From Clostridia bacterium (GTDB lineage Bacteria; Bacillota; Clostridia; Oscillospirales; CAG-272): 64,000 nt of DNA. This document shows positions 1 to 64,000 of this stretch, one piece after another. The translations under genes and the position numbers were made by a program. Location: contig JAFUNJ010000009.1 in assembly GCA_017482355.1 (NCBI GenBank), positions 165,229 to 229,228 of the forward strand. The letters are read 5' to 3'. Each line of letters opens with the position of its first letter. The stretch's first letter is position 1. Below the pieces are notes generated by a model. It was given only the letters and a program-made list of their open reading frames with translations. It was not told where the DNA came from and did no database searches.

Positions 1-383
1 GAATTATACGCTTCGGTGAAGTTACCGTAAGGGGTTCTTTCGCCGACGCCGAAGATTTTGCCTGCCGCGATGTGTGCGAAGGCGCCGACGGTACCCGAAT
101 ACGCGATCTTCATTCCGCTCATAAGTCGGTTCTGATACGCTCTTGATATCTTCATCGTTTCGGTTATGTAGTTGACGTAGTACTCTCTGATCACGGGATC
201 GGAAACGTACTCGCAGTTGCGCGTTACGACCTCGCGCTCGCGCTTTTCATCGAGGATCGGCATGCCGACGCTTTTTTTGTGCTCGGCAACCTGCTCAGCT
301 GCTCTCATACGGCGTTCAAAGAGCTTTGCCATTTCCTTGTCTATTTCGTTTATTTCTGCTCTGACTTTTGTAAGATCGCTCAT
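1..383 (-). CDS. pheA: Chorismate mutase / prephenate dehydratase (bifunctional PheA-type), N-terminal part; gene runs off the left edge
   Basis: Not in the ORF track. My own translation from ATG at 383-381 (GGGAGA RBS upstream) gives MSDLTKVRAEINEIDKEMAKLFERRMRAAEQVAEHKKSVGMPILDEKREREV, a chorismate mutase type II pattern. It continues MKIAYSGTVGAFAHIAA, a prephenate dehydratase N-terminus. Confidence 0.75.
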   Translation of the reverse strand, partial: MSDLTKVRAEINEIDKEMAKLFERRMRAAEQVAEHKKSVGMPILDEKREREVVTRNCEYVSDPVIREYYVNYITETMKISRAYQNRLMSGMKIAYSGTVGAFAHIAAGKIFGVGERTPYGNFTEAYN

Positions 384-483
384 TGTATTCTCCCAATCGG
401 GTTGGTTTTTAGAAAAAAATTGCTATAATATCATATTATATAACACAAAACAAATAATTTCAATATGCTAAAGCAATTTTTAT

Positions 484-512
484 TGACGAAATTGAAAAAA
501 AGTGTTATTATG
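484..512 (+). promoter_or_regulatory. SigA-type promoter for the aminotransferase gene
   Basis: TTGACG (484-489), 17-nt spacer, TATTAT (507-512), about 30 nt upstream of the start codon. Confidence 0.5.
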
Positions 513-540
513 TTTTCATCAAGTGATTTAGGTGGTTTTT

Positions 541-1725
541 ATGATCAATTCCGAAATGTACCGTCTCGGATCGGCGCCGTCGTCGATCAGAGAGCTTTTT
601 GAATACGGAAAGAAGCTGAAAAAGGAGATAGGCGATGAAAACGTCTTTGATTTCAGCTTGGGTAATCCCTCGACGCCTCCTCCTCAGACAGTTTTATCCG
701 AAATGAAAAAAATTCTTACAGAGAGCGAGCCGTGTGCTCTTCACGGCTATTCGTCGGCGCAGGGAGATCCCGCGACGCGCAAGGCGATAGCGAATGATCT
801 TGCGACGCGTTACGGCGCGAAGATCTCGCCCGACAAGATATATATGACCTGCGGTGCGGCGGCTTCCCTTTGTATTACCGTCCGCGCGCTCGCTAATAGC
901 GAGCGTAACGAGTTTATCGTTCAGGCGCCGTTTTTCCCCGAATACAAGGTGTTTACCGAGAATAACGGCGGAAAGCTTCTCGTTGCCGAGGCGGACACCG
1001 AGAATTTTGAACTGAATATTCCGGAAATAAAGAAGCTGATAAGTGAGAGAACGCAGGGGATTATTATCAATTCTCCGAACAATCCCTCGGGCGTTATTTA
1101 CAGCAAAAAGTCGCTTACCGAGCTTGCTTTGCTTCTAAGTGAAAAATCGAAGGAATACGGTCACCCGATATACATAATTTCGGACGAGCCATACCGCGAG
1201 CTTACCTACGGTAAGAGAGTTCCGTATATACCAGATATTTACCCCGATACCGTTATTTGCTATTCCTACTCGAAGTCGCTTTCGCTCCCGGGTGAGCGAA
1301 TCGGTTATATCGCACTTCCCGACGGCGTGAGCGATATTGACGAGCTTTACTTCGCTATATGCGGTGCGGGCAGATCGCTCGGATACGTTTGCGCTCCGAC
1401 CTTTATGCAAAAGGTTGTCGGTGCCTGCACGGGTCAGGTGAGCGACCTTACCGTTTACAGAAAAAACCGCGACAATCTCTATGCCGCGCTTACCGTTATG
1501 GGCTACACCTGCGTTATTCCCGACGGGGCGTTTTATCTCTTCGTTAAAGCACCGGGCGGTGATGCCGTTAAATTCAGCGAAAAGGCAAAGGAGCTCGGAC
1601 TTCTTCTTGTTCCCGGTGACGGATTCGGCTGTCCCGGATATCTGCGCATTTCTTACTGTGTCTCGGAGGAGACGGTAAGACGCTCGCTTCCTGCCTTCGG
1701 ACGTGCAATAGATCTCTTTCAATGA
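541..1725 (+). CDS. Pyridoxal-phosphate-dependent aminotransferase, class I/II (aspartate/aromatic type)
   Basis: ATG at 541 with AGGTGG RBS; the track ORF starts at GTG 532. Motifs NSPNNPSG and SYSKSLSLPGERIGY (PLP lysine context) are typical of fold-type I aminotransferases. Confidence 0.85.
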   Translation: MINSEMYRLGSAPSSIRELFEYGKKLKKEIGDENVFDFSLGNPSTPPPQTVLSEMKKILTESEPCALHGYSSAQGDPATRKAIANDLATRYGAKISPDKIYMTCGAAASLCITVRALANSERNEFIVQAPFFPEYKVFTENNGGKLLVAEADTENFELNIPEIKKLISERTQGIIINSPNNPSGVIYSKKSLTELALLLSEKSKEYGHPIYIISDEPYRELTYGKRVPYIPDIYPDTVICYSYSKSLSLPGERIGYIALPDGVSDIDELYFAICGAGRSLGYVCAPTFMQKVVGACTGQVSDLTVYRKNRDNLYAALTVMGYTCVIPDGAFYLFVKAPGGDAVKFSEKAKELGLLLVPGDGFGCPGYLRISYCVSEETVRRSLPAFGRAIDLFQ

Positions 1726-2456
1726 CCGCGATTTTTGAAAACGAGAGCTTGACCGAGGTAAACGACGGAATCAAGCTCATACAGAACAAAAAAGGACTTA
1801 CCTACGGCACCGACGCTTATCTTCTTTCTGCTTTTATAAAAGGAAAAAAGACGGGTACCGCCGCCGAGATAGGGTCGGGGAGCGGCATAATTTCGCTTCT
1901 TTTGGCGCAAAGGGGTAAGTTTAAGAAGATATTTGCCCTTGAGGTGCAGGAGTATTACGCGTCTTTGACCGAACGGAATGCTGTTCTTAATTCTCTTGAC
2001 GGTGTTGTCGAGGCGGTATGCACCGACGCAAGAGATTTTAAGACCGAATGTGACGCGGTATTTATGAATCCGCCTTATATGAAGGTCGGAGACGGAAAGC
2101 GCAACGAGGACGACGGCAAATACGCCGCGCGTCACGAGCTTAACGGCGATATAGGCGATCTCTGCAATGCGGCTTCCTGTATGCTAAAGTCCGGCGGCGA
2201 CGCGTACGTCGTTTACCGTCCTGATAGGCTGACCGATCTTATATGTGCGCTACGCGAAAGCAAGCTCGAGCCGAAAAGCATCTGCTTTGTGTTTCAAAGT
2301 GCCTCTCACGCGCCATGTCTTGTTCTCGTTTCTGCCAAAAAAGGCGGAAAAAGAGGTGTTAACGTTATGAAACCGCTTATTCTGACCGACGGAAACGGAA
2401 ACGAAAGCGACGATTGCAAATACATTTACGACAACGGAAATTGGATGAAAGGATAA
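1722..2456 (+). CDS. SAM-dependent methyltransferase, tRNA1(Val) m6A37 (YfiC/TrmN6, B. subtilis YabB-like) family
   Basis: GSGSGIISLLLA SAM-binding loop and an NPPY motif (MNPPYMK). Sits next to rsmI as yabB-yabC does in Firmicutes. 4-nt overlap with the upstream gene. Confidence 0.7.
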   Translation: MTAIFENESLTEVNDGIKLIQNKKGLTYGTDAYLLSAFIKGKKTGTAAEIGSGSGIISLLLAQRGKFKKIFALEVQEYYASLTERNAVLNSLDGVVEAVCTDARDFKTECDAVFMNPPYMKVGDGKRNEDDGKYAARHELNGDIGDLCNAASCMLKSGGDAYVVYRPDRLTDLICALRESKLEPKSICFVFQSASHAPCLVLVSAKKGGKRGVNVMKPLILTDGNGNESDDCKYIYDNGNWMKG

Positions 2457-2460
2457 AAAT

Positions 2461-3330
2461 ATGTCAGATACCGAGAAAAACAAAATATTACCGTCGACGC
2501 TCTATCTCGTGGCGACACCGATAGGAAATCTCGACGATATGACATTCCGCGCCGTCAAGACCTTGACGGAGTGCGACTTTATTGCCGCCGAGGACACGAG
2601 AGTTACCGCAAAACTTCTTTCGGCTTACGAGATAAAGAAGCCGCTTGTGACCTACGAGGAGCACACCAAGCGCTCTGCGGGCGAAATGATACTGTCTCGC
2701 CTCAAAAACGGCGAAAGTTGTGCACTGGTGACCGATGCGGGAACGCCTGCCATCAGCGATCCGGGCGAGGATCTCGTCCGTCTCTGCGCCGAAAACGGAA
2801 TAAACGTCGTTGCAGTCCCCGGTGCCTGCGCGGCAGTCAACGCACTTGCGCTTTCGGGGCTTTCAACGCGCCGATTCGTCTTCGAGGGCTTCCTTGAGGG
2901 CAAGGATAACGCAAAAAAAGAGCGTCTTAATACGCTTGCGGGCGAGGACAGAAGTATCATCTTCTACGAGGCGCCTCACCGTCTGGCCGAAACGGTCGCT
3001 ATGATGGCTGACGCCTTCGGGCGCGACCGCAAGGCGGCTTTTTGCCGTGAGCTTACGAAGCGGAACGAGGAGGTCCTTCGTTTCACCCTTGGTGATGCCT
3101 TAACGCATTTTGAAAAGACAGAGCCGAGAGGCGAGTTCGTCATCGTCGTTGACGGCAGAAAGGATAGCGGCGATGCGTTTTGGGTCAATATGACTCTGCC
3201 CGAGCACGTTCTTTATTACGTTGACAAAATGGGACTTGACAAGATGTCTGCGGTAAAGGCGGCGGCAAAGGATAGGGGACTTCCCAAAAACGCGGTATAT
3301 AAGGAATTTCTGAATCACGAGAATAAATGA
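2461..3330 (+). CDS. rsmI: 16S rRNA (cytidine1402-2'-O)-methyltransferase
   Basis: N-terminus LYLVATPIGNLDDMTFRAVKTLTECDFIAAEDTR and TDAGTPAISDPG are hallmark RsmI (tetrapyrrole-methylase fold) motifs. Confidence 0.9.
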   Translation: MSDTEKNKILPSTLYLVATPIGNLDDMTFRAVKTLTECDFIAAEDTRVTAKLLSAYEIKKPLVTYEEHTKRSAGEMILSRLKNGESCALVTDAGTPAISDPGEDLVRLCAENGINVVAVPGACAAVNALALSGLSTRRFVFEGFLEGKDNAKKERLNTLAGEDRSIIFYEAPHRLAETVAMMADAFGRDRKAAFCRELTKRNEEVLRFTLGDALTHFEKTEPRGEFVIVVDGRKDSGDAFWVNMTLPEHVLYYVDKMGLDKMSAVKAAAKDRGLPKNAVYKEFLNHENK

Positions 3331-3333
3331 GAA

Positions 3334-3359
3334 GCGGCGGAGTGATCCGCCGTTTTTTC
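3334..3359 (+). terminator. Rho-independent terminator after rsmI
   Basis: GCGGCGG-AGTGAT-CCGCCG stem-loop followed by TTTTTT. Confidence 0.75.
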
Positions 3360-3678
3360 TAATTGTCTTTTTTTCGTCATTCTGAGCGAAGCGCCGCGAG
3401 GCGGAATCTAAAGATGCATTTTGTTCGCGGTGACGCGCTCGAAGATGCCGCATATTATATAAATACAGAGCAAATCACACCGACGGCAAAAATTCATTGT
3501 GGCTCAAAAAACGAAGCAAATCTTTCAACAAAACGCATAAAAACCGTCATAATCGGCTGTAAAATACTGACATATCGGAAAAAAACACAAAAAACCCTTG
3601 ATTTATTGAAAATTTTGTGTTACGATAGTATTTGGGTTATTTGGCGAAAATGATTTTTACGAAAGGAGAGCCACCGAA

Positions 3679-5142
3679 ATGGACTTCCGTGCCATACTCG
3701 AAAAGCTTAATAAAAAGCTGAACGTTGCACGCTCGTTTGTAAGCAAGGTGATGAAAAAGCGTCATGCAAGAACCATAGCGGCGGCATCCGTTATCGCTAT
3801 TCTCTTCGCTTCGTCAGCTACTATCGTTTCCGCAAGTGCTTCGGGAGTCGTGTATATCGACGGCGAGGCGGTGTGCAAGGTCGAAAGTCAAGCCGAGTTC
3901 GACCGTGCGCTTGCAATTCTTGAGAAGCTCCACGTTGAAAACGGAGTTTCCGACAGGACCGACAAAAAGATAACCTGTTCATTCACGCTCTCAACAGTCG
4001 AGAAGGTAAGCGCGAGCGAATGTGCCGACATTCTTTATAAGGAATGTATGAGGGACTACGTCCGTGCGTACTGCATCTCCATGAAGGGCATTGAGATCGG
4101 CTTCTGTGCTACATATTCCGAGGCAGAGCAGGTCGTTGAGCATTTCAGAGAGCATATTATCGACAGCGTTCTCGAAAACGACAGCGTTGCCGACTTCGTT
4201 GAGCTTACGACGGATTTCTCGATAGATTCGAAGATCTGCCGCTCCGACAGAGTAAAGGTGCCCGAAACGCTTTGCCGTACCGTTCTTAATATTGACGATC
4301 ATGACAAGACCGAGGACGGAGAATCGTCGAACAGAGTTACTGCGAGCGGAGCGCTTGATTTCCTTTACGTTGACAAGAATTTTGCCTTCGGTATGCTGAA
4401 GAACGAGGCGGAGGTCGAGCTTCCGAAGTTTGATTTCTCCTTCAACCTCGGACAGCTTAATTCTTCTATCGAATTTAAGACTTGTGTTATCGAGACGTAT
4501 TCCGAGATCATTCCGTTTGAAACCATAACGGTTGAGACCGACGAGCTTTACGTCGGACAGAGCGAGATCCAGGTTCAGGGTGAAAACGGTATTGCCGATA
4601 ACGAATACGAGATCGCTTACATAGACGGTGTTGAGGTCTCGAAAACACTCATTTCCTCAAACGTCATTTCCGAGCCGATCGCTTGCGTCAAGCTCGTCGG
4701 CACGAAGAATTATCCCTCTACCGCTCCGACAGGTTCGTTTATGTGGCCTGTTCTTGACAGATTCGTCATAACTTCGGGATTCGGCGTTAACCGCGAGGGA
4801 CTTGACGATGCGGGAACCTACCATAAGGCAATTGATATTGCGGCTGCGCGCGGCACCTCGCTTTACGCTGCCGACGGCGGTGTCGTAACCTTTGCTTCCT
4901 ACAGCGGAACTTACGGTCTTATCGTCAAGATCACTCATGAAAACGGAGTTGAGACGAGATACGCACACATGGACAGGATCGACGTTAAGGTCGGAGACAG
5001 AGTTTACAAGGGACAGATGATAGGAACTATGGGTATTACGGGACGCGTTACCGGTCCTCACGTTCATTTCGAGGTTCGTATCAACGGCAATCCCGTTAAT
5101 CCGAGAAATTACCTCCCCTCCGATAAGCCGTGGGAAAATTAA
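3679..5142 (+). CDS. Membrane-anchored M23 family metallopeptidase with a G5-like domain
   Basis: N-terminal TM (IAAASVIAILFASSATIVSASA). G5-like stretch (ITVETDELYVGQSEIQVQGENG...KLVGTK). C-terminal M23 motifs HKAIDIAA...GTYGLIVKITH...GPHVHFEVRINGNPVNP. Confidence 0.85.
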   Translation: MDFRAILEKLNKKLNVARSFVSKVMKKRHARTIAAASVIAILFASSATIVSASASGVVYIDGEAVCKVESQAEFDRALAILEKLHVENGVSDRTDKKITCSFTLSTVEKVSASECADILYKECMRDYVRAYCISMKGIEIGFCATYSEAEQVVEHFREHIIDSVLENDSVADFVELTTDFSIDSKICRSDRVKVPETLCRTVLNIDDHDKTEDGESSNRVTASGALDFLYVDKNFAFGMLKNEAEVELPKFDFSFNLGQLNSSIEFKTCVIETYSEIIPFETITVETDELYVGQSEIQVQGENGIADNEYEIAYIDGVEVSKTLISSNVISEPIACVKLVGTKNYPSTAPTGSFMWPVLDRFVITSGFGVNREGLDDAGTYHKAIDIAAARGTSLYAADGGVVTFASYSGTYGLIVKITHENGVETRYAHMDRIDVKVGDRVYKGQMIGTMGITGRVTGPHVHFEVRINGNPVNPRNYLPSDKPWEN

Positions 5143-5153
5143 GAATATGAATG

Positions 5154-5181
5154 AAAACCTCCGCAGAAGCGGAGGTTTTTT
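5154..5181 (+). terminator. Rho-independent terminator
   Basis: AAAACCTCCGC-AGAA-GCGGAGGTTTTTT. Confidence 0.85.
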
Positions 5182-5298
5182 GTATGCATTTTGAATTTGT
5201 ATTGTAGGGGCGGCGATTTGTAAAATGGCGGATGGAGTGAACGCGGCGAGTATGTGGATGATAGGTATGGATTCGCCGTTCAAAGCGACGGGTGCATC

Positions 5299-5327
5299 TT
5301 GACAATATATTAAATATATTATATAAT
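5299..5327 (+). promoter_or_regulatory. SigA-type promoter of the glycan biosynthesis locus
   Basis: TTGACA (5299-5304), 17-nt AT-rich spacer, TATAAT (5322-5327). Confidence 0.6.
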
Positions 5328-5377
5328 AATATTGTATGTCCAGAAATCAGAGGCGGAAAAGGAGCGTTCGGCCCATT

Positions 5378-6451
5378 ATGCGTTATCTTATAATATCAAA
5401 CAACGGCGGAATGCTCGTTATTTACCGCGGTGCGCTTTTGCGCGAGCTTCTCAAAAATGCGTCGGTGACGGCTTGCGTGCCGCACGGCGGCGAAGAGGAG
5501 CTGAAGAAGCTCGGCTGCGATATTGTTTATGCCGACGTTGACAGACGCGGAATAAATCCGATAAGCGATCTGAAGCTTTTTGGGCAGTACAAGAAGATAA
5601 TCAAAGAGGTCAATCCCGACGCGGTGATAACCTACTCGATAAAGCCGAATATCTACGGCGGTTACGCCTGCCGCAAGCTCGGCATCCCATATTATTTGCA
5701 CGTTCAGGGACTCGGAAGCGCCTTTTACCGAAAGGGATTAAAGACGGTCGTTTCGACTATGTACCGCGCAGCAGCAAAGAAGGCGAAAGCAGTTTTCTTT
5801 GAAAACGACGGCAACCGCGATCTTTTCGTGAATAAGAAAATTATTAAGAAGGATCAAGCCGTTGTGTTCAGCGGCGCGGGAGTTGATCTTGATGCCTTTT
5901 CTCTTACCCCTATGCCCGAGGGCGACGGTGTGAAATTCGCGTTTGTCAGTCGAATCATGAAGGAAAAGGGCGTGGACGAGCTGTTTTATGCCGCGAAGAA
6001 GTTGAAAAGCGAGTTTGGCGACCGATTTGAGCTTAGTATTGCCGGAATCTTTGAGGATTCCTACGAGCAGGTGGTGAATGAGCTTCACGAGAAGGGAATA
6101 ATCAACTACCTTGGATTCGTAAACGACGTGGTATCGCTATACAGATCCTGTGACGCCGTCGTTTTGCCGTCATACCACGAGGGAATGTCGAATGTGCTCC
6201 TCGAGGGTGCGGCGATCGGACGAGTGCTTGTAACTACCGACGTTTACGGTTGCCGCGAGGCGGTCGTTTCGGAAGAAAGCGGACTGATATGCCCCGTTCG
6301 CGACGGCGAGGCGCTTTACAGCGCGATGAAGCGTGTCTGCCTTATGTCGAAGGACGAAAGAGAGACGATGGGCAAGCGCGGACGCGAACACGTTGAAAAG
6401 AATTTCGACCGAAAAGAGGTCGTAAGAAAAACTGTCGAGGTAATAAAATGA
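5378..6451 (+). CDS. Glycosyltransferase family 4 (GT-B, group 1)
   Basis: Start moved to ATG 5378 (AAGGAG RBS; MRYLIISNNGG). C-terminal EGMSNVLLEGAAIGRVLVTTDVYGCRE is the GT4 E-x7-E region. Confidence 0.8.
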   Translation: MRYLIISNNGGMLVIYRGALLRELLKNASVTACVPHGGEEELKKLGCDIVYADVDRRGINPISDLKLFGQYKKIIKEVNPDAVITYSIKPNIYGGYACRKLGIPYYLHVQGLGSAFYRKGLKTVVSTMYRAAAKKAKAVFFENDGNRDLFVNKKIIKKDQAVVFSGAGVDLDAFSLTPMPEGDGVKFAFVSRIMKEKGVDELFYAAKKLKSEFGDRFELSIAGIFEDSYEQVVNELHEKGIINYLGFVNDVVSLYRSCDAVVLPSYHEGMSNVLLEGAAIGRVLVTTDVYGCREAVVSEESGLICPVRDGEALYSAMKRVCLMSKDERETMGKRGREHVEKNFDRKEVVRKTVEVIK

Positions 6452-7176
6452 TACCGAAGAAGATACATTACGTTTGGTTTGGCGGAAACTCGCTCCCGCA
6501 TCTGGGCAAAAAGTGCCTTAAGAGCTGGAAAAAGTATTGCCCCGACTATGAGATCGTTCTCTGGAACGAGAAAAATTTTGATATTTCGTCTTGCCCCCTT
6601 TACGTAAGACAGGCGTATGAAATGAAAAAATGGGCGTTCGTCAGCGACTACGCGCGCTTGAAGATCATATATGAAAACGGCGGGATCTATCTCGATACCG
6701 ATGTTGAGATAATAAAGAATATCGACTTTCTGCTTGAGCACGAGGCGTTTTTCGCTATCGAGTCGGACGGAATAACCGTCGCTTCGGGTCTCGGCTTCGG
6801 CGCAGAGCAGGGAAATGCTGCGGTCAAGACTATGATGGACGATTACGAGGGTCAGGCATTCTTAAAAGAGGACGGAAGCTTCGATCTTACGCCATGTCCC
6901 GTCCGCAATACCCGTTCGCTTTACAAATACGGCTTTGAAAAGGAAAACAAGGATCAGCTTTTGCCCGGCAACATAAGAATTCTGCCGTCGGAATATATGT
7001 GTCCGATGTTCTACTCTACGGGAATCTTAACGATCACCGACAAGACAATTTCGATACACCACTATTCGTCGAGCTGGATAAACGGCTGGGTTCGCTTCCG
7101 TGTTAAGATAACGCGCAAGCTCCGCCGAACCTTCGGTGAGCACTGCCTCGACTTTTTGAAAAGGAAAAAGAAATGA
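6448..7176 (+). CDS. Glycosyltransferase, GT32-like (DXD sugar-binding region)
   Basis: IPKKIHYVWFGG...SDYARLKIIYENGGIYLDTDVE matches the Gly_transf_sug/Caps_synth pattern. 4-nt overlaps with both neighbours. Confidence 0.75.
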   Translation: MIPKKIHYVWFGGNSLPHLGKKCLKSWKKYCPDYEIVLWNEKNFDISSCPLYVRQAYEMKKWAFVSDYARLKIIYENGGIYLDTDVEIIKNIDFLLEHEAFFAIESDGITVASGLGFGAEQGNAAVKTMMDDYEGQAFLKEDGSFDLTPCPVRNTRSLYKYGFEKENKDQLLPGNIRILPSEYMCPMFYSTGILTITDKTISIHHYSSSWINGWVRFRVKITRKLRRTFGEHCLDFLKRKKK

Positions 7177-8360
7177 AAAAGGTACTGGTTCTTTCGCACG
7201 CGATGTATATCGGCGGCGCGGAAAGAGCGCTTATCGGGCTTCTTTCCTCGTTCGATAAAAGTAAATATCAGGTTGACCTGTTTTTGATGAAGCACGACGG
7301 CGAGCTTTTTGACCTCATTCCCGAGGGCATTAATCTCCTTCCCGAGATCAAGCAGTATACCTGCCTCGGCGAGCCGATTGCGAACACCCTGAAAAAGGGC
7401 TGTTTTGGGGTCGCTTTCGGACGTTTTATAGGTAAAAAACGCGCAAAATCGTTCACTAAAAAGCACGGTCTTAAGAGTCCCGTCGGCGTTGAGGTCGAGT
7501 ACAGTCACAAGTACACGAAAAAATATATGCCGAAGATATCCGACACGGAATACGACCTCGTCATCAGCTTTTTGACTCCGCATTATTTCGGAATCGAAAA
7601 GTGCGTCGGCAAGAAAAAGCTTGCCTGGATACACACTGACTATTCGTTTATTGACATAGACACCGAGTCGGAGACGAGGATGTGGGAGCAATACGACGGT
7701 ATCGTGTCTATATCCGAGTCGGTAAGCAAAGCGTTTATATCGAAGTTCCCGACGCTCGGCGACAAGCTCGTTCGTATTGACAATATCTATTCCCCCGACG
7801 CTATCCGCAAGTCGGCGCTCGAGGGGCAAAGTGAGATAAAGACGGACAAGCCCGTCATCGTTTCCTGCGGACGGCTTCACGAGCAGAAGAATTTTGTGTC
7901 TGTTCCGATAATTGCGTCTGAGATGAAAAGGATCGGCGCGGATTTTCGATGGTACATTCTCGGAAGCGGAACAGAAGAGGGAAAGATCAGAGAAAATATT
8001 GAGAAATACGGCATGGAGGATACGGTCATCCTTCTCGGATCGAAGGCGAATCCTTATCCGTATATAGATGCCTGCGACGTTTACGCCCAGCCGAGCTTAT
8101 ACGAGGGCAAGGCGATTGCGGTGCTTGAAGCACAGATACTCGGCAAGCCGGTAGTTATTACCGATTTTGCAACCGCTAAGAGTCAGCTCAAGGACGGCTT
8201 CGACGGAATCATCGTTCCGCTTGAAAACCGCGCCTGTGCTGAGGGTATTGCTTCACTTCTTTTCGACGGCGAGCTTATGCTTATGCTTTCCGAAAACTGC
8301 ATGAGTACCGATTACGGCAACGCGTGCGAGGTCGAGAAGATTTACAAGTTTATGGAATAA
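7173..8360 (+). CDS. Glycosyltransferase family 4 (GT-B)
   Basis: C-terminal YAQPSLYEGKAIAVLEAQILGKPVVITDF is a GT-B donor-binding motif. Confidence 0.75.
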   Translation: MKKVLVLSHAMYIGGAERALIGLLSSFDKSKYQVDLFLMKHDGELFDLIPEGINLLPEIKQYTCLGEPIANTLKKGCFGVAFGRFIGKKRAKSFTKKHGLKSPVGVEVEYSHKYTKKYMPKISDTEYDLVISFLTPHYFGIEKCVGKKKLAWIHTDYSFIDIDTESETRMWEQYDGIVSISESVSKAFISKFPTLGDKLVRIDNIYSPDAIRKSALEGQSEIKTDKPVIVSCGRLHEQKNFVSVPIIASEMKRIGADFRWYILGSGTEEGKIRENIEKYGMEDTVILLGSKANPYPYIDACDVYAQPSLYEGKAIAVLEAQILGKPVVITDFATAKSQLKDGFDGIIVPLENRACAEGIASLLFDGELMLMLSENCMSTDYGNACEVEKIYKFME

Positions 8361-8363
8361 TTC

Positions 8364-8383
8364 GGGCGATTCGTGAATCGCCC
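8364..8383. repeat. GGGCGA...TCGCCC hairpin (REP-like element), possibly a weak terminator
   Basis: GGGCGATTCGTGAATCGCCC perfect hairpin with no U-tract. Same GGGCGA/TCGCCC arm type as the hairpins at 62481-62500 and 62522-62540. Confidence 0.4.
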
Positions 8384-8524
8384 TTGCGGTGTAGAGGAAA
8401 CGTGCAAAAGTATCGGGACGCTGTTTTACCTCCTCCAGCGGGAGAAGTCAAATCAACGTGGCATGGATTTCTAAAACGGCAGACAGCGTGAACGCCCTCT
8501 TGGATCGGAAGAAAGGAGCTTTAT

Positions 8525-9481
8525 ATGGAAAAGGTTTCGGTAATAATTCCAGCGTATAACGTAGAACGGTTTATTGCCGAGTGCGTTAACAGTATAAGGG
8601 AGCAGACCTATGAAAACCTCGAAATAATAATCGTCGACGACGGAAGCTCAGACAGTACGCTTGAAATATGCGAAAAGCTTGCGTCGGAGGACAATAGAAT
8701 AAAGATCATCAAGAATAACCACGGCGGTGTCAGTCGCTCGCGTAACGCGGGACTTGATAACGCAACCGGCGAGCTTATCGTTTCAGTCGACAGCGACGAC
8801 GTTATAGAGCGGGATATGATAAAGACGCTTTACGACAAGATGACTGAAACGGGCGCTGAGGTCGTTGCCTGCGGCTGCTCTTATATGAAGGAGGACGGCG
8901 AGCATATCGGAAATTATCCTCCCCCTGCCGAGCGTGTCTTAAGCGGACGCGACGCGCTTGAAGCGCGGGACAGCGGAGTCGGCGTAAACGCCATGATAGC
9001 GTCTCCCTGCGCGAAGCTCACAAGACGGAAGGTCTATGACGGGAAAAGGTATAAAGAGGATATCGTTTACGAGGATATGCACCTCATGCCTTATCTTTAT
9101 TTTGACGTTTTGAAGTTCGTTATAATCCCTTACTGCGGTTACCGTTACCGCCAAAGAGAGGGAAGTATAATGCATAGAATAGAGAGCGAGAGGGAGTATA
9201 AGTTCTATTTCGACATTTGGGCAGATCATGCCGAATTTTACCGTCAGAAGGGCGACATCGGGCTTGAGTATTACGTGCATAAAAACGCGGCGGACAAGAT
9301 CCTTATGGCTTGCCGCAGAAGAGAGGTCCCCGATGGGCTTGATAAATATTCGGTGAAAGAATTTAAGAAGCACTATAAATTTCTGAAAAAGCATGCGCCG
9401 AGCGCAAAGGAAAAGCTGAAATATCTTCTTTTCCGTTTGCTTGGCATAAAGGGCTATCGCGCGATAAGAAAAAAGGTGTAA
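8525..9481 (+). CDS. Glycosyltransferase family 2 (copy 1 of a tandem pair)
   Basis: MEKVSVIIPAYNVERFIAECVNS...VDDGSSD...VDSDD are GT-A/GT2 signatures. Confidence 0.85.
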   Translation: MEKVSVIIPAYNVERFIAECVNSIREQTYENLEIIIVDDGSSDSTLEICEKLASEDNRIKIIKNNHGGVSRSRNAGLDNATGELIVSVDSDDVIERDMIKTLYDKMTETGAEVVACGCSYMKEDGEHIGNYPPPAERVLSGRDALEARDSGVGVNAMIASPCAKLTRRKVYDGKRYKEDIVYEDMHLMPYLYFDVLKFVIIPYCGYRYRQREGSIMHRIESEREYKFYFDIWADHAEFYRQKGDIGLEYYVHKNAADKILMACRRREVPDGLDKYSVKEFKKHYKFLKKHAPSAKEKLKYLLFRLLGIKGYRAIRKKV

Positions 9482-9485
9482 GAAT

Positions 9486-10457
9486 ATGGAAAAGGTATCG
9501 GTCATAATTCCTGCGTACAACGTAGAACGGTTTATTGCCGAATGTGTAAACAGCGTTAGATGTCAGACCTATAAGAATCTAGAAATAATAGTGGTCGACG
9601 ACGGAAGCTCCGACCGCACGCTTGAAATATGTGAGAAGCTTGCGTCGGAGGACGATAGAATAAAGATCGTGAAGAATGATCACGGCGGTGTCAGCCGAGC
9701 AAGAAATGCGGGGCTTGACAGCGTAACGGGCGGGCTTATAGTTTCGGTAGACAGTGACGACGTTATATTGCCCGACATGATAGAAACGCTTTATAACAAG
9801 ATGCTTGAAACGGGTGCCGAGGTCGTCGCCTGCGGCTGCAGATTCATTACCGAGGAGGGCGAGCCGATCTTCGACAAGTGCCCTGCACAGGAATGGGTCG
9901 TAAGCGGACGCGATGCGCTCGCGTCGCAGGATAACGAGATCTGCGCCAATGCCATGGTCGCCGCGCCCTGGGGAAAGCTTACAAGAAAAGAAGTATATGA
10001 GGGCAAGCGTTACAAGGAGGGCATCGTTTACGAGGACAGACACCTCATGCCGCGCCTTTATTACGGAGTCTCAAAATTTGCGGTAATTCCTTACCCCGGC
10101 TGTCTTTACCGACAGAGAAACGGAAGTATAATGCATACCTCTCCCGATTCCGACAGGTTAAAGCTTCTTTTTGACGTTCTGCACGATCATATAGAATTTT
10201 ATATGCAGGTCGGCGACAGCGAGCTTGAATACAAGACGCGCAAGCATATTCTTGACGTTATACTGACAGCTGTCCGAAACGGAGTTCCTAAGGAGCTTAA
10301 GAGGTGCGTTAAAAAAGAGTTTCGCGCTCAGCGGAGGGCGCTTGGAAGCAATCTCGTTTCAAAGAGGGATAAAATCAAGTATTTCCTGTTCAGAGTGCTT
10401 GGAATATGGGGCTATAAAACGTTTATCGCGCACGGTAAAACGAAACAAACAGAGTGA
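9486..10457 (+). CDS. Glycosyltransferase family 2 (copy 2 of a tandem pair)
   Basis: Same N-terminus as the 8525 gene (MEKVSVIIPAYNVERFIAECVNS), with VDDGSSD and VDSDD motifs. Confidence 0.85.
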   Translation: MEKVSVIIPAYNVERFIAECVNSVRCQTYKNLEIIVVDDGSSDRTLEICEKLASEDDRIKIVKNDHGGVSRARNAGLDSVTGGLIVSVDSDDVILPDMIETLYNKMLETGAEVVACGCRFITEEGEPIFDKCPAQEWVVSGRDALASQDNEICANAMVAAPWGKLTRKEVYEGKRYKEGIVYEDRHLMPRLYYGVSKFAVIPYPGCLYRQRNGSIMHTSPDSDRLKLLFDVLHDHIEFYMQVGDSELEYKTRKHILDVILTAVRNGVPKELKRCVKKEFRAQRRALGSNLVSKRDKIKYFLFRVLGIWGYKTFIAHGKTKQTE

Positions 10458-10469
10458 AAGGCAGACAAA

Positions 10470-11351
10470 ATGACAGAGAATAAGAAGTCTGATACCGCCT
10501 TTAAGACGGTAGTTTCTGCGGACAAAAAAATATTTGACTTAAAGCTGAAGGAAGCGTTTAAATACAAGGATATGATCCTTCTTTTCGTAAAGAGGGAGTT
10601 TGTGTCGAAGTATAAGCAGACCGTCCTCGGTCCGCTTTGGGCTATTATTCAGCCGCTGTTTACGACGGTTGTCTATACCGTTATATTCGGAACGCTTGCC
10701 GGACTTGATACCGCCGACGCGAGCCCTGCGCCGATGGTGCCGTCCTTCCTTTTCTACATGAGCGGTACGATACTTTGGAGCTATTTTTCCTCGGTCGTTT
10801 CGGCAACGAGCCATACGTTTTTGGCGAACGCTCATATTATGGGCAAGGTGTATTTTCCGCGTATTGCGATGCCGATAGCGACGGCAATATCGAACCTTAT
10901 ATCGTTTGGTATCCAGCTTGCGATGTTTATAGTTACCTATATTGTCCTTATCATAAACGGAAGCGCGGAGTTCGTATTATCGTGGCACCTTATCTTCGTC
11001 CCGCTTTCGATATTGCAGCTTATGCTTCTGTCGACCGGTATCGGAATAATCATATCTGCTCTTACGACCAAATACCGCGATCTTTCGATGCTCGTCGGCT
11101 TCGGTCTTAACCTTTGGCAGTACGCGACCCCCGTTGCATACGGTTTAATGCTTATCCCGCAGAATTACATAGGTCTTTATCATCTGAATCCCGTTACTCC
11201 TGCAATTCTTTCCTTCAGATACGGAGTTTTCGGAGTCGGATATTTTGATCTTGCTTATTATCTTATCGGTTGGGCGATCACGCTTCTGATCGCGTTCCTT
11301 GGACTTTTACTCTTTAACCGCATTGAAAAGAACTTTGCGGATACTGTATAA
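10470..11351 (+). CDS. ABC-2 type polysaccharide/teichoic-acid exporter permease (Wzm/TagG-like)
   Basis: About six hydrophobic segments. N-terminal FVKREFVSKYKQTVLGPLWAIIQPL is the typical ABC-2 permease start. Followed by an ABC ATPase. Confidence 0.8.
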   Translation: MTENKKSDTAFKTVVSADKKIFDLKLKEAFKYKDMILLFVKREFVSKYKQTVLGPLWAIIQPLFTTVVYTVIFGTLAGLDTADASPAPMVPSFLFYMSGTILWSYFSSVVSATSHTFLANAHIMGKVYFPRIAMPIATAISNLISFGIQLAMFIVTYIVLIINGSAEFVLSWHLIFVPLSILQLMLLSTGIGIIISALTTKYRDLSMLVGFGLNLWQYATPVAYGLMLIPQNYIGLYHLNPVTPAILSFRYGVFGVGYFDLAYYLIGWAITLLIAFLGLLLFNRIEKNFADTV

Positions 11352-11364
11352 GGGGGCGGAAACA

Positions 11365-12654
11365 ATGAGTGAAATAATGCTTCGCTGCGAAAACGTTTCA
11401 AAGCAGTACCGCCTCGGTGCGATCGGCGGAACCACCCTCAAGGAGGATCTCCAGCGCCTTTCGGCACGGCTTCGCAAAAAGGAGGATCCGACTTCAAAGA
11501 TCGGTCAGAAGAAGCGCCCGATCTCAAATGAAAAATTCCTCGCGCTTGACGGCGTGTCGTTTGAGGTCAAAAAGGGTGAGGCAGTTGGTATCATCGGTAA
11601 GAACGGTGCAGGAAAGAGTACGCTTCTTAAGCTTATTACCCGTATTACCGGCCCTAGTAAGGGCACTATATCCCTTAACGGACGCGTTGCCTCTATGCTT
11701 GAGGTCGGAACCGGCTTCCATCCCGAGCTTACGGGACGCGAGAATATCTATATGAACGGCGCGATCCTCGGTATGTCAAAAAAAGAGATAGACGCCAAGA
11801 TCGAGGAGATCATCGACTTTTCGGAGGTAAGGCAGTTTATTGATACCCCCGTTAAGAGGTATTCCTCGGGAATGTACGTCAAGCTTGCTTTCTCGGTCGC
11901 AGCACATCTTGATGCCGACATTATGATCATGGACGAGGTTCTTGCCGTCGGTGATATGGCATTCCAGAACAAGTGTCTTACAAAAATGCGTCAGTCGGCG
12001 CAGGAGGAAGGAAAGACTGTCCTTTACGTTTCGCATAATATGAATACCATCCGTCAGCTTTGTGACCGAGTTATCGTTCTTGAAAAGGGCAAGCTGATTT
12101 TCGACGGCAGCGTTGAAGAGGGTATTGCGATCTATATGAATAATTCCGATAGCGGAAGCAACGTTGTAACTCTTCACGATAAGACGCACCTCGGCAACCT
12201 GATCGGCGGAGCGTTTATGGAGAGCATGGAGTTCCTTGACTGCGAAAATGCGACCGTTGTTTCGGGGAATCCGCTGAAATTCAAAATGAACTTCCGAGTT
12301 GACAGAAAGCTCGAGGGGGTAAAAATGAGGATCACGGTGAAGTCGCGTGATGACGTTCCTGTCGGAATCAGCATTTCCGATGAAGTCGGATCGTTTGATG
12401 CCGAAACGATGGCAAGCGTGACGCTCGCATTTGATACCTCGCTACTTGCGCAAGGAATCTATTACCTGAATTTCGCGGTCTGTCAGTATGACAGTAACGG
12501 AAATCCCGTTATCCTTGACAACGTCGCAAGAGCTTGTAATTTTACGGTGATAAACAGACAGGACGACAGATCCGTCTGGTCTCAGATGTGGTGGGGATCG
12601 ATCAAGTTTCCGCCGATGAAGGTCTGTGAAGCAGAGGCGAAAAACATAAATTGA
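11365..12654 (+). CDS. ABC exporter ATP-binding protein (Wzt/TagH-like) with an extra ~170-aa C-terminal domain
   Basis: Start moved to ATG 11365 (GGGGGCGGA RBS). Walker A GKNGAGKST, signature YSSGMYVKLAF, Walker B IMIMDEVLA. The C-terminal extension after the NBD is of the kind used by Wzt for glycan-terminus recognition. Confidence 0.8.
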   Translation: MSEIMLRCENVSKQYRLGAIGGTTLKEDLQRLSARLRKKEDPTSKIGQKKRPISNEKFLALDGVSFEVKKGEAVGIIGKNGAGKSTLLKLITRITGPSKGTISLNGRVASMLEVGTGFHPELTGRENIYMNGAILGMSKKEIDAKIEEIIDFSEVRQFIDTPVKRYSSGMYVKLAFSVAAHLDADIMIMDEVLAVGDMAFQNKCLTKMRQSAQEEGKTVLYVSHNMNTIRQLCDRVIVLEKGKLIFDGSVEEGIAIYMNNSDSGSNVVTLHDKTHLGNLIGGAFMESMEFLDCENATVVSGNPLKFKMNFRVDRKLEGVKMRITVKSRDDVPVGISISDEVGSFDAETMASVTLAFDTSLLAQGIYYLNFAVCQYDSNGNPVILDNVARACNFTVINRQDDRSVWSQMWWGSIKFPPMKVCEAEAKNIN

Positions 12655-12670
12655 CCGAAAGGGTTAAGAA

Positions 12671-13732
12671 ATGAACATCTTTATTAGGGCGTGGCGCTCT
12701 TTCCTCTATCGCACGCGGCATATTCGGGTGAAGATCCGAGTCTGCGGTCTTGGTAGAAGAACGAACAAAAAGGCGCTGCTCGTCGGCGTTCCGAACCACT
12801 CCAATATCGGAGATATGGCGATCACGGTTGCCGAAAAGGTTTTTTTGAAGAATTGCCGTATAAGCTTTGCATCTCTGACGACAAACGAATGCGAAGATAA
12901 TATTTCAATGCTGAAAAAAGCGGTTCGCCCCGATACCGTTATATGCTTTCACGGCGGCGGAAATCTCGGAAATCTCTATGAGTACGAGGAGCGCATAAGA
13001 AGAATGCTCCTGACCGAATTTTCCGATAATCCGTCGGTCATATTTCCTCAGACCGTACACTTCACCTCCGACGGCAAGGGAGAGGCGGATATGAAAGCGG
13101 CGTCTGCCGTTTACGGTGCGCACAAAAAGCTGACGATCGCGCTCAGAGACGATAGCTCCATTGAAGTCGCAAAAGAACTTTTTGGGGGCGCAAATCTGAT
13201 CTACTCTCCCGACATAGTTATGGGAATGGATAAAGATACGTTCGGAGTAAAAAAAGCCGAGCGAAACGGTGCGCTTCTCTGCTTTAGACACGATTTTGAA
13301 AAAGCGCTGTCTGATTCCGACAAGGAAGCGATCACATCGTGCCTGGCAAAGTCAGGAATCAGCTACGGTCATACGGATATGATGGCGGAAAACGATCACG
13401 TTGCTCAAGGCGCACAGTACAGTATTGTGTCCGATAAAATGCGCGAGCTCTCGGGAGCGAAGCTGGTTATTACCGATCGACTTCACGGTATGATATTCTC
13501 GGCGATCACCGAGACGCCGTGTATTGCCTTCGGAAATTTTAACCATAAGGTAGAGCAGTCATACAAGGTGCTTAAGCATCTTGATTATATTAAGTTCGTA
13601 AACAGTGCTGAGGAGGCAACGGAGCTCGCCTATAAGATGTACGGTATCTGCGGTCATTACGACCGTTCGCCGATCACGCCTCAGTACGACGGGCTCAAAA
13701 ACATTCTTCTTGAATATACAAGGAAACAGTAA
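12671..13732 (+). CDS. Polysaccharide pyruvyl transferase family protein (CsaB/WcaK-like)
   Basis: HSNIGDMAI near the N-terminus, HGGGNLGNLY, and ITDRLHGMIFSAITETPCIAF fit the PS_pyruv_trans pattern. Confidence 0.7.
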   Translation: MNIFIRAWRSFLYRTRHIRVKIRVCGLGRRTNKKALLVGVPNHSNIGDMAITVAEKVFLKNCRISFASLTTNECEDNISMLKKAVRPDTVICFHGGGNLGNLYEYEERIRRMLLTEFSDNPSVIFPQTVHFTSDGKGEADMKAASAVYGAHKKLTIALRDDSSIEVAKELFGGANLIYSPDIVMGMDKDTFGVKKAERNGALLCFRHDFEKALSDSDKEAITSCLAKSGISYGHTDMMAENDHVAQGAQYSIVSDKMRELSGAKLVITDRLHGMIFSAITETPCIAFGNFNHKVEQSYKVLKHLDYIKFVNSAEEATELAYKMYGICGHYDRSPITPQYDGLKNILLEYTRKQ

Positions 13733-13736
13733 GGAT

Positions 13737-14726
13737 ATGCAGAAAATTTCGGTGATCGTTCCGGTATACAAGGTTGAAAAAACGCTTGATGCATGTGTAA
13801 AGAGCATATTGGCGCAGACATATACCGATATCGAGGTAATACTTGTCGACGACGGAAGCCCCGATGCTTGCCCTGCGATGTGCGAGGAGCTGGCAAAGGA
13901 GGACGGTCGAATAAAGGTCGTTCACCGTGAAAACGGAGGACTTTCCGCGGCGAGAAATACGGGTATCGAAAATGCGTCGGGCGAGCTTATCACCTTCGTT
14001 GACAGCGACGATATGATAGCGCCCGAGACGGTTGCGGTTTTGTATGATACGCTGATTAAGGCGGAAGCCGATATGTCGGTCTGCATGTATGAGATCTTTC
14101 AAAATGATGACGATATAAAAAATGCCGAGATCTATGACGGAGTAGCGGTTGCCGATGCGCGAGATCTTCTTCTCTCGGAAAAGGTGTACGATCGCACCGA
14201 GGCGTGGGGAAAGCTCTACAAGAAGGAGATTTTTTCCTTCCTTCGCTTCAAGGAGGGGATCTATTACGAGGATACTCATATTGCCCCTTATATTCTTGAA
14301 AGAATTAGCAAGGTTGCGTTCAATCGCTCCAAGCTCTATTATTACAGAAAAAACCCCGAGCTTCCGACGATAATGAATGCGAAGTTTTCTCTTAAAAAGC
14401 TCTGTATTCTCGATATTTTTGGGGAGCAGATAAGAGATATTTACAAAAGGGTCGGTATGTGCCCAGCATACGGCGTTGCGCTTGAGCAGCTTTTCGGAAG
14501 TGTCGCAAAGGCGCGTGTGCTAAAAAAAGAACTCAGCATCGGTATGCGATTCTACAAGTACTATTTCAAGCTTTTGCCTACGATGCTTTTCGCACCGAAA
14601 AGTCAGAAGTTCGGCTTTAAGCAGAAGATGGTATATCTGAGCTTGATACTGCCGTTCGGAGTCCTTAATTCTTACTACCGCAAAAACGTTACGGTAAAGC
14701 GTTACGACGAGCTGAATAATCTTTAA
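13737..14726 (+). CDS. Glycosyltransferase family 2
   Basis: Start moved to ATG 13737 (MQKISVIVPVYKVEKTL). VDDGSPD and VDSDD motifs. Confidence 0.85.
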   Translation: MQKISVIVPVYKVEKTLDACVKSILAQTYTDIEVILVDDGSPDACPAMCEELAKEDGRIKVVHRENGGLSAARNTGIENASGELITFVDSDDMIAPETVAVLYDTLIKAEADMSVCMYEIFQNDDDIKNAEIYDGVAVADARDLLLSEKVYDRTEAWGKLYKKEIFSFLRFKEGIYYEDTHIAPYILERISKVAFNRSKLYYYRKNPELPTIMNAKFSLKKLCILDIFGEQIRDIYKRVGMCPAYGVALEQLFGSVAKARVLKKELSIGMRFYKYYFKLLPTMLFAPKSQKFGFKQKMVYLSLILPFGVLNSYYRKNVTVKRYDELNNL

Positions 14727-14749
14727 AAAACGCCCTTGGGCGTTTTTTT
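14725..14749 (+). terminator. Rho-independent terminator ending the glycan locus
   Basis: AAAAAACGCCC-TT-GGGCGTTTTTTT. Confidence 0.85.
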
Positions 14750-14811
14750 CATAAACAAAGATACTTCGCAATATATTTACATATAAGAAAAAATTAGAAG
14801 TGCAACGCTTA

Positions 14812-14841
14812 TTGACAAAATGCGACTTAAAATGTTATAAT
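14812..14841 (+). promoter_or_regulatory. SigA-type promoter (extended -10)
   Basis: TTGACA (14812-14817), 18-nt spacer ending TGT, TATAAT (14836-14841). Confidence 0.6.
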
Positions 14842-14872
14842 TGATGTACTAAAGAAAAAGGAGGACGTAATT

Positions 14873-16051
14873 ATGAGATCTAAGCGCTTGATGGCGGCAG
14901 TTTTGTCGGTGATCATGCTTGCTTTGACGGTTTTTTCCGTTCATGCCGAAAGCGGCATCGTCTTCTCCTTTTCATCCGACAAACCGAGCGGTAGTGAGGT
15001 CTCGCTCGGTGATACCGTTACTTATACGGTGTCGCTTGACGCGAACAGCGGTTTTGCTTTCGGAACGCTGTACTTTGACGCATCGGACAACCTTACGTAT
15101 ATAAGCTCGACGTATAAGGGCGAAAGTGTTACTGCCGAAAAGGCGGTTGCGGGCGAAAATGCAGGTGCGTACGGAATTATTATTGCAGGTGAGACCGTAA
15201 CCGGAACAGATCCCGAGCTTTGTACCATAACATTTAAAGTCACGGGCAAGGGTGATATAAGCGTTCGGTTTTACGTTTATCAGCTGAATGACGGAAACGC
15301 GCACGTTACCCCGTCGGTAAGTAACGGAACTGTAACCCATACGGTCAAGGAGCTTGTGAAGCCGGTTATAACGACCTCGTCTCTTCCCGAGGCGGTCATG
15401 GGATATGAATATTCCTGCAAGATAGTCGGAAGCGACGACGAGTTTTTGACTTACAGCTACGAGGGAACTCTTCCGAGCGGAATGACGCTCGATCAGGACG
15501 GAACGCTTAGCGGAACGCCGACGCAGTTCGGCTCTTTCAAGATAACGGTGAAGGCGACGCTTCTCGGCGAGCTGATATCCGACCCGAAGGAGCTTACGCT
15601 GACGGCCCTCGAAAAGCCGAGAGCGCTTGAGCTTGAAAGCGGCAGCGGCTATGAGATAGACGGCGAACGGCTGCGAGGGGTTATTGAGGAAACAACGCTG
15701 AGCACGCTTCTTGACAGGTTTAAGAATAAAGAACGAATCAAGGTCTTTGACGGTGACGGCGCGGAGGTTACGGCATCTGACGAATACGTCGGCACGGGAT
15801 ATACTGTATCTCTTATGCACGGTGACGAGAAGGTGCATACCGTAGCGGTAGTAGTTCTCGGTGACGTGAACGGAAACGGACGAGTTGACTCGAACGACTA
15901 TCAAAGAATCAGAAGATATGTTATCGGAACTTACAATATAGAAGGCATCTATTTCGATGCAGCGCGCGTGTCCGGCGGATCTGATATAAGGCCGGTCGAT
16001 TACCAAAGAGTAAGGCGTCACGTAATCGGAAGCTATAATATATTCGAATAA
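14873..16051 (+). CDS. Secreted protein: cohesin-like N-terminal domain, putative Ig (He_PIG-like) domain, C-terminal dockerin
   Basis: Signal peptide (LALTVFSVHA/ES). Cohesin-like pattern (VSLGDTVTYTVSLDANSGFAFGTLYFDASDNLTYIS...CTITFKVTG). He_PIG-like segment (LPSGMTLDQDGTLSGTPTQFGSF). Dockerin repeat GDVNGNGRVDSNDYQRIRRYVIG plus a degenerate second repeat. Confidence 0.6.
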   Translation: MRSKRLMAAVLSVIMLALTVFSVHAESGIVFSFSSDKPSGSEVSLGDTVTYTVSLDANSGFAFGTLYFDASDNLTYISSTYKGESVTAEKAVAGENAGAYGIIIAGETVTGTDPELCTITFKVTGKGDISVRFYVYQLNDGNAHVTPSVSNGTVTHTVKELVKPVITTSSLPEAVMGYEYSCKIVGSDDEFLTYSYEGTLPSGMTLDQDGTLSGTPTQFGSFKITVKATLLGELISDPKELTLTALEKPRALELESGSGYEIDGERLRGVIEETTLSTLLDRFKNKERIKVFDGDGAEVTASDEYVGTGYTVSLMHGDEKVHTVAVVVLGDVNGNGRVDSNDYQRIRRYVIGTYNIEGIYFDAARVSGGSDIRPVDYQRVRRHVIGSYNIFE

Positions 16052-16069
16052 ATTATCAGAGGATTGAAT

Positions 16070-18010
16070 ATGAAAAAGATTTTAATTATCGCTCTTGCTA
16101 CGATAATGGCAGTATTTTGCTTCTCCCTTGGCTCGTCGGCTGCGGAGCCGAGCTTCAAGGTTGATATCAGTGGAGCGACCGCAGTTGCAGTGGGCGACAC
16201 CGTAAAGTATACTGTTGAGGTCAAGGATATAAATGTTCCGTCGTCTAATACCGACGAGTACGATAGCGGTCTTGCAAGTGTTACTGTGTTTATCAAATAT
16301 GATACGGCATTCTTCGACGGCTCGTCCGTCAGCGTAAAAATGCCCGATCTTCCGAGTGACGTTTGGGGCACATCACTTAAGCAGCCCTCCGACGGAGTTA
16401 TTAAGGTAGAGGTGTGGAGTGAGCCGGATTCTGACGGTAAAAATCCTACCGCAAACGCAAACGGAATTCTTAAGTTTGAAATTTCCATAAAGGTCAAATC
16501 GAGTGCCGTTGAAGGCGGCGGCAAGGAGATTTATATCGGAACCGATACTGAGGGCGGCGATGCAAATCTCGATATTGTAAGCAACGTTACCTGCGGTTCC
16601 CTTGACGTTTCTCTTATAAAGAAGCTTGATAAGCCCGACGGTCTTGTAATTGACAAGGAAGATGGCTACAAGGCAAAGTGGAATGCCGTTGAAAATGCGG
16701 ATTCTTACGAGATTCAGGTATACAAGGACGAAGAGAAGCTCGGCAAGCCCCTTACCGCTACCGGCACGAGCTACGATCTTTCTACCCTTATTACTAATAA
16801 TTTTGGCGGCGAATACAGCTTTACCGTCGTTGCAAAGTCGAATAGCGACCTTTACAAGGACAGCGACGCGGCGACGTCGAGCGTTTGTAATTACAGAGGA
16901 AAGCTTCTGACTCCGACTATTGCACTTACCGTCAACAAGATAGCAGGTACTGTCAGCTATAAGATAACCGATAAGAACCTTGAGGATACCGTCAGCGTAT
17001 ACATAATCAAAATATACGATAAGGACGGAAATCCCGTCGGCGAGGAAATATCATCCCCGAAGACATCGGGAACGATAACGGGTCTTGCTTTCGGAACGAA
17101 GTATGATGTGACTGTAACTGCAAGCTCTTCGTCTCTTGACAACGTTGAGGCGGGCAATCTCTCATCCGACGAGTCGGGCAAGGTCTCTGTAACTGCGGAC
17201 GGAATCGTCGGGATTTCTGTTACGAAGAATCCGACCCTTTCCTATACTGAGGGTGATACCGTCGACCTTTCGAAGATGGAAATAACCGTTGATTTTGCAG
17301 TTGCTTCAAACGTAAAGATCGGCAAGGATAAGTTCAGCGAATACGGAATCACCGTCACGCCCAAGCATGATGCGGATGCTATTCTTTCCCTTAACGGAAA
17401 AACCATCACCGTTACCTGCGGCGAGCTTACCGCGTCCGAAGTATTAACTCTTGAAGTAAAGAAAGGTCAGTGTGAACATACAATTACCACGACCGAGCAT
17501 GAGGATCCTACCTGCGGTGAGGACGGATTTGACAAGGTGGTGTGCGACTGCGGTGTCACCGTTGAGAACACGCCTATTCCCGCAACCGGAAATCACAATT
17601 TTGGCGAATGGTCCTGGAAGGGCAACAGCGTTCCGATCGAAGGAATTGACGGTGTTCGCGAGCGTACCTGTAGCGTTTGCGGAAAGACCGAGGAAGAACA
17701 GATCACGTATGAAGAGTATCTCGAAATGATGTCAGGCGGCACGACTGCTCCTCCGGATATCACTCCCGATACTACGAAGCCCGTGACCGAGCCCGACGAA
17801 ACCACCGCTCCGAAAAAGCATAATGCGCTTGGCGGATTGGGGGATCTCGGAAAAATATTCCTGTTCGCGCTTATCGCGGTGCTCATCGTTATCGTTATAT
17901 TTATAGTCGGTGCGATCTACGTTGAAAGCCGCAGAAACCGCAGAAGAAGATCTCGCTCAAGAACAAACCGCGCAAAAAACGGTCAGAACAGAAATAACTA
18001 CAGAAGATAA
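16070..18010 (+). CDS. Cell-surface protein: cohesin-like domain, Fn3/Ig-like repeats, Cys-rich module, C-terminal TM anchor with Arg-rich tail
   Basis: ATG 16070 (AGAGGA RBS). Signal peptide, then VAVGDTVKYTVEVKDINV...ILKFEISIKVKS (cohesin-like). Fn3-like segments (WNAVENADSYEIQVY; YDVTVTASS). A CxxC-rich block. TM IFLFALIAVLIVIVIFIVGAIYV followed by ESRRNRRRRSRSR. Confidence 0.55.
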   Translation: MKKILIIALATIMAVFCFSLGSSAAEPSFKVDISGATAVAVGDTVKYTVEVKDINVPSSNTDEYDSGLASVTVFIKYDTAFFDGSSVSVKMPDLPSDVWGTSLKQPSDGVIKVEVWSEPDSDGKNPTANANGILKFEISIKVKSSAVEGGGKEIYIGTDTEGGDANLDIVSNVTCGSLDVSLIKKLDKPDGLVIDKEDGYKAKWNAVENADSYEIQVYKDEEKLGKPLTATGTSYDLSTLITNNFGGEYSFTVVAKSNSDLYKDSDAATSSVCNYRGKLLTPTIALTVNKIAGTVSYKITDKNLEDTVSVYIIKIYDKDGNPVGEEISSPKTSGTITGLAFGTKYDVTVTASSSSLDNVEAGNLSSDESGKVSVTADGIVGISVTKNPTLSYTEGDTVDLSKMEITVDFAVASNVKIGKDKFSEYGITVTPKHDADAILSLNGKTITVTCGELTASEVLTLEVKKGQCEHTITTTEHEDPTCGEDGFDKVVCDCGVTVENTPIPATGNHNFGEWSWKGNSVPIEGIDGVRERTCSVCGKTEEEQITYEEYLEMMSGGTTAPPDITPDTTKPVTEPDETTAPKKHNALGGLGDLGKIFLFALIAVLIVIVIFIVGAIYVESRRNRRRRSRSRTNRAKNGQNRNNYRR

Positions 18011-18013
18011 ATG

Positions 18014-18046
18014 AAAAAATCAGGCGAGTGATCGCCTGATTTTTTA
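18014..18046. terminator. Bidirectional rho-independent terminator
   Basis: AAAAAATCAGGCGA-GTGA-TCGCCTGATTTTTT, between convergent genes. Confidence 0.85.
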
Positions 18047-18601
18047 TATGAAGAGCGGTCTTTCCTGTTTTCCTTTCAGGGCGGAGACGAGGCAGTCGGG
18101 TATCATTTCAAATTCAGAAACGAGCGAATGCGGCTTTTTTAAGCAATCGTCTTGCTTCATGGGAACGAAGAAAACGCCCTTTTTTTCGAGCATTGTGGAG
18201 ATATTTTTGAGATTTGCCGACATTGCGTCGTTCGTGGCAAGAGAAATAAGGAGCGGACGGCTCTGGCGGAGGTGCGCCTTTGCCGCCATAGTGACGGGAG
18301 TGTCGGTAATGCCGTTTGCGAGCTTTGCGAGCGTGTTTCCCGTGCAGGGCGCGATAATGAGTGCGTCGAGGGGGATAGCAGGGCCGAGCGGCTCTGCGTC
18401 CTTGATAGTCATGATCGGCTCTCGGCGGCATATATCGGTTATTTTCTTTATAAAATCAGCGCTTTTACCAAAGCGCGTGTCGGTAGATGCGGCATTGTGG
18501 CTCATTATCGGAAGAACGTCGTAGTCGTGAACCAGCTCCTTTAAGACCGATATTGAGCGGTCAAAGGTACAAAAGGAGCCGCAGAAGGCGTAACCTATCA
18601 T
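18044..18601 (-). CDS. dpaB: Dipicolinate synthase subunit B
   Basis: MIGYAFCGSFCTF N-terminus and flavoprotein-like fold motifs (APCTGNTLAKLANGITDT). Directly downstream of dpaA with a 4-nt overlap. Confidence 0.85.
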   Translation of the reverse strand: MIGYAFCGSFCTFDRSISVLKELVHDYDVLPIMSHNAASTDTRFGKSADFIKKITDICRREPIMTIKDAEPLGPAIPLDALIIAPCTGNTLAKLANGITDTPVTMAAKAHLRQSRPLLISLATNDAMSANLKNISTMLEKKGVFFVPMKQDDCLKKPHSLVSEFEMIPDCLVSALKGKQERPLFI

Positions 18602-19461
18602 ATTTCGCCTCCCGACATTTTGTCTTCTATACAGCGCGCGATTATTTTTCCCGCCGTGACGGGTGCGACTCGTCCGGGTAAGCTTTGAGCGGAAATTACG
18701 CGCGTTCCGTGACGGATAGCGCCGACGGGATCAATGCCGCCCGGCTTTGATGCGAGCTCGATGACGGGAACGCCGTCGCGGAGCTTTGAAAGCATTTCTT
18801 CGTTCAGCACGGTCGTCGGGACGGTATTGAACACCGCGTCAAGCTCTTCCATTACGGGTGATAAAGAGGAATAATCGAGAGGCATCATGCCCTCGCTATC
18901 TGCTTCGGCGCGGTCTCTTTCCTTTCGTGCGGCTACTGTGACTGAAGCACCAAGCGCCTTAAGACGGCGCGAAAGGGCTTTTCCTATTCTTCCGTAGCCG
19001 AGAACGAGGCATTTGCTTCCGTCGATGGTCACGGGGGTATTTCCCATCGCAAGGGCGATGGCACCTTCTGCCGTCGGAACGGCGTTAAGATAATTGAAGG
19101 TCTCGTTTTCACAAAGATCGTGATATTTGATTTCGTTTTTGTCAAAGATCGCTGTCATATCGGTCGGGAATTTTCCGCCGAAAACGACCGCGCCCGGCTT
19201 TGCGTTTTTTGCGATCTCGGACGCGAGAACGCGCGGCGAGAGCTTCACGCTCGAAAGCGGAAAATTCATGTAGTCGCCGCGAAAAACGGGGATCGGAAGA
19301 AGTATCGCGTCGGCATTTTGAAGCGTATTCGAAAGCTCACAGCTTTCCTTATAGGTATCGAGGGCATAATGATATATTTTGTATCCCTGCTTCGTAAGCT
19401 CGTTTCCCGCGTGTAGCTGACGCAGGTCTCCGCCTATGAGCAAGACATTATTTTCAGTCAT
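18598..19461 (-). CDS. dpaA: Dipicolinate synthase subunit A
   Basis: LLIGGDLRQ N-terminus and NAD-binding GYGRIGKAL Rossmann motif. Paired with dpaB. Confidence 0.85.
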   Translation of the reverse strand: MTENNVLLIGGDLRQLHAGNELTKQGYKIYHYALDTYKESCELSNTLQNADAILLPIPVFRGDYMNFPLSSVKLSPRVLASEIAKNAKPGAVVFGGKFPTDMTAIFDKNEIKYHDLCENETFNYLNAVPTAEGAIALAMGNTPVTIDGSKCLVLGYGRIGKALSRRLKALGASVTVAARKERDRAEADSEGMMPLDYSSLSPVMEELDAVFNTVPTTVLNEEMLSKLRDGVPVIELASKPGGIDPVGAIRHGTRVISAQSLPGRVAPVTAGKIIARCIEDKMSGGEI

Positions 19462-19533
19462 ATTGTTACTTCCTTTCTTATTAACAGATTAGGTTTCCCC
19501 ATTACAGTTTATGAGAAAGAAAGTTACGCGCTA

Positions 19534-20235
19534 CTATATCTTCGTTTCTATTTCCTTGCGCAGACGCGATATTATTTTCTTTTCGAGGCGCGAAATATAG
19601 GACTGAGATATGCCGAGCAAGTCGGCGACCTCCTTTTGCGTCAACTCGTCACCGCCGTCCATTCCGAAGCGGAGGCGGATGATCGTCTGCTCACGCTCGG
19701 AGAGCTTGGAAAGCGCTTCCTCTATTGTCTTTTTGTCCTCGTCGAATTCCATGTTTCGGTATACGGTGTCCTCGTCTCCTCCGAGCACGTCGGAGAGCAG
19801 AAGCTCGTTTCCGTCCCAGTCTGTGTTCAGTGGCTCGTCTATCGACATTTCAAGGCGCAAGCGGGAGGTCTTTCTTATATACATAAGGATCTCGTTTTCG
19901 ATACAGCGCGAGGCGTAGGTTGCGAGCTTGATGTTTTTCTCGGCGTTGAAGGTGTTTATCGCCTTGATAAGTCCTATAGTGCCTATAGAGATAAGGTCCT
20001 CGATTCCCGTGCCTGTGTTCTCAAATTTCTTTGCGATATAGACAACGAGGCGCAGATTCCGCTCAACTAGCACCGAGCGGAGCGACGGCTCGCTTGAAAG
20101 GCGCGAGATTATGTCTGCTTCCTCTTCGTGGCTCAGCGGCGGAGGAAGCGTTTCGGGACCGTTTATGTAAAAAACTCCGTTTTTTCTTTTCAAAAGCCGC
20201 CGAAGCGCTTCCTTTACGATAGACAGTATCTTCAT
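19534..20235 (-). CDS. sigE: Sporulation sigma factor SigE (pro-sigma-E)
   Basis: ATG at 20235 with GAGGTG RBS. Blocks ALPPPLS-like ([11 protein letters not shown]), [50 protein letters not shown] and [13 protein letters not shown] match B. subtilis SigE as I recall it. Immediately downstream of spoIIGA. Confidence 0.9.
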
Positions 20236-20245
20236 ATTATTCACC

Positions 20246-21088
20246 TCAATTTATGAGAATTTCGGGCACGAGTGCGGAATAACCGCCGTAGCCGTTTTCG
20301 TCACCCATTGCGAGAAGGGCAGAGACCTCGGCGCCGTTGATAGTGATACTTTTGGGTAGGTAAGAAAAAAGCAGCTTATCTCCGCCTACAGAGCTTGACG
20401 GTATCAGCCGAACTGAGGTCAAAAGCTCAGGCGAAAGGTCGGATAGGGCGGTGGGGTCACTTTTTTCGAATATCGGGACGAGGGTTTCAGGCAAAAGAGA
20501 AAGGAAGTCCCTTTTTTGAAGGATGATGACGGGCTTGCCGCTCATTGGGTCGGTGAGAAGATTTCCGCTGTCTGTCATTGCATCGAAGGTGAACGTGCCG
20601 TTGTGACTTGTGACGGTCAGGCGGCAGGGGCGAAGCGACCGCTTTCGCTTTGCCATTCGTCCGCCCGCGATGGCGGCAACGCCTATTACGGCGGCGCTTA
20701 CCGCCATCCATCCGAGCGGTATTTTTTCCGGGAGATGGTTATTCTCCGTGGAATCGGTATTTATGCCGTTCATGAAGGTAAAGAACGCCGTCATCGCTCC
20801 GCCGAGCAGACACCCCGTTCCGTAGAAGAGGGCATAGCAGGGAAGAGTTCTTTTTTTGAATACGATGAGGCACATGAGGAAGGAAACGGCGAGGTTTATG
20901 AAAATGTTGATGAGAAGTATTCCCTCAATAAAGACTGACGCAACGCCGTAGATACCGCCGATAGCCGAGGCGATGCAAAGGCGGATGACGCGGATCTTTC
21001 GGCGTAAGATCGACGCTGTTACGAAGAGCGTCAGAAAGTCCATTGTGAAGTTTATGAGGAATAATATATCGGCGTAAATGGTTTGCAT
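20246..21088 (-). CDS. spoIIGA: Sigma-E processing peptidase SpoIIGA
   Basis: Five N-terminal TM segments ([22 protein letters not shown]...). C-terminal aspartic-protease-like region with DSGN ([18 protein letters not shown]). Position upstream of sigE. Confidence 0.85.
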
Positions 21089-21100
21089 GGTGTTTTTTTC

Positions 21101-21213
21101 TCACCTTTCTTGTTCACCCAAGAAAGGTGACCAAAGAATGGTGCCAAGGGGCAAACCGATGAAAATTTGCTTCGCAAATTTTCAAACGTTTTCCCCTTTG
21201 GAAACCCCTTTCG
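21101..21213 (-). repeat. Intergenic repeat family B, copy 1 (inverted relative to the copy at 62571-62688)
   Basis: The reverse complement reads CGAAAGGGGTTTCCAAAGGGGAAAACGTTTGAAAATTTGCGAAGCAAATTTTCATCGGTTTGCCCCTTGGC..., near-identical to 62571 onward. Both copies end in a ~30-nt hairpin. Confidence 0.8.
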
Positions 21214-21398
21214 TTTTTAGCGGAGATTTTTATGTATTCATTATATACTTTTACCCATGAAAAATCGGTCGGTGCGTGGGGGCGAGAAATAATTTATTGG
21301 GGGACAAATATAGACTTTTTTGTAAATTATCGGTCACGGTGTTGTTATTGGGCGGATATTGTGGTAAAATGAATTCAACGAATATTTTGGAGATTATT

Positions 21399-22085
21399 AT
21401 GAAGAAGCTTGTTTCTTTGTTTTTTGCGCTATCTCTTTTACTTTCGGTGATCCCGATGATGGCACGCGCGGAGGTTCTTGAGACCGACGGTGGTATAATG
21501 TATACGGTTGAAAGCGGGGAGGTCGTGATTCAGGGCTTTAGCGGCGACGGAAGCGTTATGAACATTCCCGAAAAGATAGACGGTGTTCCGGTCAAGCGCA
21601 TTGCGGCGCAGACCTGCCGCGGTGACACCCTGATAACCGAGGTCCGTATTCCGAAAAGCGTGATTTCGATAGGCGAATACGCGTTTGCGGAATGCCCGAA
21701 TCTTACTAAGGCCGTGATCAGCGGCGGCGTTTTTATCGGGCGGTCTGCATTTCGCGACTGCAAGGCGCTTTTGACGTTGAAGCTTCCCGATACTCTCGAA
21801 AGTATTGACGATTTTGCCTTTGAGGGCTGTACGGTGCTCGGCACTGTGAAGATACCAAAGGGACTTGAACACATCGGCAATGATGCGTTTATGGGCTGCG
21901 AGCGGTTACGCTTTGAGCTGAACGGAAACGAGGCGGCTAAGGAATATGCGAGAAAGTATAATATTGATACGTCTTTTACAGATACCTGGGAGTTTACCCT
22001 TATTATGATCGTTCTCGTTACCTCGCTTCTCGGAGGCGGACTCATATTTGTCAATAAGAAGATGAAGAATAAAAAAAGACCCTGA
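21399..22085 (+). CDS. Leucine-rich-repeat (BspA-like) surface protein with C-terminal TM anchor
   Basis: Start moved to ATG 21399 (MKKLVSLFFALSLLLSVIP signal). Repeats of the type IPxSVxSIGxxAFxxCxxL. C-terminal TM LIMIVLVTSLLGGGLIFV plus KKMKNKKR. Confidence 0.75.
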   Translation: MKKLVSLFFALSLLLSVIPMMARAEVLETDGGIMYTVESGEVVIQGFSGDGSVMNIPEKIDGVPVKRIAAQTCRGDTLITEVRIPKSVISIGEYAFAECPNLTKAVISGGVFIGRSAFRDCKALLTLKLPDTLESIDDFAFEGCTVLGTVKIPKGLEHIGNDAFMGCERLRFELNGNEAAKEYARKYNIDTSFTDTWEFTLIMIVLVTSLLGGGLIFVNKKMKNKKRP

Positions 22086-22097
22086 CGGGTCTTTTTT
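22072..22097 (+). terminator. Rho-independent terminator (overlaps the stop codon)
   Basis: AAAAAAGACCC-TGAC-GGGTCTTTTTT. Confidence 0.8.
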
Positions 22098-22104
22098 AGT
22101 GTTA

Positions 22105-22133
22105 AAAACGCCGCCCGATCGGGCGGCGTTTTC
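22105..22133 (-). terminator. Rho-independent terminator of the P-type ATPase gene
   Basis: Minus strand reads GAAAACGCCGCCC-GATC-GGGCGGCGTTTTT. Confidence 0.8.
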
Positions 22134-22136
22134 ATA

Positions 22137-24791
22137 TTATTCGTGACGCTTGTGTCTTGTGCAGAGCTTGACAAGCTCGACGATCGGGATCGTTGAGAAT
22201 GCAAGACCGATAGCAATAGCGTATTCCTCCCATCCGATCGGAACGAATCCGAAGAGGTTGCTGAGGAAGGGGATCTCGACAAGTGCGGTGGTGAGCACTA
22301 GAGATACGAGCATCGAGCCCCAAAGGATCATATTGTGTGTCTTAAGCTTGAAAATAGATCCGTGAGAACGGAGGTTGAAGGAATGGAATATCTCCGACAT
22401 CGACATAGCGAGGAACGCAAGCGTTATACCGTGGTCACTGTTACCGATGCCCCAATGGTTGAACTGGAAGCGGTAGCCGATAAAGTACGCGGCAAGCGTG
22501 ATCGCCGAGATCATAAGACCCTGATATGCGATATTGAAGCCCATGCCGCCCGCAAAGATGCCTTCGTTGCTCTTACGCGGCTTGCGAGTCATGATGTTCG
22601 GCTCTGCCTTTTCGGTTCCGAGCGCGAGCGCGGGAACGGAGTCGGTTACGAGGTTGATGAAGAGGAGGTGCGGTGCCTTAAGGATCGTGAATCCGCAAAG
22701 AGTTGCGGTGAATACGCTTATGACCTCGGAGAGGTTAGAGGAGAGAAGGAACTGGATACACTTCGTGATGTTATCGTAGATTCTTCTTCCTTCCGCGACT
22801 GCGGAGACGATGGTTGCGAAGTTATCGTCGGCGAGTATCATGTCGGCGACGTTCTTTGTAACGTCGGTTCCCGTTATACCCATACCGATACCGATGTCGG
22901 CACTCTTTATAGAGGGCGCGTCGTTTACGCCGTCACCTGTCATTGCGGTTACCATTCCGCGCTTACGCCAAGCGTTAACTATTCTCGTCTTATGCTCGGG
23001 CTGTACGCGTGCGTAGACAGAATACTTCGTTACTGCCTCGTCGAATTCCTCGTCGGTGTACTTATCTATCTCGGCACCTGTTATTGCTTCCGATGCGTCG
23101 GAGATGATTCCGAGTGTCTTCGCGATAGCTACTGCGGTGTCCTTATGGTCACCGGTTATCATTATCGGACGGACGCCGGCAAGCACGCACTGCTTAACTG
23201 CCTCGGTTACCTCGGGACGAACGGGGTCGATCATTCCGACAAGACCGATGAACACAAGATCGTGCTCAAGAGCATCGGGCGAGCAGTCACTCGGCATTGC
23301 GGGGTGCTTCTTGTATGCGCAGGCGAGAACGCGGAGTGCCTGAGAGGCGAAGTCGGTGTTTTTGCCGAGTATTTCCGCCTTGTATGCGTCGGTAAGCGCG
23401 ACCTCGCTTCCGTTTACGAGTATCTTCGTGCAACGCGCGAGAAGCTCGTCGGGCGCGCCCTTGGTGTACTGAATTATATTACCGTTATCGTTATGAACGG
23501 TAGACATCATCTTTCTTCCCGAGTCGAAGGGAGCTTCGCCTACACGGGGAGAGGTCTTTTCTATTTCAAGCTTGTGAAGACCGAGCTTTGTCGCATAGTT
23601 AACGAGCGCACATTCGGTCGGCTCGCCTACTGCTTCGCCGCTTTCATCGGGGCTTGCGTCGGAGCAAAGTGCCATACCGATAGCGAGGAGGTTATTGTCG
23701 CTTCCCCAGCTGTCAACGACAGTCATCTTGTTCTGAGTAAGAGTACCGGTCTTATCGGAGCAGATTATCTGTGTACAGCCGAGCGTTTCAACTGCGGTAA
23801 GACGGCGGATGATCGCGTTCTGCTTCGACATCTTGGTAACGCCCATCGAAAGAACGATGGTAACAACTGCCGCAAGTCCCTCGGGAATAGCTGCGACCGC
23901 AAGGGATACGGCCGGCATAAATGCGTCCTCGAGAATAACATTGAAGGCATTTTTCGCGGTGAGAACGTCTCTGTTCATGAACAGGGTAAAGCCGAACATG
24001 AATACGCAGATACCGAGAACGAGCCAGGTAAGTATCTTGGAAAGCTGAGAAAGCTTCTTCTGAAGGGGAGTTTCGCCTTCCTCTGCCTCGGTGATAGCGG
24101 TTGCGATCTTACCCATTTCGGTATTCATACCGATTCCGGTAACGACCATAACGCCGCGTCCGTAAACGACGACGCTTCCCATGTAGCACATGTTCTTTCT
24201 GTCTCCGAGCGGAACGTCACCGTTGCCGTCGGCTGTAAGAACATGATCGACCTTATCGGACGGGACACTTTCGCCAGTCAGCGCCGCTTCCTCGATCTTC
24301 ATGCTCGCGCTTTCGAGTATTCGTCCGTCGGCAGGGACCGCGTCACCCGCTTCGAGGACGACGATGTCACCGATAACGAGGTCTTCGCTTCGAACGGTAA
24401 CGAGCTTGCCGTCGCGGATGACCTTTGAGGTCGCCGCCGCCATTTCCTTCAACGCGTCAATGGCTTTTTCCGCTTTGCTCTCCTGAACGACACCGAGTAC
24501 GGTGTTGAGGATTACGACCGCGAGAATGATAAATACGTCGGTCGGGAGCTTATCGGGATGGAGCGAAAGCTCGGTTACTGCCGAAACGATCGCCGCGCCG
24601 ATAAGGACGAGTACCATCGGGTCGACAAGCTGGGAAATGATCCTCCGGAAAAGAGTTATCTTCTTTCCTTCTGCAAGCTTGTTCTTTCCGTCTCGTGCTT
24701 GGCGGGCTTCTGCCTCGGCGGTGCTCAGACCGTCAAGCGAAGAGGAAACGCCGCTCAGCACTTCTTCTTTTTCGGTTAGATAATGCTTCAT
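22137..24791 (-). CDS. Cation-transporting P-type ATPase (P2 Ca2+/Mn2+ type, YloB/PMCA-SERCA-like)
   Basis: 884 aa. Phosphorylation motif ICSDKTGTLTQNKM, TGES, MITGDHKDTA, TGDGVNDAPSIK, and ten predicted TM segments. Confidence 0.9.
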   Translation of the reverse strand: MKHYLTEKEEVLSGVSSSLDGLSTAEAEARQARDGKNKLAEGKKITLFRRIISQLVDPMVLVLIGAAIVSAVTELSLHPDKLPTDVFIILAVVILNTVLGVVQESKAEKAIDALKEMAAATSKVIRDGKLVTVRSEDLVIGDIVVLEAGDAVPADGRILESASMKIEEAALTGESVPSDKVDHVLTADGNGDVPLGDRKNMCYMGSVVVYGRGVMVVTGIGMNTEMGKIATAITEAEEGETPLQKKLSQLSKILTWLVLGICVFMFGFTLFMNRDVLTAKNAFNVILEDAFMPAVSLAVAAIPEGLAAVVTIVLSMGVTKMSKQNAIIRRLTAVETLGCTQIICSDKTGTLTQNKMTVVDSWGSDNNLLAIGMALCSDASPDESGEAVGEPTECALVNYATKLGLHKLEIEKTSPRVGEAPFDSGRKMMSTVHNDNGNIIQYTKGAPDELLARCTKILVNGSEVALTDAYKAEILGKNTDFASQALRVLACAYKKHPAMPSDCSPDALEHDLVFIGLVGMIDPVRPEVTEAVKQCVLAGVRPIMITGDHKDTAVAIAKTLGIISDASEAITGAEIDKYTDEEFDEAVTKYSVYARVQPEHKTRIVNAWRKRGMVTAMTGDGVNDAPSIKSADIGIGMGITGTDVTKNVADMILADDNFATIVSAVAEGRRIYDNITKCIQFLLSSNLSEVISVFTATLCGFTILKAPHLLFINLVTDSVPALALGTEKAEPNIMTRKPRKSNEGIFAGGMGFNIAYQGLMISAITLAAYFIGYRFQFNHWGIGNSDHGITLAFLAMSMSEIFHSFNLRSHGSIFKLKTHNMILWGSMLVSLVLTTALVEIPFLSNLFGFVPIGWEEYAIAIGLAFSTIPIVELVKLCTRHKRHE

Positions 24792-24825
24792 TTTTATTTA
24801 ATTCCTTTCGGATTTTTTTACAACA

Positions 24826-24958
24826 ATAAAAAATAACGAGCCGATGCACGGAAAAATGCCGCACACAGTCTCGTTCTTTAAGTCAAGTCAATCGGAAGAC
24901 GTTTTCCGCGGGATGGTTGGCTTGACACGCTTACGCGCAAACTACTCCCTATGTTACG
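24826..24958 (-). promoter_or_regulatory. Probable yybP-ykoY (Mn2+) riboswitch with intrinsic terminator in the ATPase leader
   Basis: Minus strand reads ACAUAG-GGAGUAG...GUCAAG...AUUGACUUGAC...AACGAGA-CUGUGU. The GGAGUAG loop follows a P1 5' arm (CAUAG) that pairs with CUGUG after a GAGA, as in the L. lactis yybP-ykoY RNA as I recall it. The 3' arm overlaps a terminator, AACGAG...CUCGUU plus UAUUUUUU. Confidence 0.6.
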
Positions 24959-24961
24959 GTA

Positions 24962-24990
24962 ATTTTAGCACATATTTCCTGATTTGTCAA
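24962..24990 (-). promoter_or_regulatory. SigA-type promoter driving the riboswitch-ATPase transcript
   Basis: Minus strand has TTGACA (24990-24985), a 17-nt spacer and TAAAAT (24967-24962). Confidence 0.7.
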
Positions 24991-25006
24991 GGAATTTGCT
25001 TCGATA

Positions 25007-25780
25007 TTATTTAAGAATTATTCCGCCCATCATAAGTCCGCGCTTGCCGTGGCTTGCGCGGTGAGAGAAAAATACGTCGTTTTCACATGAGGTACAGGAG
25101 GGGCAAATATTGATGTTTTCGTCTTTAACGCCCGAGAGGGTGAGGAGGTGTCGGTTCATGCTGGGGAGGTCTGCGTAAAATTTTCCCTCTGTCTTGGCAG
25201 GCGTGATGAAAGTCAGAAGCTCGCTTCCGTATTCTGCTTCCTTTACCGCACGAACGAAGGGGATATCGACCTCGTAGCAGCAGGAATGAATACACGGTCC
25301 TATCGCGGTCTTTATGTTCTCAGCCGACGCGCCGAGTGAGATCATCTTTTTTACTGCGCTGACGGCGATGCCGCTTACCGTTCCGCGCCAACCGGCGTGA
25401 ACGGCGCCGATAACTCCCGAATCATCGTAAAGAAGGATCGGAACGCAGTCCGCGACCTTGACGGTGAGAAGCAGCTCCTTTTCGCTTGTCACGAAGCCGT
25501 CGCATTCAAAGTGCCGTCCAAGGTCGTTTTTTGTTACGGTCTCAACGATGTTTGAATGTATCTGCTTTGCCGAGAACATATTTGAAATATCGCCGCCAAG
25601 TGCCGAAGCAAAACGGCGACGGTTTTCTCTTACGTCCTCTTCTGTCCCCATGCCGAGGTCGAGGGTGTCAAGCCCGTCTCCGTGGCTGACGCCGCCCTCG
25701 CGCGTCGAGAATCCGTGTGAGCAGCTTATGTTGTCCGATATTAACAGCGGCAATGCGCCCGATTTTCTGAATCCGCTCAT
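25007..25780 (-). CDS. pgeF: Peptidoglycan editing factor PgeF / YfiH (laccase-domain, purine nucleoside phosphorylase-like) family
   Basis: Conserved QIHSNIV..., ADCVPILLYD, HAGWRGT and CCYEV motifs of the YfiH/DUF152 family. Confidence 0.85.
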   Translation of the reverse strand: MSGFRKSGALPLLISDNISCSHGFSTREGGVSHGDGLDTLDLGMGTEEDVRENRRRFASALGGDISNMFSAKQIHSNIVETVTKNDLGRHFECDGFVTSEKELLLTVKVADCVPILLYDDSGVIGAVHAGWRGTVSGIAVSAVKKMISLGASAENIKTAIGPCIHSCCYEVDIPFVRAVKEAEYGSELLTFITPAKTEGKFYADLPSMNRHLLTLSGVKDENINICPSCTSCENDVFFSHRASHGKRGLMMGGIILK

Positions 25781-25948
25781 TTTCTTGTCCTTTCGATTTC
25801 ATATATCTATTATATTACATTTTTTGGTAATTATCAATAGAAAAGAGATGATGGGGAAAATCTTTGCTATCGCCTTTCTTGCAGGGGCGACCTCGGAACC
25901 CCAAAAACTCACTTCGCTCATTTTCGGAAACCCTTGCGTGTTCGCCTG

Positions 25949-26076
25949 ATGGCTCCCTTGTGCAAAGGAAGCTGTCGAGCGTAGCGAGACTGAGGAATTG
26001 TAATCCAGGGGGTTTCACTTAACAATCCCTCCGTCATTTGCTTTGCAAATGCCACCTCCCTTTGTACAATGGAGGC
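25949..26076 (+). repeat. Intergenic repeat family A, copy 1
   Basis: ATGGCTCCCTTGTGCAAAGGAAGCTGTCGAGCGTAGCGAGACTGAGGAATTGT...ACAATCCCTCCG...CCACCTCCCTTTGTACAATGGAGGC. Colinear with 55324-55446. Contains several internal hairpins. Confidence 0.8.
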
Positions 26077-26246
26077 ATTGGCGTTTTCCTGTTAGTGTCG
26101 GCTTTTCACATCACAAATTTCTTCGCGTAAAATAATTACTGTAAGGGCATCAAATTTTTCTTAACGCGAATATTATTCCCACGCCTGCCGAAAAATAGTA
26201 ATGTGCTCTTACGAAGAAGATCAAAAAAACCGAAAGGAAAAATATT

Positions 26247-26636
26247 ATGACGTGTAAACGCGGAGATATATTTTATGCCGATCTCAGTCCCGTCGTCGGC
26301 TCGGAGCAGGGAGGACTTCGTCCCGTTCTTATAATACAGAATGACGTCGGTAACAGGTACAGCCCGACGGTCATTGCCGCCGCGATAACCTCACGCACGG
26401 GAAAAAACAAGCTCCCGACGCATATAGGCGTTGAGGCGATGATAAGCTCCGACACATCAAGCGGCGGACTTATGAAGAACTCCGTTATTCTGCTCGAGCA
26501 GGTAAGAACGCTTGACAAAACCCGACTCAAAGAAAAAATGGGGCATCTTGACGACAGCGTTATGAGGCGCGTAAACGAAGCTATTGCCGTCAGCTTCGGG
26601 CTGGGCGGAACTGCACCGAACGAAATAATCGGTTAA
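26247..26636 (+). CDS. mazF: Type II toxin, MazF/PemK family endoribonuclease (EndoA/NdoA-like)
   Basis: [46 protein letters not shown]...KLPTH...[16 protein letters not shown] is close to B. subtilis EndoA as I recall it. Confidence 0.85.
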
Positions 26637-26693
26637 TACTTGAAAAAATCTGCATATCCGTGTATAATGTAGGTAAGAAACGGAGGTGCGGAA

Positions 26694-26984
26694 ATGAACG
26701 GAGTATTAGACCGTATATGCAAGACAGTCATTGACGAGGTCAGTCCGAGCAAGGTGATCCTCTACGGCGAAAAGAAAAACGGTGAGCAGCTGCGCGAGGC
26801 AAGCTTGCTTATCGTTGTAAAGGGCGACCCGAAGGAAGCCGAAAGACGGCTTTACCGTATTCTCGACTGTGACGTTGCATTCAACCTGCTCGTGTATAGG
26901 GAGGAAGATTTTCTCATTCTCGTAAAGGACGAAACGAGCTACGCGTACAGCATAATGTCGAAGGGCAGGGTGCTTTATGGGTAG
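26694..26984 (+). CDS. Minimal nucleotidyltransferase (MNT)-like protein, catalytic motif apparently degenerate
   Basis: Size (96 aa), VILYGEKKNGE...LLIVV layout and an 8-nt overlap with a HEPN gene fit MNT. The usual G-S and DxD residues are replaced (GE...ASLL). Confidence 0.5.
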   Translation: MNGVLDRICKTVIDEVSPSKVILYGEKKNGEQLREASLLIVVKGDPKEAERRLYRILDCDVAFNLLVYREEDFLILVKDETSYAYSIMSKGRVLYG

Positions 26985-27402
26985 AAGACGCGGAGGTCCG
27001 CACGATAGTAAAAGATATTTCGACTGGCTTGAGCGATCAGAATGTGACCTTGATTCCGCACGCATATTAAAGGATAATAACGGCGACAACTGCAACGCCG
27101 CATTTCACTGTCAGCAGTGCATTGAAAAGGCGCTCAAGGGGTATCTTCTCTTTAAAAACGGCAAGCACGTTGACGGACATAACCTGACATTCCTTTGCAG
27201 GAGTGCCTGCCGAATCGACAGGAAATTCGATGAGTGGCTCGACGAAAGCACTTCGCTCAACAGATACTATATCGAAACCCGATATCCGACCGACGTCGGT
27301 TTTGATATTACCGACGCGGAGCTTGACAAGGTCTATAAAATGGCTTACGATATGTACGTTTTTATTTTTGGCGTCATATCGGACGATGTCGTTAAAAAAT
27401 AA
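26977..27402 (+). CDS. HEPN domain protein
   Basis: AFHCQQCIEKALKGYLL...GHNLTFL...YYIETRYP matches the PF05168-type HEPN pattern (xHdL...sRYP). Confidence 0.7.
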   Translation: MGRRRGGPHDSKRYFDWLERSECDLDSARILKDNNGDNCNAAFHCQQCIEKALKGYLLFKNGKHVDGHNLTFLCRSACRIDRKFDEWLDESTSLNRYYIETRYPTDVGFDITDAELDKVYKMAYDMYVFIFGVISDDVVKK

Positions 27403-27410
27403 GGATGAAA

Positions 27411-27442
27411 AAAATACCGAAGCGGATGCTTCGGTATTTTTG
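27411..27442. terminator. Bidirectional rho-independent terminator
   Basis: AAAATACCGAAGC-GGAT-GCTTCGGTATTTTT, between convergent genes. Confidence 0.85.
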
Positions 27443-27451
27443 TTTGGCTGA

Positions 27452-27706
27452 TTAGAGCTTTCCGAGGTAAGAAAGAACGCAAACTACGATGTTTACGATT
27501 CCGTAAAGATCAAGCGCCAATCCGATAAGCCCGGTGATAATTCCGAGGAACGGGATAACCGACGTGATGAGTGCGCTGATCCAACCGAAGAGCCAACCGA
27601 CTACTGCACAGAAAAGGATCCCGATTACGATCCAAATGATAAGCGAAGCAACGTCACCCTTCTTTGCCTTGAGGCCGAGAGGCCAAAACTTTTTAAGTAA
27701 ATCCAT
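27452..27706 (-). CDS. Small membrane protein (84 aa, two TM segments), uncharacterised
   Basis: ORF with two long hydrophobic stretches. Terminator downstream. No family recognised. Confidence 0.5.
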   Translation of the reverse strand: MDLLKKFWPLGLKAKKGDVASLIIWIVIGILFCAVVGWLFGWISALITSVIPFLGIITGLIGLALDLYGIVNIVVCVLSYLGKL

Positions 27707-27816
27707 AATAAAATACCTCCTGTGTCTATGTAAATATATGGTACATGAATATTATAAATTCTTTTTTAACAAAATGCAATAGTATTGTAAAAATTTTACC
27801 GAAAAAGAAAAAACGG

Positions 27817-27845
27817 TAGACAAGAATGCGAGTATGTAGTATAAT
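27817..27845 (+). promoter_or_regulatory. Candidate SigA-type promoter
   Basis: TAGACA (27817-27822), 17-nt spacer, TATAAT (27840-27845). Confidence 0.45.
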
Positions 27846-27874
27846 TAAGGTAGAAAAGAAAAGGAGAAATTCCC

Positions 27875-28756
27875 ATGGCAGACAAACAGTATCTTGTGGC
27901 TCTTACGAATCAGAGCGAGGGCAGAGTAGACGTGCACGACATTGGAAAGGGAGTTATCGACGAATCCTCACTTGTATGGTCACATCAATACGATCAACCT
28001 TCAATTGCCGGAGTAAAGCTCCGCCGTTATAAAGGACGCAAGGTCGTTCTTACGTCCTACGGACACATGAGCGCGGCCATGGTCGATTACGAGACGCACG
28101 AACAGCTCTACCGAACAGACTGTACGGGCGCAAACCCTCATTCCGTTGAGCTTATTCCTTTTGATGACGGCAGATACCTTATCGCAGTTGCGTCGAGCGT
28201 CGGCTTTGACGTTAAGTTTTTCGATCCCGACAAGGGCGGGGCTGCGTCTGTCGGGTGCGTTTATGCGTTCGATGGACACGGAGTGCTTTACGATCCCGAT
28301 GAAAAGTGTCTCTGGATCCTCAGCGGTAACAATCTCTCTAAAAACGAGATAATATGGGAAAACGGCGAGGTGACCGTCAACCGCCTTGCAAAGTACGAAG
28401 TGCCCTTCGGCGGCGGACACGATCTTGCCCCTTATTACGGAGACAAAAACCGCCTTTGGGTGACCTTCCACCGTACGGTATATCAGTTTGATAAGACGAC
28501 GGGCGAGTTCAGGACCGATTATGATTCTTTCCCTCTTATTCACTCCGAGGAAAGAAACGGTCAGATCAAGGGAATCGGCAATTTCGACGATGGCTCGTGT
28601 GTAAAGATATATCCCGACGGCAAGTGCCATCAGTGGACTTCAACTACGATCCGCTTCATGAGGAAAAAGAAAGACGGAAGCTTTGATAAAACCGCTATCA
28701 CGTCGGAGATGGGACATTACTACAAGATCCGCGTGTTTAACGAGAACTATAATTGA
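27875..28756 (+). CDS. Uncharacterised cytoplasmic protein, repetitive beta-strand-rich (beta-propeller-like?)
   Basis: GGAGAA RBS and no signal peptide. Sequence rich in short strand-turn repeats (LVALT, VVLTSYG, YLIAVASS, LWILSG, LWVTF). No family confidently recognised. Confidence 0.4.
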   Translation: MADKQYLVALTNQSEGRVDVHDIGKGVIDESSLVWSHQYDQPSIAGVKLRRYKGRKVVLTSYGHMSAAMVDYETHEQLYRTDCTGANPHSVELIPFDDGRYLIAVASSVGFDVKFFDPDKGGAASVGCVYAFDGHGVLYDPDEKCLWILSGNNLSKNEIIWENGEVTVNRLAKYEVPFGGGHDLAPYYGDKNRLWVTFHRTVYQFDKTTGEFRTDYDSFPLIHSEERNGQIKGIGNFDDGSCVKIYPDGKCHQWTSTTIRFMRKKKDGSFDKTAITSEMGHYYKIRVFNENYN

Positions 28757-28764
28757 GGACAGAT

Positions 28765-29397
28765 ATGAAAAACATACATCTTTTAGGTAAAAAAATTCTT
28801 TTTGATAAGTCGAAGGTGCTTCTCGACTATAAGCCGAATACAGACTGGCTTGACTATTTCGAGCCGAAAAGCGGAGAGTGGAAATACGAGGACGGCGCTC
28901 TTATCGGAATCGAAAACGGAAACAAGGGAGGAATCCTTTTCACGCGCGATTACTATAATGGTAACGTAATGCTTTCCTTCACCGTCTCGACGATACTTCC
29001 CGCAACCCGCGACCTTAACGCCGTTTTCTGCGCAAATTGGGATGACGAGGTTGACTATCTCGGTCTTTCCTACGTCTGCGGTCTTAACGGCTGGTACGAA
29101 AACAAGGCGGGTCTTGAAAGAAATATCGGCTACGGCGTCGGCTCGAACCTCTATTCGACGACCAGCTTGTATAAATACACCCCCGGCACCGAGGTCAGAA
29201 TGACCTGCGGAGCGATAGACGGTCATTCCTTTATGGTCGTTGACGACGTTCTCGTGTCGGAAATGATAGACCCGAATCCGATAAACGGCGGTCACGTCGG
29301 CTTTTCGGCGTATTGCACGATGCTCCGTATAAAGGACATCGAGGTAAGAGAAATATGCTGGGAGCCGTTTGAGCAGAAGTACGATCCGGAGTTCTGA
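28765..29397 (+). CDS. Uncharacterised protein, DUF1080/LamG-like (concanavalin-type lectin/glucanase fold) suspected
   Basis: ATG 28765 (GAGGA RBS). C-terminal GGHVGFSAYCTMLRIKDIEVRE resembles the G-x-I-x-L-Q...F-R-N-I-x-I ending of the DUF1080 (3-keto-disaccharide hydrolase) family. No signal peptide. Confidence 0.4.
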   Translation: MKNIHLLGKKILFDKSKVLLDYKPNTDWLDYFEPKSGEWKYEDGALIGIENGNKGGILFTRDYYNGNVMLSFTVSTILPATRDLNAVFCANWDDEVDYLGLSYVCGLNGWYENKAGLERNIGYGVGSNLYSTTSLYKYTPGTEVRMTCGAIDGHSFMVVDDVLVSEMIDPNPINGGHVGFSAYCTMLRIKDIEVREICWEPFEQKYDPEF

Positions 29398-29800
29398 TGC
29401 AAACGGAATAAGAGCTAAACCTGCTTTTTTTCGCGATTCATCTGTTGTTCACATATCCATCACAATTGTTTACATTTGATAACAAATAAATGATAATTTA
29501 AGACAAATTTCTTATAGAAGAAAATTCGGTTGCGTGTTATACTAATTTTGCAAAAAAGCGATAAAAAACCATCGAATTTTGGCGTTAATATGTTATAATT
29601 GCAAAAGATTTTCGGTCAAAAGTTAAAAAAACGTTAATTTATCAAAGTTTTTTGTAACAATTGCAAAAAAGCAAAAAGCAGAGTTTTAACATATTGCACA
29701 AGAGATGGTGCGCGTTTTCGCAATGATATGGTTTTAACATTTGCCGTATTGCATACGCAAATGTCAAAATATAAAAAATATTTTCAAAAAGGAGAAAATC

Positions 29801-31264
29801 ATGAAGAAGTTTGTTTTACTTCTTATCGCAGCTTGCATGCTGATCACATGCTTCGCTTGCGGTGGCGGCAAGGACGAAGGCAAAAAAGAGCCCGCATGGA
29901 TAGACGATCCTAATCTGAAGCCGACTGAAAACAAGTGGGAAGACCTCCCCGAATACGACGGAGAAGGTACTGACTTCAGAATCAGCACCAGAGGACACTA
30001 CGGTGCAATGGAGGTCGTTGTTGACGACGAAACGTCCGAAAACATCGTTGACCAGGCGCTCGTTCTCAGAAACTCTAAGGTTGAGGACAGATACAGCGTA
30101 TTTATCGTACGTCAGGATAATGACGGTGCTCAGTACGCTCACCTTAACCAGGTTCTTTCCGACTGTACCATGCAGGCTGATAACTTCGACCTCGCTATGA
30201 CCTACGTCTACGAGAGCGCACCCCTTATCACTAACGGATTCGTTCTTAACTGGAACAATCTTAAGTACAACAAGCTCGAAGAGTCTCACTGGATCCACGG
30301 TATGAACGACGAGTTCTCCGTCCGTGACGCGATCTACACTGCTATTTCCAAGATGTGTATTTCTACTATCGGTCAGACTGTTGCTATGCTTTACAACCGT
30401 GACCTCGGTGACCAGTGGAAGGGCGAAGAGTTCTCTTCTGAACTTATCGAGACGATCAACAACGGCGACTGGACCTACGACGAGCTCATGAAGATCGTAA
30501 ACGACTTCAACTGGGACGACGCTACCGGTGACGGTAAGACCGCAGACGACACTTGCGCATTCTTCATGTCTAAGGACTGGATGATCGATACCTGGCATGC
30601 TGCATGGCAGGTTCCCATGATCAAGAACAGCGTTGAAAACGGTCTTGAGAACGTATACATGAGCCAGAAGCTCCTTGACTATACGAGCAGAATGCACACC
30701 ATGTACTACGAGACTCCCGGTATCTTTACCGGTAACGGAGGAGAAGCTTACACTGCATTTGCTACCGGTAAGTCACTCTTCGTTCAGGCAGGACTTAGCG
30801 CTACTATCGGTTACTTCCAGGAAACGATGACTGACTATACATACACCATCATTCCTCAGCCGAAGTTCGACGAGAACCAGGAGAAGTACTACTCTGCAAT
30901 GACCGATAACTACTCTGTAATGTCTATTCCGATCACTGCAGACGCTGACATCGTTTCTCTCCTCGTTGAAGCACTTTCCATCGCTTCTGAGGCACACGTA
31001 TATCCTGCATACAAGTTCGACGCACTTCAGGGTCAGGTCGTTTCCGACGTTGACTCGATGTTCGACATCGTTCTTGATAGCGTTTCTTGGGACATCGGAA
31101 CACTCCTTCACTCCAAGGTTCCTTTCATGGACATGGTTCGTGTAGACGTTAACTTGAACGAAGGAAACAGCCAGATCCAGCAGTCTTACGATGCTATCGC
31201 GGATGACGTTCAGGACGCTCTTGACGAGATAATGACGGCATTCGACGAATTCCAGGAGAACTAA
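29801..31264 (+). CDS. Extracellular solute-binding-type lipoprotein (large family-1 sugar SBP-like), orphan
   Basis: Start moved to ATG 29801 (AAAGGAG RBS). Lipobox LITCFAC-GGG. Motifs typical of ~500-aa clostridial sugar SBPs: RNSKVEDRYSVFI, NFDLAM, GDWTYDELMKIVNDF..DATGDGKTADDTCAF. No permease or ATPase gene adjacent. Confidence 0.6.
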   Translation: MKKFVLLLIAACMLITCFACGGGKDEGKKEPAWIDDPNLKPTENKWEDLPEYDGEGTDFRISTRGHYGAMEVVVDDETSENIVDQALVLRNSKVEDRYSVFIVRQDNDGAQYAHLNQVLSDCTMQADNFDLAMTYVYESAPLITNGFVLNWNNLKYNKLEESHWIHGMNDEFSVRDAIYTAISKMCISTIGQTVAMLYNRDLGDQWKGEEFSSELIETINNGDWTYDELMKIVNDFNWDDATGDGKTADDTCAFFMSKDWMIDTWHAAWQVPMIKNSVENGLENVYMSQKLLDYTSRMHTMYYETPGIFTGNGGEAYTAFATGKSLFVQAGLSATIGYFQETMTDYTYTIIPQPKFDENQEKYYSAMTDNYSVMSIPITADADIVSLLVEALSIASEAHVYPAYKFDALQGQVVSDVDSMFDIVLDSVSWDIGTLLHSKVPFMDMVRVDVNLNEGNSQIQQSYDAIADDVQDALDEIMTAFDEFQEN

Positions 31265-31397
31265 ATACTGATCAGTAATCGCTGACATCGGAAAAGCGGC
31301 GACGCTGCCCGTTAAACGGCTTGCTGACAACTAAGGGGGGGCGACTAAATGTCGCTCCCCTATTGCATTTTCCCAAATAAAACTAAGGGGAACTGAT

Positions 31398-33746
31398 ATG
31401 AAAAGATTTGTCTCAGTAATACTTATTCTTGTCACTATGCTCGCGCTGTTTGCCTGCGCAAACGGCGGCGACGGAGAGGAAGTTGTTACAACAACGAAAG
31501 AAGTGGTGACGGCCAGACCGAAGGACACTAATAAAAATCCGAACACAACAACGCCCTCGACGACGCAGCCGTCAACGACCGTTCCTGCCGTAACCGAGCC
31601 GCCTATAAAAGGCACGTTAGCGAAATTTAATCTCGGTATCGGAACCGTATCAAGCGGTAATTACCGATTTGCCGCGTACGAGCTTTCCGAAAAAAAGTTT
31701 TACGAGCTTGAAGCAGCAAAAAGATCGACATGGAGCTCCGATTATCCCGGTCATCATATGATCTACCGTCCCGATATTTATACAGTCTCAAAATCTGAGG
31801 GAACCGGAATAGTCGACCTTATGTGTACCGCCAATTACGGTTCCGCAGTAGTGTATACCGCATACGATAACGGAAGCGCTACGATCGTTGCTGAGGCATA
31901 TAAGCTTTGGGCGAACGATGTGAAGCTGGATGTTCTTCTTCTCAAGGGCGACGGAACTGTCCTTGCAGAGGAAAGAAATATCAGTAACAAAAAGAATATT
32001 TCCTTTGAGGAAACTGTAAAGCTTGTCCGCGGAGATATTGTATTTCTCCTCGTAAAATACAGTGATACAAGCAAAAAAGAAAGCGGACAGAACGTAGTTC
32101 TTAAAAAATTCGAGGTTTACTTAGACAAACATAAGGTTAGCCAAACGACGAAGCTTCCGTCGGTGACTGACGATAATATAACCGCGTGGGCTACACATTC
32201 CTACGATAAGATCGTTCTCAATGCGCCGAATAACACCGGTACTACGAAATACACGGTCAATATGGCGAAGAACGAGACCGAGGGCTGTCAGCTCGTCGTT
32301 ATGAACTCGGCTTCGTCGGGTTCGAAGAAAGGCAAGCTAGTTCTTGTGTCTGCGCCCGGCGGATCTATCAGCTCGAGTATGTATATGCTCGATAACTACG
32401 AGACTGTGAACGGAAATCAATATACCGATGCCTGCCGTCCCTATTACGGCACGCAGGTCACGATCGGTGCCGGCTCCGTTCTTCCGTTCCTTATTGAGTT
32501 TACGACATCGGCGGCTACCCCTATGGGTGACCAAAAATACGTTTACGCATTCGTGAACGATAAGGGAAAGGCGGTTGCGCTCTTTGAGGTGACCGTTCAC
32601 GTTTGGAATATCACACTGCCGACCGATAAGACCTTCCGCACCGCGGCGGGACTTGATAACTGGATGGCGGTAGTACACGAGGGTAAGCAGAACGCAAGCG
32701 ACGCCGAGTATCTTGAGCTTTTGAACAGCTATTACGGCTTTATGCTCGAGCATAACTTAAGTCCCTATCACTTGCCGGCGGATATTCTGAATAATTATGC
32801 CGACAAATATATGAGCAATCCCGCAGTCACCTTCTTCCTCGTTCCCTGTATTGGCGACGACGGAAATCTGCTTCCCGACTCGGAGATCCTCAAATATTAT
32901 AAGAAGTTGAAGACAAATAAGACCTGGCTTTCCAAGGCAGTGTTCTATCCTCTTGACGAGCCGCATACGAAGGAGCAGGTCGAAAAATATAACCAGTTCT
33001 GCGAGCACCTTCGCAAGCTTTGTCCCGATATTCCCGTAATCGCGCCTTACTATACGAATTTCAAATGGGAAACGGGCATTTCAGGCGCACTCAGCAAGGA
33101 TGACCAGACGAACCACATGTATAACGATTCGGGTATCTGGTGTCCGAAGCTCTGTCTTTGGGACGACGATCAGGCGTACTATGATTTCGGTAAGTACGTA
33201 AGGCCCGATCAGTCTTATGCCGACAGAATGGAGGCAAAGCGCGCCGAGGGAAGTGAGCTCTGGACTTACGTTTGTAACGATCCCGATGATCCGTATTCAC
33301 AGCTTTTTGTTGATACCTTGGGCCAGAATCAGCGTCTGCTCTTCTGGCAGATATATCAGAGAAATATAAGCGGCTTCCTCTATTGGGGAACCAACAAGTG
33401 GGTTCAGTATAACGATTATACTAAGTTTATCGACCCATGGGAAAGTCTCGATAACGGTCTTGTTGACGCAAACGGCAACAAGGTCATAGGCGAGGGCAAC
33501 ATCTTCTATCCCGGCAAGCCCGCAGGTGTTGAAGGACCGGTTGCTTCTCTGCGTCTAAAGTACATCCGCGACGGTATCGATGATATCGAGCTTATGTATC
33601 TTGCGGAAAAGTATCTCGGCGAAAGCTGGGTGAAGGAAAAGACGAACGGCGCGACATCGTCCCTTACTTCCTTCTCTGATGCGGATACTCTTGCTGCAAT
33701 AAGAAAAGAGATCGGTGACGCTCTCGAAAAGAAAATCAACAAATAA
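31398..33746 (+). CDS. DUF4091/GH123-like putative glycoside hydrolase lipoprotein, paralogue P1, with extra N-terminal domain
   Basis: Lipobox LALFAC-ANGG, a T/P-rich linker, then a ~190-aa unique domain. Shared motif ladder follows: AWATHSYDKI, NETEGCQ, HVWNITLP, MLEHNLSPY, FYPLDEPHT, IWCPKLCLWDDD, WTYVCNDPDDPY, LLFWQIYQRNISGFLYW, GEGNIFYPG, LRLKYIRDGIDDIE. Confidence 0.6.
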   Translation: MKRFVSVILILVTMLALFACANGGDGEEVVTTTKEVVTARPKDTNKNPNTTTPSTTQPSTTVPAVTEPPIKGTLAKFNLGIGTVSSGNYRFAAYELSEKKFYELEAAKRSTWSSDYPGHHMIYRPDIYTVSKSEGTGIVDLMCTANYGSAVVYTAYDNGSATIVAEAYKLWANDVKLDVLLLKGDGTVLAEERNISNKKNISFEETVKLVRGDIVFLLVKYSDTSKKESGQNVVLKKFEVYLDKHKVSQTTKLPSVTDDNITAWATHSYDKIVLNAPNNTGTTKYTVNMAKNETEGCQLVVMNSASSGSKKGKLVLVSAPGGSISSSMYMLDNYETVNGNQYTDACRPYYGTQVTIGAGSVLPFLIEFTTSAATPMGDQKYVYAFVNDKGKAVALFEVTVHVWNITLPTDKTFRTAAGLDNWMAVVHEGKQNASDAEYLELLNSYYGFMLEHNLSPYHLPADILNNYADKYMSNPAVTFFLVPCIGDDGNLLPDSEILKYYKKLKTNKTWLSKAVFYPLDEPHTKEQVEKYNQFCEHLRKLCPDIPVIAPYYTNFKWETGISGALSKDDQTNHMYNDSGIWCPKLCLWDDDQAYYDFGKYVRPDQSYADRMEAKRAEGSELWTYVCNDPDDPYSQLFVDTLGQNQRLLFWQIYQRNISGFLYWGTNKWVQYNDYTKFIDPWESLDNGLVDANGNKVIGEGNIFYPGKPAGVEGPVASLRLKYIRDGIDDIELMYLAEKYLGESWVKEKTNGATSSLTSFSDADTLAAIRKEIGDALEKKINK

Positions 33747-33761
33747 CAAACGGAGGAACAA

Positions 33762-35432
33762 ATGAAAAGATCGCTTTTGATCTTGCTTGCGTTGTGTACG
33801 CTATTTACCTTTACTGCCTGCTCGGAAAGCGTCGTCGGCAAGCCGACGGAGAATGAACCTGTAGACGAAAAGCCGAGCGACGATTTTGAGTTCACTGCGC
33901 CGAACGACAATCCGAAAAGTGACGTTCAGGCGAGCGCGTGGACGGCTCATTCCTATACGAAAATAGCGGCAAACGGCACCGTTCCGACGTCAGCTTCGAC
34001 CTCTTATAAGGTCTATTTGGCAAGGGGTGAAACGGAGGGCTGTCAGGTGGCGGTCCGTACCGAATCAAACTGCACGCTGACGCTTAAATGCACCTATAAA
34101 GAGGATAATGATCTCGATTACGAGGTATTTATCCTTGATACAAATTATGATATAAACGGCGCGATCCTTCCCGATCCGGCGAAGCGATATGCGGAGGGAA
34201 CAAGCTTTGACTTAAAGGCGGGACAGACCCTTCCGTTCCTTATCGAATTTACACCTGCAAGCGGTACGAAGGCAGGGCATTATCCTTACGTTTTCGAGCT
34301 TCGCGATCCGTCAGACAAGACTGTTGCGCAGTTCGTGATAATCGTAAGAGTATGGGATATTACGCTTCCCGAGAAGCTGTCGTATCAAAGCTCGGTCACG
34401 GTATCGAAAAAAGATATTGCAGATTACTTTTCCGTAGGTGAAGAAGAGGTCACCGACGAGATCTATCTTAACTACTACAATCTTCTTCTTGAACACAATC
34501 TGAGTGCAAGAGATCTTCCTTACGATATTCTCGATCCGCGCGCCGATGCTTATATGTCGGATCCTCGTGTTACGGCGTTCAGGGTGCCGCATGATGTTTC
34601 GGACGAAACGCTGGAAGCATATTATAAGAAGCTTAAAACGAATACAAAATGGCTCAAAAAGGCGTTTTTCATGCCGGCAAGCGAGCTTTCCACCGAAGAA
34701 GAAATTGAGGCATTTTGCCTTGAAGCAAAACGTCTTCAGGGCATTTGCAGGGCGATAAAGATCACGTGTCCGATGAATCAGGATGTCCAGATTGATCCTC
34801 GCGGCTGGGACCAAGTCAACGCGATGAAGGGCTGGTGTACCCTCTGGTGTCCGAAGCTATGCCTTTGGGACGACGAGATCTCGTACGGCAAGCACGATTA
34901 CGTTCACAGCATGTCATTTGAAGCGAGAATGAGAAAGATGATGAGCGAAGACTTCGGCGTTTGGACGTACCTTTCTTACACGCCGGGCGAGCCGTATACC
35001 GCGCTTGTGGTCGATCACCCGGGACTTGATCAGCGAGTTGTTTTCTGGCAGCAGTATCAGAGAGGAATTCACGGGTTTATATACTGGTCGTCGACTGCCT
35101 GGAGCGTCTTTAACAAGGTCGATCCGTGGCAGAGCGTTGATACCGGTCTTTACGACGAAAAGGGCAATCACGTTTACGGCGACGGCATCTTATTCTATCC
35201 AGGAGAGAGCGTTTCCGATGCTCCGACGGTATCCTTGCGCATGAAGATAATGCGTGACGGTATCGACGATATCGAGCTTCTCAGGTACGCGGCGCAGACG
35301 CTCGGAAACAAATGGGTGAACGAGTGTGTTAACTCGATATCCTCGTCGCTCACGTCGATAGAAGCGACTGACGACGTTTTCGCACAGATCAGAATCGAAA
35401 TCGGAAGCGCGCTTGAAAAAGCACTTCCGTAA
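33762..35432 (+). CDS. DUF4091/GH123-like lipoprotein, paralogue P2 (divergent; putative catalytic DE replaced by SE)
   Basis: Lipobox LFTFTAC-SES. Motifs AWTAHSYTKI, GETEGCQ, RVWDITLPE, LLEHNLSAR, LWCPKLCLWDDE, GDGILFYPG, LRMKIMRDGIDDIE. However FFMPASELST aligns with FY.IDEP.T, and WTYLSYTPGEPY aligns with W.YVCNDP..PY. Confidence 0.6.
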   Translation: MKRSLLILLALCTLFTFTACSESVVGKPTENEPVDEKPSDDFEFTAPNDNPKSDVQASAWTAHSYTKIAANGTVPTSASTSYKVYLARGETEGCQVAVRTESNCTLTLKCTYKEDNDLDYEVFILDTNYDINGAILPDPAKRYAEGTSFDLKAGQTLPFLIEFTPASGTKAGHYPYVFELRDPSDKTVAQFVIIVRVWDITLPEKLSYQSSVTVSKKDIADYFSVGEEEVTDEIYLNYYNLLLEHNLSARDLPYDILDPRADAYMSDPRVTAFRVPHDVSDETLEAYYKKLKTNTKWLKKAFFMPASELSTEEEIEAFCLEAKRLQGICRAIKITCPMNQDVQIDPRGWDQVNAMKGWCTLWCPKLCLWDDEISYGKHDYVHSMSFEARMRKMMSEDFGVWTYLSYTPGEPYTALVVDHPGLDQRVVFWQQYQRGIHGFIYWSSTAWSVFNKVDPWQSVDTGLYDEKGNHVYGDGILFYPGESVSDAPTVSLRMKIMRDGIDDIELLRYAAQTLGNKWVNECVNSISSSLTSIEATDDVFAQIRIEIGSALEKALP

Positions 35433-35443
35433 GGAGGCATATT

Positions 35444-37108
35444 ATGAAAAAGATCATATCCATTCTTCTTATTGTTTGTACGCTGTTTTCTGTGGTTGCT
35501 TGCGGCGGAAAAAACAGTGACGGTTCAAAAAATAATTCCAATGAAAAGCCAAGCGTAGCGGCAAATATTACCTCCTATGCTACGCATTCCTATAATAAGA
35601 TAATTGCGAACATTAAGCCGAAGGGTAATTTGTCCTCGGATTATACGGTATATATGACAAGGGGCGAGACCGAGGGCTGTCAGCTTGTAATTTACAGTGA
35701 TCAGGCGGTAAAAAAGGTTGAGCTTGTTACCGTTTCGGGTGAAAACGAGAGCATTACGACCGAGTTTTTCTCGATGAACAATACTCACAAAATAGGCGGT
35801 AAACAGTATACAGACTCCACCTTCCCCTATGGTAAGAAGGATATTTCGCTTGAAGTGAAAAAGTCGCTTTCATTCGTTATCGACTTCAAAACGACTGCCG
35901 ATACTCCTGCAGGTGAATATAAGTATGTCTTTGCGATCAACGATGCATCGGGAAAGAAGAGCGTGCAGCTTGCAACCTACAACGTGACGGTTCACGTTTG
36001 GGATATAGTTCTTCCCGAGGAAAAGACCTTTGCAACCTCAGCGGGTATTAATACATATCATATCGGCCGTTTCTACGGCGGCGGTTGCGGTCCTGCTCTC
36101 TACAAGCAGTTCTACGATATGCTTCTTGAGCACAATATCTGTGCTCATACGCTCCCGTACGATATTCTCGACTCTCGCGCAGACGAATATATGTCCGATC
36201 CGCGCGTAACGTCGTTCGTGGTTCCGTCCGCCCCGGATGATCTTTCCGATGAGGAAATACTTGCTTATTACAACAAGCTGAAACAAAATCCCGAATGGCT
36301 CAAGAAGGCGATCTTCTATCCTATAGACGAGCCGTCCACTAAGGAGGATCTTGCAAAATATAAGGAGCACTGCGAGCGCCTTAAGCGCCTTGCCCCTGAA
36401 ATTCCCGTAATTTCCCCCTTCTATACGAATATTCAGATGGAAGAGGGCAAGGACCAGGTCGACTTCATGGATCCCTATACCGATCTTTGGTGTCCTAAGC
36501 TCTGCCTTTGGGACGACAGCCAGTCGTACGATCCCTTCCTCGATTACACTCCGAACAAGACCTTTGCCGATAGAATGGCAGAGATGCAGAGCGAGGGCGA
36601 CAGAATGTGGGCATACGTTTGTAACGATCCCATTGATCCTTACGCACAGCTCTTCATCAATACCGCCGGCGTTGAGCAGCGTCTCATGATGTGGCAGCAC
36701 TATCAGCGCAACATCGAGGGCTTCCTCTACTGGGGAACGACAGCTTGGGGATATAAGACAAATGAGCAGACGACATACAATAACATCGACCCATGGGAGA
36801 CCACCTTCAACGGTGTCCGCGACGGAAACGGCAGCCCCGTTTACGGAGAGGGCTTCCTCTTCTATCCGGCAGGTCTTGATATGAGAATGTTTGAGCCGGT
36901 CTCATCTATCCGTATGAAGATACTCCGCGACGGAATCGACGATATCGAGTTCTTCTACGTTGCAGAGAACGCTCTCGGTAAAGAATGGGTAATGAATTAC
37001 GTAAATCAGGCAACTCCGACTCTTACGAGCTACGTGACTAATGAGCAATTTGCAAATATCAGAATTGAAATGGGCAACGCAGTCGAAGCTGCCCTCAAGA
37101 ATAAATAA
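35444..37108 (+). CDS. DUF4091/GH123-like putative glycoside hydrolase lipoprotein, paralogue P3
   Basis: Lipobox LFSVVAC-GGK. Full motif ladder including GETEGCQ, HVWDIVLPEEKTF, FYPIDEPST, LWCPKLCLWDDSQSY, WAYVCNDPIDPYAQLF, GFLYW, IRMKILRDGIDDIE. Confidence 0.6.
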   Translation: MKKIISILLIVCTLFSVVACGGKNSDGSKNNSNEKPSVAANITSYATHSYNKIIANIKPKGNLSSDYTVYMTRGETEGCQLVIYSDQAVKKVELVTVSGENESITTEFFSMNNTHKIGGKQYTDSTFPYGKKDISLEVKKSLSFVIDFKTTADTPAGEYKYVFAINDASGKKSVQLATYNVTVHVWDIVLPEEKTFATSAGINTYHIGRFYGGGCGPALYKQFYDMLLEHNICAHTLPYDILDSRADEYMSDPRVTSFVVPSAPDDLSDEEILAYYNKLKQNPEWLKKAIFYPIDEPSTKEDLAKYKEHCERLKRLAPEIPVISPFYTNIQMEEGKDQVDFMDPYTDLWCPKLCLWDDSQSYDPFLDYTPNKTFADRMAEMQSEGDRMWAYVCNDPIDPYAQLFINTAGVEQRLMMWQHYQRNIEGFLYWGTTAWGYKTNEQTTYNNIDPWETTFNGVRDGNGSPVYGEGFLFYPAGLDMRMFEPVSSIRMKILRDGIDDIEFFYVAENALGKEWVMNYVNQATPTLTSYVTNEQFANIRIEMGNAVEAALKNK

Positions 37109-37120
37109 GCATTAAACAAA

Positions 37121-37173
37121 AGCCGAAACGAAATTCCCGAAAAAATGAGCAAAATGGATTTTTCGTTTCGGCT
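37121..37173 (+). other. Long-stem hairpin in the only sizeable intergenic gap inside the paralogue array
   Basis: AGCCGAAACGAAA (37121-37133) pairs with TTTCGTTTCGGCT (37161-37173) around a ~27-nt loop. There is no U-tract after it, so it is probably not a full terminator. Confidence 0.5.
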
Positions 37174-37197
37174 TGGAGGGCATTATCGGAGGATATT

Positions 37198-38853
37198 ATG
37201 AAAAAACTTTTGCTATTAATTATCACGTTTTCCATGATAATTTCGCTTTTTGCGTGCAATAAGGATGGTGGAAAAAAGGATGACGGCGAAAGCGCAGGAA
37301 ACGGCGAAACCGGAGAAAATGAAGTTATCAACGTAAGTGCGTGGACAACGCATCTGACTGATAAGCAGATAGCTAACGTTAAGCCCAAGGATATAAGCTC
37401 GGGCACTGTTTACGACCTTTATATGATGAGAGGCGAGACTGAGGGCTGTCAGCTTATTATATACAGTGATAAGGACATCAAAAAGGGTGTCATGGAATCG
37501 GAGCTTAATAAGTACGAAGACAAGAACCTGACTTCGGAAATATTCATAATGAACAGATCTCATAACATAAAGGGAAAGAAATGGACGGACTCCGCTGTTC
37601 CTTATTACGGCACGAAGATCGCTTTTGATTCGAGATTGGTAATTCCGTTTATCGTTGAATTTACTACTACAAAGGATACTCCCGCAGGCGATTATACTTA
37701 TAGCTATGAGTTCAAAAATGCGGCAAGCGACGAAGCTTTGGCGAGCTTTACCGTAAACGTACACGTTTGGGATATAGTTCTTCCCGAAGAAAAGACCTTT
37801 GCGACCTCGGCAGGAATAAACGGCGCTCAGATCTCAAGATTTGACAGAGGTTCCGAGATGTATAAAAAGTACTACGATATGCTTCTCGAGCATAATATCT
37901 GCGGACACGTGCTGCCTTACGATATTCTCGACGAGAGAGCAGAGGCGTATATGTCCGATCCTCGCGTAACGTCGTTCGTTATCGGAATCTGGGACGCAAA
38001 GCTTTGGGACGACGAGAAGCTCCTTCAGTATTATAACCGCGTAAAAGAGAACCCCGAATGGTTCAAAAAGGCGATATTCTACGTTATAGACGAGCCGACT
38101 ACCGAGGAAGCACTGGCTAATTACAGGGAATATTGCGACCGTTTTGCAAAGCTTTGCCCCGGAATCGGTGTTATCGCGCCCTTCTATACCAATACCCAGA
38201 CGGGCGTAGGCAAGGACCAGGTAGACGCAATGGCGCCGAGCACGATCCTTTGGTGTCCTAAGCTCTGCCTTTGGGACGACAGCGAGTCCTATGATCCTTT
38301 TCTTGATTACACTCCCGAAAAATCCTTCGCTGAGAGAATGAAGGAATTTCAGGCAGAGGGTGACGTTGTTTGGGCATACGTTTGTAACGCTCCGACGTCT
38401 CCTTACGCACAGCTCTTTATTGATACCGACGGTCTTGTTCAGCGACTTATGATGTGGCAGCACTATCAGCGCGATATCGAGGGCTTCCTTTACTGGGGAG
38501 TCTCGACGTGGGGTTATGACGGCAAGAACGTCGACCCATGGGAGAAGCCGTTCAACGGTGTTGGCGACGGCAATGGAAATCTCGTTTACGGAGAGGGCTT
38601 CCTCTTCTATCCCGGCACACCCATTGGTATTCCGGGACCGATTGCGACGAGCCGTCTTAAGATCCTCCGCGACGGAATCGACGACATCGAGATGTTCTAC
38701 CTTGCAGAAAAGTATCTCGATAAGGAATGGCTGATGGAAAAGATAAATGAGGCAACTCCGTCTCTTACATCCTATACATCTGAAGAAAACTTCTATAAGA
38801 TTCGTAAAGAAATAGGCGACGCGCTTGAAGCGGCACTTAAAAATCAAAAATAA
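37198..38853 (+). CDS. DUF4091/GH123-like putative glycoside hydrolase lipoprotein, paralogue P4
   Basis: Lipobox IISLFAC-NKD. Motif ladder complete (AWTTHLTDKQIANVKPK, GETEGCQ, HVWDIVLPEEKTF, FYVIDEPTT, LWCPKLCLWDDSESY, WAYVCNAPTSPYAQLF, GFLYW, SRLKILRDGIDDIE). Confidence 0.6.
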   Translation: MKKLLLLIITFSMIISLFACNKDGGKKDDGESAGNGETGENEVINVSAWTTHLTDKQIANVKPKDISSGTVYDLYMMRGETEGCQLIIYSDKDIKKGVMESELNKYEDKNLTSEIFIMNRSHNIKGKKWTDSAVPYYGTKIAFDSRLVIPFIVEFTTTKDTPAGDYTYSYEFKNAASDEALASFTVNVHVWDIVLPEEKTFATSAGINGAQISRFDRGSEMYKKYYDMLLEHNICGHVLPYDILDERAEAYMSDPRVTSFVIGIWDAKLWDDEKLLQYYNRVKENPEWFKKAIFYVIDEPTTEEALANYREYCDRFAKLCPGIGVIAPFYTNTQTGVGKDQVDAMAPSTILWCPKLCLWDDSESYDPFLDYTPEKSFAERMKEFQAEGDVVWAYVCNAPTSPYAQLFIDTDGLVQRLMMWQHYQRDIEGFLYWGVSTWGYDGKNVDPWEKPFNGVGDGNGNLVYGEGFLFYPGTPIGIPGPIATSRLKILRDGIDDIEMFYLAEKYLDKEWLMEKINEATPSLTSYTSEENFYKIRKEIGDALEAALKNQK

Positions 38854-38868
38854 TATACGGAGTAAGAA

Positions 38869-40518
38869 ATGAAAAAATTTTTACTTATCATTTTAACGCT
38901 TTCGATGCTTCTTTCACTCTTTGCATGCAATGAAGAAAGCAAAAAGAACGATGGCGAAGGCGGCGGAAAAAACGAAGTAAACAGTGAGATAAAGGTGGAA
39001 GCGTGGACAACGCATCTTACCGATAAGCAGATAGCTAACGTCAAGTCCAAGCCCGAGAACGCAAGCACAGTATATGACCTTTATATGATGAGGGGCGAAA
39101 CAGAGGGCTGTCAGCTTCTGATCTACAGCAGTGCGAAGATCAAAAAGAGCTTTTTGGATTTCGATTCCGATAAGTATGCGGATAAGAGCATAACCGCGAA
39201 TACTTATGTAATGAACGACACGGTCACTATCAAGAGGAAGGAATGGACCGATGCCGCTATGCCTTATTATGGCAGAAAGATCGCTTTTGCGGCGAAAAAG
39301 ACGATTCCTTTTATTGCTGAATTTACAACCACTAAGGATACTCCCGCAGGCGATTATACCTATACCTATGAGTTCAAGGACGGTACGACAAACGAGGTCT
39401 ATGCGACCTTTACGGTAAACGTTCACGTATGGGACATTGTTCTTCCCGAAGAAAAGACCTTTGCTACGTCCGTCGGAATCAACGCTTATCATATCGAAAG
39501 ATTTGATAAGGGCAACAAGATGTATAAGCAGTATTACGACCTTCTTCTTGAACACAATATCTGCGGACATACGCTTCCTTACGATATTATGTCCGAGGAG
39601 GCAGAAGCGTACATGTCCGATCCGAACGTAACGTCGTTCGTTATTGGACTTTGGAGCGCAAACACGTGGACTAATGAGAAGGTAGTTCAGTACTATAACC
39701 GCGTCAAGGAAAATCCCGAATGGTTCAAGAAGGCGTTCTTCTACGTTATCGACGAGCCGTCGACTGACGATAAAATTCAGGAGTATAACGAGATCTGTGA
39801 AAGATTTGCACGCCTTGCCCCCGGAATCGGCGTAATTGCTCCGTTCTATACGAATCAGCAGATGGGTGAGGGTAAGGATCAGGTAGACGCAATGGCTCCG
39901 AAGACCATTCTCTGGTGCCCGAAGCTCTGCCTCTGGGACGACAGTCAGTCATACGAACCCTTCCTCGATTATACGCCGTCAAAGACCTTTGCAGAGAGAA
40001 TGAAGGACTTCCAGAAGGAGGGGGACGTTGTCTGGTCATACGTATGTAACGACCCGATCTCTCCCTACGCACAGCTCTTTATAGATACCGACGGTCTTGT
40101 GCAGCGTCTTATGATGTGGCAGCACTATCAGCGTGAGATCGAGGGATTCCTCTACTGGCAGACTACCTCTTGGGGTTACCGCCAGGAAGGAAGCGATATG
40201 AACCCTTGGGAGAAGGCGTATAACGGCGTGCAGGACGGCGACGGCAGACCCGTTTACGGCGAGGGTTACCTCCTTTATCCCGGAACTCCCGTTGGCTTTG
40301 GCGGACCGGTTGCTTCAATTCGTCTGAAGATCCTCCGCGACGGAATCGACGATATCGAAATGTTCTACCTTGCAGAGAAGTATCTCGACAAGGATTGGCT
40401 TGACTCGAAGATCAATGAGGCAACTCCCTCCCTCACTTCCTATACGTCGGAAGAAAACTTCTACAAAATACGCAAAGAAATAGGCGACGCGCTTGAAGCG
40501 GAGCTTAAAGCAAAATAA
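38869..40518 (+). CDS. DUF4091/GH123-like putative glycoside hydrolase lipoprotein, paralogue P5
   Basis: Lipobox LLSLFAC-NEE. The closest relative of P4 (AWTTHLTDKQIANVKSK, FFYVIDEPST, identical C-terminal SLTSYTSEENFYKIRKEIGDALEA). Confidence 0.6.
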   Translation: MKKFLLIILTLSMLLSLFACNEESKKNDGEGGGKNEVNSEIKVEAWTTHLTDKQIANVKSKPENASTVYDLYMMRGETEGCQLLIYSSAKIKKSFLDFDSDKYADKSITANTYVMNDTVTIKRKEWTDAAMPYYGRKIAFAAKKTIPFIAEFTTTKDTPAGDYTYTYEFKDGTTNEVYATFTVNVHVWDIVLPEEKTFATSVGINAYHIERFDKGNKMYKQYYDLLLEHNICGHTLPYDIMSEEAEAYMSDPNVTSFVIGLWSANTWTNEKVVQYYNRVKENPEWFKKAFFYVIDEPSTDDKIQEYNEICERFARLAPGIGVIAPFYTNQQMGEGKDQVDAMAPKTILWCPKLCLWDDSQSYEPFLDYTPSKTFAERMKDFQKEGDVVWSYVCNDPISPYAQLFIDTDGLVQRLMMWQHYQREIEGFLYWQTTSWGYRQEGSDMNPWEKAYNGVQDGDGRPVYGEGYLLYPGTPVGFGGPVASIRLKILRDGIDDIEMFYLAEKYLDKDWLDSKINEATPSLTSYTSEENFYKIRKEIGDALEAELKAK

Positions 40519-40542
40519 AACATAATAACAAGGAGAAAAGCT

Positions 40543-41994
40543 ATGAAAACCTGGATGACTTACGGTTTTGATAAGATCGTAGCCGACAAGCCGGCGCCGA
40601 ACGAACTCAAAAAGACGTTTACCCTTTACCTTACAAAGGGCGGAAACGGCAACTGTCAGATCGCCGTCAACAGCGATACCGATACCGCGGTTTCTCTTAA
40701 AACGGTTTCGAGCGGCGTGAAGTGCGATATCTTTACAGCAGATCACACTCTTACGATAAACGGTCATCAGTATACCGACCCGATCCTTCCGTACAGCGGC
40801 GAGCCCATTGCCGTCAAGGGCGGAATGACACTTCCGTTCTTCCTTGATTTCAAGGCAGAGGAAGCGGGGGACTATACTGCGACCTTCGAGCTTTGCGAAA
40901 ACGGAAGCGTTGAGACCTTTACCGTTTCGCTTCACGTCTGGAGCTTTGCGCTTCCCGAAAATAAGACTTTTGCGACTGCCTGCGGTGTAAATGCGTACAG
41001 GATCGCAAAATATGATAAGTCCGAGGATGCTCATAAAAGATATTACGACTTTCTCCTTGAGCACTGTATGTGCGGATATGATCTACCCTACGATATTCTT
41101 GACGATAGAGCCGATGCTTATATGTCGGATCCCCGCGTAACGTCCTTTATCGTTCCTTCGGATGATGACGAAAAGACCGTGGCTTACGTAAATAAGATCA
41201 AGAGCAATCCCGTATGGCTAAGCAAGGCGCTCTTCTATTCGATCGACGAGCCGCACACACTTGAGCTTATAGAGACCTTTAAGCAAAAGGTTTCGCGTCT
41301 CAAGAATCTCGCTCCCGAAATTCCTTCGATCGTTCCCGTTTATACCAATCTTCAGGTCGGAGAGGGCAAGGATCAGTTCGACGAAATGGCTCCTTATCTT
41401 GACCTTTGGTGCCCGAAGCTCTGCCTCTGGGAGGACGGTCAGTCCTATACGCCTTTCCTTGACTATACCCCCGAAAAGAGCTTTGAAACGAGAATAAACG
41501 AGGTTATGGATAAGGGTCAGCGAGTTTGGTCTTACGTTTGTAACGACCCGATCACGCCCTACTCGCAGATGTATATCGACACCGACGGCCTTATGCAGCG
41601 TCTTCTTATGTGGCAGCATTATCAGAGAAAGATAATCGGCTTCCTTTACTGGAGCGTTGTTGCCTGGGTAAAAGGTGATAAGACTTCTTGGGAAGAGCCG
41701 TTCAACGGAATCGGCGACGGACAGGGAAAACCCGTTTACGGCTGCGGATATCTCGTATATCCCGGACAGCCCGTCGGATATGACGGACCTGTTGCTACCC
41801 AGCGTCTTAAGATACTTCGTGACGGTTTATCCGACGTTGAGCTTCTTGCTCTGGCAGAGAAGCATTTCGGACGCGAATGGGTAATGGAAAGAGTAAACGA
41901 GGCAACTCCGACACTTACCACTTACACTACTTATGACAGATTTGATGAAATAAGAAAAGAGATCGGTGACGCCCTAGAAGCGGCGCTCAAATAA
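40543..41994 (+). CDS. DUF4091/GH123-like putative glycoside hydrolase, paralogue P6, no signal peptide (cytoplasmic)
   Basis: Starts MKTWMTYGFDKIVADKPAP directly at the conserved W-T-x-x-F-D-K-I motif. GGNGNCQ replaces GETEGCQ. FYSIDEPHT, LWCPKLCLWEDGQSY, WSYVCNDPITPY and QRLKILRDGLSDVE are retained. Confidence 0.6.
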   Translation: MKTWMTYGFDKIVADKPAPNELKKTFTLYLTKGGNGNCQIAVNSDTDTAVSLKTVSSGVKCDIFTADHTLTINGHQYTDPILPYSGEPIAVKGGMTLPFFLDFKAEEAGDYTATFELCENGSVETFTVSLHVWSFALPENKTFATACGVNAYRIAKYDKSEDAHKRYYDFLLEHCMCGYDLPYDILDDRADAYMSDPRVTSFIVPSDDDEKTVAYVNKIKSNPVWLSKALFYSIDEPHTLELIETFKQKVSRLKNLAPEIPSIVPVYTNLQVGEGKDQFDEMAPYLDLWCPKLCLWEDGQSYTPFLDYTPEKSFETRINEVMDKGQRVWSYVCNDPITPYSQMYIDTDGLMQRLLMWQHYQRKIIGFLYWSVVAWVKGDKTSWEEPFNGIGDGQGKPVYGCGYLVYPGQPVGYDGPVATQRLKILRDGLSDVELLALAEKHFGREWVMERVNEATPTLTTYTTYDRFDEIRKEIGDALEAALK

Positions 41995-42026
41995 TCAGGA
42001 TCGATTTTACGAAAAGGAGAACTACT

Positions 42027-43532
42027 ATGAAAGCTTGGATAACTCAGAGTTTTGACAAAATTATCGCTGATATGCCCGCGCCTGAAAAGCTCGATAAGGA
42101 TATCACCCTTTATTTTACGAAGGGCGGAAAGGGCGGCTGTCACGTCGTTGTAAACAGCGACACCGATACGAAGGTATCCCTTAAAGCAATCGCCCCTGAG
42201 GGCGTTAAGTGCAAGATTTATTCCGAGGATCATATCCACGAAATACAGGGTCATCTTTTCGTTGACCCGATCGTTCCTTACGAGGGTGAAGCTCTTTCTG
42301 TTAAGTCAGGAATTTCGCTTCCTTTCTACGTTGATCTCGAAGCAAAAAACGCAGGCGATCACATCGTTACGCTCCTTCTTTGCGACGGTGACGGAAATAC
42401 CGTTGATACCTTTACTGCGAATCTGCACGTCTGTCATTTCTCGCTTCCTGCAGAGAAGAGCTTTGCGACTTCCGTCGGTATCAACAGATGGCATATCGGA
42501 CGCTTTGAACCCGAGCCCGATGCACATAAGTCGTATTATGACCTTCTTCTTGAAAACAATATCTGCGGTCATAATCTTCCGTACGATATCCTCGATCCCC
42601 GCGCAGACGCATATATGTCTGACCCGAACGTAACCTCCTTCGTTATCGGTCTTTGGGAAGCAAAGAACTGGTCGGACGAGAAGATAACCGAATACTTCAA
42701 CAAAGTTAAGAGCAATCCCGAATGGCTAAAGAAGGCGATCATTTACGTTATCGACGAGCCCTCGACCGAGGAAGCACTCGCAAAATACAAGGAGATCTGC
42801 GAAAGATTTGCCCGTCTTTGCCCCGGAATCGGAGTAATTTCTCCTTTCTATACGAACAAACAGATGGGCGATAAGATGGATCAGGTCGACGCTATGGCAC
42901 CCTCTACCATTCTATGGTGTCCCAAGCTCTGTCTTTGGGATGAGAGTCAGTCCTATACCCCTTTCCTTGACTATTCCCCTGAAAAGAGCTTCGGCGAGCG
43001 CTTTAAGGACTTCCAAAAGCGCGGAGATACCGTTTGGGGTTACGTTTGTAATGCACCGCTTACGCCTTATGCACAGCTCTTTATAGATACCGAAGGTCTT
43101 GTGCAGCGACTCATGATGTGGCAGCACTATCAGCGCGATATTACAGGTTTCCTCTACTGGGGGACTACCTCATGGGGCTATCACGGAAACGACGGTGTAA
43201 ACCCCTGGGATACCGCATATAACGGCGTAAGAGGGTGCAACCCCGGCGAGGAGGCAAATGCTGAACTCATTTGCGGAGAAGGATTCCTTATGTATCCAGG
43301 TTCCGTTATCGGACGCCCCGGTGCTATCGGTTCTATCCGTATGAAGATACTCCGCGATGCTCTTGACGATATCGAGCTTCTTGCGCTTGCGGAAAAGTAT
43401 CTTGGCAAGGATTGGGTAATGGCAAAGGTGGACGAGGCAACTCCCACTCTCACCAGCTATACCACTCCCGAAAGATTCATCGAGATCAGAAAAGAGATCG
43501 GTGACGCGCTCGAGGCGGTTGTAAAGCCGTAA
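42027..43532 (+). CDS. DUF4091/GH123-like putative glycoside hydrolase, paralogue P7, no signal peptide (cytoplasmic), mosaic
   Basis: Starts MKAWITQSFDKIIADMPAPE with GGKGGCH. The central region (SFVIGLWEAKNWSDEK...IIYVIDEPSTEEALAKYKEICERFARLCPGIGVISPFYTN) resembles P4/P5 rather than P6/P8. Confidence 0.6.
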   Translation: MKAWITQSFDKIIADMPAPEKLDKDITLYFTKGGKGGCHVVVNSDTDTKVSLKAIAPEGVKCKIYSEDHIHEIQGHLFVDPIVPYEGEALSVKSGISLPFYVDLEAKNAGDHIVTLLLCDGDGNTVDTFTANLHVCHFSLPAEKSFATSVGINRWHIGRFEPEPDAHKSYYDLLLENNICGHNLPYDILDPRADAYMSDPNVTSFVIGLWEAKNWSDEKITEYFNKVKSNPEWLKKAIIYVIDEPSTEEALAKYKEICERFARLCPGIGVISPFYTNKQMGDKMDQVDAMAPSTILWCPKLCLWDESQSYTPFLDYSPEKSFGERFKDFQKRGDTVWGYVCNAPLTPYAQLFIDTEGLVQRLMMWQHYQRDITGFLYWGTTSWGYHGNDGVNPWDTAYNGVRGCNPGEEANAELICGEGFLMYPGSVIGRPGAIGSIRMKILRDALDDIELLALAEKYLGKDWVMAKVDEATPTLTSYTTPERFIEIRKEIGDALEAVVKP

Positions 43533-43555
43533 TTTTTGACACACTGGAGCATAAT

Positions 43556-45052
43556 ATGAAAACATGGATAACTCACGGCTTCGATAAGATCATAGCCGAT
43601 ATGCCTGCGCCCGAGGTGCTTAAGAAAGAGTTTTCACTCTCTCTTACCAATGGCGGCGAGGGCGGCTGTCAGATCGCTCTCAGAAGCGAAACGGACGGTA
43701 AGGTACAGCTAAAAACGAAGTCTTGCGAGGGCGCTTCGGTCAAGCTCTATTCCGAGCATCTTACGCACGAAATTAAGGGTCACCGATATACCGACTGTAT
43801 CGTTCCTTACGAGGGCGAAATTCTCGATATTAAGGGCGGGCTTTCACTTCCTTTTTACCTTGATTTCAAGGCGGAGAGCGCAGGCGATCATACCGCTGTC
43901 TTTGAGCTTTGCGACGGTGAGGGCAATACTGTCGAAACCTTCACAGTAAAGCTTCACGTATGGAGTTTCTCGCTTCCCGAGACCAAAACTTTCGCGACTG
44001 CAGTCTGGACTGCCGAGCGCTATATAACGAAGTTTGATAGAGGCATGAAGGGCGACATCTGCGATAACTATAAGGAATACTACGACCTGCTTCTCGAGCA
44101 CGGTCTGTCTTCCTACAATCTTCCCTATGACGTTCTCGATCCCCGCGCGGACGAGTATATGTCAGACCCGAGAGTAACCTCCTTCGCGATCGGTATCTGG
44201 GCGCTTGACAACCTGACCGACGAGGAGCTTGCAGCTTATTACGATAAGCTTAAGAGCAACCCCGTCTGGCTGAGCAAGGCAATGGTATATCCGCTCGACG
44301 AGCCGAGAGAGCCGCATCATCTTATTAAGTACAGAGAGGCGTGCGAGCGCTTCATTCGACTCTGCCCCGAGATGAGCCGCGTGTCTCCCTTCTATACCAA
44401 TCTTCAGGTCGGAGAGGGGAGAGACCAGGTCGATGAGATGGCGCCGACTACTAATCACTGGTGCCCGAAGCTCTGTCTTTGGGACGACGATCAGTCGTAC
44501 GACGCGTTCCTTGACTATAAGCCCGAAAAGTCCTTTTGGACCCGTATGGATGAATATAAGGCAAAGGGCGATAAGATGTGGTGCTACGTTTGTAACGACC
44601 CGATAACTCCTTACGCTCAACTCTTTATCGACACTCCCGGAAATATGCAGAAGGCGATGTTCTGGCAGATGTATCAGAGAGATATAGACGGCTTCCTCTA
44701 CTGGGGAACCAACTATTGGGGCTACTGGGCAGGCGACGTCGATCCTTGGGAAAACGTCTGCAACGGAGTCGGCGACGGGCAGGGTAATCCCGTATACGGC
44801 GAGGGCTTCCTGCTCTATCCCGGAACGAAGATCGGCAAGCCCGGTCCTCTTGCGACCACCCGTCTTAAGACCATCCGCGATGCGGTAAACGATATTGAGC
44901 TCTTCAATCTCGCAGGAACGTATCTTGGCAGAGAATGGGTAAAGGAGCGCATAAATAAGGCGACTCCCTCCCTTACCGAATACGCGTCCGACGACGTTAT
45001 GGCGGAAGTCAGAGCAGAGATCGGAAACGCTCTTGAAAAGGCAATGAATTGA
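43556..45052 (+). CDS. DUF4091/GH123-like putative glycoside hydrolase, paralogue P8, no signal peptide (cytoplasmic)
   Basis: Starts MKTWITHGFDKIIADMPAPE with GGEGGCQ. VYPLDEPRE, HWCPKLCLWDDDQSY, WCYVCNDPITPYAQLF, GFLYW, TRLKTIRDAVNDIE. Confidence 0.6.
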   Translation: MKTWITHGFDKIIADMPAPEVLKKEFSLSLTNGGEGGCQIALRSETDGKVQLKTKSCEGASVKLYSEHLTHEIKGHRYTDCIVPYEGEILDIKGGLSLPFYLDFKAESAGDHTAVFELCDGEGNTVETFTVKLHVWSFSLPETKTFATAVWTAERYITKFDRGMKGDICDNYKEYYDLLLEHGLSSYNLPYDVLDPRADEYMSDPRVTSFAIGIWALDNLTDEELAAYYDKLKSNPVWLSKAMVYPLDEPREPHHLIKYREACERFIRLCPEMSRVSPFYTNLQVGEGRDQVDEMAPTTNHWCPKLCLWDDDQSYDAFLDYKPEKSFWTRMDEYKAKGDKMWCYVCNDPITPYAQLFIDTPGNMQKAMFWQMYQRDIDGFLYWGTNYWGYWAGDVDPWENVCNGVGDGQGNPVYGEGFLLYPGTKIGKPGPLATTRLKTIRDAVNDIELFNLAGTYLGREWVKERINKATPSLTEYASDDVMAEVRAEIGNALEKAMN

Positions 45053-45056
45053 TATA

Positions 45057-45086
45057 AGCCCACCCGAATATCGGGTGGGCTTATTT
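45057..45086 (+). terminator. Rho-independent terminator closing the paralogue array
   Basis: AAGCCCACCCGA-ATAT-CGGGTGGGCTTATTTTT. This is the first strong terminator after 29.8 kb. Confidence 0.85.
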
Positions 45087-45144
45087 TTACATAACGAAAA
45101 GAGAGCACTTCTTTACGAAGTGTCTTTCTTTTTGCAGGTGCGTT

Positions 45145-45501
45145 TTACTTTTTTTCTTTTTGAAAAAGATAATATAATCCCGAAAGGACGAGAAGTCCTC
45201 CGTACATTTTTGATAGAAGCGCGTTTTTGATAAGCGACGCGGCAAGAGATCCGAGGACTGCCATCGGGATGCCTCCGACGGAAATAATCGCAAAGGTCTT
45301 TAAGTCGATAAGCTTGTTTTTGCGGTTGACCGCAAAAGCTCCGACGGCTGACGAAAGGAAGAATAATAGATTCACTCCCTGCGCCGTTATCTGCTTCATG
45401 CCGCTGACGGCAGTAAGATAGAGAACGAATATTCCGCCACCGCCGCCGAGACCGCAGAGGATAGCTATAGCAAACGCGGCGGTAATATCGAGTATTATCA
45501 C
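45145..45501 (-). CDS. Half-size TSUP (TauE/SafE-like) membrane protein
   Basis: 118 aa, four hydrophobic segments. GLGGGGGIF and the IPMAVLGS pattern are typical of TauE/SafE repeats. GTG start overlaps the spoVAF stop (GTGA). Confidence 0.5.
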   Translation of the reverse strand: MIILDITAAFAIAILCGLGGGGGIFVLYLTAVSGMKQITAQGVNLLFFLSSAVGAFAVNRKNKLIDLKTFAIISVGGIPMAVLGSLAASLIKNALLSKMYGGLLVLSGLYYLFQKEKK

Positions 45502-46922
45502 TTCGATTCCTTTCCGCAGCAGTCACGCTTTGCCGCGCCGCATTTCTTTTGCGGCTTGTCGTACCGCAGTCGCTTACGTACGAAGGTGCGGAGAAGTGCA
45601 TCGCCGTTGAAGGGAATAAGGGGATAAAGATAGGATCTGCTTCCCGAAACGGTCTTGTTGAGCGCGATGGTTATCGCGGTCAGTATCAGCCCGACGACAA
45701 GCCCCCAGCCGCCGAAAAGCTCGACAGCGAGCAGTAAAAGCATCCTGATAAACTTAAACGCGTATCCAAGCTCGTAGCTCTGCTGAGTGAAGGAGGCGAT
45801 AGCGACTATTGCCATATAAAGGATCGTCTGCGGTGAGAACCAGCCGGCCTCGACGGCGTAATCGCCGAGTATAAGTCCGCCAACGACCGAGAGGGAATTG
45901 TTAAGCATATTCGGGGTGTTGAGCGACGCAAGCTTCAGACCGTCTATCATGAATTCCGCGAGCAGAAGCTGCATGAGAAGCGGCACCGCCGCTTTGTCGT
46001 CTATATCAAGAAAATGCAACCATTCGGGAAGTGACGTTACGTTTTTTACGCAGTAATACCATAGTGGCGTCAGTATCAAAGAAAGCAGGAAGATCGCCAT
46101 TCTTGTAAGGCGCAGATAGGTGCCGATAAGGGGAGGAAGATAAAAGTCGTCTGTCTCCTGCAGATAGTCAAAGATCGACGTCGGAAGTATCATCGCCTGC
46201 GGCGTGTTGTCGCAAACGATTATTACGCTTCCTTCCTCAAGCATCGCGGCGGCGGCATCGGGGCGCTCGGTGTAGCGTACCTTCGGGAATGGGTTGTACC
46301 AGCCGCGGTGTATGAGCGCCTCCGCCAAGCTTTCCTGAGTCATATTTATTGCCTTGACGTTAAGATTTTTCAGCTTTTCAGCCATAGCGGAAACGAATTT
46401 TGCGTCGGCACAGCCGTCAACGTAGCAGAGTGCAACGTCGGTCTTTGCGTTTTTGCCAACCGAAAAACGCTCCATTATCAGATTCGGATCACGAAGCCGA
46501 CGACGGATCATCGCAGTATTAAAAACGAGAGATTCGGTAAATCCGTCGCGCGGACCTCTAAGAACGCGGTCGTTTTCCGGCTCGTTTATTCCGCGAAGGG
46601 GGAATTTTTTAATGTCGGCAACGATTCCGCCCTTGACACCGTCGCAGAGTATGACGCCTCTGCCCGAAAGGACGGCATCGGTCAGCACGTCGGGGTCCTG
46701 GCTTACCGTCACATCATGGCAGGGAAGGGTGAACACCGCGCCATCGCCGCCTCGCGCAAGATGCTCGATAAGCTCCTCGGCAAGCTCGTTGTCGATAAGA
46801 CCCGCAGTCGAAAAGAATGCCGCTTCCTTGCCGTTTAACGTAATTACCCTGCACTGTATATCAAAGCTTTTGCTGAGATTCAGCTTGTTTTTCAGAGTAG
46901 ACAAAAGTTCACTGTATTCCAT
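45498..46922 (-). CDS. spoVAF: Spore germination protein, GerA A-subunit family (SpoVAF-like)
   Basis: 474 aa. A soluble N-terminal half (RGPRDGFTESL, IRRRLRDPNL) is followed by the GerA-type membrane half (TPQAMILPTSIFDYLQETDDFY...). No gerAB/gerAC partners are adjacent, favouring SpoVAF. Confidence 0.75.
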   Translation of the reverse strand: MEYSELLSTLKNKLNLSKSFDIQCRVITLNGKEAAFFSTAGLIDNELAEELIEHLARGGDGAVFTLPCHDVTVSQDPDVLTDAVLSGRGVILCDGVKGGIVADIKKFPLRGINEPENDRVLRGPRDGFTESLVFNTAMIRRRLRDPNLIMERFSVGKNAKTDVALCYVDGCADAKFVSAMAEKLKNLNVKAINMTQESLAEALIHRGWYNPFPKVRYTERPDAAAAMLEEGSVIIVCDNTPQAMILPTSIFDYLQETDDFYLPPLIGTYLRLTRMAIFLLSLILTPLWYYCVKNVTSLPEWLHFLDIDDKAAVPLLMQLLLAEFMIDGLKLASLNTPNMLNNSLSVVGGLILGDYAVEAGWFSPQTILYMAIVAIASFTQQSYELGYAFKFIRMLLLLAVELFGGWGLVVGLILTAITIALNKTVSGSRSYLYPLIPFNGDALLRTFVRKRLRYDKPQKKCGAAKRDCCGKESK

Positions 46923-46978
46923 ATTGCACCTCGTTTAAAGCATTTTTTCCAATAACGAGAAAAATATTCGTATATAAC

Positions 46979-47007
46979 TTGACAAAGCTTTAGTACGGTG
47001 ATATAAT
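46979..47007 (+). promoter_or_regulatory. SigA-type promoter of the T-box/trpB transcript
   Basis: TTGACA (46979-46984), 17-nt spacer, TATAAT (47002-47007). Confidence 0.7.
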
Positions 47008-47014
47008 AAAAAAC

Positions 47015-47300
47015 GTAAACCTGTGATGAAGAGTAGTATCCGCAATATTAATCTCAAAAAGCGAGCCGCAGACGGTGTAAGTGCGGCGGAGGTGCTTGCG
47101 GCGAATGGACTTCGGAGGGCGGCTAATGACCGACGGAAACGTAACCGTTAAATACGTGCATGCTTTTTCGGTATGTTGAGCGGGCGCGAAGCGCCAAGTC
47201 ACGGTGGCACCGCGGATATATGCTTTTGCTTATATTCGTCCTTGACGGAATTATGTTTTCTGTCGGGGCGATTTTTGTTTTCCGGCGGAGAAGGAGAGAG
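47015..47300 (+). promoter_or_regulatory. T-box leader, tryptophan-specific
   Basis: Stem I GA/K-turn motif TGATGA..GAGTAG (47024-47036). Candidate specifier GAA-UGG-A (UGG at 47106-47108). T-box sequence AAGTCACGGTGGCACCGCGG (47196-47215), in which UGGC would pair with the GCCA end of tRNA-Trp (G73 discriminator). Confidence 0.7.
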
Positions 47301-47375
47301 TATGTTTATTTTAGCAAGACGATGGCGGTATTTTTCTTAAAGCTTTACTTTACTAACTTTTAAGGAGAATTTATT

Positions 47376-48593
47376 ATGAAATACGAAAACGTTGATTTTA
47401 ATACTTATTTTAAGACTTACCCCGATAAGAACGGATATTTCGGAAAATACGGCGGCTCATTCATCCAGCCCGAGCTTCAGGCGGCGATGGACGAAATAAC
47501 CGAGGCGTATATGACGATCGCGCAGTCAAGACGCTTTATAGCCGAGCTGCGCCGTATCCGTCGGGAATTTCAGGGCAGACCGACGCCCGTGTCGCATCTT
47601 GAACGACTTTCGGGCAAGCTCGGAAACGTTCAGCTTTACGTAAAGCGAGAGGATTTGAATCATACCGGAGCGCACAAGCTGAATCACTGTATGGGTGAGG
47701 TTCTGCTTGCAAAATATATGGGTAAGAAAAAGGTCATTGCCGAGACGGGAGCGGGTCAGCACGGTGTTGCGCTTGCTACCGCGGCGGCATACTTCGGACT
47801 TGAATGTGATATTTATATGGGCTCCGTTGACATTAAAAAGCAGGCGCCCAACGTAGCAAGAATGAAGATACTCGGCGCAAACGTCGTCGAGGTAACTCAC
47901 GGTCTTCAGACCTTGAAGGAAGCGGTCGACGCGGCGTTCGCGGCGTATTCAAAGGAATACAAGGATGCCATCTACTGCATCGGCTCTGTCGTCGGACCGC
48001 ATCCCTTCCCGATGATGGTGCGCGATTTTCAGAGCGTCGTCGGTGAGGAAGCGCGTGAGCAATTCGTTGAAATGACGGGGCATCTGCCCGATGCGATCGT
48101 TGCTTGCGTTGGCGGCGGCTCTAACGCTGCGGGATTCTTCTCGGGATTCCTTAATGATCCCGTTGATATTTACGGTATCGAGCCGCTCGGACGCGGCGAG
48201 GAGCTCGGTGAGCACGCGGCTTCTCTCAAATACGGTACTGAGGGCGTTATGCACGGCTTCAACAGTATTATGCTCAAGGACGAAAACGGCGATCCCGCAC
48301 CCGTTTATTCGGTCGCAAGCGGTCTTGACTATCCGTCTTCGGGTCCTGAGCATGCGTTCCTCCGTGACATCGGACGCGTCAAGTATGACGTTATAAACGA
48401 CGAGGAGACTATCGACGCATTCTTCGAGCTTTCGCGTATGGAGGGAATCATTCCCGCTATCGAGAGCGCACACGCAGTCGCTTACGGTATGAAGCTCGCA
48501 AAGCAGATGAAGCGCGGATCGGTGCTTATCAACCTTTCGGGCCGCGGCGATAAGGATATGGACTATATTATCGAAAATTACGGAATAAGATAA
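47376..48593 (+). CDS. trpB: Tryptophan synthase beta chain (stand-alone)
   Basis: GYFGKYGG N-terminus, PLP lysine context [25 protein letters not shown] and SGRGDKD motifs. No trpA or other trp genes adjacent. Confidence 0.9.
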
Positions 48594-48621
48594 AAAAACG
48601 CCGCGAAAGCGGCGTTTTTTT
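48594..48621 (+). terminator. Rho-independent terminator
   Basis: AAAAAACGCCGC-GAAA-GCGGCGTTTTTTT. Confidence 0.85.
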
Positions 48622-48724
48622 GTCGGCGGCAGTCGTTTCGCGCTTGACAAGGCGAATTCGGTATGATAAAATGTAACCACAAAGCTATTGCTGAAAAGTA
48701 AAAAACATTCTTTGGAGGATAATT

Positions 48725-49213
48725 ATGTTTTGTAAACAATGCGGCGCACAGCTTGGCGAAGGAACAAAATTTTGCCAGCAATGCGGAACGCCGACAGAAT
48801 CTGTAAATGAGACACCTGCTCAGCAGCCCGCTCAGCCCCAGTACAGTCAGCCGAACTATCAGTTTAATCAGCCACAGCAGAACGGATATGTGAATAATAA
48901 CAACGTTTATTCACAGCCCCTTCCCGGAAAGGGTACGGGAATCCCGTCGCTTATACTCGGCATTCTCTCTTTGGTGATTTTGCCGTTTATATGTTCTTAT
49001 TTTGGCATAATAGTTATGTGTGTGTCGATACTGTTCTCTATTGTCGCCTTGGTGCTGGGAATCGTTTCCAATCACACCGCAAAGCGCGTCGGACGCAGAA
49101 ACGGCATGGCTACTGCCGGAATCGTTTGTTCTTCAATTAGCTTGGGATTGAATCTGGTGCTTGTCATTCTTGTGGTTCTTGCAGCGATGGGATTATTTTA
49201 CTACAGATGGTAA
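48725..49213 (+). CDS. Zinc-ribbon plus Q/N-rich linker plus DUF4190-like membrane domain protein
   Basis: MFCKQCGAQLGEGTKFCQQCG zinc ribbon. QPAQPQYSQPNYQFNQPQQNGY low-complexity linker. Three or four C-terminal TM segments. Confidence 0.65.
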   Translation: MFCKQCGAQLGEGTKFCQQCGTPTESVNETPAQQPAQPQYSQPNYQFNQPQQNGYVNNNNVYSQPLPGKGTGIPSLILGILSLVILPFICSYFGIIVMCVSILFSIVALVLGIVSNHTAKRVGRRNGMATAGIVCSSISLGLNLVLVILVVLAAMGLFYYRW

Positions 49214-49216
49214 TGA

Positions 49217-49250
49217 TAAAAACAGGGAGTTTAAAACTCCCTGTTTTTTT
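49217..49250. terminator. Bidirectional rho-independent terminator
   Basis: AAAAACAGGGAGTT-TAAA-ACTCCCTGTTTTTTT, between convergent genes. Confidence 0.85.
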
Positions 49251-49722
49251 ACAGCCCCGATAAGAATAGCGTTGCAAGTATGAGCAGAGCGTCGACGGGA
49301 ATCTCTCCGTCACGGTCCTTGTCGGTGAATATGAGAAATGCGAGACCGAGGAGGAGCAGATCGTCGCTTCCGAGCCTGCTGAGGTCAATCAGCGGCTTGT
49401 CGGTGCGCGATGATGTCGGAACGGTATCGGGGATCGGTTCGTTTTCGTATCGCTCTCCCTCTCCGTTCTGACCGAGGATGCCGAACGGCGCTTCGGTTTT
49501 GTCGATTATATCGTCGCTTTTCTTATGGTAGCTTTCTTCGCTGTATTGCGGACGGCGCGGCGTTATATCGCGCCCAAACGCAGTCCCTCTGCCGTTTGAC
49601 CGCGTGAGGGCGGTTCTTACAGGCGTCTCCTCCGAAGGCGTCTTCAGCGTTAAGGCAGTGCCGCTGTAATCGGGCGGTAGGGGAGAAGCGTTATTTCTGC
49701 CGGCGTAGCTTCTTGTGTACAT
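49249..49722 (-). CDS. Hypothetical protein (157 aa), C-terminal hydrophobic/acidic segment
   Basis: ORF in an operon-like series with the two upstream small genes. P/S/T-rich, ending DDLLLLGLAFLIFTDKDRDGEIPVDALLILATLFLSGL. No family recognised. Confidence 0.4.
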   Translation of the reverse strand: MYTRSYAGRNNASPLPPDYSGTALTLKTPSEETPVRTALTRSNGRGTAFGRDITPRRPQYSEESYHKKSDDIIDKTEAPFGILGQNGEGERYENEPIPDTVPTSSRTDKPLIDLSRLGSDDLLLLGLAFLIFTDKDRDGEIPVDALLILATLFLSGL

Positions 49723-49736
49723 TATATCCCTCGCTT

Positions 49737-50045
49737 TCAGAGGTTTCCGAGCATTTTGCTCAGATCGGTAAACTTCATCATTTTGAGCATTTTTATCATG
49801 CTGTCGGCGCTTTTTCGCCGTTCGGGCGACAGATACGGCCGTATCGCCGAAATGAGCGCAATGCGCTCCTCGTTGCCTTTTGTCAGGATGCTCGGCTTTG
49901 CATCAACCTCGATTTTGGGCGCCTCATCCTGCGGCGACGGCTTTTCGTTTCTGCCCGTCAGACCCTGCGCAACGCTCATAAGCTTCGACATCGTCTCGGG
50001 GTCCGACATAACGTTTTTCAGCATTTCGGAAATATTTTCGTCCAT
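49737..50045 (-). CDS. Hypothetical small helical protein (102 aa)
   Basis: ORF with 13-14 nt spacing to its neighbours. No family recognised. Confidence 0.4.
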   Translation of the reverse strand: MDENISEMLKNVMSDPETMSKLMSVAQGLTGRNEKPSPQDEAPKIEVDAKPSILTKGNEERIALISAIRPYLSPERRKSADSMIKMLKMMKFTDLSKMLGNL

Positions 50046-50058
50046 GTTGGCTCCTTTC

Positions 50059-50301
50059 TTAAAGCCCGAGCGTCTTTTTCAGCTCTTCGGCTTTTTCGGG
50101 CGGAACCTTTGACACGAATGTCTGCATTTCGCTTTTCGACATTTTGTTGATCTTCCGCTTAATGAAGCCGGCGTTGTTCACCGCCATGCGCTTTTGTGAC
50201 TGTGACGCGCCGAGTGCATCTGCGATCTGACCGATCGCTTTTTTCAGCTCTGCGTCGTTCATTGCGGTAATTTTGTTTATCATTTCTTGGCTGATTTCCA
50301 T
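50059..50301 (-). CDS. Hypothetical small helical protein (80 aa)
   Basis: First gene of the three-gene minus-strand series. No family recognised. Confidence 0.4.
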   Translation of the reverse strand: MEISQEMINKITAMNDAELKKAIGQIADALGASQSQKRMAVNNAGFIKRKINKMSKSEMQTFVSKVPPEKAEELKKTLGL

Positions 50302-50385
50302 ATGGCACCTTCCTTAATTTACAAAAAACTGTGGTAATCACTTTCATTCTATGCTATAATCAAGTTAGCGTTACTTGGAGGGATT

Positions 50386-50874
50386 ATGAAGATACTTGTT
50401 TTTTCAGACAGTCACGGTAAGTATGAGAGAATGGCGGAGGTTTTTTCACGCGATAAATACGACGTTGTGCTTTTCCTCGGCGACGGACTCTCAGACTTCG
50501 ACCGTTTACAAAAAAGCAATATGACAAGCGCGAGAATGATAGCGGTCAAGGGAAACTGTGACCTCTTCGACGGCACGCCCGACGAGCGGATAATTGATCT
50601 TGACGGCTTTCGCGTGCTGATGCTTCACGGACATAAAAAGAACGTAAAAAACGGTACGTCGATCCTCGAATATTACGCGAGAGAAAAGGAGGTCGACCTC
50701 GTTCTCTACGGTCACACGCACAGCCGCGACATAAGGCGCATTGACGGCGAAAAGCCGTTTTATATCTTCAATCCCGGAAGCATAGGCGCATCGGGATACC
50801 TGAATCCATCTTTTGGATATATTGAGACGGTAAAGGGGCAGATCGTTCTTAACGTTACCGACTACAGGAGTTAA
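50386..50874 (+). CDS. Metallophosphoesterase, YfcE/MJ0936 family
   Basis: MKILVFSDSHG, LGDG, KGNCD, LHGH and YGHTH are the five calcineurin-like phosphoesterase motifs. Confidence 0.85.
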   Translation: MKILVFSDSHGKYERMAEVFSRDKYDVVLFLGDGLSDFDRLQKSNMTSARMIAVKGNCDLFDGTPDERIIDLDGFRVLMLHGHKKNVKNGTSILEYYAREKEVDLVLYGHTHSRDIRRIDGEKPFYIFNPGSIGASGYLNPSFGYIETVKGQIVLNVTDYRS

Positions 50875-50875
50875 T

Positions 50876-51376
50876 ATGAAATACGTAAGTTTAAGTAAAA
50901 ATAAATACGCGGCTCTGTTTGCTACTCTTTTCAGCGCCCTCACCATTGTCTTTATTTTCCTTTCAACACTCGGTTTATTGTTCAGAGGTATATTCGAGGC
51001 ATTGGCGCTTGCAAGCGCCGTCGCGGTCATACAGATAGTTCAAAGATACCTTATGACTTATTACGAGTATATTCTCGATCCGTCGGACGAGCTTCTCACG
51101 TATAACCGTCTTACGGTTATTCAGGTGACGGGCAAAAGGCGAACTTCGATTTATACCGTTCCGCTTGCGACTCTTACCGAGGCAATCCCTTACAAGAAGA
51201 TGAAGACCGTCGAGAAGGAATACGGCAAGATCGGTAAGAAAATGTCGTTTTGCACCGATATGTTCCCGAAGGAAAGCTGCCTTCTCATCTTCGAGGACGG
51301 AAACGAGCTGACACTTTTGCGTCTGCAGTGCGGGACTGAATTTCTGTCGGAGATAGAGAAACGCAAGGGCGTTTGA
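50876..51376 (+). CDS. Hypothetical membrane protein (166 aa, two N-terminal TM segments)
   Basis: ORF abutting the upstream gene. No family recognised. Confidence 0.4.
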   Translation: MKYVSLSKNKYAALFATLFSALTIVFIFLSTLGLLFRGIFEALALASAVAVIQIVQRYLMTYYEYILDPSDELLTYNRLTVIQVTGKRRTSIYTVPLATLTEAIPYKKMKTVEKEYGKIGKKMSFCTDMFPKESCLLIFEDGNELTLLRLQCGTEFLSEIEKRKGV

Positions 51377-51467
51377 CAAAATTGTCGGTTTTTGTAAGAA
51401 AACTATTGTAAAAGCACCTTATATTATGATATAATATAAGATACGAAAATTTTGCTCGGAGGATATT

Positions 51468-51956
51468 ATGGAAAGAGTTTCGAAAATAAACTACTATCTT
51501 GACATCGCAGAGACAGTTGCAAAGCGAAGCACCTGCCTTCGCAAGCACTACGGAGCTATTATAGTAAAAAATGACTGCATCGTTTCGACGGGCTATAACG
51601 GCTCGCCGAGAGGAAGAAAGAATTGCTCCGATATACAGTTCTGTATGCGAGATAAGCTCAATATCCCGAGAGGCGAAAGATACGAAATGTGCCGCTCAAT
51701 TCACGCTGAGGCGAACGCAATTATTTCCGCATCGCGTGAGGAGATGATCGGATCAACGCTCTATATGGCTTGTATCGACGCAAAGACGGGCGAGCTCGCG
51801 TCGGGAACGTCGAGCTGTGCAATGTGTAAGCGTCAGGTCATAAATGCGGGAATTGAAAAGGTCGTTATTCGTGATACCGAGGATACATACCGTATTATTG
51901 AGGTTGCAGACTGGGTAACAAACGATGACAGCTTGACGGGACAGTTCGGATATTAA
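51468..51956 (+). CDS. comEB: Deoxycytidylate (dCMP) deaminase, ComEB-type
   Basis: Zinc-binding HAEANAI and SSCAMCKRQVINAGI (PCxxC-like) motifs of the cytidine/deoxycytidylate deaminase family. Confidence 0.85.
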   Translation: MERVSKINYYLDIAETVAKRSTCLRKHYGAIIVKNDCIVSTGYNGSPRGRKNCSDIQFCMRDKLNIPRGERYEMCRSIHAEANAIISASREEMIGSTLYMACIDAKTGELASGTSSCAMCKRQVINAGIEKVVIRDTEDTYRIIEVADWVTNDDSLTGQFGY

Positions 51957-51965
51957 GAGGGAAAA

Positions 51966-52685
51966 ATGGGCAAAGAGAAAAATACGCTGAAAAAGATGGC
52001 GGAAAAGAAAATAAGGGCAGACAGAAAAAGACGGGAGAAAAACACCGTCATTTTCGTCGTTTGCGGACTTATGCTTTTCTTTGCCGTCATAGCGATATTT
52101 CCTGCCATAAGAAATGAGCGTACCTTCATATACGACGAGGGCGCGTATATAGATCCGAGTAACGGTAAGACCTATTGTCCTGCCGATATGTCGGCATATC
52201 TGATAAAGACTGAGTTTTACGAAGATAACCTTTACGGTACGATGAGGGGCGATAAGGTCTATACTATCCCGGGCGTAAAGGATAAAAGCTGGCTCGTTCG
52301 GCACATTGGCGACGATCTTTACGAGCTTTATTATGATGAAAACGTGCTTCTTCCGAGTATTTCGGAGTTTGAATCGAGCGAAATGTACCTCTTTGTAGAC
52401 GAGCCGGTTATTCTTTACCGCGAGGAAATTAAGGATAAGACCGAGCTTGATGATATCGTTTCTACCCTTGTAAACGGCGAAAAAACGGAGGATCCCGGTG
52501 AGTTTATCGAAACGTATTCGATCCGCTTCGTCTCGGAAAAATACGGTCACATGTATTTCTGCTTCGAGTACGTTATAGCCGATAACGGAAGCTATTTCTA
52601 CGATCACCTGTCGTTTTCATATATCGAGGCAAACGGGATGCTCGACGGTTACGTTGAATCCTTGAAGGAGCAGCGCGGTGAATGA
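51966..52685 (+). CDS. Hypothetical protein with N-terminal TM anchor (239 aa)
   Basis: Basic N-terminus followed by TM VIFVVCGLMLFFAVIAIFPAI. No family recognised. Confidence 0.4.
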   Translation: MGKEKNTLKKMAEKKIRADRKRREKNTVIFVVCGLMLFFAVIAIFPAIRNERTFIYDEGAYIDPSNGKTYCPADMSAYLIKTEFYEDNLYGTMRGDKVYTIPGVKDKSWLVRHIGDDLYELYYDENVLLPSISEFESSEMYLFVDEPVILYREEIKDKTELDDIVSTLVNGEKTEDPGEFIETYSIRFVSEKYGHMYFCFEYVIADNGSYFYDHLSFSYIEANGMLDGYVESLKEQRGE

Positions 52686-53121
52686 GCTTGATCTGAGAAC
52701 GCTCAGTAAAAGCGACGCGCCGATGCTCGCGCTTCTTGAAAAAGAATGCTTTTCATGCCCGTGGAGCGAGGATAGCTTTTATGAGTGCCTAAGTAACGAA
52801 AGATTTTGCTTTGTCGGGCTGTTTGAAGACGGCGAGCTTGTCGGCTACGGCGGACTGGTTACCGTGCTTGACGAGGGTGACGTTGCGAATATCGCGGTCA
52901 GGACCGATAAACGTGGACGCGGACTCGGAAAAACGCTTCTGAGTGCATTATGCGAGGAGGCGGAAAGGCGCGGTGTCACTTATCTTCACCTTGAAGTAAG
53001 AGAAAGCAACGCCCCTGCGCGTCGCCTTTACGAAAGCTTCGGATTTCAGATCGACGGAATAAGAAAAAATTACTATACGAAGCCGCAGGAAAATGCGGTG
53101 CTTATGACTAAAAAGCTATGA
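52678..53121 (+). CDS. rimI: Ribosomal-protein-alanine N-acetyltransferase
   Basis: GTG start. GNAT motif A (IAVRTDKRGRGLGKTLL) and position immediately upstream of tsaD, as in Firmicute rimI-tsaD operons. Confidence 0.8.
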   Translation: MNELDLRTLSKSDAPMLALLEKECFSCPWSEDSFYECLSNERFCFVGLFEDGELVGYGGLVTVLDEGDVANIAVRTDKRGRGLGKTLLSALCEEAERRGVTYLHLEVRESNAPARRLYESFGFQIDGIRKNYYTKPQENAVLMTKKL

Positions 53122-54122
53122 AGATTTTATCAATTGAAAGCTCCTGCGACGAGACCTCGGCGGCGATAGTCGAGATGGGAGAGGAAAGGAAGATACTTTC
53201 CAATATCGTCGCTTCACAAATAGAAACGCACGCCCTTTACGGTGGCGTCGTTCCCGAGATCGCAAGCCGTGCGCATAGCGAGGTCATCTCAAAGATAACC
53301 TACGAGGCGCTCGAAACGGCGGGTGTTACGCTTGATGATATAGATGCTATCGGTGTAACGAACCGTCCGGGGCTTATCGGTGCGCTTCTTGTTGGCGTGA
53401 ATTTTGCAAAATCGCTTGCGTTATCAAGAAATATACCGCTTGTCCTCGTGCACCACATAAGAGGGCATATAGCGGCGAATTACCTCGTTCATCCCGACCT
53501 TGAGCCGCCATTCCTTGCGCTCGTCGTTTCGGGCGGACACACCTCGCTTATAGAGGTCACCGATTACACGCATTTTGAGACCGTCGGAAGAACTAAGGAT
53601 GACGCGATGGGTGAATCCTTTGACAAGGTCGCGCGCGTTATGGGAATACCTTATCCCGGCGGCGCGGAAATGGATCGCCTCGCTTCGCTCGGCGATAAAA
53701 AGGCGTTCAAGCTGCCGTCGGCGGCACTGAACGACGGGAGCTTGGACTTCTCGTTCAGCGGTCTGAAAACTCACATAATAAACATTCTTCACAATATGGA
53801 GCAAAAGGGGATCCCTTATCCGAAGGAGGATATTGCCGCTTCCTTTACCGAAACGGTGCTGAATAGCGTTGAAAAGAAGCTCAAAATGGCGATCGAACGC
53901 TATCCGCATACCTCGCTCGTTCTTGCGGGCGGAGTATCTGCAAACTCGCACTTACGCTCCTTTATGGAAGAATTTGCGTTCAAAAACGGAATGAAGTTTT
54001 ACGTTCCGCCGCGCTCGCTCTGCGGAGACAATGCCGCAATGATCGGTGCGCAGGCGTACTATGAATTTATAAACGGAAATACCGCCTCAAGCTCGCTCAA
54101 CGCGTACGCAACAGGCGAATAA
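53118..54122 (+). CDS. tsaD: tRNA N6-adenosine threonylcarbamoyltransferase
   Basis: ILSIESSCDETSAAIV, HHIRGHI, VSGGHT and GGVSANSHLR are Kae1/TsaD family motifs. Confidence 0.9.
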   Translation: MKILSIESSCDETSAAIVEMGEERKILSNIVASQIETHALYGGVVPEIASRAHSEVISKITYEALETAGVTLDDIDAIGVTNRPGLIGALLVGVNFAKSLALSRNIPLVLVHHIRGHIAANYLVHPDLEPPFLALVVSGGHTSLIEVTDYTHFETVGRTKDDAMGESFDKVARVMGIPYPGGAEMDRLASLGDKKAFKLPSAALNDGSLDFSFSGLKTHIINILHNMEQKGIPYPKEDIAASFTETVLNSVEKKLKMAIERYPHTSLVLAGGVSANSHLRSFMEEFAFKNGMKFYVPPRSLCGDNAAMIGAQAYYEFINGNTASSSLNAYATGE

Positions 54123-54140
54123 TTTTAGGAGATTAATACC

Positions 54141-55310
54141 ATGGCAAACTACGAAAATCAGATCAAAAGTGCAGTAGAAAAATACGAAGCATTGCTCCGC
54201 TCACAGCTCCAGCGAGTTGAGAAGATAAATGCGGCAGGCGACGCTGTAGATTATTCCAAGATGGATAAGATCGTCATCGGTGTCTGCGGCGGAGACGGCA
54301 TCGGACCGATCATCACCGACGCATCGAAAAAGGTTCTCGAATATCTGCTTGCAGACGACGTTAAGAGCGGAAGGATCGAGTTCAAGGTCATTGACGGACT
54401 CACCATCGAAAACCGCGTAAAGCACATGCAGGCGATCCCCGACGAGGTTATGGAGGAGCTTTATAAGTGCGACGTTATACTCAAGGGACCGACAACTACC
54501 CCTCGCGCAGGCGATCCTTGGCCGAACATCGAGAGCGCAAACGTCGCTATGAGAAAGAAGCTCGACCTTTTTGCGAACGTTCGTCCCGTCAAGGTTCCCG
54601 ATAAGGGCATCGACTGGACCTTCTTCCGCGAGAACACCGAGGGAAGTTATGCGGTAGGAAGCCAGGGCGTGAACGTCACAGACGATCTCGCACTCGATTT
54701 CTGCGTTACCACGACAGAGGGCTGTAACCGTATTGCACGCCTTGCTTACGAGTATGCAAGAAAGAACGGCAAAAACCGCGTTTCGATAGTAACTAAGGCA
54801 AATATCATCAAAACGACCGACGGTAAGTTCCTTCGCCTCTGCGAAGAGGTCGGCAAGGAATATCCCGAGATCGAGACCGATAACTGGTTCATCGACATTA
54901 TGACGGCTAAGCTCGTCGACGAGAAGCGTCGCACTGCATTCCAGGTGTTCATTCTCCCCAACCTCTACGGCGATATCATCACCGACGAGGCAGCAGAATT
55001 CCAGGGCGGTGTAGGCACTGCCGGTTCTGCGAATATCGGTAAGAAATACGCTATGTTTGAGGCGATCCACGGCTCTGCACCCAGAATGATAACCGAGGGC
55101 AAAGGAAAGTACGCCGACCCCTGCTCGATGCTCCGCGCGACCGTTATGCTTCTTTCGCATATCGGCTATCAGGAAGAGAGCGACCGTCTCGCTCGCGCTC
55201 TTGACATCTGTATGTTTGAAGAAAAGAAGCTCTTAGTGACTGGACGCGATACAGGTGCTACCTGTGAGGAATTCACTGCTTACGTCAACGAAACGCTGAA
55301 GAAGATTTAA
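54141..55310 (+). CDS. Isocitrate/isopropylmalate dehydrogenase family protein (probable NAD-dependent isocitrate dehydrogenase)
   Basis: GDGIGPII, FRENTEG, NLYGDIITDEAA and the GS(A)P pattern of beta-decarboxylating dehydrogenases, plus a ~40-aa N-terminal extension. Confidence 0.75.
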   Translation: MANYENQIKSAVEKYEALLRSQLQRVEKINAAGDAVDYSKMDKIVIGVCGGDGIGPIITDASKKVLEYLLADDVKSGRIEFKVIDGLTIENRVKHMQAIPDEVMEELYKCDVILKGPTTTPRAGDPWPNIESANVAMRKKLDLFANVRPVKVPDKGIDWTFFRENTEGSYAVGSQGVNVTDDLALDFCVTTTEGCNRIARLAYEYARKNGKNRVSIVTKANIIKTTDGKFLRLCEEVGKEYPEIETDNWFIDIMTAKLVDEKRRTAFQVFILPNLYGDIITDEAAEFQGGVGTAGSANIGKKYAMFEAIHGSAPRMITEGKGKYADPCSMLRATVMLLSHIGYQEESDRLARALDICMFEEKKLLVTGRDTGATCEEFTAYVNETLKKI

Positions 55311-55323
55311 GGTTAGAATTTTA

Positions 55324-55470
55324 ATGGCTCCCTTGTGTAAAGGGAGCTGTCGACGAAGACGACTGAGGGATTGTTATAAAAACGTTTCTAACTTTTACAA
55401 TCCCTCCGCCTCGCAAGCTCGGCACCTCCCTTTGCACAAGGGAGGCGGCGGGAGCAAGCCCCCGCCCTAC
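55324..55470 (+). repeat. Intergenic repeat family A copy 2 (55324-55446) fused to a family C unit (55447-55470)
   Basis: ATGGCTCCCTTGTGTAAAGGGAGCTGTCGACGAAGACGACTGAGGGATTGT...ACAATCCCTCCGCC...CACCTCCCTTTGCACAAGGGAGGC, followed by GGCGGGAGCAAGCCCCCGCCCTAC. The latter is identical to 62423-62446. Confidence 0.8.
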
Positions 55471-55512
55471 GGCGCGGTGATAACTCTGATTTGCCCGAAA
55501 GGAGATATAAAA

Positions 55513-56091
55513 ATGAAAACTGCATATATCTCCACGGGTGCAAAACGCCTTCCGCGTTACTTCCGCACGCTTCGGGAGTGCTTAATGAACGGCGAGATAA
55601 AAATAAGCTCGTCCGACCTTGCGAAGAAGCTCGATACTACTCCCTCGCAGGTGCGTGCCGATCTCAATAAATATTCGGGCGCAGGGCTTCAGGGCTACGG
55701 GTACAACGTAAAGGTGCTGTATACAGAAATAAGCCGTGAGCTCGGTGTCGGCGACGGAATGACCGCCGCGGTCATCGGCCCCGATAGTGAAAACGCTCGC
55801 TTTCTTTCGCCGCGTCTTGAGGGCAGGGGAATATCGAATACAGTATTCGTTCCGAGTGACGAGAGTGTTTACTCCGCTATCGAAGGGCTTGACACCGATA
55901 TTGCGATAGTCCTTGAATGCGACGATAAGGAGAAAATGCAGTCGGCGCTTCGCCTTTCATGCGTAAAGGGCGTCTGGAATATGACGCAAAGCGATTTTGA
56001 CCTTGATATTCCGACGGTAAATCTGCCGATCGGAGATATACTCTCGGCACTTATGTACGAGATAAAGCAAAATATGAAAGGAGAGAAATAA
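55513..56091 (+). CDS. rex: Rex-family transcriptional repressor-like protein (NAD(H)-binding motif apparently degenerate)
   Basis: Start moved to ATG 55513. The N-terminal winged helix matches Rex (AKRLPRYFRTLRE..., SSDLAKKL..TPSQVRADLNKYSG.G.QGYGYNV). GxGxxG is replaced by AAVIGPDSENARFL. Confidence 0.65.
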   Translation: MKTAYISTGAKRLPRYFRTLRECLMNGEIKISSSDLAKKLDTTPSQVRADLNKYSGAGLQGYGYNVKVLYTEISRELGVGDGMTAAVIGPDSENARFLSPRLEGRGISNTVFVPSDESVYSAIEGLDTDIAIVLECDDKEKMQSALRLSCVKGVWNMTQSDFDLDIPTVNLPIGDILSALMYEIKQNMKGEK

Positions 56092-57059
56092 TGAAATATA
56101 ACGTTCTTTATAAGGACGGCGCAGTATGCCTGCCTGCAAGTGCGTTTCTTACATGTGATACACTTCTTGAAGTGCGATTCCTTATGCTTCTCTCCTACGA
56201 TAGAGCGCTCTGCGACGCAGATGACACAATGCTCTGCGAGCAGCTCGGATGCACACTTCTCGAGCTTGAAGAAGCCGTATCGTCCTTACGCGAAAAGGGA
56301 CTTCTTGAAGCAGCGAAAAAGCTTGCTCCGTCGGTTGCAAATAAGAATCTTTCCGGCAAGGAGATAGCAGGCGCGATCGAGAGCGACAATTCACTCAAGC
56401 AGCTTATCGAGGAATGCGAAGCGATCTGCGGAAAGGTCTTCACGACAACGGATGTTTCGAAGATCGTGTCGCTCAAAAGCTCGCTCGGACTTGACAGCGA
56501 AACTGTGCTTCTTCTTTTCTATTATCACTTTGAAAAGCTCGACGCAGTCGGCAAAAAGCTGACAGTCAGCTACGTCGAAAAGAGCGCGTATTCCCTTTAT
56601 AATCAGGGAATACGTACCCTTGATTCACTCCAGGGTTACATAAAGGAAAACGAGAGAAGAAACAGTAATAAGTATAAGGTAGCACGCCTTTTCGGTATCG
56701 GTGAGCGTGCATTTACGAAGAAGGAAGAAAAGTTCTTCGATAAGTGGTTCATCGAATGGGAAATGCCGTTTGAGCTTATCGAGGCGGCGTTTGAAATCGC
56801 CGTCAATAATACCGGCAAAGCAGGTCTTGAGTATATGTCGAAGATCCTTTCCGACTGGCACGACAGCGGTGTTCGCACCGTCGAGCAGGCGGAAAAGGCA
56901 AACGCAGACTTCAAGGCGGCAAACAAGAATAAAACGAAATTCGTCGAAAAACCCGTAAGCAACGGCGCAAGCTTCGACACCGAGGAGTTTTTCGAAAAGG
57001 CGCGTAAGCGCTCCGAGGCGATGATGAACGCCGTAATAAACGGAGAGGGGAATAAGTAA
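56091..57059 (+). CDS. DnaD-domain replication initiation/membrane attachment protein (B. subtilis DnaB-like)
   Basis: C-terminal DnaD/DnaB_2 pattern (FEKLDAVGKKLTVSYVEK...; WFIEWEMPFELIEAAFEIAV..GKAGLEYMSKILSDWHDSGVRTVEQAE). Followed by a dnaI-like gene with ATGA overlap. Confidence 0.7.
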   Translation: MKYNVLYKDGAVCLPASAFLTCDTLLEVRFLMLLSYDRALCDADDTMLCEQLGCTLLELEEAVSSLREKGLLEAAKKLAPSVANKNLSGKEIAGAIESDNSLKQLIEECEAICGKVFTTTDVSKIVSLKSSLGLDSETVLLLFYYHFEKLDAVGKKLTVSYVEKSAYSLYNQGIRTLDSLQGYIKENERRNSNKYKVARLFGIGERAFTKKEEKFFDKWFIEWEMPFELIEAAFEIAVNNTGKAGLEYMSKILSDWHDSGVRTVEQAEKANADFKAANKNKTKFVEKPVSNGASFDTEEFFEKARKRSEAMMNAVINGEGNK

Positions 57060-58036
57060 TGGGCTTTAACAGAGATAATTACAAAAAAATAAAGCACGAA
57101 TACGAAGGTAAAGCTCTCCGCGCACAGGAAGCGGCACTTATCCGCAAAAGAGAGCTCGGGATGAGATTCCCGGACATTAAGGAGATCGACGACGCGCTTT
57201 CTCAAACGGGACTCCGCATATTTGAAGCAAGCGCAAGATACAGGGGCGAAAAGCTTGAGAGTGAGATCGCCGCAATAAAGGCAGAAAATGCCGAGCTTCT
57301 CAAAGCACGCGAAGCGCTTCTCACGAAATACGGCATCCCTGCCGATTATTCCGACGTAAAATACGAGTGCAACGAATGCTCCGACAGTGGCTTTAACGGC
57401 ATCAATATGTGTAAATGTATGAAGGCGAAGCTCGTTATGGCGGGCTACGAAAGCTCGGGCATCGGCTCGCTCATAAAGACGAAGACCTTTGATAATTACG
57501 TTCCGACCTACCAAAAGGAAAAGGGTGCGGTCGAAAATGCCGAAATGATAGTCACCTTCTGCCGTCACTACGCAGATAACTTCGGCGACAAATCGCAGAA
57601 TCTGCTATTTATCGGAGGCACGGGTCTAGGCAAGACGCATCTTTCCGCCGCAATTACAGGAAGTGTCGTCCGCCGCGGCTACGACGTTGTTTGCGAAACT
57701 GCGCAGAATCTCTTTTCCGATTTCGAGTACGAGCGCTTCGGACGCGGTTATAATAGAGACGAAAACGAGGAAAGCCGTACCGACAGATATTTTGAATGCG
57801 ATCTGCTAATAATCGATGACCTAGGCACCGAAATGGGAAACACTTTCACAGTCTCATGTCTTTACAATATCATCAACACGCGTCTTAACAAGGGAAAAGC
57901 GGTTATAATAAATACGAACCTTACGCGAGACGACCTGCGTAAGCGTTACGACGAGCGCATAACCTCGCGCTTGTTCGGCGAATTTTTGCCGATAATGTTC
58001 CTTGGTCGCGATATGCGAGAGCTGAAGCTCGACTGA
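57059..58036 (+). CDS. dnaI: Helicase loader, DnaI/DnaC (IstB-like AAA+) family
   Basis: N-terminal Cys cluster (CNECSDSGF...CKC). Walker A GGTGLGKTHL and Walker B LLIIDDLG. Confidence 0.8.
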   Translation: MGFNRDNYKKIKHEYEGKALRAQEAALIRKRELGMRFPDIKEIDDALSQTGLRIFEASARYRGEKLESEIAAIKAENAELLKAREALLTKYGIPADYSDVKYECNECSDSGFNGINMCKCMKAKLVMAGYESSGIGSLIKTKTFDNYVPTYQKEKGAVENAEMIVTFCRHYADNFGDKSQNLLFIGGTGLGKTHLSAAITGSVVRRGYDVVCETAQNLFSDFEYERFGRGYNRDENEESRTDRYFECDLLIIDDLGTEMGNTFTVSCLYNIINTRLNKGKAVIINTNLTRDDLRKRYDERITSRLFGEFLPIMFLGRDMRELKLD

Positions 58037-58049
58037 AAGGAAATTTAAT

Positions 58050-58811
58050 ATGAAAATAGCAGTTGTGACGGGCGCGTCTTCGGGACTCGGCGAGGAATTT
58101 GTTAGAGTTATCTCCGAAAAGTATGACGAGATAGAGGAAATATGGGTGATCGCGCGTCGTACCGAGCGCCTTGAGGCGCTGAAAGAGCGTTTCCCGAATA
58201 AAAAGATATTCCCGATATCCCTAGACTTAACGAAGCACGAAAGCTACGAAACGCTGTCCGAAATGCTCGAAAGCGAAAAGCCCGAGATAAAGATACTTGT
58301 AAACAACGCGGGCTTCGGTACGCACGGCAATTTCGATGCGATGGATCTGAATACTCAGACGAGAATGGTCGACCTTAATAACCGCGCTCTCACGGCAGTA
58401 ACGTCAGTCTCCCTTCTTTATATGAATAAGGGAAGCTTCATAGTCAACGTCTGCTCGATTGCATCGTTTGCACCGACAGCAAGAATGGCGGTATATTGCT
58501 CAACTAAGTCGTACGTTCTCTCCTTCTCGAAGGCGCTTCGCTTTGAGCTTAAAAAGAAGGGAATAAACGTGCTCGCGCTCTGCCCGGGACCTATGGATAC
58601 CGAATTTCTTCCCGCGGCGGGAATCGAAAAGGGAAGCTCGCACACCTTTGATACGCTTCCTCGCGTGAATCCTGCAATGGCGGCGGAAAAGGCACTGCGT
58701 CATGCTTCAAAGGGCAGGGGAATATATACGCCCAGCGCCTTCTATAAGCTGTACAGATTTCTATCCAAGGTGCTTCCGCACGGGTTCGTAATGCACATGT
58801 CGAAAACTTGA
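58050..58811 (+). CDS. Short-chain dehydrogenase/reductase (SDR) family oxidoreductase
   Basis: TGASSGLG cofactor motif, NNAG, and catalytic Y-x3-K (YCSTKSY). Confidence 0.85.
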   Translation: MKIAVVTGASSGLGEEFVRVISEKYDEIEEIWVIARRTERLEALKERFPNKKIFPISLDLTKHESYETLSEMLESEKPEIKILVNNAGFGTHGNFDAMDLNTQTRMVDLNNRALTAVTSVSLLYMNKGSFIVNVCSIASFAPTARMAVYCSTKSYVLSFSKALRFELKKKGINVLALCPGPMDTEFLPAAGIEKGSSHTFDTLPRVNPAMAAEKALRHASKGRGIYTPSAFYKLYRFLSKVLPHGFVMHMSKT

Positions 58812-58895
58812 TGAAGTCAAGTATTGACAAAATGGCGGAAATTGTATAGAATAGTAACGGATATAAAAGTCTCTTCATTTGAAAGGAGCAATATT

Positions 58896-59183
58896 ATGGC
58901 AGACGAACTTTTTAACGAAGAAGTGTTCACACTTACCGACGAGGACGGCAACGAAAAGCAGTTTGAGCTTCTCGGAAGCCAGGAGATCGACGGTCAAACA
59001 TATCTCGCGCTCGTTCCGATCGAGGACAACGAGAACGAGGAATACGTTATCCTCAAGGTAGCAGAGGATGAAGAAAGCGGCGAGGAGATACTCGTTACGA
59101 TCGACGATGACGACGAGTTCGACCGCGTTGCAGATTTCTTCAACGACGAGCTATTCGGCGAGATCGACTACGACGAGGAATGA
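58896..59183 (+). CDS. DUF1292 family protein (acidic, YrzB-like)
   Basis: Start moved to ATG 58896 (AAAGGAG RBS). FTLTDEDGNEKQFELLG...DGQTYLALVP...EYVILKV is the DUF1292 pattern. Confidence 0.7.
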   Translation: MADELFNEEVFTLTDEDGNEKQFELLGSQEIDGQTYLALVPIEDNENEEYVILKVAEDEESGEEILVTIDDDDEFDRVADFFNDELFGEIDYDEE

Positions 59184-59189
59184 TCCGTA

Positions 59190-59442
59190 TCTTTCCTGCT
59201 TAGTGCGTGATAGATCGGCTGTTAAAACCTACAAGAGATAAATGGAGCTTTATCTTCGCTATCGGGGTATGCAGACCTCCCCGCCCGCCTGCTTACGTCA
59301 CGCGGTCAACGGGATGCTGGGAGCACGAAAGATGCGAGAGGGCACCAACCTGCACATGCGGGTTTCTCAATGGCTGTCTACACGGCTCGGCGGGGTACAT
59401 AAGAAAGTAACTCAGAGGTATTTCCTCTGAGTTTATTTTTTT
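59190..59442 (+). ncRNA. Candidate structured RNA of unknown class, ending in an intrinsic terminator
   Basis: GC-rich non-coding block between an AT-rich gene end and a promoter. Local hairpin CGGGG-N11-CCCCG. Long-range complementarity CGTGATAGAT (59206-59215) with GTCTACACG (59376-59384), and CCCCGCC (about 59279-59285) with GGCGGGG (about 59389-59395). Terminator ACTCAGAGG-TATTT-CCTCTGAGT plus TTATTTTTTT (59409-59442). Confidence 0.4.
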
Positions 59443-59443
59443 G

Positions 59444-59472
59444 TTGACAACTATTAGTGTATATGGTAAAAT
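59444..59472 (+). promoter_or_regulatory. SigA-type promoter (extended -10) for the SHOCT membrane protein gene
   Basis: TTGACA (59444-59449), 17-nt spacer ending TGG, TAAAAT (59467-59472). Lies immediately after the terminator of the candidate RNA. Confidence 0.7.
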
Positions 59473-59524
59473 ATTTACAGGGTATATCAAATCAATGACC
59501 GAAATCAAAAACGGAGGAAGAGGA

Positions 59525-60295
59525 ATGAACGAAATCAAAAAGAACCCCGGCGTAAGGGCAAGAATACCGATCGCGATACTCGCTTTAACGTATGTACTGC
59601 TCAACTCGATCTTGAGTATCATTAGGTATAAGGGGCACTTATTTGGAGAAAATGCCCACATGTTTCTGGCAATGCTGCCGATCTTGCTGCTCGGCATATA
59701 TTTCCTAGCGTTGCACAAAATACAGCCCGCAACACCCTATGTCGTTTTCGCAATGCTGGCGGTGAATCTTAGTACACTTACTATCAGTTTGGGTTCGTTA
59801 TGGTCGTCCGGATCATATAATTTTTTGTATGTTTTACGAGAACTGTTTGATGGTGGAATTTCGGAAAGCAACATGTTTATATTGTGGTATGTCGTTGCGT
59901 CCATAGTACCGCTGCTGATGAGCGTCGCTATTTTCTTTTTGATTAAAGGCGGGCGCACAGGTAAGATCATGCTGATCGTAACTGCCGGTATTTGTTGTCT
60001 TGAACCGTTGTTCTATGCTGCCAAAATAGCGGAAGAGGAAAATGCCAGTAAATACGTCAGCCATGACGCTGTGAGTTATATTTCTGCGCTTTTGCCGATT
60101 CTACTATACGCGGCACTTATTCTTTATGCGGCGTTCAATACTCCCCCGACCTACGTGCCCTCCGCGTCAAAGTCCGCCAATACGGATATGCCGTTAAGTC
60201 GGGAATTGGAAATATATCAGGAATTGCTCGTTAAGGGCAGAATAACCCCTGAAGAATATGAGGAAAAGCGCATTGAAATAAACAACAGACGATAA
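59525..60295 (+). CDS. Multi-pass membrane protein with C-terminal SHOCT-like domain
   Basis: ATG 59525 preferred (GGAGGAAGAGG RBS). About six TM segments. The C-terminal ELEIYQELLVKGRITPEEYEEKRIEI matches the short SHOCT motif. Confidence 0.6.
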   Translation: MNEIKKNPGVRARIPIAILALTYVLLNSILSIIRYKGHLFGENAHMFLAMLPILLLGIYFLALHKIQPATPYVVFAMLAVNLSTLTISLGSLWSSGSYNFLYVLRELFDGGISESNMFILWYVVASIVPLLMSVAIFFLIKGGRTGKIMLIVTAGICCLEPLFYAAKIAEEENASKYVSHDAVSYISALLPILLYAALILYAAFNTPPTYVPSASKSANTDMPLSRELEIYQELLVKGRITPEEYEEKRIEINNRR

Positions 60296-60297
60296 TT

Positions 60298-60330
60298 TAA
60301 AAAGGAACGGATTTCTCCGTTCCTTTTTTA
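60298..60330. terminator. Bidirectional rho-independent terminator
   Basis: AAAAAGGAACGGA-TTTC-TCCGTTCCTTTTTT, between convergent genes. Confidence 0.85.
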
Positions 60331-60996
60331 TATAACGTAAAAATACACGCAGATGAATTGCAGCACGCTTCCGAGCAGTGCGAAAAGGTGGAAGATAAAG
60401 TGGAAGTAGCGGTGCTTTTTGCCGATACCGTAGATTATCGCGCCTATCGTGTAGGCAACACCGCCGAGGAGAAGGTATATAAACGCTTCGATCGGTAACG
60501 CCTTAAGAACAGTGTCTCCGGCAAGGAATATCGACCAGCCCATTCCGATGTAACAAGCCATCGCGAATTTGCTGTAATTCTTCAGGTCTATAGACGTAAG
60601 CACTGCAGCAATGATACCGAAGCCCCAAACGACGGCGAAAATTATCCACGCCCACATAGACGAAACGGGGCGGATCGCCGAGAGAAGTATCGGCGTGTAT
60701 GTGCCGGCGATAAGAAGATTTATCGTCGAATGGTCGATTATGCGCATGACCTGCTTTGCAATTCCGGGTCTGACGGCGTGATATATGCAAGAAGCAGCGT
60801 AGAGTAGGATCATCGACGCGCCGTAAATCGCCGCACCGACGACCGACCATGCGTCAACGCTTGACGCTTTTATAACGCACAGTATCAGAACTACAACGCC
60901 GAAAACAGCACCTATCGCGTGCGATAGTGAGTGTAGAAATTCCTCCGGCTTTGAGTAGGTCGGAAGCAGACGGTCGCGCAGTTTTGTTCTTTTCAT
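60328..60996 (-). CDS. Hemolysin III / PAQR family membrane protein (YplQ/TrhA-like)
   Basis: ATG 60996 preferred (GAGG RBS). Seven TM segments. Motifs EEFLHSLSHAIG, YAASCIYH, DHSTINLLIAGTYTP and HFIFHLF are typical of the family. Confidence 0.8.
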   Translation of the reverse strand: MKRTKLRDRLLPTYSKPEEFLHSLSHAIGAVFGVVVLILCVIKASSVDAWSVVGAAIYGASMILLYAASCIYHAVRPGIAKQVMRIIDHSTINLLIAGTYTPILLSAIRPVSSMWAWIIFAVVWGFGIIAAVLTSIDLKNYSKFAMACYIGMGWSIFLAGDTVLKALPIEAFIYLLLGGVAYTIGAIIYGIGKKHRYFHFIFHLFALLGSVLQFICVYFYVI

Positions 60997-61109
60997 ATTT
61001 TGCCTCATAATAATTAAAATCACGAAATGTAATATCGAATATTATGATATCACGTTTTGAATTATTTGTCAATATGAAAAGCACGAAAATGTTTCGACAT
61101 TTTCGTGCT

Positions 61110-61313
61110 TTATTCGTCATCAATATAGGTCAATACGTCTTCCACCCTACAATCGAGAATGCGGCAAAGATCGTTAAGAGTCACAGTTGTTATCGGCTTG
61201 TTGTGCTTGAGACGGTCAAGGAGACTTCTGCTGATGCCGTATTCGTTTATGAGCTTGTAGGTCGTGACGCCCTTTTCCTTCATAGTTTTATATAGCGGCT
61301 CGTATGAGATCAT
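61110..61313 (-). CDS. XRE/Cro-family helix-turn-helix transcriptional regulator (67 aa)
   Basis: Start moved to ATG 61313 (GGGGGTG RBS). MISYEPLYKTMKEKGVTTYKLINEYGISRSLLDRLKHNKPITTVTLNDLCRILDCRVEDVLTY is a compact HTH_26/XRE-like fold. Confidence 0.75.
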   Translation of the reverse strand: MISYEPLYKTMKEKGVTTYKLINEYGISRSLLDRLKHNKPITTVTLNDLCRILDCRVEDVLTYIDDE

Positions 61314-61335
61314 AAATTCACCCCCTGATGTTTTA

Positions 61336-61386
61336 ATTATATTTTGTGCTCTATCTCTTGACAATTGTCGATATATAGAGTATAAT
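61336..61386. promoter_or_regulatory. Back-to-back divergent SigA-type promoters with overlapping -35 boxes
   Basis: Plus strand: TTGACA (61358-61363), 17 nt, TATAAT (61381-61386). Minus strand: TTGTCA (61364-61359), 17 nt, TATAAT (61341-61336). The two -35 hexamers share five positions (61359-61363). Confidence 0.65.
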
Positions 61387-61396
61387 ATACGCAAAG

Positions 61397-61416
61397 ATTG
61401 TCTATATATAGACAAT
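61397..61416. promoter_or_regulatory. Perfect 20-bp palindrome, candidate operator of the XRE regulator
   Basis: ATTGTCTATATATAGACAAT is its own reverse complement. It sits just downstream of the plus-strand -10. A related half-site ATTGTCGATATATAGAG fills the promoter spacer (61364-61380). Confidence 0.6.
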
Positions 61417-61434
61417 AAAGAAAGGAAAAATATT

Positions 61435-61911
61435 ATGAAAAAGGCATTATTGTTAGTATTAGCTACGGTGTTTATCTTAACGGGTTGTTCGATGGCTGAA
61501 AACAGCTTAATGGTTGGCGGCAATGATAGCAATGAAGAATTCTATGAAGCCGTATCTGAATCGCAGGAATTGCTTGACGATGTCGCAGACGATATTTATA
61601 ACAATTGGCACGGCGCGATTTACGATGATGAATTTGGCGGAGATATTGACGTTGCGATTTATGCGGCGCAATTGGATCATAGCGATGACATAAAGAAAAT
61701 AAAAAGTAATGACAGTATAATTAAAGATCTATATAAGAAGGTGCGGGACGGTAAGCTGTCCGACGAGACAAAAGATGTTATGCAGGCGTATAACGAATAT
61801 TATGAATTTGTTATAAACGTAAGCGGATCGTTTAATTCGTATTCTGCCAATAAGGAAACGTTGAAAAAGGCACTTTCGAGTGCACTTAAAAATCTCGAAA
61901 TGGAGATTTGA
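61435..61911 (+). CDS. Small lipoprotein (158 aa), uncharacterised
   Basis: Start moved to ATG 61435. Signal plus lipobox MKKALLLVLATVFILTGC-SMA. The mature part is helical and acidic. No family recognised. Confidence 0.6.
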   Translation: MKKALLLVLATVFILTGCSMAENSLMVGGNDSNEEFYEAVSESQELLDDVADDIYNNWHGAIYDDEFGGDIDVAIYAAQLDHSDDIKKIKSNDSIIKDLYKKVRDGKLSDETKDVMQAYNEYYEFVINVSGSFNSYSANKETLKKALSSALKNLEMEI

Positions 61912-61913
61912 TA

Positions 61914-61940
61914 AAAAGAGCCCATATGGGCTCTTTTTAT
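61914..61940 (+). terminator. Rho-independent terminator (cassette copy 1)
   Basis: AAAAGAGCCCA-TA-TGGGCTCTTTTT. Confidence 0.8.
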
Positions 61941-61996
61941 CTGGCGGCGGGAGCGTAATAACCACTGTTATTAAATTATATTTTGGGCTCTGTATC

Positions 61997-62025
61997 TTGA
62001 CAATTGTTGATATAAAGAATATAAT
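61997..62025 (+). promoter_or_regulatory. Second copy of the XRE-module promoter
   Basis: GGGCTCTGTATCTTGACAATTGTTGATATAAAGAATATAAT parallels GTGCTCTATCTCTTGACAATTGTCGATATATAGAGTATAAT at 61345-61386. TTGACA (61997-62002), 17 nt, TATAAT (62020-62025). Confidence 0.65.
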
Positions 62026-62054
62026 TTTTACAAATATCGTGTTAGGAGAATAGT

Positions 62055-62390
62055 ATGAAGAATAGTAGTATAGGCAAAACAATAATGAAAGCATCAAAAT
62101 ATGTTTATATAGCAGGAATGGCGTTTGCATCGTTGTTGGCTGTTGCGGAAGTATATGCTTTTTTTGAAGCGGTCGTGGCCTATTCGAGTTTTCCTTTTTT
62201 GGCGTTCGCGTTAATTGTTGCCAAATATTTGCTGATCGTATTTGGGGTATGGTTTTTCTCTTTGATTGTGGCAGGATATGGGCGTATTGTTGAAGATAAC
62301 TCCAAAAAGGCAAAAGCGGCAGAAGAGCTTAACTCGATTCTTTTAATGTGGCAAGAAGATACCGTTTATTCGTCGGAGGATGAAGAATAA
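62055..62390 (+). CDS. Small membrane protein (111 aa, three TM segments), uncharacterised
   Basis: AGGAGAA RBS, three hydrophobic segments and an acidic C-terminus (SSEDEE). No family recognised. Confidence 0.55.
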   Translation: MKNSSIGKTIMKASKYVYIAGMAFASLLAVAEVYAFFEAVVAYSSFPFLAFALIVAKYLLIVFGVWFFSLIVAGYGRIVEDNSKKAKAAEELNSILLMWQEDTVYSSEDEE

Positions 62391-62395
62391 GGAAT

Positions 62396-62420
62396 AAGAG
62401 CCCGAATGGGCTCTTTTTGT
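62396..62420 (+). terminator. Rho-independent terminator (cassette copy 2)
   Basis: AAGAGCCCG-AA-TGGGCTCTTTTT, nearly identical to the terminator at 61914-61940. Confidence 0.8.
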
Positions 62421-62422
62421 TC

Positions 62423-62546
62423 GGCGGGAGCAAGCCCCCGCCCTACAAACAATGTTGCGAAACTTTCAAAATTTCTTGTAGGGGCGACCATTGGTCGCCC
62501 GTTTTCGTCGCGGTTTGATGCGGCGACCAATGGTCGCCCCTACAAG
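62423..62546. repeat. Repeat family C unit plus a long inverted repeat of GGGGCGACC..GGTCGCCC arms
   Basis: GGCGGGAGCAAGCCCCCGCCCTAC (62423-62446) is identical to 55447-55470. CTTGTAGGGGCGACCATTGGTCGCC (62475-62499) is the inverted complement of GGCGACCAATGGTCGCCCCTACAAG (62522-62546). Confidence 0.8.
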
Positions 62547-62570
62547 AGTTTTTTTGCGTTTGCGCGAGAT

Positions 62571-62688
62571 CGAAAGGGGTTTCCAAAGGGGAAAACGTTT
62601 GAAAATTTGCAAAAGCAAATTTTCATTGGTTGTCCCCTTGGCGTGGTTTCTTTTGCTAACTTTTCTTTGTACGAGCAAAGAAAAGTGG
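62571..62688 (+). repeat. Intergenic repeat family B, copy 2
   Basis: CGAAAGGGGTTTCCAAAGGGGAAAACGTTTGAAAATTTGCAAAAGCAAATTTTCATTGGTTGTCCCCTTGGC... matches the reverse complement of 21101-21213. Confidence 0.8.
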
Positions 62689-62815
62689 AAAAACTTACAC
62701 AAGTAAGAAAAGTTAATAAAACCATTACAAGAGTAATATCATTTTACCTTGACAAATCAAAAGAAAAGAGTTACAATATTATAGTATGTAAAAATTACTC
62801 TAACGGAGGCATTCA

Positions 62816-63652
62816 ATGGATCAGAACAAAATCAAAGAACTGAAGCTCAAAAGTGCAGAGATAAAGCTCGGCGCACTTGAAGGAGTGTTCAGCGCATCGT
62901 CAGGACATCCGGGCGGATCGCTCTCGATTTCCGATATTCTCGCTTACCTCTACTTCGAGGCAATGAACGTAGACGCGAACAATCCCAAGTGGGAAGACCG
63001 CGACCGTCTCGTTCTTTCAAAGGGTCATACCGCGCCCGGTCTCTATGCGGCGCTCGCTCTCAAGGGCTTTATCCCGAGAGAAGACCTTAAGACCCTTCGT
63101 CAGGCAGACAGCTACCTCCAGGGTCACCCCGATATGAAGCATACCCCCGGTGTAGATATGACCTCCGGCTCGCTCGGACTCGGAATCTCCGCTGCTTGCG
63201 GAATGGCACTTTCCGCAAAGATCAGAAATAAGAATTACTATACCTACGCTATCCTCGGCGACGGCGAGTGCGAGGAAGGACAGGTTTGGGAAGCGGCTAT
63301 GTTCGCAGCTCATAAGAAGCTCGATAACCTCTGCATCTTCGTTGACTTCAACGGTCTCCAGATCGACGGACCCGTTACCGAAGTCGTTGACCCCACGCCT
63401 ATCGACAAGAAGTTCGAGGCGTTCAACTGGAACGTTATCGTTATCGACGGTCATAACCTCGAAGAGATCGACGCGGCAGTCAAGGCGGCTCACGCTTGCG
63501 AGGGCAAGCCCACCGCAATTATTTGCAACTGCGTCAAGGGCAAGGGCGTTTCCTTTATGGAAAACAACGTCAAGTGGCACGGCTCCGCGCCTAACGCTGA
63601 GCAGTACGAGCAGGCAGTGAACGAGATCAACGCCTACATCGCAACTATTTGA
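62816..63652 (+). CDS. Transketolase, N-terminal (TPP-binding) subunit of a split enzyme
   Basis: SGHPGGSLS, LSKGHTAPGLYA, GSLGLGIS and GDGECEEGQVWEA are transketolase PP-domain motifs. The next gene encodes the pyrimidine-binding half. Confidence 0.9.
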   Translation: MDQNKIKELKLKSAEIKLGALEGVFSASSGHPGGSLSISDILAYLYFEAMNVDANNPKWEDRDRLVLSKGHTAPGLYAALALKGFIPREDLKTLRQADSYLQGHPDMKHTPGVDMTSGSLGLGISAACGMALSAKIRNKNYYTYAILGDGECEEGQVWEAAMFAAHKKLDNLCIFVDFNGLQIDGPVTEVVDPTPIDKKFEAFNWNVIVIDGHNLEEIDAAVKAAHACEGKPTAIICNCVKGKGVSFMENNVKWHGSAPNAEQYEQAVNEINAYIATI

Positions 63653-63665
63653 GGAGGAAACGAAA

Positions 63666-64000
63666 ATGGCAGATAAGATAGCAACAAGAGAATCCTACGG
63701 CAACGCGCTCGTAGAATTCGGAGCAAAATACGATAACCTCGTTGTCCTCGACGCAGACCTTGCTGAGGCAACAAAAACCATCAAGTTCAAAAAAGCGTTC
63801 CCCGAAAGATTTTTCGACTGCGGTATTGCCGAGGGCAATATGGTCGCAGTTGCGGCAGGACTTGCTACCACGGGCATGGTTCCGTTCGTCAGCACCTTCG
63901 CAATGTTTGCGGCAGGCAGAGCCTTCGAGCAGATCAGAAACGCTGTCGGTTATCCTCATCTTAACGTAAAGATCGGCGCAACTCACGCAGGTATCACCGT
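63666..64000 (+). CDS. Transketolase, C-terminal (pyrimidine-binding) subunit; truncated by the window end
   Basis: Not in the ORF track. My own translation from ATG 63666 gives MADKIATRESYGNALVEFGAKYDNLVVLDADLAEATKTIKFKKAFPERFFDCGIAEGNMVAVAAGLA..., a typical transketolase subunit B start. Confidence 0.85.
   Translation, partial: MADKIATRESYGNALVEFGAKYDNLVVLDADLAEATKTIKFKKAFPERFFDCGIAEGNMVAVAAGLATTGMVPFVSTFAMFAAGRAFEQIRNAVGYPHLNVKIGATHAGIT

Follow-up and report, generated by a model that had tools for sequence, protein, structure and literature searches.

The classical GH123 exo-beta-N-acetylgalactosaminidases, such as NgaP, CpNga123 (PDB 5fqe) and BvGH123 (PDB 5l7r), are single genes. They share their Pfam family, fold and Asp–Glu (DE) logic with the tandemly arrayed proteins described here, but go undetected by sequence at E≤0.01 and are 9–14% identical to them in structural comparison. 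The best sequence and structural match to the array paralogues is NgaAt, a GH123 ‘Group 2’ enzyme from Arabidopsis (AT1G45150; PDB 8k2h/8k2i; PMC11087588). Both combine a beta-sandwich with a (beta/alpha)8 barrel and keep the DE motif as well as five further conserved residues (Tyr, Gly, Trp, Tyr and Arg), although identity is 17–19% and NgaAt is a single-copy plant protein without a lipobox.

At the level of locus organisation, Gram-positive PULs, which combine a solute-binding protein (SBP) with two permeases, a regulator and mixed GH families, also join an SBP lipoprotein to secreted and cytoplasmic glycosidases. The present array differs from them in lacking permeases and a regulator and in carrying a single GH family eight times. 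SBPs known to rely on a permease encoded far away include E. coli MppA, which works with OppBCDF, and the Bordetella Bug proteins. As in the G1 family of this study, genes of the MppA/Bug type lie away from the permease and the family is expanded (for the Bug SBP family see PMC11452294); the G1 family, by contrast, consists of Gram-positive sugar-type lipoproteins, each paired with glycosidase genes.

In the searched literature four papers mention DUF4091, and no such array is described in them, which agrees with the first-pass annotation of this DNA, whose author knew of no described locus type with this organisation. Those refuting conditions of the annotation that sequence and structure analysis could address all turned out in its favour. 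The enzyme family is known; the SBP-led, eight-copy GH123 arrangement has not been described before. We favour, with somewhat better than even confidence, a reading in which the array serves an uncultured gut Clostridia bacterium as a chromosomal locus for glycan foraging, with its sugar-type SBP lipoprotein and eight diverged GH123 paralogues; its substrate, transport route and co-transcription are what we infer within that reading.

Layout and transcription signals of the array

Within the window (the whole 64 kb stretch of DNA analysed), ORF calling placed nine genes at 29801-45052, all on the + strand. The genes and the signals around them are as follows.

29398..29800, + strand: conserved AT-rich promoter/leader region 5' of G1
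29801-31264, + strand: G1, 487-aa lipoprotein with a predicted MBP-like, sugar-type SBP fold
31335-31361, + strand: GC-rich hairpin in the G1–G2 gap, 11-bp stem with 8 GC pairs, weak T tract
31398-33746, + strand: G2, 782-aa lipoprotein, PF13320 at 63.8 bits, DE intact
33762-35432, + strand: G3, 556-aa lipoprotein, PF13320 at 43 bits, ASEL in place of IDEP (SE for DE)
35444-37108, + strand: G4, 554-aa lipoprotein, PF13320 at 61.3 bits, DE intact
37120-37174 (about), + strand: long hairpin in the G4–G5 gap (RNAfold), GC-rich, without a T tract
37198-38853, + strand: G5, 551-aa lipoprotein, GH123-like, DE intact
38869-40518, + strand: G6, 549-aa lipoprotein, GH123-like, DE intact
40543-41994, + strand: G7, 483 aa without signal peptide, GH123-like, DE intact
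42027-43532, + strand: G8, 501 aa without signal peptide, GH123-like, DE intact
43556-45052, + strand: G9, 498 aa without signal peptide, GH123-like, DE intact
45054-45084, + strand: strong intrinsic terminator at the array end, 14-bp stem with 8 GC pairs, then TTTTT

The gaps from G1 to G9 measure 133, 15, 11, 89, 15, 24, 32 and 23 nt, reproducing the 11–133 nt spacing of same-strand genes noted at first pass, and a Shine-Dalgarno-like sequence precedes every gene. The leader contains a promoter-like TTTACA-17-GATAAT at 29469-29497 and, by inverted-repeat search, a palindrome at 29732-29769. When it was aligned with three other loci, whose SBP proteins are 71–91% identical, mean column identity was 81% with long invariant blocks; no Rfam family matched this region. 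Short gaps, a ribosome-binding site for each gene, a conserved promoter region and one strong terminator are operon-like features, and the conserved promoter 5' of G1 probably drives all of G1–G9 as one transcript.

The terminator had been placed at 45057-45086 as the first strong one, and a 14-bp stem with a T run was indeed found there, at 45054-45084. Because GC-rich hairpins also occupy the G1–G2 and G4–G5 gaps, it is the first strong terminator and not the sole stem-loop. The hairpin after G1 is possibly a partial terminator or an mRNA stabiliser, and may lift SBP mRNA above the level of the enzyme mRNAs. Together, the hairpins after G1 and G4 could divide the transcript, and we counted them against the foraging-locus reading.

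Eight GH123-like paralogues

G2–G9 are colinear and 37–72% identical in pairwise comparison (37–57% if G5/G6 is left out), and the motif ladder reported earlier for these eight paralogues is present in their alignment. Their tblastn E values run from 1e-123 to 0, so the similarity is far beyond chance. G5 and G6, at 72% identity, are on sequence grounds the youngest duplicate pair. All eight proteins exceed the gathering score of PF13320 (GH123_cat/DUF4091), with 43–63.8 bits against 23.1, as the proposed family assignment predicted. In the PDB, phmmer and profile searches matched solely beta-N-acetylgalactosaminidases or hexosaminidases (E values: NgaAt 1e-26, NgaCa 5.5e-24, NgaDssm 7e-18; phmmer of G4 against NgaAt 8k2h, 4.6e-23).

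The expected fold was recovered for G2, whose model has the GH123 beta-sandwich and (beta/alpha)8 barrel and superposes on GH123 structures; for the other seven proteins the fold is extended from their 39–47% identity to G2. The best 22 PDB matches of the G2 model in Foldseek were all GH123 (E 1.7e-33 to 2e-18), the top one being NgaAt 8k2h (E 1.7e-33; target-normalised TM 0.73). Identity of the array paralogues to any characterised enzyme was 10–19% in structural alignments, a distance that we counted against the foraging-locus reading. Scores for Group 2 NgaAt and Group 1 NgaCa were close, both in the profile search (1e-26 versus 5.5e-24) and in Foldseek (1.7e-33 versus 4e-28). G2–G9 are shown to be old, diverged GH123 paralogues in a distant part of the family, where Groups 1 and 2 of Sumida et al. 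2024 are their closest neighbours.

Substrate-assisted catalysis has been reported for all GH123 groups (Sumida et al. 2024, PMC11087588), and Asp-to-Glu or Asp-to-Asn mutants have little or no activity (PMC11087588). The (I/L)DEP of G2 and G4–G9 aligns with the WDEP of NgaAt. NgaLy Y392, G427, W431, Y466 and R478, which are universally conserved (Sumida et al., PMC11087588), align with G4 Y391, G426, W430, Y474 and R490, and these five positions are invariant in 8/8 array paralogues; the two N-terminal residues, D95 and W115, map less certainly. By alignment, then, seven paralogues are shown to keep the residues for substrate-assisted beta-GalNAc/GlcNAc cleavage, that is, the Asp–Glu pair and the Tyr, Gly, Trp, Tyr and Arg. 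The earlier proposal of a nearly invariant IDEP supplying this pair stands for G2 and G4–G9 but fails for G3, which reads ASEL.

The catalytic Asp is missing as well from the G3 orthologues of nine related loci, which read GE, VE, LE or YE, and active-site substitutions are conserved in the G3 clade, whose members share one consistently remodelled active site. G3, with a remodelled pocket and without the Asp needed to position the 2-acetamido group, most likely binds glycan instead of cutting it; as it keeps the Glu and all structural residues, it may alternatively have an altered catalytic activity. The chitinase-like proteins of GH18 are inactive glycosidase homologues that serve as lectins, in which the acid/base Glu is usually lost. 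Like these chi-lectins, G3 retains the fold and structural residues, has lost a residue essential for catalysis and is conserved under selection; in G3, however, the Asp is lost and the Glu kept, and binding is putative.

The annotated division into five lipoprotein and three leaderless copies proved clean, signal peptides being called by sequence inspection and a regular expression. G1–G6 begin with MKK or MKR and a hydrophobic stretch leading to a lipobox Cys at residue 20, whereas G7–G9 begin MKTW or MKAW, carry no lipobox and have no in-frame upstream start. The leaderless G7–G9 fall together in a single clade, and loci L007 and L017 carry their 1:1 orthologues (for G7, 485 aa at 85% identity). 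The lipid-anchored G2–G6 would thus act at the cell surface. G2, annotated at first as about 550 residues, is in fact 782 aa long, with an N-terminal extension of ~240 aa in which a stalk rich in Thr and Pro (about residues 22-70) precedes an additional domain of ~175 aa (about 72-245), followed by the GH123-like core. AF2 modelled the core at pLDDT >90 and residues 145-243 as a beta-sandwich at 73-86, with low confidence for residues 22-144; the extra domain is kept in orthologues. G2 would extend outward on its stalk, with a probably carbohydrate-binding extra domain. G4–G6 may cleave beta-HexNAc linkages in differing contexts, and some of them may free oligosaccharides, like characterised Group 1–3 enzymes.

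The SBP-fold lipoprotein and the missing permease

The start codon of G1 is an ATG preceded by the ribosome-binding site AAGGAG; mechanical ORF calling had opened the frame farther upstream, at TTG 29741. Its lipoprotein leader reads MKKFVLLLIAACMLITCFAC and then GGG, and Cys20 is invariant in 23 homologues. G1 had no Pfam match at E≤0.01, including SBP_bac_1/SBP_bac_8 (PF01547/PF13416), and a profile of the 23 homologues matched no PDB sequence; precomputed annotations list weak PF01547/PF13416 matches in its relatives P0001 and P0033-P0035. The AF2 model (pLDDT 86, pTM 0.84) gave >1000 Foldseek matches in the PDB at E≤0.001, the best being CbpB, MalE2 and the LNB-binding protein (E about 5e-12) together with UgpB, at probability 1.0 and with target-normalised TM of 0.55–0.64 among the SBP matches. 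Modelling thus confirmed for G1 a predicted two-lobed, MBP-like periplasmic-binding fold of sugar type, and with 487 aa and its lipobox the protein is the SBP-type lipoprotein of ~490 aa first annotated.

The description of this SBP as an orphan also held: no sugar ABC permease, importer ABC ATPase or regulator was found in the 64 kb window. Among 1.35 Mb of related loci around 183 SBP-like ORFs of the G1 family, there was no CUT1 permease within 10 kb of these ORFs, no EAA-motif permease and no ~300-aa 6-TM gene pair. The transport step therefore depends on an unseen partner, and a permease could lie beyond the window. In the foraging-locus reading, G1 would capture the freed sugars for delivery to an ABC permease whose genes lie at another genomic site, and the cytoplasmic G7–G9 would complete the breakdown of imported oligosaccharides.

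Alternatively, G1 may bind glycan at the surface in the manner of a Gram-positive SusD/SGBP, holding substrate together with the Asp-less G3 and feeding no transporter, the products entering via an unrelated carrier. Permeases normally lie beside SBP genes, and none was seen around the 183 ORFs; members of the SBP family lie in tandem, as many as seven together in L022; and the SBP and the Asp-less GH123 form the most conserved pair, present in 9/10 close loci with downstream sequence and alone in L013. On the other hand, the best structural matches of G1 are all genuine transport SBPs, orphan SBPs with a distant permease such as MppA/OppBCDF or the Bug proteins are well known, and the presence of three paralogues in the cytoplasm implies import of oligosaccharides. 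We consider this alternative unlikely, though worth keeping in view.

Related loci and genomic neighbourhood

The module of an SBP gene followed by a GH123 array recurs in nine related loci (L001, L002, L003, L007, L008, L009, L013, L014 and L017), with SBP identity down to 47%. In other species each array paralogue has a 1:1 orthologue, 74–93% identical and in matching order, which indicates that distinct functions have long been retained. The paralogues form old orthogroups whose order is kept across related uncultured gut Clostridia. GH123 copy number at the site ranges from 0 to 8 with conserved flanking synteny (L004/L012, L013, L009, L017 and the window).

This variation among genomes, the 72% identity of G5/G6 and the hairpins after G1 and G4 would fit copies that are largely redundant, kept for dosage or for surface-lipoprotein variation, in an array that is not one operon. 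Against this stand the divergence of every pair other than G5/G6 and the ordered orthologues, and the cytoplasmic G7–G9 could not serve surface variation. Redundancy is the least probable of the explanations weighed here.

The array is flanked by DUF6528, a DUF1080-like protein and GerA. It lies amid the sporulation genes SpoIIGA, SigE, DpaA and GerA, with a Wzm/Wzt polysaccharide synthesis cluster 15 kb away. Such a setting is consistent with enzymes that remodel or recycle the cell's own envelope, trimming wall polysaccharide, teichoic acid or spore cortex in which beta-HexNAc occurs, and not dietary or host glycans; the cytoplasmic copies would suit recycling. However, flanks that stay syntenic while GH123 number varies are typical of accessory nutrient loci. 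Moreover, distant members of the SBP family adjoin same-strand sialidase-like, GH43, GH51, GH29, GH31 and GH78 genes, families acting on plant and host glycans, and GH36-like and GH42-like genes lie beside other GH123 arrays. An envelope role is accordingly rated as quite improbable.

The SBP-like family shows a many-fold expansion within one genome. The module-bearing relatives are MAGs labelled Ruminococcaceae, Oscillospiraceae or Eubacteriales, and the array is not unique to the source genome.

GH123 membership, fold and catalytic residues of the paralogues

The array consists of nine + strand ORFs (29801-45052) separated by gaps of 133, 15, 11, 89, 15, 24, 32 and 23 nt, each with a Shine-Dalgarno-like sequence on its 5' side. 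A lipoprotein gene of predicted solute-binding protein (SBP) fold, G1, is followed by eight GH123-like paralogues, G2-G9. Two internal hairpins are additional to those described in the first-pass annotation:

29801-31264, +, G1, SBP-fold lipoprotein gene
31335-31361, hairpin 3' of G1, 11 bp with a weak T tract
31398-45052, +, G2-G9, eight GH123-like paralogues
about 37120-37174, hairpin in the G4-G5 gap, T tract absent
45054-45084, terminator closing the array, 14-bp GC-rich hairpin followed by a T run

Promoter-like matches within the array were not commoner than chance (28 versus 21.9 +/- 5.0 in shuffled sequence). The nine genes are probably co-transcribed.

The paralogues G2-G9 align colinearly with pairwise identities of 37-72%, and all eight exceed the gathering score of PF13320 (GH123_cat, formerly DUF4091). 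When the PDB was searched by sequence and by profile, the matches were solely beta-N-acetylgalactosaminidases or hexosaminidases: NgaAt of Group 2 (8k2h; E 4.6e-23 with G4 and 1e-26 with the profile), NgaCa of Group 1 (8k2f; 5.5e-24), NgaDssm of Group 3 (7e-18) and, more weakly, the Group 4 enzymes NgaP2 and NgaLy. The classical GH123 enzymes CpNga123 and BvGH123 gave no sequence-level match in these searches. The AlphaFold model of G2, with a core pLDDT above 90, was compared with the PDB by Foldseek; the best 22 matches were all GH123 structures (identity 9-19%), headed by NgaAt (E 1.7e-33, TM 0.73-0.74 normalised to the target). The (I/L)DEP motif of the paralogues aligns with WDEP of NgaAt, while Y391, G426, W430, Y474 and R490 of G4 align with Y392, G427, W431, Y466 and R478 of NgaLy, which are among nine residues conserved across the family (Sumida et al., PMC11087588). 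These five residues are invariant in all eight paralogues. Together, the PF13320 scores, PDB matches, fold and residue alignments support both the GH123-type assignment and the adjacent Asp-Glu of IDEP as the catalytic pair, as the first-pass annotation had proposed; the pair is kept in seven of the eight copies.

Neither the enzyme family nor the SBP fold is new; what the array adds are new members at a distance, none sharing more than 19% identity with a solved structure. GH123 enzymes cleave beta-linked GalNAc or GlcNAc, sugars found in glycosphingolipids, the O-glycans of mucin and further glycans of hosts or microbes, and the substrate here would be some beta-HexNAc-containing glycan. To our knowledge, only a small number of GH123 enzymes have been characterised, and there is hardly any work on bacterial relatives of the distant Groups 1 and 2. 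With eight diverged copies predicted at the surface or in the cytoplasm, the locus offers a natural panel on which specificities within the family, such as the release of oligosaccharides versus monosaccharides, could be mapped.

The division into five lipoproteins and three leaderless copies was borne out by lipobox rules. In G1-G6, an N-terminal MKK or MKR precedes a hydrophobic stretch and then a lipobox with its final Cys at residue 20, whereas G7-G9 start with MKTW or MKAW at the conserved beginning of the mature domain, in ORFs without an upstream in-frame start. The leaderless copies form one clade in the neighbour-joining tree, and long forms precede short forms (485-502 aa) in the related loci L007 and L017 too. 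At sequence level, the array is thus split into predicted surface and cytoplasmic sets, between which labour might be divided. G2 (782 aa) carries additional parts that had escaped the first-pass annotation: a Thr/Pro-rich stalk after the lipobox, differing in length among orthologues, and then a conserved domain of ~175 aa, whose C-terminal part (model residues 145-243) is predicted as a beta-sandwich (pLDDT 73-86). These parts would serve as a spacer and a likely carbohydrate-binding module.

An old array with an Asp-less orthogroup

The age of the paralogues is a further point that had gone unnoticed. The neighbour-joining tree resolves five orthogroups (G3, G2, G4, G5/G6 and G7-G9), with 1:1 orthologues in unchanged order and at 74-93% identity in L001, L007, L014 and L017; identity falls below this range for G2, which evolves fast (53-60%), and for the G3 orthologue of L017, which is more distant (62%). 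The paralogues are old, and the array is both old and conserved. Simple redundancy of the copies is a less likely explanation beside orthogroups of this age.

Other SBP-led GH123 arrays were found in L001, L002, L007, L014 and L003 (SBP identity of 91% in L001 and L002, 77% in L007, 71% in L014 and 47% in L003), as well as in L008, L009, L013 and L017. Several of them, such as L001, L002, L007, L009 and L017, have upstream genes in common with the window (SigE and SpoIIGA, an LRR protein, a P-type ATPase, a laccase-like protein, MazF, HEPN and a DUF1080-like protein); those of L003 differ. The number of GH123 copies at this site ranges from none in L004/L012, which have three SBP genes only, through one in L013, of the Asp-less type only, and two in L009, to eight in the window, where tblastn detected no SBP or GH123 copy beyond the array. 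A 487-aa ORF at 3679-5142, considered as a second SBP, proved to be an M23 peptidase with a G5 domain.

The same subfamily also forms arrays that lack an SBP gene:

L086, 2922-19714, five plus two copies
L088, 6613-21398, seven copies
L087, 1538-15249, one plus four copies

In L086 and L088, a gene for a ~818-aa protein bearing a GH42M-like domain follows the array; the L086 array is interspersed with creatininase-family and GNAT_C genes, and that of L087 lies near a GH36-like (Melibiase) gene. Both kinds of array can be found in one MAG (L008/L010 and L086). Searched against 1.84 billion representative proteins, the GH123 profile matched 490 clusters at E<=1e-30, rising to 6024 when the cut-off was relaxed to E<=1e-3, including proteins with 2-4 fused GH123-like copies. 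Four matched stretches are present in P0283 (1964 aa), three in P0306 (1568 aa) and two each in P0278 and P0305; such multi-unit proteins may be fused arrays, or artefacts of assembly or frameshift.

The near invariance of IDEP, also claimed from the sequence, holds for G2 and G4-G9 and fails in G3, which reads ASEL, a departure previously overlooked. G3 orthologues in nine related loci have Gly, Val, Leu or Tyr at the Asp position. Among homologues covering the motif, DE is kept in 158 of 168; the ten that lack it are all of the G3 group, establishing an Asp-less orthogroup. Further changes near the pocket are conserved within the clade.

Changes near the pocket conserved within the G3 clade
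YTD to LPD
HVW to RVW
FYP to FMP
PFYTN to PMNQD-like
VCNDP to LSYTP-like

These changes look like selection on a remodelled site rather than decay. Since Asp-to-Glu and Asp-to-Asn mutants of GH123 enzymes show little or no activity (Sumida et al., PMC11087588), the loss of Asp makes it most likely that G3, as judged from its sequence, does not work as a typical hydrolase. Its role might instead be binding, which would make this conserved paralogue a possible pseudo-enzyme and a candidate natural lectin of enzyme origin.

The SBP-like family and the absence of a nearby transporter

G1 had no match in Pfam, NCBIfam or a phmmer search of the PDB, and a profile of 23 G1-family sequences found nothing in the PDB; some relatives show weak SBP_bac_1 or SBP_bac_8 matches. 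The AlphaFold model (pLDDT 86, pTM 0.84) matched sugar-binding MBP-type SBPs at a Foldseek probability of 1.0, with CbpB, MalE2, a lacto-N-biose-binding protein and UgpB among its top matches. The earlier reading of G1 as an SBP-type lipoprotein is confirmed by this predicted fold, structure prediction being what settled it.

G1 was also said to be an orphan, and within the window it is: Pfam annotation of the flanks revealed neither a sugar ABC permease nor an import ATPase or regulator adjoining the array. The scan, covering one genome per species, yielded at least 573 G1 relatives; the 79 loci retained all belong to uncultured Clostridia, whose habitats are animal or human guts or anaerobic digesters. 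The 88 loci examined (1.35 Mb) contain 183 SBP-like ORFs, often in tandem (seven in L022, five each in L035 and L068, three in L004/L012). Hydrophobic segments were counted, all polytopic ORFs of 250-345 aa inspected and the EAA motif of CUT1 sugar importers sought by regular expression; no CUT1 EAA-motif ORF and no ~300-aa 6-TM gene pair was detected in these loci. The polytopic candidates were all SpoIIGA, BrkB-like, DMT-like or FecCD-like proteins. Beside distant family members, the same strand encodes glycosidases of varied kinds and enzymes of sugar catabolism (BNR sialidase-like, GH43, GH51, GH29, GH31, GH78, CBM9 and DHDPS-like). The 183 permease-less ORFs and their glycosidase neighbours therefore indicate that encoding without a permease is a trait of the whole family in this lineage, tied to glycan use. 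Remodelling of the organism's own wall is a less likely reading beside such neighbours. A stand-alone 838-aa protein in L005 (10001-12517) and L006 (70-2586) has ~350 extra residues and an SBP-like part 62% identical to G1 across 93% of G1.

No transporter lies near the array. The SBP may capture sugar that is imported through a permease encoded elsewhere; in the main rival explanation, the SBP-like protein would bind glycans at the surface and have no part in transport. A broader proposal, which we regard as unlikely, is that this lineage has uncoupled substrate capture from transport: scores of permease-less SBP-fold lipoproteins, each with its own glycosidases, would act as surface glycan receptors, and the SBP and the disabled G3-type GH123 would form a capture pair presenting beta-HexNAc glycans to specialised surface enzymes. 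If so, the system would be a Gram-positive analogue of Sus-like SusD/SGBP, built from different folds. Because SBP-like lipoproteins are consistently permease-less in these abundant but uncultured gut Clostridia, the standard Gram-positive PUL model does not account for the way these bacteria import glycans, and the significance of the locus hinges on whether the family represents a new glycan-capture architecture. In the literature searched on GH123/DUF4091 arrays and orphan SBPs, this arrangement was not found described, nor was one GH family occurring eight times in two compartments, a conserved catalytically altered copy or an SBP gene without a permease.

The G1 leader and flanking genes

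Upstream of G1 lie a two-gene unit and a long leader:

27875-28756, DUF6528 protein, first gene of the unit
28765-29397, DUF1080/3-keto-disaccharide-hydrolase-like protein (210 aa), second gene of the unit
29398-29800, leader 5' of G1, 403 nt, AT-rich and non-coding

The leader was aligned with L001 9598-10010, L007 9560-10010 and L014 3680-4123. Over these four loci, its ~400 nt are 81% identical with long invariant blocks, a conservation exceeding that expected from the adjacent protein-coding gene (SBP proteins 71-91% identical). It contains a TTTACA-17-GATAAT promoter-like site (29469-29497), repeated TTGCAAAAAAGC motifs and a near-perfect 13-bp palindrome (29732-29744 / 29757-29769) directly upstream of the G1 ribosome-binding site. 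No Rfam family was matched, and compensatory change was seen in 4 of 74 predicted RNA pairs, the four aligned sequences varying little. The leader is probably regulatory, acting either through operators in the DNA or at the RNA level.

The DUF6528/DUF1080-like unit has a strong promoter-like site (27817-27845) and lies immediately upstream of the SBP gene in many related loci; neither gene had a match in the PDB. The DUF1080-like protein (~208 aa) is widespread in Clostridia (804 relatives, about 70% identity). Being 403 nt from G1 and having its own promoter, its gene was not accepted as a member of the system and is treated as a syntenic neighbour only.

According to Pfam, the flanks otherwise hold genes for sporulation, toxin-antitoxin systems, a P-type ATPase, a dockerin protein, GerA and housekeeping functions, together with a cluster for polysaccharide synthesis that includes a Wzm/Wzt exporter. 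The polysaccharide cluster (5336-14726) encodes GT4, a DXD glycosyltransferase, three GT2, the Wzm/Wzt ABC-2 exporter and a pyruvyl transferase. The GerA-family spore germination gene (45498-46922, - strand) is convergent on the array terminator, and its 3' end is overlapped by a 162-aa ORF (45113-45601, - strand) with no Pfam match. The protein at 14873-16051 combines a He_PIG Ig-like domain with a type I dockerin, an architecture suggestive of cellulosome-like surface complexes built by the organism. The stretch at 26247-27402, conserved in L001, L002 and L004, looks like adjacent toxin-antitoxin modules: it runs from a MazF/PemK toxin gene (26247-26636) through a small ORF to a HEPN-domain gene (26977-27402).

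Follow-up and report, generated by a model that had tools for sequence, protein, structure and literature searches.

The window, a 64,000-nucleotide stretch of a gut clostridial genome, contains an array of eight paralogous genes, P1 to P8, arranged in one operon on the + strand and coding for GH123-like proteins. P1 (31398-33746), the first gene of the array, codes for a 782-aa lipoprotein that carries the catalytic Asp-Glu (DE) motif of these enzymes and has an additional N-terminal region of approximately 230 residues. P2 (33762-35432), the subject of this work, comes next, followed by three more genes for DE-bearing GH123-like lipoproteins, P3 (35444-37108), P4 (37198-38853) and P5 (38869-40518). 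The products of P6 (40543-41994), P7 (42027-43532) and P8 (43556-45052) are DE-bearing GH123-like proteins without a signal peptide and are presumably cytoplasmic. An intrinsic-terminator-like hairpin whose 14-bp stem precedes a T run (45054-45084, + strand) closes the array. Upstream of P1 lies a gene for a 487-aa solute-binding lipoprotein of a divergent ABC-transporter type (29801-31264, + strand). Pfam and PDB sequence searches with this protein and with an upstream 214-aa protein yielded nothing significant, and the 487-aa protein is called solute-binding-protein-like solely because a 91%-identical homologue and distant homologues carry PF01547/PF13416. The other neighbours of the array are sporulation and toxin-antitoxin genes, and the related genomes are Clostridia MAGs. 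The organism is a spore-forming member of the Clostridia, in keeping with the Gram-positive setting assumed in the preliminary description of the locus.

P2 encodes a protein of 556 residues. Its ATG start codon is preceded, at a distance of 5 nt, by a GGAGG Shine-Dalgarno sequence (33752-33756, + strand). The protein begins with a lipoprotein signal peptide, MKRSLLILLALCTLFTFTAC (33762-33821), in which the lipobox Cys is residue 20, and a Cys is kept at the equivalent place in the orthologues. A flexible linker of approximately 15 residues follows Cys20, with pLDDT values below 50 at residues 20-33 of the AF2 model. P2 is therefore a lipoprotein, as first proposed, and the presence of the lipobox Cys together with a disordered linker suggests that it is exposed at the cell surface.

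GH123 has recently been enlarged to a big family that is present in all three domains of life. P2 matched the GH123_cat domain of Pfam (PF13320, formerly DUF4091) between residues 389 and 509, with a score of 43.0 bits for a cut-off of 23.1 (E 4.8e-11), and a precomputed PF13320 match is available for all 16 of its database orthologues but P0014. Using hmmsearch, the match to GH123 reached an E value of 1e-26 for the family and of 6.5e-13 for P2 alone. The AF2 model of P2 had a pLDDT of 93.7 and a pTM of 0.89, and 22 GH123 chains, from crystal structures, occupied the top ranks of a Foldseek search with that model (E 1e-33 to 1e-22, TM 0.61-0.75), the TM score to NgaAt (8k2h) being 0.75. The predicted architecture is an N-terminal beta-sandwich followed by a (beta/alpha)8-barrel, as in GH123 enzymes. 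The fold is thus kept, as had been claimed: P2 is a GH123-fold lipoprotein, probably descended from a GH123-type beta-N-acetylhexosaminidase.

In NgaAt, D401 stabilises the acetamido group of the substrate and E402 is the acid/base (PMC11087588); NgaAt (PDB 8k2h) and NgaCa (PDB 8k2f) represent Groups 1-2 of the 'distant subfamily' of GH123 (Sumida et al. 2024, PMC11087588). HMM and phmmer alignments placed the D-E of the family, and the S-E of P2, on the WDEP motif of NgaAt that contains these two residues, confirming that the paralogues' IDEP motif is the catalytic pair and arguing against the possibility that the catalytic residues lie elsewhere and are intact in P2. An eight-way alignment of the paralogues showed that P2 reads FFMPASELS (residues 302-310, nt 34665-34691), with PASEL where the seven others have (P/V/S)(I/L)DEP. 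As reported initially, SE thus stands in place of DE (34680-34685, + strand): Ser307, encoded by AGC (34680-34682), replaces the Asp, and Glu308 (34683-34685) is retained. The DEP part of the motif is found in all seven other copies, but the FY described as preceding it is not universal, P7 having IY and P8 VY. Loss of the Asp-Glu pair as such was an overstatement, as P2 lacks an intact DE where barrel strand 4 ends but keeps the acid/base Glu308. The alignment is gap-free in this region and was reproduced by MAFFT, phmmer and hmmsearch, and no displaced Asp was found within 5 residues on either side of the motif. Published Asp mutants (D->E/N) of five family enzymes have little or no activity, with NgaDssm D->N giving a 0.04% signal at 10x enzyme (PMC11087588). 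P2 is therefore predicted to have no, or very low, beta-N-acetylgalactosaminidase/hexosaminidase activity. The DE motif is missing from 6% of 734 DUF4091 proteins in the same study, and none of them was characterised there (PMC11087588).

Two further residues conserved in all DE-type homologues, the Tyr of strand 5 and the Asn of strand 7, are absent from P2. At the C-terminal end of barrel strand 5, CPMNQD (34767-34784, + strand) replaces the (A/S/V)P(F/Y/V)YTN of the other copies, and WTYLSYTPGEPY (34962-34997, + strand), in strand 7, is found where they have W.YVCN(D/A)P..PY; both substitutions had been noted before. The Tyr position of the strand 5 motif, 339, is hypervariable across the orthologues, and the Asn has become Asp341 in 16 of 17 sequences, P0006 having a Val. 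Asp341 was considered as a replacement for the lost Asp and rejected as a clear one, since Asp also occupies this position in approximately 13% of the DE-bearing homologues. In strand 7, the Cys-Asn of the DE-type copies is Ser-Tyr in P2 and is relaxed, and the Tyr that precedes it, Tyr403, is invariant; it is equivalent to the substrate-recognition Tyr of NgaLy (Y392) and NgaAt (Y495). The motifs thought to have been preserved, GETEGCQ, RVWDITLPE, LWCPKLCLWDDE, GFIYW and LRMKIMRDGIDDIE, are all present. Of these, LWCPKLCLWDDE (34842-34877, + strand) is an intact subfamily signature that covers strand 6 and the following turn, and GFIYW (35073-35087, + strand) forms strand 8 and supplies the universal Gly (Gly438) and the substrate-recognition Trp (Trp442) of GH123, which correspond to NgaLy G427 and W431. 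When the nine universal GH123 residues of Sumida et al. 2024 (PMC11087588) were mapped onto P2, eight, including the acid/base Glu, were found: NgaLy D95, W115, Y392, G427, W431, Y466 and R478 correspond to D138, W198, Y403, G438, W442, Y479 and R493. P2 is thus homologous to NgaCa and NgaAt and shares their sandwich and barrel along with 8/9 universal residues, but differs from them by the absence of the stabiliser Asp and, beyond that, of the two strand residues typical of its own subfamily.

P2 belongs to a monophyletic clade of 17 members that are 93-49% identical, whose sister, P0017, is of the DE type. The Asp is absent from all 17 sequences, and the DE motif is kept in all 104 other homologues among the matches listed. 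As the clade sequences come from independent assemblies, chance or sequencing error cannot account for the loss, which is old and clade-wide. Conservation of the SE pair itself was not borne out: Glu308 is invariant (17/17), but position 307 is hypervariable (S/G/V/W/T/L/F), with the bulky Trp, Phe or Leu in some members. This variability argues against a conserved acetamido pocket occupied in the canonical pose. The invariance of Glu308 alone is weak evidence of function, since 26% of the positions are invariant in the clade.

Among 68 DE-type sequences, 69 sites are near-invariant, and 53 of these have kept their conservation in the P2 clade. Relaxation is strongest at 339, 307, 397, 406, 404, 405, 309, 439 and 440, and all of these but 397 map to the C-terminal ends of strands 4, 5, 7 and 8 of the barrel. 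It is thus focused on the catalytic centre, namely the Asp307 position, the FYTN Tyr and the YVCN Asn, at all three of which constraint is gone; in variability, 307 and 339 come 23rd and 24th among 502 positions. Glu308, Tyr403, the WCPKLCLWDD strand and the remainder of the catalytic face of the barrel are conserved, as is Trp442, which is missing only from the three most divergent orthologues. With the catalytic face delimited by the secondary structure of the AF2 model rather than by coordinates, the conservation ratio of its loops to the rest of the barrel was 0.97-0.99 for P2 and 0.94-1.03 for P3, P4, P6 and P7. Clade-specific conserved residues on these loops include His277, Trp349 and His382. 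Motif loss is progressive in P0014-P0016, and the copy in the distant locus L010 is more degenerate still; this and the loss of Trp442 hint at progressive erosion of the site.

Comparison of dN/dS between the copies, as had been suggested, revealed purifying selection on P2 like that on its neighbours, with values of 0.11-0.15 for P2; in the same pairs of genomes, the DE-type paralogues had 0.07-0.20. The pairs were formed with three close genomes and analysed by NG86 and YN00, distant pairs being saturated (dS >1.5) and left out. Relaxed selection, as expected of a pseudogene, was rejected on that basis.

Except in L002, the syntenic loci all have the gene for the solute-binding lipoprotein directly upstream of the array. 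P1 and P2 are adjacent in the window, in L001, L003 and L005, and in the distant L010; in L004, L006 and L007, P2 is the next gene after that for the solute-binding lipoprotein. Of the array, L005 has P1 and P2 only, and in L002 the P2-type gene stands alone, with neither enzyme nor solute-binding protein genes adjoining; altogether, P2-type genes occur without P1 in four loci. P2 thus persists in syntenic loci where the DE-bearing copies have fallen to one or none, although its presence in every locus is partly circular, as all loci other than L010 were retrieved through P2 homologues. A scan of the genome contigs detected two loci only, both in close relatives.

P2 combines a retained glycoside hydrolase fold, the replacement of an essential catalytic residue and purifying selection, as expected of a glycosidase-derived pseudoenzyme. 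On these grounds we see an even chance that it is a lipid-anchored pseudo-glycosidase kept by selection for a non-hydrolytic job, binding glycan without turnover, and a lectin-like role is our best guess. The lipid anchor and the flexible linker would tether the protein at the cell surface. With the loss of the Asp that polarises the 2-acetamido group of the substrate, the substrate-assisted mechanism of GH123 should no longer be possible. The remaining cleft might then bind, with no turnover, the glycan cut by the co-transcribed surface enzymes P1 and P3-P5 or one related to it, and P2 would act as a lectin-like holder from which the enzymes and the adjacent solute-binding protein receive substrate. 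Some observations sit uneasily with this scheme. A Trp, Phe or Leu at position 307 would fill the acetamido pocket, so that no ligand could adopt a canonical -1 pose across the whole clade. The solitary P2-type gene of L002 does not fit a simple model in which P2 hands substrate to its neighbours, and the usual capture component of Gram-positive bacteria is already supplied by the solute-binding lipoprotein encoded just upstream of the array.

The conserved features of the cleft might alternatively reflect an enzyme whose chemistry or substrate has changed, with Glu308 as general acid/base and without acetamido participation. P2 may then act on a sugar that lacks a 2-acetamido group, with Asp341 as the nucleophile or base, or catalyse transglycosylation on pre-activated donors. 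The invariance of Glu308 and Tyr403, the fixation of Asp341 in 16/17 members, the clade-specific loop residues (His277, Trp349 and His382 among them), a catalytic face that is constrained overall as in true enzymes, and the strong purifying selection on P2 are all consistent with such a change. However, Asp341 is not a specific replacement, given its occurrence in DE-bearing homologues and the Val of P0006, no other acidic residue has become newly fixed near the site in the clade, and Trp442 is lost in divergent members. Moreover, positions 307, 339, 340 and 406, which flank the supposed reaction centre, belong to the most variable of the protein. A tuned active site would show the reverse, and continued catalysis of this kind is unlikely. 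The bolder form of this proposal, that the Asp-less clade represents a new GH123 catalytic variant in which Glu308 serves as acid/base without acetamido polarisation, being either an oxazoline/activated-intermediate, 'glycosynthase-like' transglycosylase or an Asp341-using hydrolase of a non-acetamido sugar, seems to us very unlikely. The intermediates for a transglycosylase would be those released by the neighbouring enzymes. That P2 could be an ordinary active beta-N-acetylhexosaminidase, its Asp being dispensable or misaligned, agrees with the retention of Glu, Tyr, Trp and the overall fold, but is highly improbable in view of the gap-free alignment by three programs, the lack of a nearby Asp, the near inactivity of the Asp mutants of five family enzymes and the simultaneous loss of two more residues conserved in all DE-type homologues.

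If P2 does not catalyse, it might work through protein-protein contacts rather than by binding glycan, as a surface scaffold or activator of a catalytic paralogue, for instance P1, or of the solute-binding protein. Its position next to P1 (in the window, L001, L003, L005 and L010) or right after the solute-binding lipoprotein gene (in L004, L006 and L007) would be explained, and such a function would tolerate erosion of the pocket and bulky residues at position 307. A precedent exists in Arabidopsis, where beta-amylase9 (BAM9), like P2 an inactive glycosidase paralogue retained alongside active ones, is reported to activate alpha-amylase3 (AMY3) by protein-protein contact (PMC12046210). P1 is nevertheless absent from four loci, L002 offers no neighbour from the set at all, and a pure protein scaffold would not need the conserved motifs that line the cleft, so we regard this role as quite doubtful. 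Finally, the missing catalytic residue and the progressive loss of motifs in P0014-P0016 and in the L010 copy could be signs of a duplicate decaying into a pseudogene. Nonetheless, the ORF is intact across 17 clusters with identities as low as 49%, dN/dS equals that of the DE-bearing paralogues, the AF2 model is confident, the Shine-Dalgarno sequence is strong and the gene is retained where DE copies were lost, leaving decay with almost no credibility.

Glycan-binding pseudo-glycosidases have precedents in other enzyme families, and none is known in GH123. The chi-lectins, such as YKL-40 and Ym1, are GH18 pseudo-chitinases of eukaryotes that are secreted and have proven glycan binding. Like P2, they stem from a TIM-barrel family with a substrate-assisted (neighbouring-group) mechanism and have lost a catalytic carboxylate while keeping the fold and the cleft under selection. 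The residue replaced in chi-lectins, however, is usually the acid/base Glu, which P2 retains; what P2 has lost is the acetamido-stabilising Asp, and its glycan binding is putative. SusE and SusF of Bacteroidota, to which P2 had also been likened, consist of tandem Ig/CBM-like beta-sandwiches, reside in the outer membrane and have the SusC/D transporter as a partner. They resemble P2 in its proposed role: they are surface proteins with a lipid anchor and no catalytic activity, and their genes lie next to those of glycan-degrading enzymes. P2 is also a lipoprotein, but it is non-homologous to them, has a GH123 rather than an Ig/CBM-like fold and is encoded in monoderm Clostridia beside an ABC-type solute-binding protein, not in a Bacteroidota PUL with SusC/SusD. 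With neither fold nor genomic context in common, the comparison holds as a functional analogy at best.

The P1-P8 locus represents a clean natural experiment: eight paralogues share one operon, and one of them is from a clade that lacks the Asp, is conserved and under selection, and outlives the catalytic copies in related genomes. Should P2 prove to bind glycan, it would become the first lectin derived from GH123, and a case of a gut Gram-positive bacterium converting an enzyme scaffold into a glycan-binding protein of the cell surface. CAZyme censuses should then leave such genes out of their hydrolase counts, and P2 might offer a ready-made binder for beta-HexNAc-type glycans. If P2 has instead remained an enzyme, a new mechanism within GH123 would come to light.

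A search with the most divergent member of the clade, P0016, returned no further members and one independent Asp-less protein, P0163. The latter is an S-E lipoprotein whose gene comes first in a tandem of two, its partner being a DE lipoprotein of 56% identity, indicating that a second Asp-less lipoprotein arose independently elsewhere. This recurrence was counted in support of a pseudo-glycosidase, together with the lipobox, the strong Shine-Dalgarno sequence, the operon context and the persistence of P2 in L005 and L002.

Eight consecutive plus-strand ORFs, P1 (31398-33746), P2 (33762-35432), P3 (35444-37108), P4 (37198-38853), P5 (38869-40518), P6 (40543-41994), P7 (42027-43532) and P8 (43556-45052), all matched Pfam PF13320 (GH123_cat, formerly DUF4091) above its curated cut-off, with pairwise identities of 36 to 48% in an eight-way alignment. 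Because they are separated by only 11 to 89 nt, P2 has a Shine-Dalgarno sequence (GGAGG) 5 nt upstream of its ATG, and a strong terminator-like hairpin lies 3' of P8 (45054-45084), P1 to P8 look like one operon. P1 to P5 carry lipoprotein signal peptides with a terminal Cys, whereas P6 to P8 lack a signal peptide, a split that points to degradation first outside the cell and then in the cytoplasm. The array (window 31398-45084) adjoins no permease gene, only an orphan SBP-like lipoprotein gene. P1, the fastest-evolving of the eight (63% identity to its counterpart in the related locus L001, dN/dS of ~0.2), has, before the GH123 sandwich, a linker rich in Thr and Pro and ~200 aa of additional N-terminal sequence (residues ~25-260). 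This region has no Pfam match and could be a carbohydrate-binding module, another candidate for a capture role.

The preliminary description took P2 for a copy that had lost its Asp-Glu pair. The eight-way alignment bore out its motif statements with two corrections. Where the other seven have (P/V/S)(I/L)DEP, the P2 sequence is FFMPASELS, so that the Asp is gone but the Glu is still present. The FY said to precede DE in all seven is replaced by IY in P7 and by VY in P8. In P2, P(F/Y/V)YTN has become CPMNQD and W.YVCN(D/A)P..PY has become WTYLSYTPGEPY; GETEGCQ, RVWDITLPE, LWCPKLCLWDDE, GFIYW and LRMKIMRDGIDDIE are retained.

The closest solved structures by sequence, using HMMER, are the GH123 enzymes NgaAt, NgaCa, NgaDssm, NgaP2 and NgaLy. 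NgaAt (8k2h) was matched with E values of 1e-26 by the family profile and 6.5e-13 by P2 alone, and both alignments placed the family '..DEP' and the P2 'ASEL' on its 'WDEP', i.e., D401/E402 once the 3-residue shift between the numbering of the chain and that of the paper is taken into account. As had been proposed, DE is thus the catalytic pair of this GH123-like family, the Asp being the acetamido stabiliser and the Glu the acid/base (PMC11087588). In five enzymes, replacing the Asp by Glu or Asn is reported to leave activity very low or absent, even with 10 to 100 times more enzyme (PMC11087588); in the source data of that study, NgaDssm at 10 times the enzyme gave 0.04% for D to N and 0.6% for D to E, and its E-to-Q mutant gave 17%. 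When the nine universally conserved GH123 residues listed there were mapped to P2 via the HMMER alignments, eight were found (D138, W198, E308, Y403, G438, W442, Y479 and R493), the sole missing one being the stabiliser Asp (Ser307). A confident AlphaFold2 model of P2 built from an 85-sequence alignment (pLDDT 93.7, pTM 0.89) retrieved GH123 crystal structures at all top 22 ranks in Foldseek (NgaAt, TM 0.75). In this model, barrel strands 4, 5 and 7 carry the altered motifs at their C-terminal ends, on the active-site face.

A search of a large protein collection with P2 revealed a sharp break: 16 clusters were 93 to 49% identical, and the rest, among the matches listed, at most 44%. The Asp is absent from all 17 P2-type sequences, the position being occupied by S, G, G, G, V, G, W, G, T, T, W, G, G, G, L, F and T, and the Glu is invariant in all of them, whereas DE is present in the 104 other homologues among the matches listed. 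'SE' as such is therefore not conserved among P2 orthologues. In a neighbour-joining tree the 17 sequences group into a single clade on a stem of their own, and the sister of this clade is the DE-type protein P0017, which indicates a single loss of the Asp on the stem of an old orthologous lineage. When the most divergent clade member served as query in a second search, no further members were found, and one independent Asp-less protein, P0163 (FDVYSEPS), was. This lipoprotein, with S-E at the motif, is the first of a tandem pair with a 56%-identical DE lipoprotein (4450-7666 in locus L008, 4089-7305 in L009), behind an MFS transporter gene and before a GH2 gene. It represents a second, independent origin of the Asp-less/DE lipoprotein arrangement, and the pair is a good comparison case for P2.

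We compared constraint between the 17 P2-clade and 68 DE-type sequences (alignment A2). Asp307, Tyr339 (FYTN), Asn406 (YVCN), Gly397 and Pro142 reach 90% conservation or more among DE-type sequences and are free in the P2 clade, and fixed differences include Tyr to Met304, Asn to Asp341 and His to Arg196; 53 of the 69 sites near-invariant in the DE type stay conserved. The nine most relaxed sites include 307, 309, 339, 404-406 and 439-440, with positions 307 and 339 ranking 23rd and 24th of 502 in variability. The conservation ratio of catalytic-face loops to the rest of the barrel was 0.97 to 0.99 for P2 orthologues and 0.94 to 1.03 for P3, P4, P6 and P7 orthologues of the same genomes, and the WCPKLCLWDD strand is untouched. 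The erosion is thus surgical: the residues of acetamido participation have been released and the remaining cleft has not. The invariant Glu is by itself weak evidence, because 26% of P2-clade positions are invariant.

The evidence strongly supports the view that P2, though a functional protein under selection, cannot act as a canonical substrate-assisted hydrolase of the GH123 type. An ordinary enzyme is very improbable. Even less credible is a decaying gene: in pairwise comparisons with three close relatives (L001, L006 and L007; dS 0.5 to 1.0), P2 had dN/dS values of 0.11 to 0.15, within the 0.07 to 0.20 of P1 and P3 to P7, and by this measure P2 is not decaying. What it does instead we infer. 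Altered catalysis, with Glu308 kept, is possible though unlikely. A pseudoenzyme acting on a protein partner, in the manner of BAM9-AMY3, is slightly more doubtful.

We prefer, at roughly even chances, a lectin-like holder: P2 would be tethered at the surface by its lipid anchor and would hold its ligand via the surviving cleft. Such a holder is favoured by the conservation of the catalytic face, by the substrate-recognition Tyr and Trp that P2 retains, by its tether at the surface and by the repeated occurrence of lipoprotein pairs of the Asp-less/DE kind. It is weakened by the bulky residue 307 of some orthologues, the additional erosion in the most divergent members and a stand-alone copy in locus L002. 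The suggested likeness to SusE/F holds as a functional analogy only, since fold and genomic context differ. The nearest true counterpart is found among GH18 pseudo-chitinases of the chi-lectin type, from which P2 differs in retaining the acid/base and having lost the stabiliser. Published work already covers the GH123 family, its mechanism and the fact that some members lack DE (6% of 734 DUF4091 sequences; PMC11087588), and glycosidase pseudoenzymes form a known category. The new element is a group of GH123-like surface lipoproteins in Clostridia: a defined Asp-less clade that is conserved and selected, and in which relaxation is focused in a characteristic pattern.

Related loci came from Clostridia/Ruminococcaceae MAGs, e.g., from water-deer colon. 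They share a left flank of genes for a P-type ATPase, Cu-oxidase_4, PemK, an MNT/HEPN pair and a small membrane protein, as well as a ~480-aa lipoprotein whose homologues have SBP_bac_1/8 domains. GH123-like copy number ranges from 1 to 9 across syntenic loci: P1, P2 and seven others in L001, P1, P2 and four others in L003, P2 and five others without P1 in L004, P1 and P2 only in L005, and a P2-type gene alone in L002; L006 and L007 also lack P1. As most loci were fetched through P2 homologues, the constant presence of P2 is partly circular; its persistence where DE copies are lost is real. The more distant L010 (GCA_965352285.1), fetched through P0017, has directly 3' of a P1-like gene a still more degenerate P2-like lipoprotein gene (12302-13903) that has no Pfam match, reads FMPMYEPD, has the Trp of GFLYW replaced, VYAG for FYPG and a deletion after strand 8. 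With this copy, the Asp-less lineage reaches beyond the 17 sequences that were analysed.

In the window, the corresponding 487-aa lipoprotein (29801-31264) has no Pfam match of its own; SBP_bac_1 or SBP_bac_8 is found in a 91%-identical homologue and in distant ones, and all syntenic loci but L002 keep the gene upstream of P2. Between it and P1 lies a weak terminator-like hairpin (31335-31361). Just upstream of the lipoprotein gene lie genes for a DUF6528 protein (27875-28756) and a 214-aa protein (region to 29397) that matches 3-keto-disaccharide hydrolase below threshold (ConA-like fold, E 0.006); a 210-aa gene is syntenic in L001 and L003 to L006, DUF6528 in only some of these. Behind a PemK/MazF-type toxin gene (26247-26636) come a 96-aa gene and a HEPN-domain gene that overlaps it (26694-27402), and these two are likely an MNT-HEPN toxin-antitoxin pair; the genes are conserved immediately left of the GH123 array in all syntenic loci.

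Dipicolinate synthase A/B, a sigma factor beside SpoIIGA, and GerA are encoded by sporulation and germination genes flanking the locus (18044-21088 and 45498-46922), confirming an endospore-forming Bacillota host. A cell-surface polysaccharide biosynthesis cluster (5336-14726) encodes several GT1/GT2/GT4 glycosyltransferases, an ABC-2 (Wzm) permease, a polysaccharide pyruvyl transferase and a Wzt ATPase with a C-terminal glycan-binding domain. The protein encoded at 14873-16051 combines a putative Ig (He_PIG) domain with a type I dockerin at its C-terminus, which implies a cohesin-dockerin (cellulosome-like) system in the host; dockerins also occur on some GH123-like homologues in the database (P0173 and P0174).
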